Shown here: positions 1 through 32,000 of the stretch, piece by piece | Layout: the number at the start of each line of letters is the position of its first letter | Position numbering within the stretch: position 1 is the stretch's first letter | From: Victivallales bacterium | Lineage (GTDB): Bacteria; Verrucomicrobiota; Lentisphaeria; Victivallales; UBA1829 | DNA length: 32,000 bases | NCBI GenBank assembly: GCA_045589595.1 | Contig: JAZNPK010000043.1 | Span: forward strand, 82,623 to 114,622 | Direction: 5' to 3' | Position numbers and translations under genes: made by a program | Notes under the pieces: generated by a model | Told to the model about the DNA's origin: nothing | What the model saw: the letters and a program-made list of their open reading frames with translations, nothing else | Database searches by the model: none

Positions 1-1506
1 ACGCAGGGGAAACGGGTGATCGACGGATCCGGTCTTTTTGCTGTTCCCGGCTTCATCGACAGCCATGTCCATCTGGAATCCAGTCATCTTCTGCCTTGCG
101 AGTACGAGCGTCTGGTGGTTCCCCACGGCGTGACTGCGGCGGTTTGCGATCCCCATGAACTTGCCAATGTTGTCGGGGAAAAAGCTTTTGAATTTTTCCA
201 TGCCGCCGCCGGAAAACTTACCATGAGTCTGATCGTGAACCTGAGTTCCTGTGTTCCTGCGACCGGTTTTGAGACTTCCGGCGCAGAGATCGATTCCCGC
301 ACGCTCCGGAAATGGAAAGAAATGTATCCGGAAAGTTCTCCGGGTGAACTGATGAATGTGCCCGGTCTGCTCAACGGTGATGCAGAAGTCCTTGCAAAAG
401 CAGCACTTTTTGATGCCATCGACGGACACTGTCCGCAAGTTTCCGGAAAAGAACTCAATGCTCTCGCTGCTGCCGGTGTCGTGAATTGCCATGAAAGTAC
501 ACATTATGCGGAAGCGGTCGAAAAAATGCGCCGTGGGATGCAGGTGTTTATCCGGGAAGGTTCCGCCGCAAAAAATCTGGATGCCCTGCTGCCCCTGATC
601 ACCGTGGAAAATTCGCCGTTCCTCTCCTTCTGTACGGATGATCTTTCACCGCTGGAGATCGTTTCCGCCGGGCATATCGATTCCATGATCCGCCGCGCCA
701 TTGCGGCCGGAGTGACACCCCTCGCAGCTTACCGGGCGGCTTCGTGGTCCGGGGCAATGCACGCAGGTCTTACGGACCGGGGACTGCTGGCACCCGGTCG
801 CCGCGCCGACATCGTGTTGTTGTCCGATCTGGAAAAATGTACGGTCCGGGATGTTATTGTCAACGGGATCCCCTGTGGGGAATTGCCGGATCCTGCAGTG
901 GAAGTCCCGGCAGAATTTTACCGCAGTGTCAAATGCCGTTTTATTTCAGCGGAAGACCTTGCGCACGCAGTCGCGCGCGATGAAACGCCTGTCATCGGCG
1001 TCGTATCCGGTTCACTGATCACGGAGAAACTGATCAACGGAAAAATATCCGGCGATGTTCTGAAAGCGGCAGTTGTGGAGCGTCACGGAAAAAACGGCAA
1101 TATCGGTCTGGGATTTGTTCATGGTTTCGGGATAAAATCGGGCGCACTGGCAACAACCGTGGCACACGATTCACACAACATTTGTGCGATCGGGACATCC
1201 GATGAGGATATTGCCGCGGCGGTCAATGCTCTGATCCGGTATCAGGGCGGACTGGTCGTTGTGCAGAACGGGCAGGTGACGGCTGCTCTGCCGCTGCCGG
1301 TGGCGGGGCTGTTTACGGACCGCCCCTATCCGGAATTCAATGCTGGTTTTCAGAAAGTTATGGATGCCGCCCGACGGACGGGCTGTACGCTGCAGGAACC
1401 CTTCCACCAGCTTTCATTTCTGGCGCTGCCGGTGATCCCCCATCTGAAACTGACTGACAGAGGGCTGTTCGATGCGGATCTCTTCCGGCATATTCCGTTG
1501 AATTGA
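1..1506 (+). CDS. ade: Adenine deaminase, 5'-truncated by the window edge
   Basis: The frame is open from nt 1, so the GTG at 16 is internal. It has the amidohydrolase metal-binding motif GFIDSHVHLESS and the adenine-deaminase-typical block VAHDSHNICAIGTSDED...YQGGLVVV. Stop at 1504-1506. Confidence 0.85.
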   Translation, partial: TQGKRVIDGSGLFAVPGFIDSHVHLESSHLLPCEYERLVVPHGVTAAVCDPHELANVVGEKAFEFFHAAAGKLTMSLIVNLSSCVPATGFETSGAEIDSRTLRKWKEMYPESSPGELMNVPGLLNGDAEVLAKAALFDAIDGHCPQVSGKELNALAAAGVVNCHESTHYAEAVEKMRRGMQVFIREGSAAKNLDALLPLITVENSPFLSFCTDDLSPLEIVSAGHIDSMIRRAIAAGVTPLAAYRAASWSGAMHAGLTDRGLLAPGRRADIVLLSDLEKCTVRDVIVNGIPCGELPDPAVEVPAEFYRSVKCRFISAEDLAHAVARDETPVIGVVSGSLITEKLINGKISGDVLKAAVVERHGKNGNIGLGFVHGFGIKSGALATTVAHDSHNICAIGTSDEDIAAAVNALIRYQGGLVVVQNGQVTAALPLPVAGLFTDRPYPEFNAGFQKVMDAARRTGCTLQEPFHQLSFLALPVIPHLKLTDRGLFDADLFRHIPLN

Positions 1507-1524
1507 GAAGCAGAGGTGGATGCC

Positions 1525-1797
1525 ATGAATTACTTTACGGATATTACCTTCGTGTGTTTGTGTGATCCCGCCGTTCCGGAAGCGTTCCGGGTCAATGAAC
1601 TGATCCCGGTCTCCTGTCTGCGTTTTGCCACACCGTTACAGAATGGAGCCGGTCCGGAAAGCCTCGGTGTTCCTGTGACGGAAGATTTTGATACGGCAGT
1701 GGCGGATTGTGATGCCATTCTGCAGGAGATCATGTCGATGCCGGATGCGGCGGAGCGGTCGTCAGTCAGCGGCGGAACAGAAGCATTTTTCAACTGA
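1525..1797 (+). CDS. Small hypothetical protein (90 aa)
   Basis: ATG at 1525 lies 8 nt after GAGG (1513-1516), and the ORF fits between ade and the next gene. No recognisable motif. An equally long antisense ORF exists, so coding status is uncertain. Confidence 0.35.
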   Translation: MNYFTDITFVCLCDPAVPEAFRVNELIPVSCLRFATPLQNGAGPESLGVPVTEDFDTAVADCDAILQEIMSMPDAAERSSVSGGTEAFFN

Positions 1798-1823
1798 TAA
1801 GATAAGTAACAGAAAGGTCAAGA

Positions 1824-2912
1824 ATGAAAAAGATCAGAGTCGGGATCATCGGGCAGGGGCGCAGCGGCAGAGGTATTCACCGTCATCTTTTCACAACCGT
1901 CCCGGAACTTCAGGAACGCTTTGAAGTGGTTGCGATCGCGGACCGCATCAGAGAACGCTGGGAACCTGCGGATGCCGTACCCGATAATGGCGTGCGGAAA
2001 ACGGAAAACTACAAGGATCTGCTCAACGATCCGGATATCGACCTGATCGTCAATGCTACCATGAGCAAAGATCATGTCGATGTCAGCATTGAAGCGCTTG
2101 AAGCCGGTAAAGATGTGATTTGCGAGAAGCCGCTCTGCCGCACGGTCGCCGATGTGGAACGGATCGAAGAAGCCATTGCACGGACCGGCAGATTTTTTGC
2201 GGTGTTCCAGCAGTCCCGGTTCCGTCCGCTTTTCCGTAAATCGCTGGAGATCATGCAGTCCGGTATTCTCGGCAGGATCGTTATGATCAAAGTTGCCTAC
2301 AACACTTTCGGGCGCCGCTGGGACTGGCAGACGATCCAGGATATGTGCGCCGGAGAATTGCTCAATACCGGTCCGCATCCGATGGATCAGGTCGTTCAGT
2401 TTTACGGCGGAGATTACCCGCAGAACATCGTTTGTGTGATGGAGCGGACGAATACGAGCGGCGATGCCGAGGACCATATCAAGATCCTGATGCATGGCAA
2501 AGATCAGCCCACGGTGGATGTGGAAATTTCACGCTGCTGCATGTTCCCCGGGAATACTTACGAGATCTACGGAACAAACGGAGGTCTCAAAGCCTCCGGA
2601 AATACTGTCACGTGGAAATATTTTCTGCCGGAAGACGAGCCGGAGCGGCCGCTGGTGAAAGGTCCCCTTGAAGGGGCGGGGCGGATGCCTGTTTACTGCG
2701 GGGAGAAGATCCGGTATTATGAAAATACATGGAACAGCCCCCCGGAAGTCGGCGGTATGGATTACTGGGGACGCTGCTATTATCTGCAGGTTTACGATGC
2801 ACTGACCGCCGGCAAACCGATGGATGTCACTCTGGATCAGGTCAAACGCCAGATCCGTATGATCGAAGAGTGTCACCGTCAGAATCCCCTGCCGAAATTT
2901 GTGGAACTGTAA
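1824..2912 (+). CDS. Gfo/Idh/MocA family NAD(P)-dependent oxidoreductase
   Basis: N-terminal Rossmann motif MKKIRVGIIGQGRSG and the family motif ICEKP (EKP). Length (362 aa) and C-terminal alpha/beta domain are typical of the family. Confidence 0.85.
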   Translation: MKKIRVGIIGQGRSGRGIHRHLFTTVPELQERFEVVAIADRIRERWEPADAVPDNGVRKTENYKDLLNDPDIDLIVNATMSKDHVDVSIEALEAGKDVICEKPLCRTVADVERIEEAIARTGRFFAVFQQSRFRPLFRKSLEIMQSGILGRIVMIKVAYNTFGRRWDWQTIQDMCAGELLNTGPHPMDQVVQFYGGDYPQNIVCVMERTNTSGDAEDHIKILMHGKDQPTVDVEISRCCMFPGNTYEIYGTNGGLKASGNTVTWKYFLPEDEPERPLVKGPLEGAGRMPVYCGEKIRYYENTWNSPPEVGGMDYWGRCYYLQVYDALTAGKPMDVTLDQVKRQIRMIEECHRQNPLPKFVEL

Positions 2913-2940
2913 GTTTATACAGCAGTCCGATACAAAAAAT

Positions 2941-2977
2941 CAGCCGCCCCGGAAAGATGTGCCGGAGCGGCTTTTTG
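2941..2977. terminator. Bidirectional rho-independent terminator between convergent genes
   Basis: GC-rich hairpin AGCCGCCCCGG / CCGGAGCGGCT (2942-2952 and 2962-2972) followed by TTTTT and preceded by an A-run. It lies between the stops at 2912 (+) and 2997 (-). Confidence 0.6.
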
Positions 2978-2996
2978 CTTTCTGATCGATTCAGTT

Positions 2997-4292
2997 TCAG
3001 CCGAATGTCAGCAGGAGGATCGTCCCGTCTTTGATCCGTTCCGGCAGGTTGACCGGACAGAAATCGTGTGTCTGGTCCACGATCCGGCAGGAGGTGATCT
3101 TTTTCTCCGTCCGGAACACCAATTCCTGTTCTGTTCCGGTCAGGTTGACGATGACAGCTGCAGCTTCTGAATTCTTAACATCTTTTGCTGCAAGGACATA
3201 CAACTTTTCAGTATCGGTTTCGGCATTGACCTGCGTGCCGAGTTTGAACAGTTCATTGAACGCCACGAACGGCCAATAACTTTTCAGCGGCTCAAATGTC
3301 ATGGGGTTGAAAAGGGATCCGTAAAAACTGGTTCCGCACCGTGCATCATAGAACATGGCTTTCGCAAGTTCGGAGTTCTGCATCGTGATCAGCGTGGCTG
3401 CCGTTTCTGCTGCGTGTCCGGCTGATCCTTTGGGATTTCCGCGGGGATTCCATTCGTTCAAATGCTGTTCCACATCGCTCAGACCGTAATATTTCAGCCG
3501 TTCCGCAGCGTAATGTGCAAAGAATCCCACCGTTTCCGCGGTGCCGTAACAATGCCAGGAAAAGAAATCCAGCGGTGCGTTCTTTTCCGAAACAGCCTTG
3601 AGAAACGCATCGGCACATTCCAAGCGCCACTGATTGTTCTCATCAACGGCATCTTTCGGCATCATAGCGGCATAGAATCCGCAGCTGGCAGGACCGCCGA
3701 TCCTGATTTCCGGGAATTCGCGTTTCAGATATTCCGCCGTGGTGATATACAGGTCGATATACTGTTCGTATGTACCGGTCCACATTGCATTTTTTGTGGG
3801 ATCTTTTGCAAGATCTGCTTCATTCCAGATCTCCCAGTAACGGATCTTGTATTCAAATCCGTTCGCCCAGCCTTTTGTGTAATGGCGGATGATGCCCGCA
3901 CAGATTTTTGCCCATTTCTGAAAATCGGCAGGGGGATGGATGTGGTACGCTTTGCGGAAATATTCATTTTCGATGGTCACGCCCAGACGGTAATACGGTT
4001 CCACATCGGCTTCCATCAGCCCTGTGATCACGGGATCGGTGAAAGTGAAATCATAGGATGCGGGATCTTCCGGATCTGCATTGAAATCGGGAAAAACGTT
4101 CGGAATATCCACAAATCTGCCGCCGCCGAATGCGCCGCCGGTATCGTGCAGACGGGAGTAGGGGATGCCCGCTTCCGTGAGATAATGAAAAAGTTGCGTC
4201 CCGCTCCAGCCGAGGATCGGCGGTTGTCCAACGCCATGAACTTCTTTCATCGGACCGGAAGCCTGTGTGAAATCGATGTTTACTGTTGCCAT
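2997..4292 (-). CDS. Cytoplasmic clan GH-A glycoside hydrolase, GH39-like
   Basis: RYWEIWNEADL (acid/base NE motif) and HLNEWN (nucleophile-type motif) in a roughly 430-aa protein with no signal peptide. The family assignment is from memory of GH39 xylosidase motifs. Confidence 0.75.
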   Translation of the reverse strand: MATVNIDFTQASGPMKEVHGVGQPPILGWSGTQLFHYLTEAGIPYSRLHDTGGAFGGGRFVDIPNVFPDFNADPEDPASYDFTFTDPVITGLMEADVEPYYRLGVTIENEYFRKAYHIHPPADFQKWAKICAGIIRHYTKGWANGFEYKIRYWEIWNEADLAKDPTKNAMWTGTYEQYIDLYITTAEYLKREFPEIRIGGPASCGFYAAMMPKDAVDENNQWRLECADAFLKAVSEKNAPLDFFSWHCYGTAETVGFFAHYAAERLKYYGLSDVEQHLNEWNPRGNPKGSAGHAAETAATLITMQNSELAKAMFYDARCGTSFYGSLFNPMTFEPLKSYWPFVAFNELFKLGTQVNAETDTEKLYVLAAKDVKNSEAAAVIVNLTGTEQELVFRTEKKITSCRIVDQTHDFCPVNLPERIKDGTILLLTFG

Positions 4293-4436
4293 AATCCGTT
4301 TTTTCCTTTACCGTTTTTCAGCTGTTTTTTTATCGGTTATCCATACCATATCACCGGAAAAATAAAATACAAGCAGACCGGAGTATATATGGACAGAAGA
4401 CGCATAATATTATATGTAAAAATGTTACGCAGAGTC

Positions 4437-4464
4437 TTGAAAAGCCACTGAAAAATGCTAGAGT
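4437..4464 (+). promoter_or_regulatory. Candidate sigma70-type promoter for the four-gene cassette
   Basis: TTGAAA (4437-4442), a 16-nt spacer and TAGAGT (4459-4464), preceded by TGC (an extended -10-like TGn). This would give a leader of about 160 nt. Sequence-only guess. Confidence 0.25.
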
Positions 4465-4624
4465 ATGCCGTTGTCATTTTTTTGTCCGCAAACCGGAGTT
4501 GAGTCCGGTGGTACAGACAGAAATTGACAGGACCGGTCGTGTCTGAAAAAAAACGGCTGGTGGCAGAAGTTTTGCAATTCAGAAGTACAGTAGTTTAATG
4601 TCATAACAGCAACAATGAGGATGG

Positions 4625-6769
4625 TTGATTATGAGTCGGTTGGTAATATCGTTTGTGAAAGAATGGTTGAACGAAAAGCGCAGCAATGGAATACGTGTGA
4701 TCCGTCAACTTGAAAAATGGATCGCTTCTCTGGATAATGTTACATTCAAGGGCGGCTCCGCCCGTGAACTGATCGTGGAATTGCCGACCGAAGAACGGGA
4801 AAAATTTCTGAAAGATCTGGCAGAACGGATGACCGTTGATTTCGGTGAGACCGATCCCTGGGCACATACGATCTTTTCTGGCGATATTGACGGATTGGAT
4901 GTGCCGACCGGAGAAACAGAAGAATCCGGATCCGGCGAAACAGAAGAAATTGAAGATGATCCTGTTCCGCCGTCCGAAGATGAATCCGGAAAAGATGAGA
5001 CTCCGGAGGATGACGGTCCGCAGAAATCCCACACCGGAAAACGCGAAGGCTTGCCAAAGAAACTTGAACAGATCTTCAGTAAAGTCCCGATCAGACATTG
5101 TCCCGTATTGGAAGCCTATGCTCGCGAGACGGTTGAGGTGATACCGATGCTGCAGAAGATGGGGACTGCGTCCGCGTTGTGGCATCAGCATCTGCTGTTG
5201 GCTGTTGATCCCGGTTATGGGTGTTCTGAATTTTTTAATGATCTGGTTCAGATCTACAGAACGTACGGACTTGTGAAGGGAGGGGCTGCGAAACGATACG
5301 TGCAGGAGTACGCTCTGCTGCCACGGGGCAAAATGCAGGACAATGATAATGATTACTGTGTCACCTGGGCGAATCTGCTCAAAAAAGTGCAGGAAACAGC
5401 GCATGAAAATAAGTACGAAGGTGTTTCCACAGTATTGATCTGTATCGATATATCAGAATGGCAATCTCTGCTGGCAACATCCGAATGCAAAGATTATCTG
5501 CGCCAGCTGAATTCGCTGTGCGGTACTTTTCTTATCGTGTTCCGGATCCCGTTTGTTGTGGGGAATATGCTGAACGCCACGGCTGATGCGCTGAACGACA
5601 TCCTGAATGTGCGCACACTTGCCGTCCCGCCGGTATCTCTCAATGATATGGTCGATTATACATGCGAGGAATTGAAAAAGAATGGGTTGAGTCTTGACGA
5701 CAACGCACGCAATTCTCTGGAACAGACTCTGCTGCTTGAAAAAAGAGACGACAGCTTTTTCGGTTACAAGACAGCAGATAAGATCGTGCGGAAGATGATC
5801 TATAACAAGGCCCTTGCAAATTGCCGCAGCAAAGAGGATAACCGGGTCATCACCACCGGTGAATTTGAGCCGATCCCCGGTACAGGTGCCGATGACGACC
5901 CCATTGCCGAACTGAAGAAAATGATCGGGATGAGCGAAGTGGAACGGCGTCTCAACGAAGTGATCATACAGGTCAAGACCCAGAGAAAACTTGCCGCCCA
6001 GGGAAAAAATGTGGCAAGACCCGCCATACACATGATCTTTACCGGGAACCCCGGTACCGGAAAAACAACGGTGGCACGCATTCTTGCCCGCATGATGCAG
6101 CAGGAAGGCATTTTGCGCAAAGGGCATTTTGTGGAAGTCAAGGGACGCGATCTCTGTGGACAGTACGTGGGCGAAACTGCCCCGAAAACAAGTGCGATCT
6201 GCCGGGATGCGTACGGCTCTGTACTCTTTATCGATGAGGCATATACTCTGTTCAATCGTGATTTGGGCAGCAGGGATTTCGGACGCGAAGCGTTGGATAC
6301 CCTTGTGGCGGAAATGGAAAATCATCGCGAAGATCTTTGTGTCGTCATGGCAGGTTACAAGGATGAAATGGAAGTAATGCTCAAAGCCAATGCCGGTCTC
6401 AAAGACCGCATCCCCTTCGAGATCGAATTCCCCAACTACACAAAGGATGAACTTGAACAGATATTCTTTGTGATGCTTGACGGCGTTTTCGAGTATGAAA
6501 ATGACCTGCAGGAGGCAGTACATAAATTTTTTGCGGAAATACCGCAGGAAACATTTACTTCCAAAGGTTTCAGCAATGCGCGCCTTGTACGTAATCTGTT
6601 CGAACGTACATGGTGCAAAGCTGCATGCCGTCAGAATATGGAAGGCGGAGAATTGCGTATCCTCAAAAGCGATTTGATCGGGGCCGCCGCAGACAGCGAA
6701 TTCAAGAAACTTTTAGCGCAGAAAGCTGTAAAACGGACAGCAATCGGGTTTAATGCTTTACAGAAATAA
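4625..6769 (+). CDS. Tandem AAA+ protein: unknown N-domain and acidic linker, degenerate AAA+ module, then an intact CbbX/SpoVK/EccA-type AAA+ ATPase module
   Basis: Walker A GNPGTGKT (6044-6067) and Walker B VLFIDEAY (from 6224). The CbbX-type continuation FGREALDTLVAEMENHREDLCVVMAGYKDEM...NAGLKDRIPFEIEFPNYTKDEL is present. The more likely start is the ATG at 4631, 10 nt after GAGGA. An upstream module has DPGYGCSE in the Walker-A position and VLICIDISEW in the Walker-B position. Confidence 0.9.
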   Translation: MIMSRLVISFVKEWLNEKRSNGIRVIRQLEKWIASLDNVTFKGGSARELIVELPTEEREKFLKDLAERMTVDFGETDPWAHTIFSGDIDGLDVPTGETEESGSGETEEIEDDPVPPSEDESGKDETPEDDGPQKSHTGKREGLPKKLEQIFSKVPIRHCPVLEAYARETVEVIPMLQKMGTASALWHQHLLLAVDPGYGCSEFFNDLVQIYRTYGLVKGGAAKRYVQEYALLPRGKMQDNDNDYCVTWANLLKKVQETAHENKYEGVSTVLICIDISEWQSLLATSECKDYLRQLNSLCGTFLIVFRIPFVVGNMLNATADALNDILNVRTLAVPPVSLNDMVDYTCEELKKNGLSLDDNARNSLEQTLLLEKRDDSFFGYKTADKIVRKMIYNKALANCRSKEDNRVITTGEFEPIPGTGADDDPIAELKKMIGMSEVERRLNEVIIQVKTQRKLAAQGKNVARPAIHMIFTGNPGTGKTTVARILARMMQQEGILRKGHFVEVKGRDLCGQYVGETAPKTSAICRDAYGSVLFIDEAYTLFNRDLGSRDFGREALDTLVAEMENHREDLCVVMAGYKDEMEVMLKANAGLKDRIPFEIEFPNYTKDELEQIFFVMLDGVFEYENDLQEAVHKFFAEIPQETFTSKGFSNARLVRNLFERTWCKAACRQNMEGGELRILKSDLIGAAADSEFKKLLAQKAVKRTAIGFNALQK

Positions 6770-6772
6770 TCA

Positions 6773-7303
6773 ATGAACGAAAGGAAAAAAAGTATGGAAC
6801 GGGAACAAATTGTATCTGTGGTGCGTGATTGGCTTGATGCAAATGACTGGAATTATGAATACGATGCAGAATACCACTACATCACAAGCGGTATCACCTG
6901 CGGCGGGAAATTTCAAGCAGTCAGACTGCTTGTTGCTTTCTCAGAATATTCTTACTCGGTATACACGATTGCGCCGCTCGCCTGCGAACAGGAATATATG
7001 GACGAACTCAACCGGTATATGTCGCATCTGAACTTTACGCTCCAGAACGGTTACTTCAGCATTGATATGAGGGATGGCGAGATCCGCTATAAGATCTTCG
7101 TAAATTGTGATGATCTGGAACAGCTCCCGGATGTGATCATCAGAGACAGCATTCTCCTCGGTGCTTTGATGATGAATAAATACGAAACCGCTATCGCCGG
7201 AGTGGCTTTGGGTTTTTCAGATGCAAAAACTGAAATCAAGAAGCTGGAAGGGGATGACGATGATATGGAAGATACGGATGACGATGCCGGGGCAGAGGAA
7301 TAA
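6773..7303 (+). CDS. YbjN-like (T3SS-chaperone-fold) protein with a poly-acidic C-terminal tail
   Basis: The pattern VVRDWLDANDWNYEYD...FQAVRLLVAF..YSVYTIAPL....MDELNRYMSHLNFTLQNGYFSIDMRDGEIRYKIF matches my memory of the YbjN family layout. The tail is EGDDDDMEDTDDDAGAEE. An alternative start at ATG 6794 has the better RBS (AAGGA, 8 nt upstream). Confidence 0.65.
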   Translation: MNERKKSMEREQIVSVVRDWLDANDWNYEYDAEYHYITSGITCGGKFQAVRLLVAFSEYSYSVYTIAPLACEQEYMDELNRYMSHLNFTLQNGYFSIDMRDGEIRYKIFVNCDDLEQLPDVIIRDSILLGALMMNKYETAIAGVALGFSDAKTEIKKLEGDDDDMEDTDDDAGAEE

Positions 7304-7308
7304 AAAAT

Positions 7309-7332
7309 AAAATACAACCGCCCCTGTATTTT
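7309..7332 (+). terminator. Weak AT-rich hairpin (possible attenuator) between cassette genes 2 and 3
   Basis: 8-bp stem AAAATACA / TGTATTTT with an 8-nt loop ACCGCCCC. The stem runs straight into T residues. The all-AT stem makes it weak. Confidence 0.25.
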
Positions 7333-7376
7333 CTTTGAAGTTCACGTTGTGGAAAACACTGAAATGGAGTATGATA

Positions 7377-9272
7377 ATGAAAAAATTTTTTGACAGATAT
7401 TTGTTTTCGCGGATGGGACTTCAAATCGCTTTTTCTGTTTTGGCGATCCTGGCGTTTTCTGTATTGTTGACCTGCATCAAAAACGGCGCTACTGCTGCCG
7501 GAAATGATGCATCATACAGTCAGTTGTCGTGGGGATTCTGTCAACTGGCGGATGGCGGGTCCGTGACGACAACTCTGAAGGAACTTGATCAGATCCGCAT
7601 CGATGGCGGGAATGTGCCGGTTATACTTGTGATCGCATTGCTGTCATGGATCATCGGTATGATCCTGTGCGGTTTTGTCACCGGCGCGATCGTCAATGCC
7701 TTTGATGGCAGAAGAGACAAGATCAAATCCGGGCAGACACGCTACAAATTCAAAGATCACGGTCTGATCCTCGGCTGGGGGGGACAGGGAGTCGCTGTCG
7801 TTCAGAGTATGCTGCAGCCGCAGAAGATGATCAATGAGGTCCTCATCGTTTCGGAAACGCCTGCCGGAGAAATCACTGCCACGCTGAAGAAGATCCTGAA
7901 CGCATCTCAGTTGAGAAATATTTATATCTACAACTGCTCCGTCGATGTCATGGATAATATCAGGAAACTTCAGGCAGAACTCGCCCGGACCATTGTCATT
8001 CTCGGCGAACAGAATCATGCGGATAAAGACGGGGAAGCATTGCATACGGAACAGCTTCTCCAGAAATATGTACGGGAAAAAATCACGGTAGATACAAAAG
8101 AACAATTTACAAATCTCCCGATCAAACTTTATCTTCACCTTGAGGATCCCGCGCTTTATCTGCATGCACGCTCGGAGGAAAACGGTTTTGTGGAAGACGA
8201 TATCATCGACATCGAACTGTGCAATTTCTACGAAAGCTGGGCGTGGTATTGCTGGTCCAAAGCCAATTCCGCCGATAATTCCGGTGCGCCTTATCTGCCC
8301 CTGCGGCACAAGCGCGGTTCAACCCGTGTGGAATTGTTTGTGATCGGCTCCGATCCCATGGCTCAGGCTCTGGTCAATTACGCGATCCCTCTCCTGAATT
8401 ACGGCGAAAACAGCAAACACAGGATCACACTCTTTGATGCCGATGGTGATGGTGAGGACTGGCTGCCGAAACGGCAGGTGGCTGATTCCCTGCCGGAGGT
8501 CGAGATCGTCAGCAAACGATGCAGCGGCGGCTCCAATGAAGCCGGCGATATCATATATGAGGCTGCTGTGCGTGAAGATACTTCCGTAACGGTCGTGATC
8601 GCTGTCCCCGGCGCAGATGCTGCGGTAAAAGCCTATGCTGCGTTGTCGCATCAGGTCCGCCGCAAGGATATCTCTGTGCTGATCCGGCAGTCAACCGAAT
8701 GTGCCAACTGTATCGGAAAAGGATTGCTCCAGACGTGCGGAGATCATGCAGAACTCCGTTATTTCGGCATGACGGATATCCTGCCGTGGATGGATTCGTC
8801 CCGTGGGGAATACGGCAGAGATATCAATTACAGTTACGAAACCGTTGCGGCTGTTGTTGCAAAAAGCGATTTGAAACAAATTGAACCACCGGAAAAGTTT
8901 TTGGAGATCCTGAACATTGCGTTGCAGTGTCCGTACGGAAAAGAACAGCAGGATGAAGCCGAAAAACAGTGGCAGGGGATCCTGCGCTGGAAACGCTGGT
9001 CAAGCATCAGCACCGGTGACAGTTTCAAGGAAAAGGCATTTGCATTCCCCGATTGTACATCCAATGCGGAAAACTGCGTTGTTTTTCTGCGGGCGGAGCA
9101 TAACCGCTGGTGGGCTGAACGCCTGTTGGCGGGCTGGTGTTTTGCTGAAAAAAGAGACAATAAAGAATTTTTGCATCCGATGCTGACTGAGTTTGAAAAA
9201 CTGAGCGCAGAAACACAGTGTTATGATCTGCTCGGCATTGTCGCAATGAAAAATGCGGGATTATTGAAATAA
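7377..9272 (+). CDS. Membrane protein: 2-TM pore (CASTOR/POLLUX-like), two Rossmann/RCK-like domains and a C-terminal RyR domain
   Basis: TM1 is GLQIAFSVLAILAFSVLLTCI. A pore-loop-like segment YSQLSWGFCQLADGGSVTT carries ADGG at 7548-7559. TM2 is VPVILVIALLSWIIGMILCGFVTGAIVNAF. Rossmann motifs are GLILGWGGQGVAVV and VELFVIGSDPMAQAL. The C-terminal AEHNRWWAERLLAGWCFAEKRDNKEFLHPMLTEFEKLSAETQCYD is RyR-domain-like. ATG 7377 lies 7 nt after GGAG, and the track ORF begins at TTG 7335. Confidence 0.85.
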   Translation: MKKFFDRYLFSRMGLQIAFSVLAILAFSVLLTCIKNGATAAGNDASYSQLSWGFCQLADGGSVTTTLKELDQIRIDGGNVPVILVIALLSWIIGMILCGFVTGAIVNAFDGRRDKIKSGQTRYKFKDHGLILGWGGQGVAVVQSMLQPQKMINEVLIVSETPAGEITATLKKILNASQLRNIYIYNCSVDVMDNIRKLQAELARTIVILGEQNHADKDGEALHTEQLLQKYVREKITVDTKEQFTNLPIKLYLHLEDPALYLHARSEENGFVEDDIIDIELCNFYESWAWYCWSKANSADNSGAPYLPLRHKRGSTRVELFVIGSDPMAQALVNYAIPLLNYGENSKHRITLFDADGDGEDWLPKRQVADSLPEVEIVSKRCSGGSNEAGDIIYEAAVREDTSVTVVIAVPGADAAVKAYAALSHQVRRKDISVLIRQSTECANCIGKGLLQTCGDHAELRYFGMTDILPWMDSSRGEYGRDINYSYETVAAVVAKSDLKQIEPPEKFLEILNIALQCPYGKEQQDEAEKQWQGILRWKRWSSISTGDSFKEKAFAFPDCTSNAENCVVFLRAEHNRWWAERLLAGWCFAEKRDNKEFLHPMLTEFEKLSAETQCYDLLGIVAMKNAGLLK

Positions 9273-9308
9273 ACAGGAAATGATTAAAAACGAAGGAGAT
9301 ATTCCTGT

Positions 9309-11885
9309 ATGAGTGAAAAATATCAGATTTTTTTGAGTTATTCGCACAAAGATGCGAAAGATTACGGTATCGATTACATCACGGAGATCAAACGGCAGAT
9401 CGAGGAATCCATCGGCGAAAATGTATTTCTGGATGTGGATGCACTGAGGCTGGGCAACGCGTGGAACGCTAAAATACAGGGGCATCTGGACAGAAGCAAA
9501 GTTTTTATCTGTCTGCTCTCTGAAAATTATATCAAGTCTGAATACTGCACCCGTGAACGCTTGTGGTGGGCGCAGAAGGAAATGGCGAAAGGCAGATTTC
9601 AGAAAGCAACACTGCCCGTCTTTTATATTCAGATCAAAACAGAGGATGAAACGATCCTGCAACGCTGGGAGGAAATGCAGATCCTTCAGAATGATGTGCG
9701 CCCCTGGTTCCCCGAAGGTGCCGGTCAGGTTGCTGCAAAATTGGTCAGTGAGCGTCTGAAAACTGCCAAACTTCTCGCCCGGATCGACCAGATCAGCAAG
9801 GATGAAGACACATGTTCAAAAATCATTTGTTCCGTTCCGCCTTACAATCTGAATTTTGTGGGACGCATCAAAGATTTGAGTAATGTCCGGCAGATTTGTC
9901 AGCACAGCGGGATGGCTGCCGGCTCCATTCCGGTGATCCACGGCGAACCGGGCTGTGGAAAAAGTGAGATCGCCTTTGCTTACGCACACGGTTATGCTTC
10001 TGAATATCCCGGCGGGCTTTTTTTTGTTCCGATGGAGCATGTGACAGAATGGAGTATGGCGTGGCAGAAACTCTCAAATGAATATGATAATAAACGCTGT
10101 ATGGCGATTTATGAACTTCTGGGCTTGAAGAAGGACGACCGGAAACTGCCGCCGGAAGAATTTGCGAAGACGTTCGCCCGGCAGATGTGGATCCATGTTT
10201 CCGACAGCGGCCGTACATTGATCCTCCTGGATAATCTTGACTGTATGGAGCTCATTTCGGAGGGCGGTCTGAAAAGACTGTTTCCCAATGGCAGTATCCC
10301 GGAAAATCTGGATCTGATCGCCACTACCCGGAATACGCCCCATCCGCTCCAGAACAGTAAGGCGGTTCCCGTCCCCATCGGTGATCTCGGGGAAGAAGCC
10401 GCACTGGAACTTTTGCGTTTGCATTGTGAAGGATCGGATTTCAATCAGGCGCCGCCGATGGATGGTGATGAGACAGCTGCCGCAAAAGAACTGCTGAGGT
10501 TTCTGCAATATCACGCATGGTCTGTGGAGATCATCGCCGGGTATCTGGGGCAGGAATACCGTTACGGGGCAACACCCCGGACGATTTTGGAACAGCTGAA
10601 AGATAATTTTGAGATCAACACAAGATACAAAACGCTCCGGGAGATCCCCGACAGCATTGATGCCCTGCTGAATCCGACCATTGAACAGATCCGGAAACAG
10701 GAATTAGGCGGGGAGATCCTCGAATTGGCAAGCGCAGCTGCCATGTTTTCGCCGGATGCCGTGGGACTCGATCTGCTCAGAAAGTTCTGGATAAAGCGTT
10801 ATGGCGGTGTGACTTGCAGTAAAACGGACTCCTGGCTTTTTGCATGGGAGACCCTGAAAGATCATCACCTGCTTTCTGTGGAAAATAACGGCATTTCCCG
10901 TATGCACCGTCTGACACAAAATTACTTTTTGAAATTCGGTCAGAAAAAACAGAAGGGGTTTGCAGATGATATCAGAATCACCATAGAACAGACCCCAAAA
11001 TCCGATTTTAAAAAAGAGGATGCCGTGGCTGTTGCCGGCTTGGCAAAATTCATCCTTGCGCAATCGTGGAACGGGGAATTTTTACATTCCATTCCCAACT
11101 GGGTGGAAGATATTTTGCTGGAATGGTATTGCATTGATGACGCAAAAATCCTGCTGGATGAACTGGAAAAAATCGCCAATGACCATAAGGACGATGCTGA
11201 TCTGGCATATTCATTGATCAGTATCCGTGGAAAATTTTATGAACGATCCGGCAACTTTGCGCAGGCATTGGAGAAGTATCAGAACGCGCTGAAAACGGCT
11301 CAAAATGCCAAAGATGATCAGATGATCGCTGGTTCTTATCTTTGCATCGGAAATGTGTATTCTGATCTTGGCGACTTTGAAAAAGCGCTTGAGTTTTATA
11401 CCAAAAGTTTGGAAATCAAAAAACAAACCCTTCCGGAAAATCACCCCGATATCGCAGTCTCCTACAATAACATTGGAAATGTGTATTATAATCTTGGCGA
11501 GCATAAAAAAACGCTTGAGTTTTATACTAAAAGTCTTGAAATCCGGCAACAAACCCTTCCGGAAAATCATCCCGATATCGCAGTCTCCTACAATAACATC
11601 GGGTGTGTGTATTCTGATCTTGGCGAGCATAAAAAATCGCTTGAGTTTTATACCAAAAGTCTTGAAATCCGGCAACAAACCCCTCCGGAAAATCACCCCG
11701 ATATCGCAGACTCCTACTATAACATTGGGTTAGTGTACAAAAGGCTGAAAGACTATGAAAATGCATTGTTGTCCTTTACAAAGGCAAAAGAGATTTATGC
11801 AATCTGCTATGGCGTGGAACATCCGGAAACCGTTGACTGCAATAAACGCATAGAGGACATCAAAGGCGAAATTGCAGCCGGCTAA
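9309..11885 (+). CDS. TIR-NB-ARC-TPR STAND NTPase (bacterial TIR-NLR-like)
   Basis: TIR region: IFLSYSHKD...VFICLLSENYIKSEYCTRERLWW, with the conserved Glu (E83) at 9555-9557. P-loop GEPGCGKS at 9942-9965, Walker B LILLDNLD, and the NB-ARC-like LIATTRN. The C-terminus has at least five TPR units of kinesin-light-chain type (ALEFYTKSLEI..QTLPENHPDIAVSYNNIGNVY). RBS GGAG sits upstream of the ATG. Confidence 0.92.
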   Translation: MSEKYQIFLSYSHKDAKDYGIDYITEIKRQIEESIGENVFLDVDALRLGNAWNAKIQGHLDRSKVFICLLSENYIKSEYCTRERLWWAQKEMAKGRFQKATLPVFYIQIKTEDETILQRWEEMQILQNDVRPWFPEGAGQVAAKLVSERLKTAKLLARIDQISKDEDTCSKIICSVPPYNLNFVGRIKDLSNVRQICQHSGMAAGSIPVIHGEPGCGKSEIAFAYAHGYASEYPGGLFFVPMEHVTEWSMAWQKLSNEYDNKRCMAIYELLGLKKDDRKLPPEEFAKTFARQMWIHVSDSGRTLILLDNLDCMELISEGGLKRLFPNGSIPENLDLIATTRNTPHPLQNSKAVPVPIGDLGEEAALELLRLHCEGSDFNQAPPMDGDETAAAKELLRFLQYHAWSVEIIAGYLGQEYRYGATPRTILEQLKDNFEINTRYKTLREIPDSIDALLNPTIEQIRKQELGGEILELASAAAMFSPDAVGLDLLRKFWIKRYGGVTCSKTDSWLFAWETLKDHHLLSVENNGISRMHRLTQNYFLKFGQKKQKGFADDIRITIEQTPKSDFKKEDAVAVAGLAKFILAQSWNGEFLHSIPNWVEDILLEWYCIDDAKILLDELEKIANDHKDDADLAYSLISIRGKFYERSGNFAQALEKYQNALKTAQNAKDDQMIAGSYLCIGNVYSDLGDFEKALEFYTKSLEIKKQTLPENHPDIAVSYNNIGNVYYNLGEHKKTLEFYTKSLEIRQQTLPENHPDIAVSYNNIGCVYSDLGEHKKSLEFYTKSLEIRQQTPPENHPDIADSYYNIGLVYKRLKDYENALLSFTKAKEIYAICYGVEHPETVDCNKRIEDIKGEIAAG
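11385..11762 (+). repeat. Three tandem 126-bp (42-codon) near-identical units encoding TPR pairs
   Basis: Units start at 11385, 11511 and 11637, each beginning (g/a/t)CGCTTGAGTTTTATAC(C/T)AAAAGT. Long identical runs such as CCGGAAAATCA(C/T)CCCGATATCGCAG recur in each unit. A more diverged unit precedes them from about 11259. Confidence 0.85.
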
Positions 11886-12038
11886 CTGGTGGGAAAAACT
11901 CAAACGCCTGTTCCGGAAGCAGCCGGGCTCGAAGACGAATAAGTGAGACTTTGCGTGCCGAACTGGTACTATCAGCAGAAAAACCGTGTGAAAGCGCAAT
12001 TTGAAAACATCAAACTGATGTGCAAATGAGTTGACGGA

Positions 12039-12668
12039 TCACAGCCGTTCTCTGCAGAGATCGCCACAGCCGGATTTGCGGCAGGACTCTTTGCACAGAG
12101 CCACGATCAGCGCATGGTATTCTCTGTAAATGGTCACATCGGCAGTCAGCGCATCCATAAAGATTTTCTGCAGGGAATCATACGGCAGACTGCCGTCCAG
12201 CTCCAGATGCCGTTCTGCCACACGCCGGGTGTAGGCGTCGATCACAAATACCGGTTTGTCAAAAGCATAAAGCAGAATGCTGTCCGCCGTTTCCCGCCCG
12301 ACACCTTTGACAGCGAGCAGTTGTTTCCGCAACGCCCGTACATCACCGGACGCCGCAACAGCGTCCCCGTGATCCATGATAAATTGCGCCATCGCTTTGA
12401 GATAAGCACATTTCTGCGTGAAAAATCCAGCCGGACGGATCAATTCCTGCAATGCCGCATCCGGCATTTTCAGAACTTTCTGCGGTGACATGACATCTGC
12501 CGCAAGCAGACCGTTGATGGCTTTTTCCACATTGGTCCACGCCGTGTTCTGCGTCAGGATCGCCCCGGTGATGATCTCCCACTGTTCGCCGGATTGACAG
12601 GGCCACCAATTCTGCGGACCGAAGTGTGCAAGCAGAATATCAAAAAGGTGACGGATCGGCGTTGTCAT
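12039..12668 (-). CDS. Endonuclease III-related HhH-GPD protein (COG2231-like)
   Basis: GAILTQNTAW, the HhH LLAVKGVGRETADSILLYAF, VIDAYTRRV (Asp) and a C-terminal four-Cys cluster CKESCRKSGCGDLC. The start is taken at ATG 12668-12666, which overlaps the upstream stop as ATGA. The track's longer ORF to 12752 runs into the upstream gene. Confidence 0.8.
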   Translation of the reverse strand: MTTPIRHLFDILLAHFGPQNWWPCQSGEQWEIITGAILTQNTAWTNVEKAINGLLAADVMSPQKVLKMPDAALQELIRPAGFFTQKCAYLKAMAQFIMDHGDAVAASGDVRALRKQLLAVKGVGRETADSILLYAFDKPVFVIDAYTRRVAERHLELDGSLPYDSLQKIFMDALTADVTIYREYHALIVALCKESCRKSGCGDLCRERL

Positions 12669-14071
12669 AACTCGTTGCTGTTGAATATACTTATGCCATT
12701 CTCGCTGTGAACCGGGCGTTTCAGCGCGCATAGATGGTCCATGGCAGCGCAATATTCTGCGATGGAGGAAAATACCGGTTGGTAATCCCCAACGATTTTT
12801 TTCGCACGCGCTCCGCCTTTTTCCAGAAGCACACAGACGATCGCCGCCTGAACAACAGCAGGATCAAACACAGCATATTCGGGATATTTTATTTCGCAGT
12901 CCGCCCCGTGGCAGCCGCCGCCCATACCCGAAGAAAACGGCTGGATCACCGGCATCACCGCGCCCACATTTCCCATATCCGAGCCGCCGCGGTTCTGTAT
13001 CGTTCTGCTCCGGTCGAAGCAGACATTTTCCTTTCCGAAGAGGTCGCACCCGACTTCGTATGCAATGTTTTGAAAGTCCGGGCAGTCGCAATCCTTTTCG
13101 GGGATATACATTTCCAGATCTTCGATTTCGACATCTGCGCCAACGGCAAGGGCTCCCGCCGCGTATGCTCTGTTGATCTTTTCATTGATATCTTTCAGCA
13201 CATGGTAATCGTTGGCGCGGACATTGGATTCCACAACTGCTTTGCCGGGAATGAATTGCGGCGTTGTGCCCGCTCCGGTGATCACGGCGGAGTGCCGGAC
13301 AAGGCAGTCTTCAGGGAACACTTCCCGGAGAGAATTGATGGCGTTCAGGGCGATCTGTGCCGCAGAAAGCGCATTCACGCCGCCGGTCGGATAAGCACCG
13401 CTGTGACATTTGCTGCCGTAATAAGTGACCCGCTTGGCAATGATCCCGTTTGTGCCGGGCGCGATACGGAGTTTATGATTTCTGCCCGCATCCGTGTGGA
13501 TCATCAGCGCAAGATCCACACCGTCAAAAAAGCCCCGGCGCATAAATTCGCTTTTGCCGGAAATACTTTGGAGCGTGCCTTCCGCTTTCATTGCGGATCT
13601 GTCGGAAAGTTCGATCAGTTCCTCGGCGGGGACTGCCATAATGCGTATTCTGCCGCAAAGTTCCGGCAGGATCCCCGGCTCTTTCAACACCGCCGCAACG
13701 CCGAGCAGTGCTGCCGACTGACAATTATGACCGCAGGCGTGAACTGCCCCCGTCTCCGGATCGCTCTCCGGGTGTTCGGGCAGGATGATGCTGTCCATTT
13801 CAGCAAGTACCGCAACCGTGGGACCTTCTTTACCCGTATCGATATCGAAGAAAAATCCGGGGATATTCCCAGCGTCCACAGGCTTGAAACCCAGCGCCGT
13901 ATATTTCTCCCGGAGATAATCGTGGGCGATCCATTCTTTGAATCCCGTCTGGGGGTGGGACCAGATAAATTTTTCCGCGTCGTACATCATCCCGCGGTAT
14001 TTTTCCATTTCCCGCGAGACGATCTCCGGCCATTTGCTGTTTTTTTCTTCCATTGCGGTCTTTACTTCCAT
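12665..14071 (-). CDS. M20-family amidohydrolase/peptidase (AbgB or hippurate-hydrolase-like)
   Basis: The metal-ligand context GAVHACGHN, AEMDSI and VPAEE match M20D-type amidohydrolases. 468 aa. Confidence 0.8.
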   Translation of the reverse strand: MEVKTAMEEKNSKWPEIVSREMEKYRGMMYDAEKFIWSHPQTGFKEWIAHDYLREKYTALGFKPVDAGNIPGFFFDIDTGKEGPTVAVLAEMDSIILPEHPESDPETGAVHACGHNCQSAALLGVAAVLKEPGILPELCGRIRIMAVPAEELIELSDRSAMKAEGTLQSISGKSEFMRRGFFDGVDLALMIHTDAGRNHKLRIAPGTNGIIAKRVTYYGSKCHSGAYPTGGVNALSAAQIALNAINSLREVFPEDCLVRHSAVITGAGTTPQFIPGKAVVESNVRANDYHVLKDINEKINRAYAAGALAVGADVEIEDLEMYIPEKDCDCPDFQNIAYEVGCDLFGKENVCFDRSRTIQNRGGSDMGNVGAVMPVIQPFSSGMGGGCHGADCEIKYPEYAVFDPAVVQAAIVCVLLEKGGARAKKIVGDYQPVFSSIAEYCAAMDHLCALKRPVHSENGISIFNSNEL

Positions 14072-14087
14072 TCTTCAGGGTGTCAGC

Positions 14088-15104
14088 TCAAATCCGGATC
14101 ACACCGGATGCGGCAAGTGTGACTTCATGGACCGTATAGTCGTGCTGCCGGGTGTAATCGTCGGGTCTCTCACCGCGTGCCATCGCCACAAAGTCCTGCA
14201 GCTGAACTTCATAGCGGTCGGCAACAGGACCGAATTTCAGCGTATGGATATCGGATTCATATTTCCCGAAAGGTTCTTTCAGGGAAAGACGGACTTCGAT
14301 CTCTTTTCCGTCGTAGCGTTCCACCGGAGAAAACTCAATGGAGCCTTTTGTGCCGCCGATGCGGAGACGCCTGCTCATGCCCCAGTCGCGGCTGCATACC
14401 GTGACGACCGCGTGTGCGTGGGGATATTCCAGCACGGCAACACCGTTGTTCAGGGATCTGTCGCCCGGACATGCCGGTTTCAGAAACGGATGAACATGCT
14501 CCGGACGCCCCAGCATCGTTACGATGTAATCGATCAGATGACAGCCCAGATTGAACATGATCCCGCCTTTGAAATTGGGGAGATATTCCTGATTGTATTC
14601 CGCACCGCCGTAACAGTGATTCATATCTGCCTGAATCTCAAAGATATCCCCCAGCATCCCGTTTTTTATGGCATCAATGGCAAAACGGATGGCGGGATTT
14701 CCCCGGAACATATACCCCATCTGGAAAGGCAGATTCTGTTTTTCGCACAGATCCAGCAGTTTTTTATAGGCGGCAAGATCTTCGCCGCAGGGTTTGTCAA
14801 CATGCATCGGGATGCCCCGTTCCGCAAACTTCATGGCAACAGGAACAAGATCCAGGTTCGGGACTTCGATCAGCACGCCGTCCGGTTTTTCTTCGTTCAA
14901 TGCCTGATCTAGCGTGATGAACCGTTCCCCTTTGTAACTTTCAAACTCATCAGCGCCGATAAATTTGGGTGTCCGGGCAAACTCCCGGTCGTCCACCACG
15001 CCGACGACTTCGATGGTGTCCTTCATGCGTTTCAATGTGCTGTATTTACCGAGAGCATGCTCATGGGAGACACCGATCTGGATCATCCGGAATTTCTTTT
15101 CCAT
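14088..15104 (-). CDS. Gfo/Idh/MocA family oxidoreductase
   Basis: N-terminal Rossmann region (FRMIQIGVSHEH...VVGVVD), HVDKP in the EKP position, and the family-typical C-terminal domain. It lies 16 nt upstream of the M20 gene and 3 nt downstream of the MDR gene. Confidence 0.8.
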   Translation of the reverse strand: MEKKFRMIQIGVSHEHALGKYSTLKRMKDTIEVVGVVDDREFARTPKFIGADEFESYKGERFITLDQALNEEKPDGVLIEVPNLDLVPVAMKFAERGIPMHVDKPCGEDLAAYKKLLDLCEKQNLPFQMGYMFRGNPAIRFAIDAIKNGMLGDIFEIQADMNHCYGGAEYNQEYLPNFKGGIMFNLGCHLIDYIVTMLGRPEHVHPFLKPACPGDRSLNNGVAVLEYPHAHAVVTVCSRDWGMSRRLRIGGTKGSIEFSPVERYDGKEIEVRLSLKEPFGKYESDIHTLKFGPVADRYEVQLQDFVAMARGERPDDYTRQHDYTVHEVTLAASGVIRI

Positions 15105-15107
15105 CGT

Positions 15108-16145
15108 TTACCTCTTTTCTTCCTGATTTATCATATTCCAGTCAAACAGAACGCCCAGTGGCGGATTTTTTGCTGAAGCCAGTTCGGCATACAGGGATTC
15201 CGCGTCTTCCGGCGATACGATGCGCCCGATCAGCGGGGCTGCGCACAACCGTCCCGCTTTCAGCAGCTTGAGATAGGTCCGGCAGTCATCCGGTTCCGTC
15301 CATGCACCGGGTCTGGATTCGATTTTCGGGCGGGAGTGGGTGTGACATCCGATCAGCTGTACGCCGCGGCGGTGAACATATTTATAGAAATCGATGTTCT
15401 GATCTGATATCCGTGTGCAGCCGAGTAATGCGATACGCCCTTCAAACGCAACATATTCCAACGCCTGCTGAAGTCCGGCGATGTGTCCGGTAACTTCAAC
15501 TACAGCCTCCGGACCTTTGCCGTCCGTGGCAGCTTTGACTTGCTGAATGAAATCCGGATCGCGGGGATCAAAGACAAGATCGGCGCCGAGTTTCTGCGCA
15601 AGAGCCCGCCGTTCCGGAGAAAAATCACATGCCATGACCGGACACGCTCCCGAAAGTTTTGCGATTTGAACCGCAAACAATCCCAGCAGACCGAGTCCGG
15701 CGACCATGACCGCTTCGCCAACTTCAACCTGCAGTTTCCGGATGCTCAGAAACGGAAATGTGGAAAGAAAGGCGAATGCCGCCTCTTTCATATCCACGCC
15801 GTCCGGGACCGGGATCACGTCCGATTCTTTCAGCTTTGTGTACAGGCAGTGAGACGCCTTGATGATCAGGATCCTGTCGCCGGGACGCAGACTCCGGACG
15901 CCGCTGCCCACCGCCGCCACATGGCCGGATGCACTGTATCCGGGATAAACGGGGAACCCGTCCTCAACGCCCCAGGTATTCGGAAGTGCTTTGTAATAAG
16001 CGAGTTCTGTTCCCGCGCTGAGAACATCCCAGTCCATCTGTGCGAGAATTTCGTTCTCAGCCAGAGTGCAGTCCATCGGTTCCGATCTGAAAGCAGCCTT
16101 TTCCGCTTCCGGAAGAAATACTCTTTTGTTCTCCATTATGATCAC
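15108..16145 (-). CDS. Medium-chain (zinc-type) alcohol/polyol dehydrogenase family protein
   Basis: GHVAAVGSGVRSLRPGDRI (GroES-like domain) and the Rossmann motif VAGLGLLGLFAVQIAK. GTG start at 16145, 5 nt after GGAG. An alternative ATG is at 16136. Confidence 0.8.
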   Translation of the reverse strand: MIIMENKRVFLPEAEKAAFRSEPMDCTLAENEILAQMDWDVLSAGTELAYYKALPNTWGVEDGFPVYPGYSASGHVAAVGSGVRSLRPGDRILIIKASHCLYTKLKESDVIPVPDGVDMKEAAFAFLSTFPFLSIRKLQVEVGEAVMVAGLGLLGLFAVQIAKLSGACPVMACDFSPERRALAQKLGADLVFDPRDPDFIQQVKAATDGKGPEAVVEVTGHIAGLQQALEYVAFEGRIALLGCTRISDQNIDFYKYVHRRGVQLIGCHTHSRPKIESRPGAWTEPDDCRTYLKLLKAGRLCAAPLIGRIVSPEDAESLYAELASAKNPPLGVLFDWNMINQEEKR

Positions 16146-16296
16146 ACTTTCTCCGGGAACCTCCGCCGATCCGGCAGAAATTCCGTTTTTTATACAGGAA
16201 GATTTTTTGTCGCAGAACTGTAATGCTTAACCGTTTCTCTTTCAAGTCCGGTTGACAGAAAAAAACAATATTTTTGTCTGTATCCGATCTCCCGGT

Positions 16297-16716
16297 TCAT
16301 TTGCCGTACAGCAGAAAAAGGCTCCCCGCCATGATCAGCCCGGTCCCGGCTGCGAGCTGCCATGTGAATTTTTCGTGGAGGAAGATCACGCCGAAAATGA
16401 CCACCAGCACAACACTGAGTTTGTCGATCGGAACGACCTTTGACGCATCGCCCTCCTGAAGCGCTTTGAAGTAAAAAAGCCAGGACAAACCGGTTGCCAA
16501 CCCGGAAGCGATCAGGAATGTCATATTTCTTCCGTTCAGGACTTTGAAATCTTCAACGCTCCCGGAAAACAGAACGATCCCCCAACTCAAAAACAAAACG
16601 ATCGTTGTCCTGACCGCTGTTGCCAGATTGGAATTCACATCCTTCAAGCCGACTTTCGCAAAAATCGCTGTCAGCGCAGCAAAAACAGCCGATGCGATCG
16701 CATAATATTTCCACAT
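16297..16716 (-). CDS. Small EamA-like (DMT superfamily) membrane protein
   Basis: 139 aa with four predicted TM helices. The N-terminus WKYYAIASAVFAALTAIFAKVGLKDVNSNLATAVRT is typical of single-EamA-domain proteins. Confidence 0.7.
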   Translation of the reverse strand: MWKYYAIASAVFAALTAIFAKVGLKDVNSNLATAVRTTIVLFLSWGIVLFSGSVEDFKVLNGRNMTFLIASGLATGLSWLFYFKALQEGDASKVVPIDKLSVVLVVIFGVIFLHEKFTWQLAAGTGLIMAGSLFLLYGK

Positions 16717-16737
16717 GATATTCTGCCCTGTTGTGAC

Positions 16738-18024
16738 TTAGTTACAGATATTTACTTGTTTTTCAGCCGGGAACAGTTCCATCAGTGCGGCGGAAAAAAG
16801 TTTCATGCCGCGCAGATCGGGGTGATTGATCCCGTTGGTCATACACGCCATATAGGGGAAACCCATTTCCGCCCATTCGGCATATTTTGCGGATGCATCC
16901 GCCAGAGCGATCCCGTTCTTTTCCGTAAAGTCGCGCAGGAAATGGACGAATTTCCGGGGATCGTCTTTGCAAAAACGGATTTCCCGTACGGTATGACCCG
17001 CCATCCAGGAGGCAAGGATCCAGTGAGGCGTCAGGATGATCCATTCTTTACCGGCGGCACGGAACGCTTTCAGGATCTTTTCATAAGCCGGGATGAATCG
17101 TTCAGGGGTGGTCCCGGCATCGTTGACAAATTCACTGACGATCAGGTCTGCATCCGTTTCCAGAATGCGTGACGCAAAATGGAAGGGGGAATCTTCTGCC
17201 GCGGCAAGGAAATCCATTGAGGTGTGTCCATCCCATCCGCGTGAGATCAATTCGATTTTGCAGCGGGGATATTTTTTTGCCAGAGCCTTTGTAAAAAGGA
17301 CCTGCCAGTGCTGATTTTCGGGCAGATAATTACATTCAGTAACGCTGTCGCCCCAGGCGAGGACCCGCAGTTTTTTTCCTTTACGGAGTTTTTTCAGCGT
17401 GCCGGGCAGCAGGGGTTCTGCGGAACCGGCACGGGGGAGACGGGAAAAGCGTTTTTTCGTGACCGGATAGATCATTTCTTCAGTCAGGCGGTCATAATGC
17501 CGGGAGTAGTAAATGTTTGCCAGCCGTTCCCAGCCCCGGGGCAGGGCGGGAACACGGGGCATGATCGGATGCGTTTTGCCGCAGATCACGCGGATCTCAC
17601 CGTTTTCTCTGTTCCGGATCACGGAATCGAGCCGGGAAAGACAATGATCGTAGGAGATGAAGACGGGCATCCCCTCCCGGATCTTTCCCTTTTCCAGACG
17701 CCCGGCACTGCCCCAGATCTCTTCACATTCATAATCTTTGCCACGTTTGAAGACCTTTCCCGCAGTGCTGCTGATGACCACGCTGCCGGGAATGAGTCCG
17801 CATTCTGTCCAGTTATATCCTCTGCGGGTGAGTGCCTTGAACGCATACGGCGCATTCCAGCGGGCGTCGGGATTGAAAACGGGCAGGGCTTCGCAATATT
17901 CTTTTTCCACATGGACAGGTTCCGGCGGGGTGAGTCGGAGCTTCCGGCGTTTTCCGTCAATGGAAAGATTCAGTGTCCAGGCTTCCTTCTGATCCGGCAG
18001 AAAAGCGATCTTCTCACTTGTCAT
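16738..18024 (-). CDS. SGNH/GDSL hydrolase with an N-terminal extra domain
   Basis: Block I LAWGDSVTE, block III EFVNDAG and block V GINHPD. The start is taken at ATG 18024-18022, preceded by GGAGG. The track's 29 extra N-terminal codons lack an RBS. Confidence 0.8.
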   Translation of the reverse strand: MTSEKIAFLPDQKEAWTLNLSIDGKRRKLRLTPPEPVHVEKEYCEALPVFNPDARWNAPYAFKALTRRGYNWTECGLIPGSVVISSTAGKVFKRGKDYECEEIWGSAGRLEKGKIREGMPVFISYDHCLSRLDSVIRNRENGEIRVICGKTHPIMPRVPALPRGWERLANIYYSRHYDRLTEEMIYPVTKKRFSRLPRAGSAEPLLPGTLKKLRKGKKLRVLAWGDSVTECNYLPENQHWQVLFTKALAKKYPRCKIELISRGWDGHTSMDFLAAAEDSPFHFASRILETDADLIVSEFVNDAGTTPERFIPAYEKILKAFRAAGKEWIILTPHWILASWMAGHTVREIRFCKDDPRKFVHFLRDFTEKNGIALADASAKYAEWAEMGFPYMACMTNGINHPDLRGMKLFSAALMELFPAEKQVNICN

Positions 18025-18375
18025 AAAAGACCTCCGTGTGATCGGTGATTTGTTTTTTTGTATCAGCGTTGCAAAAGGTTGAAAAAAAGGGACACCGATA
18101 ATATATACCACCGGAAAATTTTTGCAAGCGGCATCCGCCGCGGACCGGGCGGAAGTTGATTTTATCTGTCGGATAAGCGGAAACGCTCCGGCAGATGAAA
18201 AGCGGATAAAAAAAGCAAAAACGCTGTAAACAGTTTGATTTTTCAGAACGATGGTGTAAAATATCCGGAAGAACAGCGCGATGTTCTGCGCTTACGATCA
18301 CAACGATGCCGAATCTGAATTTATCCGCATTGGCGGATGGATGTACAGAGATCCGGTCAGACAGGGAGAAAGATA

Positions 18376-19191
18376 ATGAACAATTACAAGGATCTTTTCG
18401 TTTGGGGATATGTTCAGAAAACTGTCCCTTCCAGTATTCCGTTTGTGCCGCAAAAATCCTTTTGCAGTTTGGAGACAGCCTGCGACTATATGCATGCCGA
18501 CAGCGCAGTTTTTATGAATTCCACGCACGATATGGCGGAACTTTCTCCGGAATTGCTTCACTATCTTGACGGCAGGAATATTGTTTGCGGTCTGACGCAC
18601 GGCGCATACAGAGCGTGCGCGGAGAAAGTCAGTCTCATGTCGCTGCAGTTCCCCAATATCACGGGGGCGATCATCGATGATTTTCTGGATGAAAGCGGAC
18701 GCTATAAAGGTCCCAGTGCCGGAATGACGCCACCGGAATTGAAAGAGATCCGCGATGCACTGCGGAAACATAACCCGGACCTGAAACTTTATGTGGTCCG
18801 TTATACCCGGCAGAAACCGGAGGACCTGATCCCCTATCTGCCGTATTTCGATGTGCTGAATCTCTGGGTGTGGTGTTCCACAGAGGATTTTTGGACCGCA
18901 AATTACCGTGATACCATTGCGGAACTCATCTCACTTTATGATAAACCCATTATGCAGGGACTTTTCCTGCATCATTACGGCTTCAGAAATATCGGAGCAA
19001 GTCCCGCCATGGATATGGATCTGCTGGAAACCCAGTGCGACCGGATCAGTATGGAGCTGCATCAGAAAAATGTGAACGCATTATGTATTCTGCAGAACGG
19101 CTGGTTTTCCGATATCACACACCGCAAGCAGGTACAATTTCTGAAAGATTTTGTGGATTGGCATTACGGCACAACCACGGCAGACAGATAA
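18376..19191 (+). CDS. Hypothetical protein (271 aa)
   Basis: ATG 18376 is preceded by AGGGAGAAAG. Codon usage looks uniform and no motif is recognised. It is divergent from the SGNH gene. Confidence 0.6.
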   Translation: MNNYKDLFVWGYVQKTVPSSIPFVPQKSFCSLETACDYMHADSAVFMNSTHDMAELSPELLHYLDGRNIVCGLTHGAYRACAEKVSLMSLQFPNITGAIIDDFLDESGRYKGPSAGMTPPELKEIRDALRKHNPDLKLYVVRYTRQKPEDLIPYLPYFDVLNLWVWCSTEDFWTANYRDTIAELISLYDKPIMQGLFLHHYGFRNIGASPAMDMDLLETQCDRISMELHQKNVNALCILQNGWFSDITHRKQVQFLKDFVDWHYGTTTADR

Positions 19192-19230
19192 AAGCACAAA
19201 AACTTTCTGCAGATTTTCGGTACTGAAAAA

Positions 19231-19688
19231 TTATTCCAGCGTGAACGTAAAACAGTTGCGTTCATCGGTTTTCCACGCCTGACGCCGGGTGGAGGTGGAA
19301 CCGAAAAAGAACGGGGAAAATGTCGTAGCCTTGATGGTCTTGCGGTCCGGCATGAATTCCAGCAGCCGCAGCCATCCATCGCCGCCGTTTCCGCTGAACC
19401 CGCCGCCGATGCCTTGCGTATTGAAGACCATCTGCGCCACATCTTTGCCATCACTGTTTTTTGCCATCGAAAAACCGACGGAGTGTTCCCAGCTGTCGGG
19501 TTTGCTGACATGCCCGCAGACCACCAGCCGGATATTTTTTGCAGGATGGACCAGTTTCCGGAAGATCTCTTCGCCCGGATTGCCGCCATTATCCGCTGAT
19601 AGCTTAATGTGCGGCACGCATCAAGCAATTTCTGATCTTCCGGGCGCACCGGATAAAATGGTTGTTTTACTTTTTTCTTTTTTGCCAT
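19231..19688 (-). pseudogene. Truncated or frameshifted calcineurin-like metallophosphoesterase remnant
   Basis: Only the C-terminal third is present (NIRLVVCGHVS...GNGGDGWLRLLEFMPDRKTIKATTFSP). The N-terminal DxH, GDxxDR and GNHE motifs are absent. A short MAKKKKVKQPFYPVRPEDQKLLD start (ATG 19688) lies in a different frame, and frame B opens just after a TGA. Confidence 0.5.
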
Positions 19689-19972
19689 AACGCTCTCCAT
19701 ATAAAAATGATTTATGATACAATATAATGCATGTAAGTGGACTTTTTGCGTCCACCCTGTAAATGTTTTAGAGAAAAATTGCAGTATAACAGCATCATGC
19801 AGAAAAGATTTCCAATCGTGAAGGAAAAAAACTTTGGATTTTATTTTGCTGCCACCCGTCACTACTGTCCGGTAAAAATTACCGGAGTTAATTGAAATTG
19901 TCGGGAGTTGTTATATACTAAAAACGCTCAAATCTTTAATATTTAACACGAAAGTCCCGAACCACATATTAC

Positions 19973-20247
19973 TATGGCATATTTTCTCAACTTTTCAACT
20001 TCATACCCGATATCGTTTTGAAAAAATCGTAAAAAAGTCAGGCGGAGACTGATATTGCAAACATTTCACCGCATGGAAACAATTTTTGACTTTGCTTTTT
20101 GCTCAAATTTCCGGCAGGGATTCTTTGCGTGAAATTGAAAACGCTTTGCTTGCCAACCACAAACGCCTTTATCACCCCGGCATGGAAGCTGTGGCGAAAT
20201 CCACGCTTTCCGAAGCAATGAACCGCCGCAATCCGGAATTACGATAA
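19973..20247 (+). mobile_element. Decayed N-terminal fragment of an IS4-family (DUF4372-type) transposase
   Basis: Translation gives GIFSQLFNFIP, then a frameshift, then RYRFEKIVKKSGGD, an in-frame TGA, then YCKHFTAWKQFLTLLFAQISGRDSLREIENALLANHKRLYHPGMEAVAKSTLSEAMNRRNPEL. This matches the conserved N-terminus of these transposases. There is no DDE domain downstream, and the surroundings are AT-rich. Confidence 0.65.
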
Positions 20248-20334
20248 GACCGGAAGAAAAAAACAAGGGGTCCACACAAAATAAACGGAAAATCCGAAGA
20301 TCCGCCGGAGATTTCTGAATTTGCGCTGAAAAGA

Positions 20335-20628
20335 TCAGTTCTGTGTTTTCTGCGCCCGTTTCACCCGGGCGAGATAGATGTGGGAAAGGATCAGGTCCGT
20401 GGATACCAGTGCCAGATCCAGAAGATAGATCCAGATCAGCCATTCGTTCCATTCGCCTTTGATGATCTTGCTGCCGATGCCGCAGAGATAACCGCTGATG
20501 ATCAGATACTGGAAAATAAAACTTTTTCCCATGGGGTTTTTGACGCGGATCGTTTTTGCGATCTGCATCGGCCAACTCGCGCCGAAGGCGAGAAGCATCA
20601 GTCCTTCAAGAATTTTTGCGTATTCCAT
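20335..20628 (-). CDS. Small 3-TM PQ-loop / SemiSWEET-like membrane protein
   Basis: 97 aa with three hydrophobic helices. The motif SWPMQIAKTIRVKNPMGKS resembles a PQ-loop motif followed by a basic loop. Confidence 0.5.
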   Translation of the reverse strand: MEYAKILEGLMLLAFGASWPMQIAKTIRVKNPMGKSFIFQYLIISGYLCGIGSKIIKGEWNEWLIWIYLLDLALVSTDLILSHIYLARVKRAQKTQN

Positions 20629-20724
20629 TTTGCAGTGCCGCTTTCTCTGTTATGTTTATGCCATTTAAAGTAGCATAACATCTGCTTTTTTCAAGCGGAA
20701 AATCTGAAAGAGCGGATCTCTGCG

Positions 20725-21852
20725 TTACTTTGTTTGAAAGACTTCCCGAACGGCGTCCAGGTAGGCGGTCCCGTATTTCTGATCCGGCTCCAGATAACTG
20801 CCCTCGGTCCATTCATTCCAGCTGTTGATGGTCATAAACGGGTGCGGCTGGGATCGGGCTTCCAGTTTTTTACGGATATCTGCCAGTGCCTGTTTGAAGC
20901 GTTCCGGCGTATTGTTGACGAGGACACAGCCGTAGGGGTAGGCATTGGTTCCGGTCCACTCCGCATCGGCGCGGGTGCGCGGGGAGGTGTCCCAGCCCAC
21001 TGTCACATTGGGATAATATTCCAGCGGCGCCTTCGCCATAAAGTCGTCCATGAACTTGAAATAGCCGTCGCGGACAACACCGTAATCGCATGTGGGACCG
21101 GGGACCCAGACGTGATGCGCCCACACATAACTGGAAGTGCTGTCGAAGCCCAGCGCCGCCGCCAGTTCGCCGGGATCGGCAGGTGTGGTCTCGCCGGGCA
21201 GAACGGGTTTGCCCCACACGACCGCGTTCAGATGGACGCCCGGCAGTCCCGCATCGGTACAATCTTTCCGGAACTGTTCCAAGGCGTTCCGTGCCGCCTC
21301 TGTGCTGCCGAAGATCGCCACAAATTTTGCCAGTTCGTAGATCGAAAAATAAGGTTTGCCGTCGATGTGGAAATATTCCGGACGGCTGAAATAATTTTCG
21401 ATATGGATCCTGCAGATCTTCCGGAATGTTTCCGGCGTGACGAGTCCGCCGTAGAGAAGGGGGAAATTATTTTTTTCCGCCGGATGGATATCCAGCCAGT
21501 CGTGATTCGCCCACATGGTGCAGAATTTGAGTCTGTTCCGGTTGGGTGCATTGAAGAATCCCTCCTCAAGCGCCCGGTTCAGAAAGGGGCCGTCATCGTA
21601 GTGATACCAGTCGAAAATAAACACATCGATCCCCGCATCGGCGGCGGCATCGATCTTCTGCGCCATAGCTGCGGGCGATTTTTCATCGGTATAACCCCAC
21701 AGGGGGATCCGTGGCTGATGATGCCCTTCAAAACGGGGAACAGATTGTTTGACGACCTCCCATTCGCTCCAGTTTCTGCCGTGGAATGTTTCATTCCGCA
21801 TGTCGCCTGTATGGTAATTCGGGAAGTAATAACAGCCGAGTGTCAAGTCCAT
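20725..21852 (-). CDS. WbsX / GH99-like domain protein
   Basis: CYYFPNYH...WSEWEVVKQSVPRFEGHHQPRIPLWGYTDE...IDVFIFDWYHY matches my memory of the Glyco_tran_WbsX (GH99-like) N-terminal signature. Confidence 0.75.
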   Translation of the reverse strand: MDLTLGCYYFPNYHTGDMRNETFHGRNWSEWEVVKQSVPRFEGHHQPRIPLWGYTDEKSPAAMAQKIDAAADAGIDVFIFDWYHYDDGPFLNRALEEGFFNAPNRNRLKFCTMWANHDWLDIHPAEKNNFPLLYGGLVTPETFRKICRIHIENYFSRPEYFHIDGKPYFSIYELAKFVAIFGSTEAARNALEQFRKDCTDAGLPGVHLNAVVWGKPVLPGETTPADPGELAAALGFDSTSSYVWAHHVWVPGPTCDYGVVRDGYFKFMDDFMAKAPLEYYPNVTVGWDTSPRTRADAEWTGTNAYPYGCVLVNNTPERFKQALADIRKKLEARSQPHPFMTINSWNEWTEGSYLEPDQKYGTAYLDAVREVFQTK

Positions 21853-21949
21853 ATCTCATCTCCTGCGTTGGACGTTTTTTATACAGTAAAGCTCCGTGCG
21901 CGGAATGTCAAGCCACTGAAAAATTATTTTATTTTCCGGCATGCTGTTC

Positions 21950-21978
21950 TTGACTCCGGCGCGTTTATGTATTATAAT
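21950..21978 (+). promoter_or_regulatory. Near-consensus sigma70-type promoter for the large surface-protein gene
   Basis: TTGACT (21950-21955), a 17-nt spacer and TATAAT (21973-21978), 58 nt upstream of ATG 22037. Confidence 0.5.
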
Positions 21979-22036
21979 TATATTGCGGGATATGGTTTTG
22001 AACAGAGATGAAATAACTTTTTACGGGGGTAAAAAA

Positions 22037-25000
22037 ATGAGCCTGGAAAAAACATTGACAGTTGAAACGGTCGGGGATGCGGCAGAAATGGTTTCATCCG
22101 CCGCTGCAGTTACAATCGCCGCTTCCGATGCGGAAATCCTGCCGGATTCCGATGGCGGCGTGATCACCTCCGGGACCGTGACCACCATCGACGGTGTGCC
22201 GGAACTGGAATACATGCACGGCTGTACCGCCACTGTGATCGGTATGATCTTCGGTTATTACGACCGGAACGGGTACAAGGGCTACGATTTTTCCAACCTT
22301 ATTGACGGAAAAGCTGAACTTGATGCCAGAGGTCTGGACGGCAATATCCACGATATGGACGCCTTCGATACCAATCTGGGATCTGCCGTGGCTTCTGAAG
22401 AATTTGTGGCGCGTTTTGTCGGCACGACTCCGGCAAAGGAATTTCAGTATTCCTTCACCCAGTCCGGCAGCAATCTGTACCTGAATACATCCGCATGGAA
22501 CTGTATTGCCGACTATATCGGGACGGGGCAGTACTGGCGTCACAATACGGACAACTTCACGTCCCATTACTATGATACGCTCGCCGACATCAAAAACTAC
22601 ACATTCACGCTCGAAATTTCAGATTCCTCTACCGGAAAAACTGTGGATGTCCCGGCAAAATATGTTGATCTGCTCTACGGACTTGATCTGTACGTCACCT
22701 CCCGCGGATACAGTCTGGATGAAGATAAGACCCTGACCTCCTATGTCGATACCTACGAAGATAAAAACGGGACATTCACCTTCGAAGATTACAAGGCGGA
22801 GATCGATGCCGGAAGATGCGTGATCATATCCATCGAAGGTCATGCCATGCTCGGTTACGGATACGATGACAGCACCGATGAAGTCATTTTTGACGATACT
22901 TACAGACGGGATCAGCGGATGGAATGGGGCGGCAGTTACTACTATTCCGGCAGGTCCCGCGAAATGAGAAGCGTTACCACCATCGTGCTGGATACCACCG
23001 GTGAAAGTGCCTGGGTCCTGCCCGTACCCGATGCCCCTGAAAATCTCACTGCCAGTACCACCGCGCCGACCAATCAGAACGTGACTGTCACCGCCTCTTT
23101 CGATCCGGACGCATACGCCAACTGGTATTCGCTCAACCAGGGACAATCCTGGAAGCGCTATTACTCCTCCGGTGTTACAGTTTCAAGCAATCTTACCGTC
23201 AGTTTCAAAAGTACAAACAAAAACGGTGCGTCATCCAAGTCGGTCCATTACAAAGTCTCCAACATTGATAAAACTGCTCCGAATGCCCCCACGGTCGCCG
23301 TCAGCACCACTGCCGCCAATGTGTCCACGGTCACTGTCTCCGCCACATTCAGCAGTGATTCGGCGAAGAAACAGTATTCCTACGACAACTCTGTCTGGTA
23401 CACCTATCGCGGCAGCATCACGCTCTCCGCAAACGATACCCTCTATTTCCGGGGCATCGACGCTGCCGGAAATATTTCTGCTGTTGCTTCAAAGACCGTC
23501 AGCAATATTGCCGTTGCCGATGATCTGGAGAAACCGGTGATCACCGCCAGTACCACCGCCGCCACCAACAAAGATGTGATCCTGTGGGCGGATTCCGGCG
23601 ACAAGGCAGTGAAAGTGGAATATTCCAGAAACAATGCCGACTGGTTCACTTATGACGAAGCCACCGGCGTTTCCATGGCAGCCAACGGGACCGCTTATTT
23701 CCGCAGTGTCAATATTACCGGTGTGAAATCTGCGGTGACCACGTACAAGGTCACCAATATCGACAAAGTCGCGCCCACGGCGCCCACCACCGCTGTCAGC
23801 ACCACATCTTCCAATGTGAAATCCGTTACGGTCACCGCGTCTTACAGCAGCGATTCCGCCAAAAAGGAATATTCTTTCGACAAAACCGTCTGGCAGACGT
23901 ATTCCGGCGGTGTGACCGTGACCGAAAACAGAAGTCTGTATTTCCGCGGAACCGACGCCGCCGGAAACCATTCGTCCATCACTGCGCGGACCATCAGCAA
24001 CATTGCGGCAAATACTGTGACAACGCCCACGGTCACCGCCAGTACCACCAAGCCCACAAATCAGAATGTGGTCCTGACCGCCACATACACCACGGGCGGT
24101 TCCATTGAATATTCGCTCGACTATGAAATCTGGCAGTCCTGTCCCGCAGGCGGAAAACTGACCGTTACGCAGAATGCCACCATCTTTTTCCGCGGAGTGG
24201 ATAAATTCGGCAACCGTTCCGCGGCAAAACATTTCACCGTCAGCAATATCGACAAGACCGCACCCGCCAAGCCTACGGTCAGTGTCAGCACCTCGAAAAA
24301 GACCGAAGGGACCGTTACCGTTTACGCCGCTTTCGACAGCGATGCAAGTACCCGGCAGTACAGCCTCGACAACAAAACGTGGAAGACTTATTCCTCCGGC
24401 GTTTCCATGTCGAAAAACGGGACCGTTTATTTCCGGGGTGTGGATGCCGCCGGAAACCGTTCCGCAGTGGCGTCGTACAAAGTCAGCAATATTGTGGACC
24501 AGACCGCGCCCACAGGCGGCAAGATCACGCTGAAACAGACATCCGGCACCAGCGTTTCCGTTTCCATCAGCGGCTTCACAGACAAAGGCGGGATCGCACG
24601 TTATGACGTCTATCTGGCGGGTAAAAAGATCGGGTCCACCACAAGCACGGCTTATACCTACAAAGCCGCGTCCCAGCTCACCGGCACACTGAAATTTTCC
24701 GTGAAGGCGGTCGATACCTCCGGCAATGTGTCCGCCGGAAGATCCGCATCCCTGACCACAAAAAAATTCACCGTTCTGACCGTTGTCGGCACTGCCACCG
24801 AAAAGACCACGACTCTGAAATGGAATCCTGTCACGATGGCCGAACCGCTCAAGCAGTACGAGATTTCCATTGCGGGCGTGAAGAAAGTGTACAAGAGCAA
24901 GACCAACAGCGTCACCATCAAGAAACTGGCGGCGGGCAATCAGAAATTTACGGTGTACGCCGTGGACAAGGCGAAGAACCGCAAACTGGTTGCCTCCAAT

Positions 25001-26098
25001 GAAGAGATCCACATTAAAGACGTTACTGCGCCCAAAGGCGGCAGACTCAAACTCACCCAGAAGAGCCAGAACAGCGTCCAGATCGCCATCAGCAACTTCA
25101 AGGACAATGTGGGCGTAAAGAGTTACGAGGTCTATCTCGGCAGTACAAAAGTCGGCACGACCACAAGTTCCAGTTATACTTACAACGGCAAGGACCTTGG
25201 CGGGAAATTGCAGTTCAGCGTGTACGCAGTTGACGCCGCCGGAAACAAATCCAAGGCAAAAAAAGCATCCATCAAGATCAAGGATGCCACCGCGCCGACG
25301 AAAGTCACGGGACTGAAAGTTTCCGGTACGCCCAACGAAAAGACTTCCGTTCTGACATGGACCGCCGCAAAGGACAATGTGGGCGTGACGCAGTACGAGA
25401 TCAAGGTCTCCGGCAGCACGAAAGTTTACAAGAGCAAGACCAACAGCGTCACCATCAAGAAGTTGACGCCCGGCAAGCATACTTACACGGTGACCGCCAT
25501 CGACAAGGCGAAGAACCGCAGTACGGTCTCCGCGTCTGCCGCCTTCACGGTGAAGGACATCACTGCGCCCAAGGGCGGCAGCGTTAAACTGGCGCAGTCC
25601 GGCAACACCATCAAGTTCACCATCAGCAAGTTCAAAGACAACGTTGGCGTCAAGAGTTACGAGGTCTACCTCGGCGATAAAAAAGTCGGCACAACATCAA
25701 GCGCGGCTTACACATACAAAGGCGCGTTGACGGCAGGGAAGATGCAATTCAGTGTTGTTGCGGTTGACGCCGCGGGGAACAAATCCAAGGCGAAGAAGGC
25801 GTCCATCAAAGTGACTCCCGTTGCCGACAAGACCGGCGATGCATTGACGGAATTTCTGCCGGACAGCACCGGGTCTGTTGATCTGGCGGCATGGAACGAT
25901 CAGAACAGCGGTCTGAACGGCGGTGACGATCTTCCCGGCGGTCTGCTGCCAGACAGTGACGGGGACATGCTTTGCGGTACGGATCTCATTGATCTGGGCG
26001 AACTTACCGGCAACACAGACAACGCCGTCGGCGCTGTTGATCTGCTGAATGACGACCTCAAGAACAAGAGCAACGGCTTCAACGGAACGCTCGCCTGA
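22037..26098 (+). CDS. Large modular protein: C39-like/papain-like cysteine peptidase domain, six Ig-like repeats, five Fn3-like repeats and an acidic C-terminal tail
   Basis: ATG 22037 follows GGGGG. Putative catalytic Cys in YMHGCTATVIGMIFGYY (TGT at 22223-22225) and His in SIEGHAMLGYGYDD (CAT at 22841-22843). Six 79-86-aa repeats (23021-24508) follow the pattern P..PT...STT.PTN..V.V.A......YS.D...W..Y......N.T.YFRG.DAAGN.S......VSNID. Five alternating Fn3-like modules follow (about 24509-25810). Confidence 0.9.
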   Translation: MSLEKTLTVETVGDAAEMVSSAAAVTIAASDAEILPDSDGGVITSGTVTTIDGVPELEYMHGCTATVIGMIFGYYDRNGYKGYDFSNLIDGKAELDARGLDGNIHDMDAFDTNLGSAVASEEFVARFVGTTPAKEFQYSFTQSGSNLYLNTSAWNCIADYIGTGQYWRHNTDNFTSHYYDTLADIKNYTFTLEISDSSTGKTVDVPAKYVDLLYGLDLYVTSRGYSLDEDKTLTSYVDTYEDKNGTFTFEDYKAEIDAGRCVIISIEGHAMLGYGYDDSTDEVIFDDTYRRDQRMEWGGSYYYSGRSREMRSVTTIVLDTTGESAWVLPVPDAPENLTASTTAPTNQNVTVTASFDPDAYANWYSLNQGQSWKRYYSSGVTVSSNLTVSFKSTNKNGASSKSVHYKVSNIDKTAPNAPTVAVSTTAANVSTVTVSATFSSDSAKKQYSYDNSVWYTYRGSITLSANDTLYFRGIDAAGNISAVASKTVSNIAVADDLEKPVITASTTAATNKDVILWADSGDKAVKVEYSRNNADWFTYDEATGVSMAANGTAYFRSVNITGVKSAVTTYKVTNIDKVAPTAPTTAVSTTSSNVKSVTVTASYSSDSAKKEYSFDKTVWQTYSGGVTVTENRSLYFRGTDAAGNHSSITARTISNIAANTVTTPTVTASTTKPTNQNVVLTATYTTGGSIEYSLDYEIWQSCPAGGKLTVTQNATIFFRGVDKFGNRSAAKHFTVSNIDKTAPAKPTVSVSTSKKTEGTVTVYAAFDSDASTRQYSLDNKTWKTYSSGVSMSKNGTVYFRGVDAAGNRSAVASYKVSNIVDQTAPTGGKITLKQTSGTSVSVSISGFTDKGGIARYDVYLAGKKIGSTTSTAYTYKAASQLTGTLKFSVKAVDTSGNVSAGRSASLTTKKFTVLTVVGTATEKTTTLKWNPVTMAEPLKQYEISIAGVKKVYKSKTNSVTIKKLAAGNQKFTVYAVDKAKNRKLVASNEEIHIKDVTAPKGGRLKLTQKSQNSVQIAISNFKDNVGVKSYEVYLGSTKVGTTTSSSYTYNGKDLGGKLQFSVYAVDAAGNKSKAKKASIKIKDATAPTKVTGLKVSGTPNEKTSVLTWTAAKDNVGVTQYEIKVSGSTKVYKSKTNSVTIKKLTPGKHTYTVTAIDKAKNRSTVSASAAFTVKDITAPKGGSVKLAQSGNTIKFTISKFKDNVGVKSYEVYLGDKKVGTTSSAAYTYKGALTAGKMQFSVVAVDAAGNKSKAKKASIKVTPVADKTGDALTEFLPDSTGSVDLAAWNDQNSGLNGGDDLPGGLLPDSDGDMLCGTDLIDLGELTGNTDNAVGAVDLLNDDLKNKSNGFNGTLA
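24509..25810 (+). repeat. Intragenic modular repeat (A-B-A-B-A Fn3-like units) with a DNA-level period of about 534-537 bp
   Basis: GT(G/T)TACAAGAGCAAGACCAACAGCGTCACCATCAAGAA occurs at 24887 and 25424. TTCAA(G/A)GACAA(T/C)GT(G/T)GGCGT(A/C)AAGAGTTACGAGGTCTA occurs at 25097 and 25631. GTTGACGCCGC(C/G)GG(A/G)AACAAATCCAAGGC occurs near 25229 and 25757. Confidence 0.75.
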
Positions 26099-26117
26099 TC
26101 ACCTCAAAAAACAAAAC

Positions 26118-26154
26118 TGCCGGACTCCCGCAACGGTACTCCGGCAGTTTTTTT
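26118..26154. terminator. Bidirectional rho-independent terminator
   Basis: Stem CTGCCGGA (26118-26125) / TCCGGCAG (26140-26147) followed by TTTTTTT (26148-26154) and preceded by an A-rich run. It lies between the convergent stops at 26098 (+) and 26168 (-). Confidence 0.65.
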
Positions 26155-26167
26155 GTGGCGCTGTTCT

Positions 26168-27553
26168 TTACGGGATCAGATGCGAGCGGATTGAATAGCC
26201 CGGCACATCCACCGGGACTGTGCGGAGTTTTCTGCGGTAAACGGTTCTGCCGGAAGACACATACAACATGCCGTCCTGATAGGCGATCTGCTCCGCGGGA
26301 ACATCGCCGGGCAGGGGCAGGATCAGGTCGATCATTCCGGTACACCAGACGCCCTGTACGCCCAGTTCGGTTGCGGCAACAACACGGTTGTCCGGCAGGA
26401 CGGTGATATCTTTTGCGCCGGTGATGCGGCAATCGTGATGCAGATACAGCGGTGCCAGTTTGCAGCATTGCGCAAGGGAACCATCCGGCATGATGGACAT
26501 GGCGAACAGATAGCGGCGCGTGCTGTCAGCGATATACAGCCGCCAGCGGTCGGTGGACCGTACGATGGCAGTGATCCTGCCGAATCCGGAAGCGACGACA
26601 CGGCGGTTGTTTTTTGTGCCGAGAAAGATTTTTCCGCCGGAGAATGTGTAGGTTCCTTTTCCGGTCCTGACCGGTTTCTTTTCCGGCATGGTCCCATTGC
26701 AGATCTCCCAGCGGGAACCCGGTTCCAGCAGTTGGCTGATGCGTCTCTGATTGAACAGGGGGCGGACTGTGGGATCGCTCTGCCAGTTCGCCCAGAGGAA
26801 TGTGACGATCCGCCGCCAGAGTGTACTGTCCTGTCTGCGGCAGCAGTGTCCTTCGCCGTTGAACTGTTCGTACCGGAAATCGTATCCGGCGAACTCAAAC
26901 GTATCGGCGGCGTTCAGAGCGGCGTAAAGGGACGATCCGTCCACACCGGCAGGTTCTTCCGTACCGGCTGTCATATAGATCCGGATGGGGCGTGCTTCGC
27001 TTTTCCGGACGATGGTCAATGTTTCTTCGCCGCCCCGTTCTGCGGCAAACGTGGGACTGCTCAAGAAGGTGCGGCGGAAATAATCGTTCCGGAACCAGAC
27101 AGCGTTCCATGCGAGGGTCCCGCCTGACGATCCGCCGGTAATGAAGTGCATATCAGGACTCTGATCCAGAACTGCGCCTGCGGTTTTTGCGGCGTGGGGG
27201 ATCAGTTCCTCCACCATGAAATCGGAGAAATCCCGGTTGTATTCATCAAATTCCTCCGTTCTCATGCCCCGCGGCAGACCTTTCGGCAGGGTAGGTTCCA
27301 GGATTCCGGGGTAGAAAAACAGCACCAGACCCGGCGGCATCAGCCCTTCATCCATAAATGCGGAAAGGAAGGGACACATGATTTCCGGCGTATGTTCCAG
27401 CAGGACATACAGCGCCAGATTTTTCCCCGATTTCAGTGCGGCGGGGGCGAGGTATGTGTGATAGGTGAACTTTGTGCCGGGTTCGTACTTTTTCCCGGTG
27501 TAAGTCAGATCTTTCTGCAGGGTGCCGGGTATCACGACGGTTTCTTCACTCAT
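26168..27553 (-). CDS. Esterase (esterase D / enterochelin-esterase-like alpha/beta hydrolase) with a C-terminal beta-propeller-like region
   Basis: Nucleophile elbow FITGGSSGGTLAW (GxSxG) in the context typical of the 'putative esterase' family. The C-terminal 200 aa is beta-rich and repetitive, so the propeller call is tentative. Confidence 0.75.
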   Translation of the reverse strand: MSEETVVIPGTLQKDLTYTGKKYEPGTKFTYHTYLAPAALKSGKNLALYVLLEHTPEIMCPFLSAFMDEGLMPPGLVLFFYPGILEPTLPKGLPRGMRTEEFDEYNRDFSDFMVEELIPHAAKTAGAVLDQSPDMHFITGGSSGGTLAWNAVWFRNDYFRRTFLSSPTFAAERGGEETLTIVRKSEARPIRIYMTAGTEEPAGVDGSSLYAALNAADTFEFAGYDFRYEQFNGEGHCCRRQDSTLWRRIVTFLWANWQSDPTVRPLFNQRRISQLLEPGSRWEICNGTMPEKKPVRTGKGTYTFSGGKIFLGTKNNRRVVASGFGRITAIVRSTDRWRLYIADSTRRYLFAMSIMPDGSLAQCCKLAPLYLHHDCRITGAKDITVLPDNRVVAATELGVQGVWCTGMIDLILPLPGDVPAEQIAYQDGMLYVSSGRTVYRRKLRTVPVDVPGYSIRSHLIP

Positions 27554-27580
27554 AGATTCGGATCCTTTGTGCCGGATGTT

Positions 27581-28570
27581 TTATTTTTTCAGAAAAGATG
27601 TGCCGATCTGTTTTGCCAGATTGTGTGCCATGAACAGGAATCCGGAATCGTTGGGATGCAGACGGGCATCTTCAAAAAATTCCGGCAGATGCGGCACAAG
27701 GGGAACGCCTTCCACAATTTTGATCTGCGGAAATTTTTTACAGATCTGCCGCAGGATCTTGAGGGCATCTTCAAAGGTCCCGACTTTTTTGAGCTGATCC
27801 CGGTCTTTCCGCCAGATGGGCAGTATTGCCGCAATGGGCGTGCCCGGATACAGCACGGTCAGCTGCTTGAAAAATGCAGCGGCATCCTGACGGAATGTTT
27901 TGGCGTCCGCCTTTTTTGACCAGTCGTTCGTACCGTACGCCACGGTGATCAGGTCCGGCTTGACCGGGTCCGGTTCCGTGAGCAGTGCGGGATTGAACAC
28001 TTCCGCACCGATGCCTTTGTTGAAGATCTCCACCTGCCATTCAGCCGCCAGCTGATTGGGATATGCGAGGCTGGGATAATGGGCGTCATAGCCCTGGGTG
28101 ATGGAGTCTCCGAAACAGATCACGGTGCCTTTGACGGGTACGGGCAGAACCTTTGACGCATCCTTGAAAACAAGTTTTTTCAGGGAGAACCGTTCCAGAC
28201 CGGGCAGCCACACCGACAGGGTGTTCATTGCGCCGTCCAGCGGTATTTCAAAACTGATTTCAGGCTGTTCGTGAAAGTTTTCCGTTTCTTCGTGCCGGAT
28301 CATAACGCCGTTGAGAAAAACATCGATCCCTGCATAACTGCGGGACGATCCCTGCCGGAACAGTCCGGTCAGTGCAACGGCGTTTGCATCGGTCTGACAT
28401 TCGATCCGGATACCGGAAGCGGCGCGTGCTTTCATGGCGAAATCGGGATTATCCCGGTACGCCGCCATCTGTGCGTCTGTCATACGGTAAAATTCGTATG
28501 CGCCGCCTTCGCGTGCGATGCGGACTGCGCCGCGTGTGATCTGCCGCAATAATGCGAGGTTTGTGTTCAC
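27581..28570 (-). CDS. SGNH hydrolase with an N-terminal beta-sandwich (CE2-like architecture)
   Basis: Block I ICFGDSITQGY, block III VAYGTNDW and block V ARLHPNDSG. There is an extra domain of about 150 aa at the N-terminus. Confidence 0.8.
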   Translation of the reverse strand: MNTNLALLRQITRGAVRIAREGGAYEFYRMTDAQMAAYRDNPDFAMKARAASGIRIECQTDANAVALTGLFRQGSSRSYAGIDVFLNGVMIRHEETENFHEQPEISFEIPLDGAMNTLSVWLPGLERFSLKKLVFKDASKVLPVPVKGTVICFGDSITQGYDAHYPSLAYPNQLAAEWQVEIFNKGIGAEVFNPALLTEPDPVKPDLITVAYGTNDWSKKADAKTFRQDAAAFFKQLTVLYPGTPIAAILPIWRKDRDQLKKVGTFEDALKILRQICKKFPQIKIVEGVPLVPHLPEFFEDARLHPNDSGFLFMAHNLAKQIGTSFLKK

Positions 28571-28573
28571 GGA

Positions 28574-29479
28574 TCAACCTTTCCGGATGAAGGATTTGTA
28601 GTTTTCTTCCGTCATTTTGTGGAAGATGTCGCGGAAATCGATGGTTTCGCGTCCGTTGCGGAGGAACTTCAGATCCCGTTTCACCTGAACCGGATCGGAA
28701 TAGATGCTGTGGAGATGTTCAAATTTTTCCTGATCGAACTCGTAAGTTTCTTTTGCGAAATCGGAATTGAAATTATTGGTGTTCATGTCGGAGCCGTACA
28801 TGATGCGTGAGCCGAGTCCGTACGTGCCGAGCCCGATCTTTTTGAAGGCTTCTTCCCGGTCGAATTCCGGAGCGCCGGGGGAGCAGTCGATATACATTTC
28901 CGGTGCATCCCCGTAGTAGTGCTGCGCGGCATTGAATTTGCCGAAAAGGGCAATACATTCACTGGTCCACGGCCATGAGATGTGCGCGAGAGCGAAACGG
29001 AGTTTTTTGACGCTGAGGAGACATTCAAAGGAGAGGGGGCGGTTGTAGAAACTGGAAACTTTGCCGTCCCACAGAATCCCGGAATGGAATGTGACCGGCA
29101 GACCGACTTCCGCACATTTCGCATAGGTCTTCAAGCCTTCTTCCGGATAATGAGTGCCGCAGATCACTTTGAAACCGCGTATCCCCTGTTCCGCCGCGTA
29201 CTGCACCTGTTCTTCCGCATCGGGTTCTGTGGGGTCGATCCAGTAGAACGGACAGAAGGTATCCGGCAGTTTTGCGCAGAAATCCAGCACGGCGTGGGTC
29301 CGTTCCTTATTGGTCGGCGGGGTCGTGCCGTAGTAGGAGAGGTCATTGGCGGGGGGAATACTGAAAATACAGCCGCCGCCGATGTTTGCCGCCTGACATT
29401 TCTTCAGAAAATTTTCCGGAGCGTCCTGTTTGCCGGCATAGAGTTCCGTGTACATGTGGATGTGGGAATCAAAAATCAT
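28574..29479 (-). CDS. Amidohydro_2-type TIM-barrel metal-dependent hydrolase
   Basis: N-terminal MIFDSHIHMY (HxH metal ligands), an internal FHSG, LAHISWPW and a late YGSD (Asp). It lies 3 nt upstream of the SGNH gene. Confidence 0.75.
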   Translation of the reverse strand: MIFDSHIHMYTELYAGKQDAPENFLKKCQAANIGGGCIFSIPPANDLSYYGTTPPTNKERTHAVLDFCAKLPDTFCPFYWIDPTEPDAEEQVQYAAEQGIRGFKVICGTHYPEEGLKTYAKCAEVGLPVTFHSGILWDGKVSSFYNRPLSFECLLSVKKLRFALAHISWPWTSECIALFGKFNAAQHYYGDAPEMYIDCSPGAPEFDREEAFKKIGLGTYGLGSRIMYGSDMNTNNFNSDFAKETYEFDQEKFEHLHSIYSDPVQVKRDLKFLRNGRETIDFRDIFHKMTEENYKSFIRKG

Positions 29480-29604
29480 ATTGTTACTCCCTGATTCAGA
29501 TTGTTGTGGTTCAATATTGCAAAACTGCGTTAAAATAAATCCATACGGTCATTTTTTCAAGCAGGATTTTTCAGTATTTTTCCTGCTTTTTACGCAGGTT
29601 TCTC

Positions 29605-29633
29605 TTGAAAATAAGAGTTATCACTGATATATT
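29605..29633 (+). promoter_or_regulatory. Candidate sigma70-type promoter for the secreted LamG/DUF4091-like gene
   Basis: TTGAAA (29605-29610), a 17-nt spacer and TATATT (29628-29633), 55 nt upstream of ATG 29689. Confidence 0.35.
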
Positions 29634-29688
29634 CCGGAAACAACAGATCAATCACGATTGCAATTCAAAGTAAAATGAGGCTGAAAAC

Positions 29689-32000
29689 ATGAAACACCGA
29701 TCTTTTTTTCCGTGTCTCGGTCTTGGCTCTGCGCTGCTGCTGACGGCGCTGGGGCTTTCTGCCGCAGAACCGCAGCCGCTGCTGCAGTTTGACGGTACCG
29801 CCGCTCCGGCAGATGTCCGGCTGAATTGGGATGAAATCAGCAAACGTTCCACGGATGCAGCGCTCGGCTTTTACATCCGTTTCGACAAAAAAAGTGAACC
29901 TGCCAAAACGGCAGCCGATGCCAATTTCGGGTTGTTCGACTGCGTGCTGGATCAGCGCGGTAAAATCGTGTTCACCTACTATGCGAAGGTGACAGATCTG
30001 CTGGGACCGTGGATGCGTTTTGAAAGCCGCGATACGTTTGAGGTCGGCAAGACATATCATGTGGAATTTTCTTATTCCGACCGCCGCCGGAGCATCATTT
30101 TCAATGTGGACGGGCTTGTGCAGTATGAAAATGACAATCCGGATGTACCTGCGTTCTGCATCCGCCCCTTCCGGATCGGTAAAAACTTTTCCGGTTCCAT
30201 CCGCGATTTCCGTCTTTACGATATGCCCCTGCATACGGAATATCTGCGGATCGCTCCCGTTCAGCCCGACCGCGCAGCTGTGCTGGAAAACAGTCTGAAA
30301 GATGCGCTGGGCAAAACGCAGAACAGTGCGCTGAAAAAATATCTGGGCGACCTTCAGGCGGATCTTGCCGGATTGCAGAAGCGTCAGGGCGGCGATAAAA
30401 AAGTCGTAACGCTCCACGAATGGAACGCGCTCCGTGATCAGATCCGGAATGCGTCGCGGATCGCCGGAGAGATCGGTAAAGCAGGCGGCGTGAAAGACGG
30501 AGTTGTGACGGCTTACACGGTACGACCCACCAGTCAGGAAGCCGTTACGCCTTACATCCTGCCGGAAGAAGGCGTGCTGACCGGCAAACTGAATGTGATC
30601 GCCGCAAAGGGTGAATATGAATCCGCCTCCTTCCTGGTGGTCCCCTTCGCGCCGGTGAAGAAATTTCTGCCTGTGATCGGCGAACTGAAAAACGAAAACG
30701 GGACCGTCCTTCCCGGATCCGCCCTTGATCTTACGCTGGTCAAGCGGACCTATACCAGCGGCGGTGCATGGCTGACTTATCACGGCGACAAACGTATGCG
30801 GATCCTGACGCCGGATCTGCTCATCCATGATGATGCACTGATCAAAGTGGATGAATTCCGCCAGACCCACAGCATCCGCGTCAATTATCCGGAGGGTGTC
30901 ACCTATCTGGATATCACCACACGCGCGCCGAATCTCCAGTCCTATCCCTCCGATCTGCCGTTCCGCGATGCGGATACCCTGCAGCCTGTGGAACTGCCGG
31001 AGGCAGGCAGGAATCAGCAGTACGTTCTGACGCTCCGGGTGCCGGAAAATCAGGAACCGGGACTTTACCGCACGACCGTAACGATGCTTGCAGACGGGAA
31101 AAAAGCCGGTCAGTTGGCTCTTGCAGTGCGGGTGCTGCCCTTTGAACTGCCGGAGGCACGGACTTATTACGATCCGGACCGTCTTTTCTTCGGGTTCTTC
31201 TCCCACAAAGTCTTTACGGGCAATCCTACGGAAAAAGCAGTTGAAGCGCGTTACCGTAATATGAAAGCCCACAATATGCTTTATCCGGGCAATTGGCCCG
31301 ATCCCGTCAAACAGCCGGAACTGTTCCAGCTTCATGTGGATATCCGCAAGAAAGTCGGTCTGCCGGAACATACCATTTTTGCAGGCAGTTCCGCCGACAG
31401 AGCCTGGTTGAGGATGCCGAAAGAAAAACGCACGAAAGAGGTCTATGAACAGCATATCAAAGAATGGAAAGCGGAAAAAGATCAGTTTCTCGCCGCCTTT
31501 GAAAAAGCTTACGGACACCGGAATGTGTTTATGTGGGGCGTTGATGAAGCATCCCATTATGCCACGATCGTTCATAATCAGGTTCCCGGCTGGCAGGCAC
31601 TTCATGAACTGGGCGGCAAGATCCTGACCACCGGATCCTACCGGAACGAAAAATGGGTGGCGGATATTCAGGATATGCACGTACACAGTTATGTGGTTCC
31701 CCGTTCTGCGGAGATCTGGCACGCGGCGGGCGGCAGGATCATGAATTATGCCGAACCGTTCCCCAGTATCGAAAATCCCCTGACATACCGGAGCAAGATC
31801 GGGCATAATATGTATTTCAGCAATTATGACGGCACCATGATCCACGGATACTGCGTGATCACCCGTGTCAATCCCTTTGCCAAGGACTACGGCGGAAGTT
31901 ACCGCCGTTTTGCCATGGTCTTCCCCCAGCAGGACGGTGTGATCAGCACACTGGCGATTGCCGGAGTCCGGGAGGGATTCGATGACATCCGTTACTTCTC
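29689..32000 (+). CDS. Secreted protein, 3'-truncated by the window edge: signal peptide, LamG/ConA-like domain and a DUF4091/GH123-like putative glycoside hydrolase region
   Basis: I translated 29689-32000 by hand and found 770 codons with no stop. It is missing from the ORF track because it never closes. The start MKHRSFFPCLGLGSALLLTALGLSA/AEPQ is a Sec signal, and GAGG lies upstream. KNFSGSIRDFRLYDMPL is LamG-like. LAVRVLPFELPE and FMWGVDEA are reminiscent of DUF4091 proteins (weak family call). Confidence 0.85.
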   Translation, partial: MKHRSFFPCLGLGSALLLTALGLSAAEPQPLLQFDGTAAPADVRLNWDEISKRSTDAALGFYIRFDKKSEPAKTAADANFGLFDCVLDQRGKIVFTYYAKVTDLLGPWMRFESRDTFEVGKTYHVEFSYSDRRRSIIFNVDGLVQYENDNPDVPAFCIRPFRIGKNFSGSIRDFRLYDMPLHTEYLRIAPVQPDRAAVLENSLKDALGKTQNSALKKYLGDLQADLAGLQKRQGGDKKVVTLHEWNALRDQIRNASRIAGEIGKAGGVKDGVVTAYTVRPTSQEAVTPYILPEEGVLTGKLNVIAAKGEYESASFLVVPFAPVKKFLPVIGELKNENGTVLPGSALDLTLVKRTYTSGGAWLTYHGDKRMRILTPDLLIHDDALIKVDEFRQTHSIRVNYPEGVTYLDITTRAPNLQSYPSDLPFRDADTLQPVELPEAGRNQQYVLTLRVPENQEPGLYRTTVTMLADGKKAGQLALAVRVLPFELPEARTYYDPDRLFFGFFSHKVFTGNPTEKAVEARYRNMKAHNMLYPGNWPDPVKQPELFQLHVDIRKKVGLPEHTIFAGSSADRAWLRMPKEKRTKEVYEQHIKEWKAEKDQFLAAFEKAYGHRNVFMWGVDEASHYATIVHNQVPGWQALHELGGKILTTGSYRNEKWVADIQDMHVHSYVVPRSAEIWHAAGGRIMNYAEPFPSIENPLTYRSKIGHNMYFSNYDGTMIHGYCVITRVNPFAKDYGGSYRRFAMVFPQQDGVISTLAIAGVREGFDDIRYF

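Follow-up and report, generated by a model that had tools for sequence, protein, structure and literature searches.

The TIR domains of known bacterial TIR-STAND proteins are taken to be terminal NADase effectors that work without a partner gene. Two cation channels are relevant here: the gating ligands are NAD+/ADP and Ca2+ for GsuK and ADPR for TRPM2. To our knowledge, direct binding of cADPR to the Repeat12 domain of ryanodine receptors (RyR) is unproven. In a preprint of December 2025, operons of a TIR gene and an ion-channel gene were described as type X Thoeris (10.64898/2025.12.03.692087). This type, composed of the TIR protein ThsB and the ion-channel effector ThsK, defends bacteria against phage. 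The description of its effector goes no further than an ion channel; the one case in which an ion channel was validated as an effector of Thoeris is from Bacillus sp. BH32 (10.64898/2025.12.03.692087). Yirmiya et al. excluded the TIRs of TIR-STAND (Avs-type) proteins as NAD+-depleting effectors (10.64898/2025.12.03.692087). The available part of their text and tables mentions neither RyR nor PF02026.

RyR domains occur in two phage proteins that bind immune nucleotides. In RyDEP, residues H75, W78, H100 and D117 bind 2'/3'-cADPR (PMC13232231; 2026 preprint), and the pocket contains linear ADPR after cleavage (PMC13232231). RyR Tad binds 2'/3'-cADPR through H129, W132, H154 and D171, with a KD of 43 nM (10.64898/2026.06.04.730250; 2026 preprint). 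The phage RyR domains favour cyclic isomers, with nanomolar affinity (PMC13232231; 10.64898/2026.06.04.730250). Repeat12 of RyR1 binds ATP/ADP (10.64898/2026.06.04.730250). In the literature, we found no bacterial RyR-domain effector described.

Gene content of the locus

We analysed a 32-kb stretch of DNA from a Victivallales bacterium, called here the window. Four same-strand ORFs lie in it between a GH39-like gene (2997-4292, minus strand) and an HhH-GPD gene (12039-12752, minus strand). The locus consists of two modules, A (4504-7376, AAA+/YbjN) and B (7377-11885, channel/TIR-STAND-TPR), with the following features.

4437..4464, plus strand: promoter-like site TTGAAA-16-TAGAGT, 9/12 match, no commoner than in shuffles
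4504..7376, plus strand: indel module relative to the sister strain L049 (own leader, AAA+ gene and YbjN-like gene), from the junction alignment
4631..6769, plus strand: AAA+ ATPase, 712 aa, with a CbbX/SpoVK/EccA-like C-terminal module (residues 426-671)
6773..7303, plus strand: YbjN / type III secretion chaperone-like acidic protein, 176 aa (AF2, Foldseek)
7377..9272, plus strand: P-loop cation channel, 631 aa (AF2, Foldseek, Pfam and PDB matches)
9096..9227, plus strand: predicted nucleotide-binding core of the RyR domain (conservation; alignment to RyR1/2/3 Repeat12, 3nrt and 35tm)
9309..11885, plus strand: TIR-STAND-TPR protein, 858 aa (TIR, residues 1 to about 140; STAND NTPase; TPR_12/TPR_10 repeats from about residue 607)
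11345..11725, plus strand: three tandem 126-bp units, each a TPR pair, 89% matches

With starts at 6773, 7377 and 9309, the ORFs are separated by 3, 73 and 36 nt, as given in the initial annotation. Its statement that there is no strong internal terminator also holds: the sole internal hairpin (7305-7337) is weak, with -4.9 kcal/mol and a z of -2.5. Terminator-like and promoter-like matches were no more frequent than in shuffles. The placing of an ORF start at 4437 was wrong. This position belongs to the TTGAAA hexamer of the promoter-like site in the upstream intergenic region, and the AAA+ ORF starts out of frame with it, at ATG 4631 (or TTG 4625). The promoter-like site is within a stretch common to the window and L049, where homology runs to about window position 4503, and in L049 this region is directly 5' of the channel gene. 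Module A probably has its promoter region in common with the channel and TIR-STAND genes. A Shine-Dalgarno-like element had been assigned to each gene; the second one, the YbjN-like gene, lacks a clear element before 6773. Its true start is probably ATG 6794, because homologues begin at the corresponding residue.

The channel protein was initially described as a 2-TM pore with Rossmann and RyR domains. The AF2 model (pLDDT 88) and the PDB and Pfam RyR matches support tandem RCK domains and an RyR domain. TM1 (about residues 13-37) and TM2 (about residues 78-110) enclose a pore helix and the filter WGFCQLADGGS, with LADGGS at 7545-7562. They are followed by RCK1 (about residues 125-300), RCK2 (about 315-470) and a C-terminal helical RyR Repeat12 domain (about 505-631). 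The closest structures in Foldseek are GsuK, CASTOR/DMI1, Slo1 and MthK (E 8e-7 to 1e-4), the best matches being crystal structures of GsuK in complex with NAD and with ADP. The Rossmann glycine motif of RCK1, GWGGQG, is not kept in the family (consensus GWDFQG). Because LADGGS differs from the K+-selective TVGYG, the pore is probably non-selective for cations.

In the third large protein, described as TIR-NB-ARC-TPR, TIR_2 and many TPRs were found and NB-ARC was undetected. Among 40 homologues of the STAND core, NB-ARC was detected in 9 and an N-terminal TIR in 30. The call of a catalytic Glu is supported: in the alignment, the candidate E83 (9555-9557) falls on the catalytic Glu of both AbTIR and L6, and the alternative is E91 (9579-9581). 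Walker A GCGKS (9951-9965) and Walker B LLDNLD (10224-10241) of the STAND NTPase are both intact. The tandem TPR units are the most strain-variable part, with 68-69% amino acid identity to L049, and the TIR-STAND products of otherwise near-identical contigs are 837, 859 and at least 919 aa long. The dN/dS of the TIR-STAND gene relative to L049 is 0.90 at a dS equal to that of the flanks, whereas the flanks have a dN/dS of at most 0.17.

TIR genes beside the channel and the predicted ligand pocket

A TIR gene adjoins the RCK-RyR channel gene at 13 independent loci (window/L049, L002, L004, L013, L019, L022, L024, L025, L026, L030, L033, L034 and L072). At 12 of them the two genes are co-directional, and in L034 the TIR gene is divergent from the channel. 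Identity of these channels to that of the window falls from 87% to 25%, and the channel-TIR gaps are as short as 13-99 nt. The partners include TIR-STAND-TPR, TIR-TIR-Sel1, a 176-aa TIR whose neighbour is a Sel1 protein of 1060 aa, and TIR proteins ~400-1150 aa long; some are small ThsB-sized proteins, typical of signal generators. We counted 12 TIR genes in 270 kb less than 5 kb from a channel versus 2 in 214 kb elsewhere in these loci (Poisson P about 1e-5). This background is of limited size and was drawn from the same, biased set of loci, and Lentisphaeria/Kiritimatiellia may be TIR-rich. A TIR-STAND gene lies beside the channel only in the window and L049; in the related STAND protein of L009, no TIR was detected. 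In the flank covered, TIR was absent at the channel loci L001, L007, L009, L020, L027 and L050. The window TIR is AbTIR/L6-like, whereas most channel-side TIRs are SARM1-like with a 'FISYRR' motif, and phmmer relates the two only at E 1e-5 to 1e-7. Protein-kinase/ADP-ribosylglycohydrolase fusions adjoin channels in L002, L016, L017 and L028. Other defence-like genes near channels are DUF4011 helicase-REase (L020, L072), RecC-like and PDDEXK genes.

The Pfam score of the RyR domain is exactly at the gathering threshold. Its best whole-sequence E against Repeat12 of RyR1/2/3 is 1e-10, at about 2e-3 for each repeat, and it also matches bacterial RyR-domain structures. The core contains E574-H575-N-R-W578-W579 (9096-9113), H600 (9174-9176) and D617 (9225-9227), residues that vary little or not at all across the family. 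H575, W578, H600 and D617 are kept in at least 90% of 37 channel family members, and their spacing (+3/+25/+42) is that of RyDEP H75/W78/H100/D117 and RyR Tad H129/W132/H154/D171. These residues could equally suit hydrolysis, which RyDEP carries out, or the binding of ATP/ADP known from Repeat12 of RyR1.

Judging from sequence features, we give roughly even chances to the reading that the channel and the TIR-STAND-TPR protein form a Thoeris-like defence module, in which an NLR-like TIR would make an ADPR-type signal that gates the cation channel. The biochemical steps and the defence phenotype that we infer would be as follows. The TPR array would recognise an invader protein, and the STAND NTPase would oligomerise and bring the TIR domains together. 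From NAD+, these would make a nucleotide derived from ADP-ribose, either an isomer of cADPR or ADPR itself, which would bind the RyR Repeat12 domain of the neighbouring channel. Via the tandem-RCK gating ring, this binding would open the tetrameric 2-TM pore, the membrane would be depolarised, and the infected cell would arrest or die. Gating of the channel by a TIR product had already been suggested, and it gains support from the recurrent TIR-channel adjacency and the candidate cADPR-type residues. The ADPR-linked neighbours, the channel fold, the TIR-STAND motifs, the dN/dS as a signature of conflict, the type X precedent and the separability of module A point in the same direction. The different TIR subfamily, the restriction of TIR-STAND adjacency to the window and L049, the channel loci without TIR, the small TIR background, the RyR Pfam score at threshold and the lack of a system-level match in PADLOC and NCBIfam count against the Thoeris-like module, as does the usual reading of Avs/STAND-fused TIRs as plain NAD+ depleters. 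If the proposal is true, an NLR-like TIR feeding an RyR-domain channel extends TIR-signalling immunity and could bear on cADPR action at ryanodine receptors.

It is unlikely that the genes are together by coincidence in a defence island. The TIR-STAND-TPR protein would then be a self-contained Avs-like NAD+ burner, and the channel and AAA+/YbjN would be unrelated occupants of one variable hotspot, where the channel would either act in defence on its own or serve cell physiology as a cation channel regulated by nucleotides. An indel and mosaic divergence mark the locus as a recombination hotspot, the single-gene TIR-STAND is an accepted defence class, and Yirmiya et al. treat Avs-type TIRs as NAD+-depleting; several channels have other defence-like genes nearby and several have no TIR. 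However, coincidence leaves unexplained the 13 TIR neighbours (12/13 co-directional, often tight) over 25-87% channel identity, the conserved cADPR-binding-type pocket on the channel and the kinase-ADP-ribosylglycohydrolase neighbours.

The channel may instead sense the metabolic state, which we consider quite unlikely. The TIR NADase would lower NAD+ and raise linear ADPR, and RCK and/or RyR would sense this change with no dedicated messenger. The GsuK structures with NAD/ADP, the linear ADPR in the RyDEP pocket, the ATP/ADP bound by RyR1 Repeat12 and the analogy with ADPR-gated TRPM2 are consistent with such sensing, and STAND-fused TIRs are usually seen as NADases. Yet the glycine motif of RCK1 is not family-conserved (GWDFQG consensus), the TIRs of other loci include small ThsB-sized signal-generator types, and the phage RyR domains prefer cyclic isomers at nanomolar affinity.

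The AAA+/YbjN pair

Only one AAA module was detected in the protein annotated as tandem AAA+. It is of the CbbX/SpoVK/EccA type, as had been recognised, with NCBIfam profile matches over residues 426-671 (TIGR02881 ~248 bits, TIGR02880 214, TIGR03922 207), all under the equivalog cut-offs. In this module, Walker A is GTGKT (6053-6067) and Walker B is FIDEA (6227-6241). The N-terminal 430 residues had no match in Pfam or PDB. In a profile-profile comparison this region gave a weak match to the C-module (E 0.029) in Walker-A register, and the family-specific 430 residues may be a degenerate AAA, with DPGYGCS at 5207-5227. The YbjN-like fold was confirmed by AF2 (pLDDT 86.5) and Foldseek, whose best matches are AmyR, YbjN and ExsC (TM 0.5-0.67). 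A homologue of the protein (P0214) has PF10722, and the gene is a conserved downstream partner of the AAA+ gene. No secretion-system genes were found near the pair. YbjN, CbbX and EccA are unmentioned in the conflict-system surveys examined, and we know of no described system that builds on the AAA+/YbjN pairing.

The initial annotation treated all four genes as one candidate system. It turned out that the sister strain L049, with flanks 98.4% identical, has the channel and TIR-STAND genes intact at the same site without AAA+/YbjN; therefore, the two strains differ by an indel at window 4504-7376. In its place L049 carries 68 bases of unrelated sequence, and the junction alignment showed no flanking repeats. 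The pair is found in five other contexts without the channel and without TIR-STAND. We saw the order of all four genes in 12 contigs, each with the identical AAA+ protein, so that it is limited to one lineage. Module A appears to be a separately inherited two-gene unit that was recombined in 5' of the channel in the window lineage, and it would be dispensable for the channel/TIR-STAND module (7377-11885).

We therefore regard as quite improbable a single four-gene system in which AAA+/YbjN would be an obligatory remodeller, resetter or second sensor. The co-directional, tightly spaced genes without a strong terminator and the order kept in 12 contigs fit it. Moreover, a mosaic tract with AAA+/YbjN ends inside the channel gene, taking in its 5' third; the donor therefore already had AAA+, YbjN and channel adjacent before the transfer, and this speaks for some connection of the channel with module A. 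In L067, a pair 46% identical lies among three TIR genes, and in L061 the pair adjoins a 1015-aa TPR_12 protein whose TPRs resemble those of the window (E 1e-94). The pair may be a chaperone/remodeller for TPR or TIR proteins. Against an obligatory role stand the single lineage of the 12 contigs, the intact channel and TIR-STAND of L049, and the lack of an orthologous pair at all of about 30 other channel loci (the channel neighbour in L052 belongs to another tandem-AAA family, and its partner is unrelated). The pair also occurs in housekeeping or metabolic settings, beside MutL/FtsZ (L065) and fucosidase/lipase (L068).

A physiological circuit (ion homeostasis, dormancy or contact-dependent response) answering an endogenous cue is very improbable: the 32-kb window has no phage or mobile-element genes, its flanking genes serve sugar and amino-acid metabolism, and no IMG/VR relatives or PADLOC system hits were found, but strain-level presence/absence, mosaicism, a sensor dN/dS of about 0.9 and variation in TPR repeat number speak against it, and conflict systems are characterised by just such a TIR-STAND-TPR architecture and by operons that join a TIR gene to an effector gene.

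Comparison with known systems

PADLOC and NCBIfam gave no system-level match and a sole marginal ThsB hit (E 0.009). The claim that no named system fits therefore holds for these collections, but TIR plus ion-channel operons are already named type X Thoeris. The type X TIR sequences had no detectable similarity to ORFs of the analysed loci. In Thoeris types X, II, V and VII, as in the window, a TIR gene adjoins a gene for a membrane effector with a nucleotide-binding sensor domain. A TIR-made ADPR derivative activates the cell-arresting effector in Thoeris, and the same is predicted for the window. However, the window TIR forms the N terminus of an NLR-like STAND-TPR protein of 858 aa, a class left out of the Thoeris study on purpose. 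The tripartite effector-NTPase-repeat layout is that of Avs/AVAST and bNACHT proteins, the TIR being at the N terminus and the TPR sensor at the C terminus; the window protein had no Avs profile match, and its NTPase is NB-ARC/AAA_16-like at the family level only. Plant TIR-NLRs act upstream of helper-NLR Ca2+ channels via a small molecule, and the window pair is predicted to do likewise.

The C-module of the AAA+ protein is like CbbX, SpoVK and EccA, with scores under the equivalog cut-offs, and a unique 430-residue N-terminal region takes the place of the TPR domain of EccA. The small protein has the fold of YbjN and class I type III secretion chaperones (AmyR, ExsC, SicP, CesT).

In the window channel, as in GsuK, MthK, Slo1/BK and CASTOR/DMI1, each subunit has a 2-TM pore and then two RCK domains. 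The window channel differs from the others in LADGGS instead of a TVGYG filter, in an RCK1 without a family-conserved GxGxxG and in the additional C-terminal RyR domain; identity is about 10%, and its gene context is of immune type, whereas that of the RCK-gated relatives is transport. Eukaryotic ryanodine receptor/cADPR signalling and TRPM2 also involve a cation channel, and the window channel carries Repeat12 and is genetically tied to the TIR family, whose enzymes make cADPR-type molecules. It has an RCK/Slo-type pore and gating ring, in contrast to the six-TM type of RyR/IP3R, and each subunit has one Repeat12 unit, whereas RyR has tandem repeats in a 5000-residue protein. RyDEP and RyR Tad have PF02026, the Repeat12 fold and the H-x2-W ... 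H ... D contacts in common with the window channel. Both are viral proteins, small, soluble and dimeric, and block immunity by sponging or cleaving 2'/3'-cADPR, whereas the window RyR domain is a C-terminal appendage of a host channel, a predicted receptor that would execute immunity.

Gene boundaries and separability of the AAA+/YbjN pair

The cassette consists of four same-strand ORFs, bounded by a GH39-like gene and an HhH-GPD glycosylase gene.

2997-4292, minus strand, GH39-like gene, left flank of the cassette
4631-6769, plus strand, gene 1, AAA+ ATPase (712 aa)
6773-7303, plus strand, gene 2, YbjN-like protein (176 aa)
7377-9272, plus strand, gene 3, channel (631 aa)
9309-11885, plus strand, gene 4, TIR-STAND-TPR protein (858 aa)
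12039-12752, minus strand, HhH-GPD glycosylase gene, right flank of the cassette

Gene 1 starts at ATG 4631, which is preceded by GAGGA. The start at 4437 given in the initial annotation lies in a different frame, at a TTGAAA hexamer that resembles a promoter element in the intergenic region ahead of gene 1. With starts at 6773, 7377 and 9309, the gaps reported in that annotation (3, 73 and 36 nt) are correct. A Shine-Dalgarno-like element had been described for each gene; it is present before gene 1, but there is no clear one before 6773. The gene 2 homologues start at the residue equivalent to ATG 6794. The internal hairpin 3' of gene 2 is indeed weak (-4.9 kcal/mol). In a scan of the window, promoter-like and terminator-like matches were no more frequent than in shuffled sequence. 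The G+C content of the cassette is 43-51%, compared to 53-56% in the flanks. The remaining genes of the window encode ordinary metabolic enzymes (WbsX glycosyltransferase, GDSL lipase, amidohydrolases), and a 1385-aa ORF at 21941-26098, whose product has fn3 and bacterial Ig-like domains close to the C-terminus, probably encodes a surface protein.

The initial annotation proposed that the four genes form one conserved immune system, which should then show synteny beyond close relatives. It turned out that the four-gene order occurs in 12 contigs and that all 12 carry the identical AAA+ protein. The arrangement was not found outside this one lineage, either by a channel-profile search of genome and metagenome collections or among the contigs of channel and AAA+ homologues. 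In the sister-strain contig L049, the flanking genes (adenine deaminase, GFO and GH39) share 98.4% identity with window 1-4500, and window 4504-7376 (the leader, the AAA+ gene and the YbjN-like gene) is replaced by 68 unrelated bases. Homology resumes exactly at the channel start codon, and the channel and TIR-STAND genes are intact after it. The pair also occurs elsewhere, and in the five contexts listed below neither a channel nor a TIR-STAND gene was found; nor was an orthologous AAA+/YbjN pair found at about 30 other channel loci. Thus, the four genes are not one conserved unit, and the AAA+/YbjN pair is separable.

Contexts of the AAA+/YbjN pair on homologue-bearing contigs
L061: beside a 1015-aa TPR protein
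L063: within an operon that encodes very large proteins
L065: beside MutL and FtsZ
L067: among three TIR genes
L068: beside fucosidase and lipase

One apparent recurrence was rejected. The AAA gene near a channel 59% identical to gene 3 (L052/L007) belongs to a different tandem-AAA family, with 25% identity over one module, and its 3' partner (160 aa) has a signal-peptide-like N-terminus and does not resemble the YbjN-like protein in sequence. Upstream of the same channel, L052 3252-3725 (minus strand) encodes a 157-aa protein between Sel1-repeat genes and the tandem-AAA gene; it has no Pfam match.

The comparison with L049 also shows how the locus has diverged.

Divergence between the window and L049 (region; dS; dN/dS)
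Flanking genes; 0.03-0.05; 0-0.17
TIR-STAND codons 1-600; 0.038; 0.90
Channel, whole gene, mosaic; 0.31; 0.23
Channel, first 120 codons; 0.95; 0.16

Nucleotide identity in the channel is 65% at 7300-7600, climbs to 99% at 8200-8500 and falls again near 8650-8950 and 9100-9400, when compared to 98-99% in the flanks. The TPR region past TIR-STAND codon 600 is only 68% identical. The mosaic stretch covers window 4504-8100 and L049 7475-8270. The simplest reading is that a recombination tract from about 4504 to about 8100 carried both the AAA+/YbjN pair and the 5' third of a divergent channel allele. The locus is a hotspot in which the sensor evolves fast, and the AAA+-YbjN-channel arrangement pre-existed in the donor. 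Mainly because of this arrangement in the donor, we still grant a small chance that the four genes are one true system.

Gene 1 contains a single clear AAA+ module (residues 426-671), closest to SpoVK, CbbX and EccA. Its scores against these models are 249, 214 and 207 bits, and the NCBIfam equivalog cut-offs are 423, 459 and 467; judged by these profiles, the module belongs to the CbbX/SpoVK/EccA clade, but the protein is not CbbX, SpoVK or EccA itself. The N-terminal 430 residues are specific to the family and matched nothing in Pfam or in a PDB profile search. Alignment of the N-half with the C-half by hhalign was weak (E 0.029, probability 1.7%), with DPGYGCS opposite Walker A, i.e., in the Walker-A register. 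Of the tandem AAA+ architecture first described, one module is therefore present, and the second is possible but unproven.

The YbjN-like fold described for gene 2 was borne out by an AF2 model (pLDDT 86.5), whose alpha-beta-beta-beta-alpha-beta-beta-alpha fold matches YbjN-family structures. By Foldseek, the model is closest to proteins of the YbjN family and to class I type III secretion chaperones (AmyR, YbjN, DR_1245, ExsC, SicP; E 2.5e-4 to 2e-3, TM 0.5-0.67). In Pfam, PF10722 is present on the gene 2 homologue P0214 and absent from the window protein. In Lentisphaeria and Kiritimatiellia, full-length relatives of the AAA+ protein (45-64% identity) number more than 100, and a YbjN-like gene lies 3' of the AAA+ gene in every context examined. 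No relatives of gene 2 were found in IMG/VR, and we found no described counterpart of the pair. It is a widespread, uncharacterised two-gene module, which merits its own study.

The evidence linking the pair to the channel/TIR-STAND system is thin. The only other hint of a link to TIR biology is L067 1699-14981, where a pair whose AAA+ protein is 46% identical to that of the window is clustered on one strand with three TIR genes, which encode proteins of 405, 478 and 554 aa (the last a TIR-Sel1), and with the gene for a PrsW-protease/RDD membrane protein. On L061, the 1015-aa TPR_12/TPR_10 protein (4447-7494, minus strand) is divergent from the pair and adjoins it. Its TPR region is very similar to the window TPR array (phmmer E 1e-94), and no domain was detected in its N-terminal 500 residues.

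A channel with a C-terminal RyR Repeat12 domain

Gene 3 had been described as a 2-TM pore protein with a RyR domain. The AF2 model (pLDDT 88, pTM 0.81) and Foldseek agree with the 2-TM pore and resolve a P-loop pore followed by two RCK domains. The best Foldseek matches are Slo1, MthK, the gating rings of CASTOR/DMI1, and GsuK, for which crystal structures with ADP and NAD exist. The hydrophobic segments are residues 13-37 and 78-110. TrkA_N is significant in distant members of the channel family, and Ion_trans/Ion_trans_2 is found on some paralogues. The filter of gene 3 is QLADGGS, and the K+ filter T-V-G-Y-G is absent; the consensus of the family is Q-x-x-D-G-G or S-S-P-x-G. Since LADGGS rather than TVGYG occupies the filter, we infer that the pore is non-selective for cations.

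RyR Repeat12 occupies the last ~125 residues of gene 3. Its PF02026 score is borderline (27.4 bits against a cut-off of 27.4), and the domain scores 38-64 bits in distant members of the family. Against the PDB, it clearly matched Repeat12 of RyR1/2/3 (E 1e-10 at best for the whole sequence and about 2e-3 for each repeat) and bacterial RyR-domain structures; 3nrt and 35tm were among the entries matched. Four residues, H575, W578, H600 and D617, are each at least 90% conserved among 37 channel-family members and align with the equivalent residues of RyR Repeat12. According to two preprints of 2026, phage PF02026 proteins neutralise Thoeris by binding 2'/3'-cADPR (PMC13232231; 10.64898/2026.06.04.730250). 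RyDEP cleaves this ligand, which is contacted by H75, W78, H100 and D117, and proteins related to RyDEP act as sponges (PMC13232231). RyR Tad binds 3'cADPR with a KD of 43 nM through H129/W132, H154 and D171 (10.64898/2026.06.04.730250). The spacing of the four channel residues (+3/+25/+42) is that of the cADPR-binding residues of RyDEP and RyR Tad, and in the channel they form a predicted ligand site.

PDB entry 35tm, a 139-residue 'RyR domain-containing protein' deposited with two chains, is probably RyDEP. Channel residues 572-622 match 35tm 73-123 without gaps. These ungapped ranges put the four channel residues at 35tm 76, 79, 101 and 118, one off the published numbering; the correspondence is based on the coordinate ranges and the RyR Repeat12 alignment. 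The two RyR preprints report viral antagonists only and no bacterial RyR-domain effector (PMC13232231; 10.64898/2026.06.04.730250).

A viral origin was considered and rejected, since the channel, like gene 2, has no relatives in IMG/VR. Stand-alone RyR-domain proteins of about 160 aa are encoded on four environmental contigs not known to be viral (L036 3-488, L044 571-1065, L046 679-1173, L047 416-898), and on L044 the gene is immediately upstream of that for a 666-aa RCK-RyR protein. Such proteins could be encoded by the host and buffer or regulate the same ligand. Two or three consecutive channel paralogues lie in tandem at L016 1-4292, L017 1102-5324, L020 6263-14143 and L070 6079-9902, some with a six-TM Ion_trans-type N-terminus (798 aa), and it is conceivable that they form heteromeric channels. 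An AI-2E-transporter-like gene follows the tandem channels in L016, L017 and L020, and a fused Ion_trans/AI-2E gene is just upstream of the single channel in L072.

The TIR-STAND-TPR protein and TIR genes near channels

Gene 4 encodes an N-terminal TIR_2 domain (E 1e-12), a P-loop NTPase in which both Walker motifs, A and B, are intact, and an array of TPR_12/TPR_10 repeats. The catalytic glutamate proposed for the TIR, E83 (window 9555-9557), aligns with that of AbTIR and L6. A second candidate is E91 (9579-9581), which fits the W-x3-E motif in an alignment of the TIR with the SARM1-like TIRs beside other channels. Among 40 homologues of the NTPase core, GCGKS and LLDNLD are invariant; a TIR is N-terminal in 30 of them, and AAA_16 (20/40), NB-ARC (9/40, best 7.5e-12), DUF7779 (7/40) and NACHT (6/40) were detected. 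In gene 4 itself, Pfam gave no match to NB-ARC PF00931 at E <= 0.01, and the STAND core matched no PDB sequence. The TIR-NB-ARC-TPR architecture of the initial annotation thus holds for TIR and TPR, but NB-ARC is detected only among the core homologues, and 'TIR-STAND-TPR of NB-ARC-like kind' seems a fair description. Window 11345-11725 contains three 126-bp tandem units with 89% matches, each corresponding to one TPR pair. In otherwise near-identical contigs, the length of the TIR-STAND product varies (837, 859 or at least 919 aa), which indicates that repeats are gained and lost and that the sensor array changes in length accordingly.

There are 86 close members of the channel family, and more distant proteins that combine TrkA_N with RyR (600-666 aa) occur in metagenomes from soil and freshwater. 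At 13 independent loci a TIR gene is located within 5 kb of the channel, on the channel strand in all but one (L034, divergent).

TIR genes within 5 kb of a channel (locus; TIR; position)
Window/L049; TIR-STAND-TPR; 33-36 nt downstream of channel
L013; TIR-TIR-Sel1; abuts channel
L019; TIR; 99 nt upstream of channel
L022; two TIRs; 294 nt downstream and 1.7 kb upstream of channel
L030; 1148-aa TIR protein; 13 nt downstream of channel
L033; TIR; 75 nt downstream of channel
L034; TIR; divergent, adjacent to channel
L002; TIR; after channel, 329-aa protein and kinase/ADP-ribosylglycohydrolase
L004, L024, L025, L026; TIR; within 5 kb of channel
L072; 176-aa TIR; followed by 1060-aa Sel1 protein

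A rival explanation is that channel and TIR genes meet by coincidence within a defence island. The density of TIR genes near channels is about five times higher than elsewhere (12 in 270 kb compared to 2 in 214 kb, Poisson P ~1e-5), the control being the rest of the fetched loci, which is small and biased. The short spacings argue for channel-TIR operons.

Other channel neighbours are in keeping with this picture. Giant TPR or Sel1 proteins are encoded near channels at L070, L007, L050 and L023, and a related STAND protein at L009. Downstream of channels we also observed a conserved pair, an uncharacterised ~330-aa protein with no Pfam match and then an 800-aa fusion of protein kinase and ADP-ribosylglycohydrolase (L002 3167-6564, L016 5839-9260, L017 6850-10265, L028 1068-2621); on the short contig L029 (1392-2390), the first protein is found without the second. 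In L002 a TIR gene comes next, and the same system may thus exist in a larger variant with several genes. Upstream of channels, a ~1120-aa DUF4011/superfamily-1 helicase/MTES_1575 restriction-endonuclease-like protein is encoded on two unrelated contigs (L020 2841-6206, L072 1013-4384), which suggests a defence-island setting or a further associated component. At L070 9908-13054, 5 nt downstream of a channel, lies the gene for a 1048-aa TPR protein. Two motif copies at its N-terminus ('IFVASS..L..ER', 'FIAADD') recall DUF4062/TIR-like domains. Pfam and TIR models detected no TIR in this protein; it may be a cryptic TIR-like generator.

Proposed signalling and relation to known systems

TIR-made cADPR isomers are immune signals in bacteria and plants. 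To our knowledge, cADPR has been tied to animal ryanodine-receptor Ca2+ release for decades with no agreed binding site. We propose that the TPR array would sense an invader protein and the STAND NTPase would oligomerise, activating the TIR. The TIR would then make an ADPR-derived nucleotide; its binding to the channel RyR domain would let the RCK ring open the cation pore, and the cell would depolarise and the infection abort. The domain architecture and motifs, the repeated adjacency of channel and TIR genes, the conserved RyR pocket and the separability of the AAA+/YbjN pair are shown by the data; all steps of the chain are inferred from comparative genomics and structure prediction, the whole basis of our verdict, and we give the complete chain an even chance. 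More tentatively, we suggest that the RCK channel reads a cADPR-type nucleotide through Repeat12, and that the NLR-like TIR-STAND-TPR protein is a second-messenger generator, not a terminal NADase.

Three points of this chain are among its weakest: STAND-fused TIRs are usually considered terminal NADases, the TIR subfamily of the window differs from that of most channel-linked TIRs, and the pocket residues would suit ATP, ADP or ADPR too. A rival explanation is that NAD+/ADPR levels are sensed without a dedicated messenger. A non-immune circuit is another; the wider surroundings of the cassette are sugar and amino-acid metabolism genes, and no phage or mobile-element genes were found in its neighbourhood.

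If the proposed chain is true, a host channel with a RyR domain, repeatedly beside TIR enzymes, would provide the missing receptor side, and Repeat12 would be identified as the long-sought nucleotide-sensing element. The channel would give a small, tractable tetramer for testing whether Repeat12 couples nucleotide binding to gating. The chain would also mean that a TIR fused to a STAND/NLR protein is able to signal to a separate effector; current surveys presume the opposite and exclude such proteins. TIR immunity would gain a further effector family, known so far mainly from Lentisphaeria/Kiritimatiellia of the rumen and gut, whose distant relatives occur in metagenomes from soil and freshwater.

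The initial annotation could not match the locus to any named system, and PADLOC and NCBIfam likewise gave nothing specific. Among the PADLOC matches there is no Avs or bNACHT model; the best are a generic TPR model and PDC-S66 on the TIR. The only Thoeris match is ThsB1 (E 0.009), with no effector model. Surveys from the Aravind laboratory of NAD/ADPR and NTP-dependent conflict systems do not mention RyR, ion channels, YbjN, CbbX or EccA. The systematic Thoeris survey defines type X as TIR plus ion channel and removes Avs/STAND-fused TIRs from the analysis; its text and the tables examined mention neither RyR nor PF02026 (10.64898/2025.12.03.692087). Identity with type X was rejected by comparison of the TIRs, since those of its Table S1 match nothing in our loci.

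A TIR with the catalytic Glu is common to Thoeris and the locus, but a ThsA/ThsB profile match is absent here, and instead of a small stand-alone ThsB the TIR is fused to STAND-TPR. The adjacent channel, with the conserved residues of its RyR Repeat12 domain, is a candidate for the effector that would bind the TIR product. Type X is nevertheless the closest likeness. The locus also has the tripartite plan of STAND/NLR-like (Avs-like) proteins, with an N-terminal effector, a Walker A/B NTPase and C-terminal repeats, but does not match the named Avs1-5/STAND profiles. TIR signalling to a membrane effector is the known part; the new elements are RyR Repeat12 on an RCK channel, where it is the likely sensor, and a TIR of the NLR type, which is the likely generator. 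The locus also resembles TIR-NLR signalling to helper cation channels in plants, and the cADPR/RyR axis of animals. If the reading is true, it would be a prokaryotic form of a cADPR-opened RyR-domain channel, as in animals, and of a TIR-NLR that signals to a cation channel, as in plants.

Follow-up and report, generated by a model that had tools for sequence, protein, structure and literature searches.

A channel-like protein with tandem RCK domains and a C-terminal RyR domain, encoded beside a TIR gene, is a candidate effector of bacterial TIR signalling

The gene pair and its surroundings

The window analysed here, a stretch of 32,000 nt of DNA from a gut or rumen bacterium, contains a same-strand gene pair that encodes a channel-like protein and a TIR-STAND-TPR protein. 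The features of this pair, and the two genes that precede it, are listed below (window coordinates; aa numbers refer to the encoded protein).

4631..7303, + strand: AAA+ ATPase (SpoVK/CbbX/EccA-like, 712 aa) and an acidic YbjN-like protein of 176 aa, directly upstream of the channel gene
7377..9272, + strand: gene of the channel-like protein, 631 aa, 2TM-RCK1-RCK2-RyR (ORF translation, Pfam, phmmer against PDB, AlphaFold2/Foldseek, BLASTP)
7413..7490, + strand: TM1, the outer helix, aa 13-38 (AlphaFold2 helix 13-38; aligns with S5 of paralogue P0041)
7512..7574, + strand: pore-helix-like segment and putative filter, aa 46-66, SYSQLSWGFCQLADGGSVTTT (aligns with FSGLWWAVATLTTVGYGD of P0041)
7614..7727, + strand: TM2, the inner helix, and linker to RCK1, aa 80-117 (AlphaFold2 helix 80-117; aligns with S6 of P0041)
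7749..8276, + strand: RCK1 Rossmann-like domain, about aa 125-300 (Foldseek matches CASTOR, GsuK and DMI1)
8319..8786, + strand: RCK2 Rossmann-like domain, about aa 315-470 (AlphaFold2 model; Foldseek matches tandem-RCK gating rings)
8934..9269, + strand: C-terminal RyR domain, about aa 520-631, with H575, W578, H600 and D617 (Pfam, phmmer against PDB)
9273..9308, + strand: intergenic gap of 36 nt
9309..11885, + strand: gene of the TIR-STAND-TPR protein, 858 aa (Pfam; an orthologue follows the channel gene in locus L005)

A sequence-only reading of this DNA had described the open reading frame at 7377-9272 (+) as encoding an ion-channel-like protein 36 nt upstream of a TIR enzyme. Both parts of this description were accurate: the four peptide strings that it quoted are all present in the 631-aa translation, the channel stop codon ends at 9272, and the next ORF runs from 9309. 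The ORF is a real and conserved gene that begins with ATG and encodes, in order, TM1, a pore-helix-like loop, TM2, two RCK domains and a C-terminal RyR domain. Because the aligned homologues begin with MKKFFD.YLFS, the start at 7377 was favoured over an upstream TTG at 7335. One search recovered 86 homologues and another recovered 242 cluster representatives (E<=1e-30), and the family had a patchy distribution. Searches with PADLOC and NCBIfam gave zero matches for the channel-like protein, which fits no PADLOC model, and our literature search found no description of this channel family or of any TIR-linked channel of a host that carries an RyR domain.

The 36-nt gap contains neither a promoter-like nor a terminator-like site, consistent with co-transcription of the two genes, and the pair is conserved in L005. 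The downstream protein consists of a TIR domain (aa 1-140), a P-loop NTPase (about aa 180-600) and TPRs (about aa 610-850), for which Pfam returned TIR_2 at 1e-12 (above threshold), TPR_12 at 5e-45, and weak matches to AAA_22, nSTAND3 and NB-ARC. Residue E83 of the TIR domain aligned with the Glu of WCLMEL in flax L6 and of WTNYEL in AbTir, which we take to be the catalytic glutamates of those proteins, and hence E83 is a putative catalytic Glu. The partner TIRs at other loci carry W-V-R-x-E.

Whether the AAA+ ATPase and the YbjN-like protein belong to the system is uncertain. As L005 is otherwise syntenic and lacks them, we regarded the two genes as an insertion relative to L005 and rejected them as a conserved part of the system. 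Kinship with an AAA+ pair near the channel gene of L006 was also rejected, homology being limited to the generic AAA+ core. The window flanks contain metabolic genes and no known defence genes, and the GC content of the locus is below that of the flanks.

Architecture of the channel-like protein

The AlphaFold2 single-chain model of the channel-like protein (pLDDT 89.6, pTM 0.83) had as its top Foldseek matches LjCASTOR, GsuK, MtDMI1, Slo1 and MthK (E 2e-6 to 1e-4, probability 1.00), all of which are tandem-RCK channels and which include GsuK bound to ADP or NAD. Sequence matches were weak but convergent, falling on GsuK (profile positions 14-164 versus chain 18-160), MthK and DMI1, with RCK1 matching the DMI1 gating ring at E 0.039 (A1 profile) and 0.0012 (A4 profile). 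In the model, strands and helices alternate over aa 317-463, within RCK2. A Pfam search of the channel-like protein returned no TrkA_N, Castor_Poll_mid (PF06241; E<=1) or Ion_trans_2, and Slo-like_RCK matches in its relatives fell below the Pfam threshold. The two RCK domains and the CASTOR/DMI1 kinship proposed earlier were thus supported by structure comparison but not by the Pfam check for TrkA_N and Castor_Poll_mid, and because Pfam found none of these three families, it is the structure comparison and the paralogues on which we base the RCK and pore assignments. NAD(H) binding by the RCK Rossmann domains fared worse. The GxGxxG of RCK1 is confined to this protein, the homologue alignment having GWDFQG as its consensus, and since a conserved dinucleotide-binding motif is lacking from the family, we rejected NAD(H) sensing by the RCK domains as unsupported.

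As in GsuK, MthK, Slo1/BK and CASTOR/POLLUX/DMI1, each subunit would consist of a pore module followed by two RCK domains. The channel-like protein differs from these tandem-RCK channels in its low identity to them (about 10-12%), in a post-filter loop of about 18 residues, and in its additional C-terminal RyR domain, and no counterpart of their Ca2+ or NAD ligand sites was identified in it. Its putative filter is not of the K+ type and contains A-D-x-G, reminiscent of CASTOR. The likeness to CASTOR/POLLUX/DMI1 is structural only, plus the weak RCK1 matches (E 0.04 to 0.001).

In the membrane region, BLASTP aligned aa 7-123 with the S5-pore helix-filter-S6 region of P0041, a canonical K+ channel, with three one-residue gaps between TM2 and S6, and the linker from the shared TG motif to RYKF.DHG is of equal length in the two proteins. 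P0041 and two other 6TM paralogues (P0043 and P0044) carry Ion_trans (E 5e-34) and TTVGYGD ahead of an RCK-RCK-RyR module of 39-42% identity. The cytoplasmic module shared with these proteins is preceded there by a 6TM K+ channel, which places the N-terminal module of the channel-like protein at the pore position. The K+ selectivity filter T-V-G-Y-G itself is absent from this protein, which reads QLADGGSV, and TTVGYGD was seen only in P0041, P0043 and P0044. The match to GsuK across the TM region was weak (E 0.13), and the membrane part of the AlphaFold2 model is of low confidence, with pLDDT of 54-76 in the pore-helix-like segment.

Within the loop, W52 was conserved in 66/66 sequences, G53 in 65/66, Q56 in 63/66, T66 in 61/66 and D59 in 48/66. 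The CASTOR/POLLUX/DMI1 filter (ADSGNHA or ADAGNHA) had been likened to the ADGG of this loop. The two have only A-D-G-G in common, and ADGG is a majority motif only, conserved neither in the family, where D59 varies, nor in the closest orthologue (87% identical), which reads AAGSS. We therefore rejected ADGG as a conserved selectivity filter. For the CASTOR/POLLUX-like pore that had been proposed, there is support for a module placed where the paralogues have their canonical K+ channel pore, and none for an ADSGNHA/ADAGNHA-type filter.

The RyR domain was recognized by Pfam PF02026 at aa 574-617, in a partial match (profile positions 28-71 of 91) whose score of 27.4 bits equals the gathering score, and by phmmer against PDB, in which ryanodine-receptor repeats matched at E 7e-8. 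These results supported the earlier assignment, and the profile of a related subfamily matched RyR at E 2.8e-19. All of 66 homologues have H575, W578 and H600, and at least 90% of them have D617. The spacing of these four pocket residues (H, W+3, H+25, D+42) is identical in the channel-like protein, in RyDEP (H75/W78/H100/D117) and in RyR Tad (H129/W132/H154/D171), two phage RyR-domain proteins that bind or cleave 2'/3'-cADPR via these residues (PMC13232231; 10.64898/2026.06.04.730250). The sequence-only reading had cautioned that bacterial RyR domains have no known ligand; these two 2026 preprints, which describe phage RyR proteins acting on 2'/3'-cADPR, overtake that caveat. The same work reported that phage RyR proteins bind cyclic isomers tightly (43 nM for 3'cADPR), that the RyDEP pocket retains linear ADPR after the reaction, that the RyDEP catalytic dyad consists of H and D, that sponge-type RyR proteins have identical residues and no catalysis, and that the RyR Repeat12 domain binds ATP and ADP-type adenine ligands (PMC13232231; 10.64898/2026.06.04.730250). 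Because RyR repeat domains also bind ATP/ADP-type ligands, the natural ligand here could be an ordinary adenine nucleotide, and because the RyDEP dyad is also present, the domain could hydrolyse the signal besides, or instead of, sensing it.

RyDEP and RyR Tad, which both bind 2'/3'-cADPR made by TIRs, share PF02026 and the ligand-residue spacing with the channel's RyR domain, but they are small soluble anti-defence proteins of phages (glycosidase or sponge), whereas the RyR domain described here is host-encoded, is fused to a channel and an RCK ring, and would act as a receptor. We also considered a SLOG-type sensor as a replacement for RyR in a subfamily with a longer C-terminus (P0078, P0081 and P0085) and rejected it, as a profile search found a strong RyR match in these proteins, together with an extra terminal domain.

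TIR genes beside the channel family

The suggested co-occurrence of RyR-domain channels with TIR genes was borne out across the family, TIR being its most frequent neighbour. Of 46 distinct loci, 17 had a TIR gene, in every case no more than 5 kb from the channel gene; 22 TIR ORFs fell in the 305 kb examined up to that distance, versus 0 in the 172 kb further out. A set of 103 dereplicated neighbours on the same strand included 15 TIR_2 members, more than of any other family, and ten TIR_2 neighbours exceeded the Pfam threshold. Several TIR genes overlap the channel gene or end 3 nt before its start. The partners differ widely in architecture, with STAND-TPR, NACHT, Sel1 and TM plus FGE-sulfatase forms as well as short proteins that stand alone, such as one of 176 aa in L060, so that the TIR domain is what they have in common. 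A short two-gene version of the system occurs at L060, and TIR-channel-RyR operons occur in Bacteroidales. The neighbourhoods are highly variable and island-like, with tandem paralogues, and genes for ADP-ribosylglycohydrolase recur in them. The 5 kb around the channel gene yielded no TIR gene at about 60% of the distinct loci; an alternative signal-making enzyme was not found at these loci, where most neighbours had no Pfam match.

A candidate TIR-gated channel and its alternatives

Because the channel-like protein carries the small nucleotide-binding RyR domain known from animal ryanodine receptors and its gene adjoins that of an immune-type TIR enzyme, a cyclic ADP-ribose signal made by the TIR probably opens the channel. 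We lean, on balance, towards the reading that it is a TIR-signal-gated cation channel and serves a Thoeris-like or TIR-NLR system as effector; that a TIR product gates it is what we infer from genomics and homology. The protein would be a subunit of a tetrameric P-loop cation channel. Its pore module (outer helix, pore helix, a short loop resembling a filter, inner helix) would be joined to a tandem-RCK gating ring like those of GsuK, CASTOR and Slo, with the RyR domain behind it as ligand sensor. The TIR-STAND-TPR protein would be the sensor and signal generator: its TPR/STAND part may recognize a trigger, most likely a component of a phage or other invader, upon which the protein would oligomerize and its TIR domains, with the putative catalytic E83, would use NAD+ to make an isomer of cyclic ADP-ribose or a related derivative of ADPR. 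Binding of this product to the RyR pocket (H575, W578, H600, D617) would change the gating ring and open the pore, and the resulting ion flux may collapse the membrane potential or ion balance, so that growth of the infected cell would stop. Of this picture, the analysis shows the domain architecture, the correspondence of the N-terminal module to a K+ channel pore, the conserved ligand residues and the genomic link to TIR, whereas the oligomeric state, ligand, gating direction, ion selectivity and defence role are inferred. The loci with no TIR gene nearby, the fusion of the TIR to a STAND NTPase, the metabolic flanks, the lack of a matching PADLOC model, the variable filter-like loop and the low-confidence membrane part of the model count against this reading.

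An unlikely alternative is a housekeeping or stress RCK-gated cation or K+ channel whose RyR domain gauges ordinary adenine nucleotides (ATP, ADP, NAD+) and whose TIR neighbour is independent of it. Such a gauge fits the binding of ADP and NAD by GsuK, which is among the best structural matches, the binding of ATP and adenine ligands by RyR Repeat12, the metabolic flanking genes, and the roughly 60% of loci with no TIR gene within 5 kb. However, TIR is the single most frequent neighbour and is confined to 5 kb or less, often abutting or overlapping the channel gene, the ADP-ribosylglycohydrolase recurs near channel genes, and the variable, island-like neighbourhoods with tandem paralogues, the GC content below that of the flanks and the patchy family all argue against an independent, housekeeping role.

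A second account, also improbable in our judgement, takes the TIR-STAND-TPR protein to be a self-contained, Avs-like NAD+-depleting effector, with the channel as a second effector or amplifier that senses the fall in NAD+ or the rise in linear ADPR and requires no dedicated cyclic signal. TIR-STAND NTPase fusions are usually read as NADase effectors, and Yirmiya et al. set them aside as likely self-contained NAD+-depleting effectors (10.64898/2025.12.03.692087). An RCK/RyR nucleotide sensor would also fit the NAD+ loss that the sequence-only reading had offered as an alternative signal, and linear ADPR sits in the RyDEP pocket after the reaction. Yet many loci have a short or repeat-fused TIR with no STAND, like the ThsB of Thoeris, the phage RyR proteins bind cyclic isomers tightly (43 nM for 3'cADPR), and the RCK domains are missing a conserved dinucleotide-binding motif. 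That the RyR domain is instead a RyDEP-like enzyme hydrolysing cADPR isomers, a membrane-anchored off-switch or buffer of TIR signalling with the 2TM region as anchor rather than pore, is very unlikely: the equivalents of the RyDEP dyad (H575 and D617) are conserved, the loop motif varies, the membrane model is of low confidence and Ion_trans_2 did not match, but sponge-type RyR proteins have the same residues and lack catalysis, a full tandem-RCK gating ring and the swap with a canonical K+ channel pore are hard to fit to a mere anchor, and W52, G53 and Q56 of the loop are nearly invariant.

The TIR-gated channel that we favour has parallels in known systems. In Thoeris systems a TIR is coupled to an effector to which the TIR product binds, an ion channel in the case of type X (10.64898/2025.12.03.692087); this type (ThsB TIR plus ThsK 'ion channel') is validated as anti-phage defence, and its signal is not yet identified (Yirmiya et al., 10.64898/2025.12.03.692087). 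Here too, a TIR gene adjoins a putative effector gene on the same strand, 36 nt apart. However, the ThsB of Thoeris is a stand-alone TIR, whereas the TIR in the window is part of a STAND-TPR fusion, with short TIRs at other loci, and the TIR of type X belongs to ThsB_TIR (PF08937), whereas ours is TIR_2. A ThsK candidate from a Vibrio locus (L057:3369-3995), picked by its position between two ThsB genes and not by accession, is a 208-aa membrane protein with a TLTYGG motif and no RCK, RyR or Pfam match; as this candidate is unrelated, we rejected the channel family as the type X effector.

Thoeris I/II and the TM effectors of CBASS and Pycsar follow the same logic, in which an infection-triggered nucleotide signal reaches a sensor domain and leads to killing or arrest, often at the membrane, and type III CRISPR Cam1/CorA are signal-gated membrane effectors of this kind. 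The sensors of Thoeris I/II, CBASS, Pycsar and CRISPR effectors are SLOG, Macro, SAVED or CARF, and none of these effectors is an RCK channel. In the plant TNL-EDS1-helper-NLR pathway, a TIR-NTPase-repeat receptor makes an NAD-derived molecule, and a cation channel opens at the end of the pathway. There, EDS1 heterodimers perceive the signal and an NLR resistosome forms the channel; unlike in that pathway, the channel described here would read the signal directly. Repeat12 of the animal ryanodine receptor is likewise an RyR repeat on a cation channel with conserved adenine-pocket residues, but the pore and architecture are unrelated, the animal protein being a giant 6TM channel of the RyR/IP3R type rather than a 2TM-RCK channel. 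The action of cADPR on ryanodine receptors has long been debated, and to our knowledge its direct binding to the animal RyR is unproven.

Bacterial TIR-made ADP-ribose signals activate soluble enzymes and small membrane proteins, and RyR-domain proteins have so far been tied to TIR signals only as phage counter-measures. A host channel with an RCK gating ring and an RyR sensor, recurrently encoded beside TIR, would be a new effector class, and would be the first RyR domain on a channel in a setting where the ligand can be named and tested. More tentatively, and with some doubt, we suggest that the RyR repeat domain may have originated as a cyclic-ADP-ribose sensor of prokaryotic immune ion channels, in which case the family would be a bacterial counterpart of an RyR-domain cation channel opened by cADPR from a TIR or cyclase, and this two-gene module would prefigure both animal cADPR-to-ryanodine-receptor and plant TIR-NLR-to-Ca2+-channel signalling. 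If this were true, the question of whether cADPR acts on RyR repeat domains as a direct ligand could be settled in a compact and manageable system, and since the 631-aa bacterial channel has the same pocket residues, the biochemistry of that question is directly testable. The family also adds to the inventory of TIR signalling from phyla of the gut and rumen (Lentisphaerota, Kiritimatiellota, Verrucomicrobiota and Bacteroidota) that screens centred on laboratory models have missed. Standalone RyR proteins recur among the neighbours as well, and the four pocket residues are kept in 13 of the 14 that are encoded beside distant channel homologues.

The channel gene, its TIR neighbour and their setting

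The channel gene of the window was intact, with 631 codons and a stop codon ending at 9272, and every peptide string quoted in the sequence-only reading was present in its translation. Translation probably begins with the ATG at 7377, because homologues share the N-terminus MKKFFD.YLFS. That reading had also placed a TIR enzyme closely downstream, and the gap between the two genes measured 36 nt; promoter-like and terminator-like sites were sought in this gap and none was there. According to Pfam, the downstream protein combines an N-terminal TIR_2 domain (E 1e-12) with a P-loop STAND-type region, for which the AAA_22, nSTAND3 and NB-ARC matches were weak, and strong TPR repeats. Its Glu83 aligned with the Glu of WCLMEL (flax L6) and of WTNYEL (AbTir), which we take to be catalytic glutamates. 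Two or three terminator-like hairpins with T-rich tails were seen at 9062-9134, within the 3'-terminal part of the channel coding sequence; they fall in the part encoding the RyR motif, rather than past the stop codon, and are probably chance matches.

Features of the four-gene cluster in the window
4505-7330, + strand: insertion relative to the compared locus L005, two genes, directly upstream of the channel gene
4631-6769, + strand: AAA+ ATPase, 712 aa, SpoVK/CbbX/EccA-like core, 420-aa N-terminal part without assignment
6773-7303, + strand: acidic YbjN-like protein, 176 aa, YbjN match weak
7377-9272, + strand: channel gene
9309-11885, + strand: TIR-STAND-TPR gene, 858 aa

The window and L005 were near-identical up to about 4505, after which the window has the extra AAA+/YbjN-like gene pair; the unit conserved in both is the channel gene plus the TIR-STAND-TPR gene. 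GC content was 0.43-0.51 at 4.0-12.0 kb, a stretch that takes in the four-gene cluster, versus 0.53-0.56 in the flanks, and metabolic genes (GH39, a GFO/IDH/MocA oxidoreductase, adenine deaminase and an M20 peptidase) lie on either side. Because of its lower GC content and its setting between ordinary metabolic genes, the 4.0-12.0 kb stretch looks like an acquired island. Elsewhere in the window, a 1385-aa ORF (21941-26098, + strand) matched fn3 and bacterial Ig-like domains only weakly, close to the C-terminus, and several other large ORFs, at 16738-18111, 26168-27553 and 29665-31845 (all - strand), had no Pfam match.

Domain architecture, putative pore and RyR pocket

Pfam recovered from the 631-aa protein the RyR domain only (PF02026, aa 574-617, 27.4 bits, exactly the gathering score), in agreement with a phmmer search of PDB sequences that returned ryanodine-receptor repeat domains (E 7e-8) and weak CASTOR gating-ring matches. 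The RyR assignment of the sequence-only reading therefore stood, whereas its two RCK-like domains and CASTOR/POLLUX-like character were missed by Pfam and recovered by structure comparison. The AlphaFold2 model, for which the alignment of 66 homologues was the input, reached a mean pLDDT of 89.6 and a pTM of 0.83, and consisted of two long membrane helices (aa 13-38 and aa 80-117) separated by two short ones, a pair of alpha/beta Rossmann-type domains, and a C-terminal helical domain that includes a beta hairpin. Its top Foldseek matches in the PDB were tandem-RCK ion channels only (E 2e-6 to 1e-4, probability 1.00), namely the LjCASTOR gating ring, GsuK (ADP- and NAD-bound forms included), the MtDMI1 gating ring, Slo1/BK, MthK and SLO3. 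TM-scores were modest (0.34-0.40 for the query as reference, at most 0.61 for GsuK as reference), so that the match is one of shared domain folds, whose relative placement may differ. Profile searches gave weak but convergent matches to DMI1 RCK1 (E 0.039, or 0.0012 with a sister-subfamily profile), to GsuK over TM1-pore-TM2-RCK1 (E 0.13) and to MthK (E 0.54). Members of this sister subfamily (P0078, P0081, P0085 and relatives) share the 2TM-RCK core, match RyR strongly (E 2.8e-19 to RyR1 repeats), and have in addition an extra C-terminal domain of ~150-250 residues without a match in Pfam or PDB sequences.

The strongest argument that the N-terminal module is a pore comes from a natural domain swap. 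Three homologous 798-aa proteins (P0041, P0043 and P0044) are 39-42% identical to the query over the RCK-RCK-RyR module, which in them follows a 6TM K+ channel of canonical voltage-gated type (Ion_trans E 5e-34, Ion_trans_2 E 3e-15) with a TTVGYGD filter. In BLASTP, the alignment between the query and the 6TM paralogue continued across the membrane region, pairing query SYSQLSWGFCQLADGG with the pore helix and filter AFSGLWWAVATLTTVGY, and from a common TG motif the inner helix ran to RYKF.DHG at the start of RCK1 without a further gap. On these sequence grounds the N-terminal module is likely a pore, and its filter-like loop clearly reads as something other than a K+ filter. The loop consensus across the family was WG[FL]xQ..DGG[SF]V..T, with W52 kept in 66/66 homologues, G53 in 65/66, Q56 in 63/66 and T66 in 61/66. 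The proposed CASTOR-like ADGG filter did not hold strictly, as D59 was kept in 48/66 and an 87%-identical orthologue has AAGSS. The loop was also the least confident part of the model (pLDDT 54-76), in line with what a monomer model should give for a part that would need the oligomer to fold.

The sequence-only reading regarded the ligand of bacterial RyR domains as unknown, a statement overtaken by two 2026 preprints on phage proteins. RyDEP binds TIR-made 2'/3'-cADPR, with H75, W78, H100 and D117 as ligand residues; six of the eight homologues tested there bind these signals, and two of the six proved to be nanomolar sponges (PMC13232231). The Pectobacterium phage protein RyR Tad has a 43 nM affinity for 3'cADPR, and binds 2'cADPR and cADPR below 1 uM, through H129/W132, K147/H154 and K170/D171 (10.64898/2026.06.04.730250). 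The spacing H, W(+3), H(+25), D(+42) is common to both proteins, and H575, W578, H600 and D617 of the query have exactly this spacing, the first three being invariant and D617 kept in at least 90% of the 66 homologues. By phmmer, query 572-622 matched residues 73-123, a span of equal length, of the 139-aa PDB chain 35tm_A, whose title is 'Ryr domain-containing protein'. If that alignment is gapless, the four residues lie one position off the RyDEP numbering, and we suspect that 35tm_A is RyDEP with one additional N-terminal residue.

Linkage to TIR genes across the family

A survey of RyR-domain channels and TIR genes, as the earlier reading had proposed, supported their association. We compared 61 loci, 60 around homologues and one (L057) around a type X Thoeris TIR gene, drawn from metagenomes and from MAGs of gut or rumen origin that belong to Lentisphaeria, Kiritimatiellae, Akkermansia and numerous Bacteroidales. 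When the neighbours were clustered all against all, the largest cluster was one of TIR proteins, 10/10 of its members having TIR_2 above threshold. With an HMM built from the confirmed neighbour TIRs, a TIR ORF was found near the channel gene in 17 of 46 distinct loci; 22 TIR ORFs lay within 5 kb of the channel gene (305 kb searched) and none farther out (172 kb), for which an even spread gives p ~5e-5, a rough value as ORFs within a locus are non-independent. The TIR gene ends 3 nt ahead of the channel start in four loci (L018, L023, L024 and L051) and overlaps the channel gene in L035. Among dereplicated same-strand neighbours (n=103), TIR_2 ranked first with 15, RyR had 6, and ADP-ribosylglycohydrolase, here fused to a Ser/Thr kinase, had 3. 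Four additional look-ups with independent gene calls added three TIR-positive loci and two glycohydrolases; one of the four, L061, has the layout of L014.

The partners are diverse and include STAND-TPR (window and L005), NACHT-TIR (1978 aa), two TIR domains with 15 Sel1 repeats, TIR-TM-FGE-sulfatase, TIR-TM-coiled coil, and a stand-alone TIR of 176 aa. The element common to them is the TIR domain itself. In many partners a single TM helix follows the TIR domain (L049 5740-7122, L053 2750-4204, L012 6569-7300, L044 3547-7011, L046 7139-8602 and L051 1454-3936), and those of L049 and L053 have a C-terminal FGE-sulfatase (SUMF1-like) domain predicted outside the cell; a TIR enzyme under extracytoplasmic sensor control, if such it is, would be unusual.

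In distant Bacteroidales homologues, a separate RyR protein of 95-150 aa is encoded adjoining the channel gene (small RyR ORFs in L016, L018-L023, L025, L026/L028, L049/L050, L053 and L056), and the H..W, H and D residues were kept in 13/14 of these proteins, so that the channel-RyR link outlasts gene fission. The solved Bacteroides 'putative ryanodine receptor' structures 3NRT, 4N05 and 6UAG may be such proteins.

A larger cassette also recurs around channel homologues (L059 420-13968; L012 3-7300; L038/L039; L004/L042; L060). Its parts are a DUF4011 SF1 helicase that has an MTES_1575 nuclease domain, an unannotated protein of ~706-710 aa, up to three channel paralogues and at least one (in some cases accompanied by an AI-2E-type transporter), an unannotated 328-336-aa protein, a Ser/Thr kinase-ADP-ribosylglycohydrolase fusion and, after these, a TIR protein. 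The channel family is not tiny, as 242 of 1.84 billion cluster representatives matched a family profile at E<=1e-30, and 764 did so at E<=1e-10; the homologues encountered were all named 'hypothetical protein' at source.

A proposed TIR-product-gated channel and its alternatives

These observations confirm the pair of a channel-like gene and a TIR gene and support, as a hypothesis, a channel gated by a TIR product. A trigger would be sensed by the TPR/STAND protein, whose TIR domains would oligomerise and convert NAD+ to a cADPR isomer or related ADPR derivative; this product would enter the RyR pocket and change the shape of the RCK ring, and the pore would open, with ion flux leading to cell arrest. 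We lean modestly towards this mechanism as a whole. The analysis itself shows the domain architecture, the equivalence of the N-terminal module to a pore, the conserved pocket and the linkage to TIR genes; the oligomeric state, which ligand binds, the direction of gating, the selectivity and a role in defence are inferred.

The foremost alternative, a housekeeping channel regulated by adenine nucleotides, appears unlikely given the clustering of TIR ORFs within 5 kb, although ~60% of loci have no TIR within that distance and RyR repeat domains also bind ATP-type ligands, both of which count against TIR-product gating. Ranking just behind it, and also improbable, is a channel responding to NAD+ loss, or to linear ADPR, made by a self-contained TIR-STAND NADase. 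The window TIR is an NLR/Avs-type fusion, a class that others treat as effector (10.64898/2025.12.03.692087), which again speaks against TIR-product gating; against the NADase alternative, the RyR pocket has the residues of proteins that bind cADPR isomers. A membrane-anchored RyDEP-like hydrolase tuning the signal would fit that pocket as well and is very doubtful beside the alignment with a K+ channel pore.

A TIR-product-gated channel would belong with the known TIR-signalling defence systems in which an effector binds the signal, and would add a new effector class to them. About 29 putative Thoeris types are listed by Yirmiya et al., who validated type X, a pairing of a ThsB-type TIR with an 'ion channel' and an unknown signal (10.64898/2025.12.03.692087). 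The gene at L057 3369-3995 (Vibrio sp. JCM 19052) is likely its effector ThsK, from its position between two ThsB-type TIR genes. Its product, a membrane protein of 208 aa, has a K+-filter-like TLTYGG motif and lacks RCK, RyR and any Pfam match, whereas the present family has both RCK and RyR; if this gene is ThsK, the two are unrelated. In the literature searched, an incomplete set taken mainly as text, no account of a TIR-linked RCK-RyR channel on the host side came up. The RyR sensor domain has so far been known in such signalling only from the phage side, and here it stands beside a host TIR gene.

Channel paralogues also occur in tandem arrays (L004 10001-17881, equivalent to L042; L038 1-4292; L039 1102-5324), in which the first copy is a 6TM voltage-gated-type TTVGYGD K+ channel fused to RCK-RCK-RyR and 2TM copies follow; hetero-oligomers or graded outputs are possible.

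Follow-up and report, generated by a model that had tools for sequence, protein, structure and literature searches.

In a gut bacterium, the last of four same-strand genes in the window (the whole stretch of 32,000 nucleotides analysed here) encodes an 858-aa protein in which a TIR domain, a STAND NTPase and a TPR array follow one another, and the gene directly upstream of it encodes what looks, from structural modelling, like a two-transmembrane (2-TM), tandem-RCK channel ending in a ryanodine receptor (RyR) Repeat12 (R12) domain. We propose that the two form a Thoeris-like pathway in which NLR-type TIR signalling is passed on to a channel, a reading for which we judge the chances to be even. 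TIR-AP-ATPase-TPR architectures have already been catalogued (Leipe 2004; Kaur 2020, PMC7159879), whereas their pairing with an RyR channel appears to be undescribed. The features of the locus are collected in Table 1.

Table 1. Genes, domains and motifs of the four-gene stretch, in positions of the window
Feature	Position	Strand	Evidence
CbbX/SpoVK/EccA-type AAA+ ATPase, 712 aa	4631..6769	+	Pfam AAA 3e-19
YbjN-like protein, 176 aa	6773..7303	+	homology to L008, L040, L041 genes
RyR-domain membrane protein, candidate effector, 631 aa	7377..9272	+	Pfam RyR, AF2, Foldseek
RyR/R12 domain	8952..9272	+	Pfam RyR, phmmer, RyDEP alignment
Ligand-contact tetrad (by alignment) H589, W592, H614, D631	9099-9101, 9108-9110, 9174-9176, 9225-9227	+	RyDEP alignment
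TIR / NB-ARC-like STAND NTPase / TPR protein, 858 aa	9309..11885	+	ORF, Pfam, 17 homologues
TIR domain, aa 1 to ~144	9309..9740	+	TIR_2 5e-14, TIR 1.2e-7 scanned alone (Pfam)
E83 codon GAA, putative catalytic Glu of TIR NADase/cyclase site	9555..9557	+	alignment, conservation
STAND NTPase (NBD, helical domain, winged helix), aa 165-612	9801..11144	+	AF2, Foldseek
Walker A / P-loop GEPGCGKS (K218), aa 212-219	9942..9965	+	conservation
Walker B LILLDNLD (D308, N309), aa 304-311	10218..10241	+	conservation
Sensor-1 / RNBS-B-like LIATTRN (T339, R341), aa 336-342	10314..10334	+	conservation
MHD-like RMHRLT (His533), winged-helix domain	10899..10916	+	conservation, AF2
TPR sensor region, aa ~615-858	11151..11885	+	TPR_12 5.2e-45 and related families (Pfam)
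126-bp tandem repeat, 3 copies (42-aa TPR unit), 89% matching	11345..11725	+	TRF
Out-of-frame remnant of conserved C-terminal tail (NWWEKLKRLFRKQPGSKTNK*)	11884..11945	+	vs P0001/P0002 C-termini

Two gene modules in one stretch

The four genes are separated by intergenic gaps of 3, 73 and 36 bp. The original prediction had the TIR-STAND-TPR gene closing a single cassette, and it was right about the physical position but not about the unity of the cassette, as the stretch is made up of two modules, an AAA+/YbjN-like pair and an RyR/TIR pair. The former is a conserved pair seen in other loci that possess neither RyR nor TIR genes, and the ‘cassette’ is therefore not one system. The AAA+ ATPase, whose SpoVK, CbbX and EccA matches are sub-threshold in NCBIfam, carries a lineage-specific N-terminal region of 430 aa and has more than 125 homologue clusters in the Kiritimatiellae and Lentisphaeria. 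Its companion gave no match in its own Pfam scan; it is homologous to a gene of one comparison locus (L008:20788-21288, E about 1e-16 to 4e-19) that itself matches YbjN at 1.4e-5, and to the small genes found 3' of the AAA+ gene in two others (L040 and L041, 7e-53 and 3e-50). The RyR gene lies on the same strand 36 bp upstream of the TIR gene, an arrangement kept in 6 sampled contigs of the species. The GC content is lower here than in the flanks. Housekeeping genes lie on either side, with no classic defence island around.

A catalytic TIR motif on an NB-ARC-like module

The open reading frame of the TIR-STAND-TPR protein begins at an ATG preceded by an AAGGAG Shine-Dalgarno sequence, and exactly the same protein is recorded on a 156-kb NCBI contig. 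Two Pfam TIR families exceed their thresholds in the full protein (TIR_2, PF13676, aa 7-107, 49.1 bits against a cutoff of 28; TIR, PF01582, 28.2 bits against 21.3) and score 53.3 and 32.1 bits when the domain is scanned alone, and the best PDB sequence matches by phmmer are the L6 TIR, AbTIR and TcpB. Within the motif SENYIKSEYCTRERLWW (aa 71-87), Y79-C-T-R-E83 fits the [W/Y]xxxE pattern with the catalytic Glu four residues past a conserved aromatic, and phmmer to PDB chains aligns E83 with the catalytic Glu of flax L6 (WCLME) and of AbTIR (WTNYE). In a family alignment of 16 sequences sharing 31-92% identity, the invariant positions are E83, G212/G215/G217/K218, D308/N309, T339 and M532/H533/R534, a degree of conservation far beyond chance. 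Judged by its sequence, the TIR domain has an intact catalytic motif and is predicted to be NADase-competent. The choice of E83 as putative catalytic residue in the original prediction is supported by this alignment and conservation, and its coordinates, as well as those given for SENYIKSEYCTRERLWW, the P-loop, Walker B and LIATTRN, proved correct.

The NTPase had been called NB-ARC, which holds for the fold and, less clearly, at family level, though not by Pfam threshold. Its AF2 model (pLDDT 86.4, pTM 0.82) has ADP-bound Apaf-1 (1z6t, 3e-11) and the NRC1 NB-ARC (8bv0, TMt 0.77) as top Foldseek matches, with NRC2/4, CED-4, ZAR1 and RPP1 among the others; the best 28 are all Apaf-1, NRC1-4, CED-4, ZAR1, Sr35, RPP1 or WRR4A, and NACHT structures are absent from the top 50. 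Pfam NB-ARC (PF00931) reaches 14.7 bits, below its cutoff of 23.5 and level with the score for NACHT (15.5 bits against 26.7). The 43 nearest representative clusters carry TIR_2 in 29 cases, NB-ARC in 13 (best 7.5e-12), NACHT in 6 (best 6.6e-6) and only the generic AAA_16 in 24.

That all of the NTPase motifs are intact, as had also been claimed, is an overstatement. The P-loop and the TTR are in place, G215, G217 and K218 being invariant across the 43 diverse relatives, while across the 16-sequence alignment and these relatives T339 never changes and R341 is conserved to 90% or more. Walker B, on the other hand, reads DN and not the DD of NB-ARC, with the second Asp replaced by Asn family-wide (among the 43, D308 never varies and N309 is kept in at least 90%), and the MHD reads MHR, where H533 is at least 90% conserved in the same set and, in the AF2 model, RMHRLT comes after a β-hairpin as a helix begins. 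The GLPL motif is absent from the NTPase, HAWSVEIIAG standing in its place.

A variable TPR array

Strong Pfam matches to TPR_12, TPR_1 and TPR_10 over aa ~615-850 bear out the assignment of the C-terminal third to TPR, and kinesin-light-chain-type TPRs are matched in the PDB. The array differs between strains, whose alleles of 836-1026 aa carry 2-6 TPR units and, where they differ in copy number, are 93-95% identical over the TIR-NTPase region. Such variation is as expected for a fast-evolving receptor. The conserved C-terminal tail that survives here as an out-of-frame remnant is present in other alleles.

The upstream channel-like protein and its RyR domain

The RyR gene had been listed as an open reading frame at 7335..9272, of which M15 is the true start; homologues begin MKKFFDRY, and the gene call on the NCBI contig is likewise 631 aa long. 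Its product has 2 hydrophobic TM segments and a pore-like region, then a tandem RCK-like stretch, and ends in the RyR/R12 domain. The AF2 model (pLDDT 78, pTM 0.71) retrieves CASTOR/DMI1 gating rings, Slo1, GsuK and MthK in Foldseek with probability 1.0 and modest TM-scores of 0.3-0.4. It appears to share with RCK channels (MthK, GsuK, Slo1/BK, CASTOR/DMI1) a pore-like N-terminus of two TM segments and, behind it, a pair of Rossmann-type RCK lobes, and some of its relatives carry the Pfam domains Ion_trans and Ion_trans_2; unlike in those channels, the putative filter is non-canonical, the putative pore loop WGF.Q..DGGS not being a canonical K+ filter. To the best of our knowledge, no described RCK channel carries an RyR domain.

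The Pfam RyR match (PF02026) lies at the gathering cutoff (27.4 bits against 27.4, 4e-6), and phmmer finds homology to Repeat12 of the animal receptors RyR1-3 (RyR1 chimera 6uhi, 1.3e-10; RyR3, 5.5e-8), along with 3NRT (3e-4) and the viral protein RyDEP (PDB 35TM, 6e-3). Residues H589, W592, H614 and D631, invariant in 12 family members, align exactly with H75, W78, H100 and D117 of RyDEP gp78, which contact 3'cADPR in PDB 35TM (ligand roles from PMC13232231). By this alignment the pocket is identical, residue for residue, with a solved cADPR-binding pocket, and the domain could bind a TIR-derived nucleotide. RyR/R12 domains bind 2'/3'cADPR and cADPR with nM to sub-uM affinity according to two independent preprints, and RyR Repeat12 also binds ATP/ADP analogues.

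RyDEP (DyoEdafos gp78) and RyR Tad (Pectobacterium phage CB1 gp68) belong to the same Pfam family and possess ligand-contact tetrads of the same kind and spacing (H, W+3, H+25, D+42). They are, however, viral proteins, small soluble dimers by which host signals are destroyed or sequestered, whereas the domain described here is the C-terminal module of a cellular, RCK-like membrane protein beside a TIR gene, with no relatives on viral contigs. This setting points to the receiving end of a pathway and not to counter-defence. A caveat is that the H/D dyad to which RyDEP owes its glycosidase activity is still present in the pocket (H589 and D631, catalytic H75/D117 by alignment), so that the RyR domain could break a signal down instead of sensing it. 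The RyR protein would then be a regulator that hydrolyses or sequesters cADPR-type products, setting a threshold or guarding the cell against a leaky TIR, with the response itself carried out by the TIR or by another protein. RyR-domain proteins are known experimentally as sponges or glycosidases for cADPR-type signals, and NADAR-type ADP-ribose-processing genes lie beside TIR-STAND paralogues in L008, yet binding without cleavage is the rule among RyDEP homologues with the same residues, and both the 2-TM plus tandem-RCK build and the Ion_trans-fused relatives are hard to square with a mere sponge or hydrolase; we consider a purely regulatory role improbable.

Recurrent RyR-TIR neighbourhoods

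Among the 75 neighbours in loci retrieved through the RyR protein alone, TIR_2 led all Pfam families, with 5 proteins. TIR genes were found within 7 kb of an RyR-family gene in L020, L027, L029, L031, L032 and L033, being directly adjacent to it in L020, L027, L029 and L032, and all of them retain the W-x3-E catalytic motif. Altogether, TIR genes accompany the RyR family in 7 independent loci, among them 5 of the 11 that are best flanked, although many loci derive from a few rumen/gut metagenome projects and their independence is imperfect. Beyond the present locus, at least six independent ones show the association, with TIR genes of diverse architecture. PADLOC matches among the neighbours are TIR-type (SAVED_TIR, ThsB, PDC-S66) and not generic defence genes. 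Around half of the well-flanked RyR-family loci (L009, L011, L012, L014 and L034) lack a TIR gene within 7 kb; L010/L016 possess a STAND of the same NTPase family, and L008 brings together two TIR-STAND paralogues, RyR-domain proteins, NADAR genes and a YbjN-like homologue. The proposal that the TIR-STAND-TPR protein is sensor and signal generator for the genes upstream of it gains from the tetrad and the recurrent TIR neighbours where the immediate RyR gene is concerned, and does not extend to the AAA+ and YbjN-like genes.

Gene neighbourhoods also bear on whether the protein acts with a partner at all. It could be an autonomous, single-gene TIR-STAND system of the Avs or TIR-NLR kind, in which sensing by the TPRs and oligomerisation of the STAND module switch on a TIR that serves purely as an NAD+-depleting abortive-infection effector, with an RyR gene that is an unrelated or independent neighbour brought in by defence-island shuffling. 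TIR-STAND homologues (46-61% identity) stand alone among housekeeping genes in 3 of 5 independent contexts (L001, L005 and L006), so that the family can do without a partner to signal to, and since the closest relatives of both proteins (P0006 for TIR-STAND, P0022 for the RyR protein) are unpaired, the TIR/RyR pairing here may be a recent juxtaposition. The antiphage ‘TIR-NLR’ of an E. coli P4 satellite protects alone (Rousset 2022, PMC9122126), and TIRs in STAND/Avs proteins, generally treated as NAD+-depleting effectors, were left out of the systematic Thoeris survey (10.64898/2025.12.03.692087). Autonomy nevertheless leaves unexplained why TIR should be the family most often found beside RyR-channel genes in independent loci, and in varied TIR architectures, and why the RyR pocket has retained all of the contacts for TIR-made cADPR isomers; the usual mixed defence genes are missing from the neighbourhoods by PADLOC, and the 36-bp same-strand spacing is constant in all sampled strains. 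It is the main rival of the two-gene pathway, and we regard it as the less likely of the two.

Social bacteria possess STAND-based ‘conflict/apoptosis-like’ systems, and the locus might not be antiviral, with the TIR-STAND-TPR protein acting as a regulatory or cell-fate switch and the RyR-RCK protein as a housekeeping cation channel gated by ATP, ADP or NAD. The affinity of Repeat12 for ATP/ADP analogues would suit such a role, as would the binding of NAD/ADP in the RCK domains of GsuK, one of the structural matches, the position of the genes amid housekeeping functions outside a classic defence island, and the absence of both families from mobile contigs, viral contigs and plasmids. Against it stand the reduced GC content, the patchy taxonomic and genomic distribution of the family, the strain-level variation in TPR copy number and, as hallmarks of conflict systems, the TIR-/NADAR-rich islands (L008) and ThsB-like partners, and we hold it to be very improbable.

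A possible route from TIR to channel and its relation to known systems

In the Thoeris-like pathway that we favour, the variable TPR array would bind an invader (phage) protein, which would release the NB-ARC-like STAND module for nucleotide exchange and oligomerisation and so gather the N-terminal TIR domains into active NAD+-cleaving sites centred on E83. The TIR would give off a diffusible product, a cyclic ADP-ribose isomer being the likeliest, and this signal would bind the C-terminal RyR/R12 of the adjacent 2-TM/tandem-RCK channel-like protein and open or otherwise activate it; the activated channel would collapse ion gradients and abort the infection, and NAD+ consumption itself may add to the effect. 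In its most specific form, with an NLR-type receptor as the source of a cyclic ADP-ribose isomer and RyR Repeat12 as the point at which this isomer directly gates an RCK-type channel, the proposal is tentative and we lean somewhat against it. If true, it would reveal in prokaryotes an axis leading from cADPR to an RyR-domain channel, in which STAND-fused TIRs generate signals and do not merely burn NAD+, and would add a new Thoeris-like class. In animals direct binding of cADPR to RyR is still debated, and the system would be a simple model in which to ask whether ryanodine-receptor R12 is a direct target of cADPR-type ligands.

As the original prediction held, TIR-STAND-TPR is a kind of protein shown to be antiphage elsewhere (TIR-NLR, PMC9122126). 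The TIR-STAND/TIR-NLR systems, including the FxsC type, share with it the order of a TIR with catalytic Glu, an AP-ATPase/NB-ARC-type STAND and a C-terminal repeat sensor, as well as the predicted mechanism of ligand-triggered oligomerisation activating the TIR. They differ from it in that Walker B here is DN, GLPL is lacking and an RyR-domain channel gene, part of no described TIR-STAND system, is paired with it. In PADLOC the 858-aa protein matched no Avs or TIR-NLR model, giving only TPR, PDC-S66 (1.1e-9, TIR part) and weak TIR models, and it scored only 42 bits against the NCBIfam FxsC_Nterm cutoff of 130.

A parallel in organization is offered by the Thoeris systems, especially type X, a validated system of a ThsB TIR plus the ‘ion channel’ effector ThsK (10.64898/2025.12.03.692087). 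There as here, adjacent genes encode a TIR protein and a membrane/channel-type candidate effector possibly responding to a TIR-made nucleotide, and the effector family is constant while its TIR partners vary. In contrast to type X, the TIR here forms one protein with a STAND NTPase and a TPR sensor, and BLASTP detects no similarity between it and the Vibrio type X ThsB of Table S1 (E = 59); the PADLOC ThsB match of the full protein is marginal (E = 0.009). Furthermore, the products of type X TIRs included none of the known cADPR isomers (10.64898/2025.12.03.692087), and it is exactly these isomers that RyR domains bind. A plasmid probe with type X ThsB gave only type II (macro) loci in the 2 matches inspected.

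The resemblance to plant TNLs (RPP1, ROQ1 and WRR4A) is an analogy, not orthology. The ‘plant-TNL-like’ description fits the order of TIR, NB-ARC-fold NTPase and repeat sensor, and RPP1 and WRR4A are among the structural matches of the NTPase; it does not fit the C-terminus, where Pfam finds TPR_12/TPR_10 only in place of the LRR plus C-JID of the plant proteins, nor the NTPase by the Pfam NB-ARC threshold. Plant TNLs signal to helper-NLR Ca2+ channels through EDS1. The logic would be alike, in that a TIR-made small molecule ultimately opens a cation channel, with EDS1 heterodimers plus CC(R)-NLRs as the intermediaries in plants and a direct RyR-domain RCK channel as the proposed recipient here.

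A TIR-STAND-TPR protein and its proposed RyR-domain partner

TIR-STAND-TPR proteins have been in catalogues since 2004, and the window protein taken alone is a further member of this known bacterial architecture. The interest lies in its putative partner, the RyR protein encoded directly upstream: a cellular channel-like protein with a complete binding pocket, repeatedly encoded beside TIR genes. We consider it about an even call that the two form a Thoeris-like pathway in which an NLR-type TIR signals to an RyR-domain channel. For such a pathway we infer the trigger, the TIR product, ligand binding and ion flux: the TPR array would bind a phage protein, the STAND module would oligomerise, the assembled TIR domains would make a cADPR-type signal from NAD+, this signal would be bound by the RyR domain of the neighbouring RCK-like channel protein, and channel opening would abort infection. 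The analysis itself shows the domain architecture, the conserved residues, the folds, the matching pocket, the gene adjacency and the co-occurrence on which this reading draws, all described below.

The TIR-STAND-TPR protein and its NTPase class

The 858-aa product is encoded by a real ORF with a Shine-Dalgarno sequence (AAGGAG) upstream of its ATG, and every motif quoted in the original prediction stands where it had been placed (Table). Pfam matched TIR_2 (49.1 bits, cutoff 28) and TIR (28.2 bits, cutoff 21.3) at aa 4-112, with very strong matches to TPR_12, TPR_1 and TPR_10 at aa ~615-850, and in phmmer alignments to PDB chains the putative catalytic E83 aligned with the Glu of L6 'WCLME' and AbTIR 'WTNYE'. 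We found 17 homologues at 34-95% identity (query aa 1-606), the few named ones coming from Kiritimatiellae and Lentisphaeria MAGs. E83, the P-loop Gly/Lys, D308/N309, T339, H402/W404/S405 and M532/H533/R534 were invariant in a 16-sequence alignment. No Avs, AVAST or known PADLOC system model matched the protein. A promoter/terminator scan gave counts close to shuffled expectation and is uninformative for this phylum.

When the NTPase region was scanned alone, every STAND model was sub-threshold, with NB-ARC at 14.7 bits (cutoff 23.5), NACHT at 15.5 (cutoff 26.7) and nSTAND3 at 16.0; since its score is under the cutoff, the sequence falls outside the Pfam NB-ARC family. An AF2 model of aa 165-612, built from a 10-sequence alignment (pLDDT 86.4, pTM 0.82), had as its best Foldseek matches in the PDB exclusively AP-ATPase/NB-ARC proteins: Apaf-1-ADP (1z6t, 3e-11), the tomato NRC1 NB-ARC (8bv0, target TM-score 0.77, rmsd 4.2), and further NRC2/3/4, CED-4, ZAR1, Sr35, RPP1 and WRR4A, and neither a NACHT nor an Avs structure was among the 50 best matches. 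When 1.84 billion representatives were searched exhaustively with phmmer, 613 NTPase relatives scored E <= 1e-3, of which 218 reached E <= 1e-10 and 31 reached E <= 1e-30; the nearest 43 clusters carried TIR_2 (29/43), TPR_12 (18/43), NB-ARC (13/43, best 7.5e-12) and NACHT (6/43). Given the modelled fold and the families of its relatives, we therefore call the NTPase an NB-ARC-like (AP-ATPase-fold) STAND, an assignment backed by model and relatives rather than by a curated profile. NACHT, tied with NB-ARC below threshold in Pfam, was rejected on the same evidence. The predicted NB-ARC identity thus holds at the level of fold but not of profile. The claim that all NTPase motifs are intact also survives in part: the P-loop and TTR sensor motif are canonical, whereas HAWS(V/L)EIIAG replaces the GLPL motif, the MHD position reads MHR (with the His invariant), and the Walker B is hhhhDN with its Asn conserved family-wide. 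This Asn, at D308-N309, differs from the hhhhDD of NB-ARC and is present in at least 90% of the 43 diverse relatives. Walker-B mutants of plant NLRs offer an analogy, under which a protein with hhhhDN might hydrolyse ATP slowly and stay 'on' for a long time. Scanning genome contigs with the NTPase alignment recovered one locus, from a sheep-colon Lentisphaeria MAG, and understates the distribution because the degenerate patterns are narrow.

Variation at the sensor end

In the C-terminal array a 126-bp unit is repeated in tandem (3.0 copies, 89% match), each unit encoding a 42-aa TPR. Alleles from the same species (L042-L047, P0002-P0004) share 93-95% identity across aa 1-606, the TIR-NTPase region, and range from 836 to 1026 aa with 2-6 TPR units. 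As strains of one species carry such different numbers, the array grows and shrinks, presumably via recombination, and evolution at the sensor end is fast. At its C-terminus the window allele reads IKGEIAAG*, and directly after its stop another frame still gives NWWEKLKRLFRKQPGSKTNK*. This basic, Trp-rich sequence is the C-terminal tail of other alleles (P0001, P0002, L043, L045), and P0006-P0008 have tails resembling it. In the window allele a local change has removed this tail, which P0004 and L042 have likewise lost. Where present, it could form an amphipathic helix acting at the membrane or in oligomerisation.

Locus layout and contexts of homologues

The original prediction had treated the TIR-STAND-TPR gene as the last of a cassette. 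The four genes have a GC content below that of their flanks, which are housekeeping genes (GH39, HhH-GPD), and all four are kept with the same flanks in six contigs of the species. Two of the listed ORF starts (TTG 7335 and TTG 4625) differ from the homologue and database starts at ATG 7377 (MKKFFDRY, 631 aa) and ATG 4631 (MSRLVISF, 712 aa), and are probably not the true ones. The AAA+ family, which carries a specific 430-aa N-terminal region, is lineage-wide (>125 clusters of ~700 aa in Kiritimatiellae and Lentisphaeria). A homologue of the 176-aa protein, itself YbjN-like via its homologue in the island L008, follows the AAA+ gene in L040 (Lentisphaeria, E = 7e-53) and L041 (Kiritimatiellae, 3e-50), and neither locus has RyR or TIR genes beside the AAA+ gene. 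Since L040 and L041 keep the pair on its own, gene order argues that AAA+ and YbjN-like form a separate conserved two-gene module; the single cassette gives way to two modules, and one four-gene system is ruled out. In L040 the divergent upstream gene encodes a 1015-aa TPR protein.

Three homologues of the TIR-STAND-TPR protein, P0006 (61% identity), P0008 (51%) and P0011 (46%), stand alone among housekeeping genes. Because of these, and because Avs-type TIRs are usually read as NAD+-depleting, the main rival to the Thoeris-like pathway is a TIR-STAND that depletes NAD+ autonomously, a possible but less likely reading. A fourth homologue, P0013 (38%), lies inside L008, an island rich in NAD/ADP-ribose-themed genes. 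There the soluble RyR-domain protein has the full H/W/H/D tetrad and the TM protein an HNRWW motif, both genes lying between the TIR gene and the TIR-STAND paralogues.

Coordinates and positions of features in the window and related loci
Locus	Feature	Position	Remarks
Window	AAA+ gene, CbbX/SpoVK/EccA-type	4631-6769	upstream of TIR-STAND-TPR gene
Window	YbjN-like protein, 176 aa	6773-7303	
Window	RyR protein, 631 aa, C-terminal RyR domain	7377-9272 (+)	homologues and NCBI gene call begin at M15
Window	TIR-STAND-TPR gene	9309..11885 (+)	
Window	TIR motif SENYIKSEYCTRERLWW	aa 71-87	E83 = GAA at 9555-9557; checked in translation
Window	P-loop GEPGCGKS	aa 212-219	checked in translation
Window	Walker B LILLDNLD	aa 304-311	checked in translation; D308-N309 at 10230-10235
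Window	sensor motif LIATTRN	aa 336-342	checked in translation
Window	126-bp tandem repeat	11345-11725	
Window	out-of-frame tail	11884-11945	
Window	fn3 + Big_7 gene	21941-26098	
Window	AAA+ then YbjN-like (158-176 aa across the three loci)	4631-7303	
L040	AAA+ then YbjN-like	7001-9704	
L041	AAA+ then YbjN-like	7001-9615	
L008	island, TIR/RyR genes	1-22664	251-aa TIR, 624-aa soluble RyR-domain protein, 917-aa TM protein
L008	island, STAND genes	1-22664	1386-aa TIR-STAND paralogue, 887-aa TIR-STAND-TPR
L008	island, further genes	1-22664	two NADAR, two FGE-sulfatase, two YbjN-like, DSPc phosphatase, VanW
L020	TIR-TIR-15xSel1, 1452 aa	directly downstream of RyR gene	
L027	one TIR gene	directly upstream of RyR gene	
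L029	TIR genes, 1154 aa and 403 aa	upstream of RyR gene; 403-aa gene directly downstream	
L031	487-aa TIR gene	<=7 kb from RyR gene	
L032	one TIR gene	directly downstream of RyR gene	contig end
L033	two TIR genes	<=7 kb from RyR gene	
L012	RyR paralogue array	8001-15881	likewise L026
L011	RyR paralogue array	6079-9902	
L011	ligase-domain gene	3954-5846	
L012	ligase-domain gene	17266-18397	

Predicted fold and putative ligand pocket of the RyR protein

The RyR protein belongs to a family of 66 clusters, some members of which carry Pfam Ion_trans and Ion_trans_2, and one PF22614. Its AF2 model (pLDDT 78, pTM 0.71) has two long hydrophobic helices around short helices at aa ~27-131, in agreement with hydropathy, followed by two Rossmann-type lobes and a helical C-terminal domain. 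The best Foldseek matches were the CASTOR and DMI1 gating rings (5e-6), Slo1/BK, Slo2.2, NAD-bound GsuK and MthK, the TM-scores to these RCK-gated cation channels being modest (0.3-0.4). The C-terminal 115 aa match Repeat12 of RyR1-3 (1.3e-10), the Bacteroides RyR-like 3NRT and PDB 35TM. The last is RyDEP (mycobacteriophage DyoEdafos gp78), a glycosidase cleaving 2'/3'cADPR, in whose structure the catalytic dyad consists of H75 and D117, both in contact with the terminal ribose, the adenine has W78 stacked on it and the phosphates are held by H100 (PMC13232231). These four residues align exactly with H589, W592, H614 and D631 of the RyR protein, all invariant in a 12-sequence family alignment. 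Through equivalent residues a second phage protein, RyR Tad, binds 1''-3' gcADPR at 43 nM, and 1''-2' gcADPR and cADPR at sub-micromolar affinity (10.64898/2026.06.04.730250). Retention of the His/Asp dyad would also fit an RyR protein that buffers or degrades the signal, a second rival that we judge improbable.

RyR-family genes often occur in arrays of 2-3 paralogues (L011, L012, L023, L024, L026, L031), one of which holds a 798-aa Ion_trans/Ion_trans_2 member and an interleaved AI-2E-family transporter; the arrays suggest hetero-oligomeric channels or diversified receptors.

Co-occurrence of RyR-family and TIR genes

The Thoeris-like pathway draws further on loci gathered through the RyR protein alone, by protein look-ups and a metagenome scan. 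Among 75 neighbours at 12 independent RyR loci TIR_2 ranked first in Pfam (5 proteins, best 1.6e-25), and in PADLOC SAVED_TIR, ThsB and PDC-S66 ranked first, with no RM or CBASS genes in the 25 most frequent families. A non-immune reading of the locus is, of all those weighed, the least likely. TIR genes located by HMM searches (Table) keep the W-x3-E catalytic motif in all TIRs of the six loci L020, L027, L029 and L031-L033, as judged by direct inspection of [W/Y]xxxE, MAFFT having mis-gapped the catalytic region. At L010/L016, one gene from the RyR gene, lies a 1323-aa STAND whose NTPase belongs to the window protein's family. Overall, TIR genes were present at 7 independent loci of the RyR family (5/11 of the best-flanked loci), and none was within reach of the RyR gene in L009, L011, L012/L026, L014/L015, L023/L024 or L034. 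The association appears strong and specific, yet it is not obligatory. Neither the TIR-STAND-TPR nor the RyR family had relatives on IMG/VR viral contigs, and the RyR protein had none among plasmids.

A large TPR protein beside the RyR genes of L011 was dismissed as a STAND homologue, the match being confined to its TPR region. Near RyR-family genes without TIR neighbours, L011 and L012 encode NAD-dependent-type DNA ligase adenylation/OB proteins (DNA_ligase_aden; DNA_ligase_A_C weak), which might be alternative nucleotide-handling partners.

Relation to known systems

Whether cADPR-family molecules gate channels via RyR Repeat12 is an unsettled issue in animal Ca2+ signalling, and the window pair, if it works as proposed, would offer a small tractable bacterial channel for addressing it. 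It would also define a new Thoeris-like effector class, would mean that NLR-fused bacterial TIRs can signal, like plant TNLs, beyond NAD+ depletion, and would explain why phages encode RyR-domain sponges, which would then mimic a receptor of the host. Bacterial TIR-AP-ATPase-TPR proteins are a catalogued architecture (PMC7159879), and antiphage activity has been validated for an E. coli TIR-NLR (PMC9122126). Among the 29 putative effector classes of a systematic Thoeris survey is type X, which was validated, has an 'ion channel' effector and whose TIRs made none of the known cADPR isomers; the survey set aside TIRs that belong to Avs proteins, and RyR is not mentioned in it (10.64898/2025.12.03.692087). 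The window TIR is unrelated to the type X ThsB, and two inspected tblastn matches of that ThsB to plasmids were type II (macro-domain) loci. In 2026 two groups described phage RyR/R12-domain proteins that bind or cleave TIR-made 2'/3'cADPR (PMC13232231; 10.64898/2026.06.04.730250); these preprints concern phage proteins only, whereas the window RyR domain sits in a cellular channel-like protein. In full-text searches of an incomplete literature set, no paper connected TIR genes with cellular proteins that carry an RyR domain, and no cellular protein appears to have been described so far that uses this domain to receive a TIR signal. Among TIR signalling systems, an NLR-type TIR paired with an RyR-domain, RCK-like candidate channel appears to be new.

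Elsewhere in the window, and unrelated to the TIR-RyR finding, a 1385-aa fn3 + Big_7 protein is probably secreted or surface-located; around its gene AT skew is strong (0.10-0.27 at 23-26 kb) and GC skew is negative (23-25 kb).
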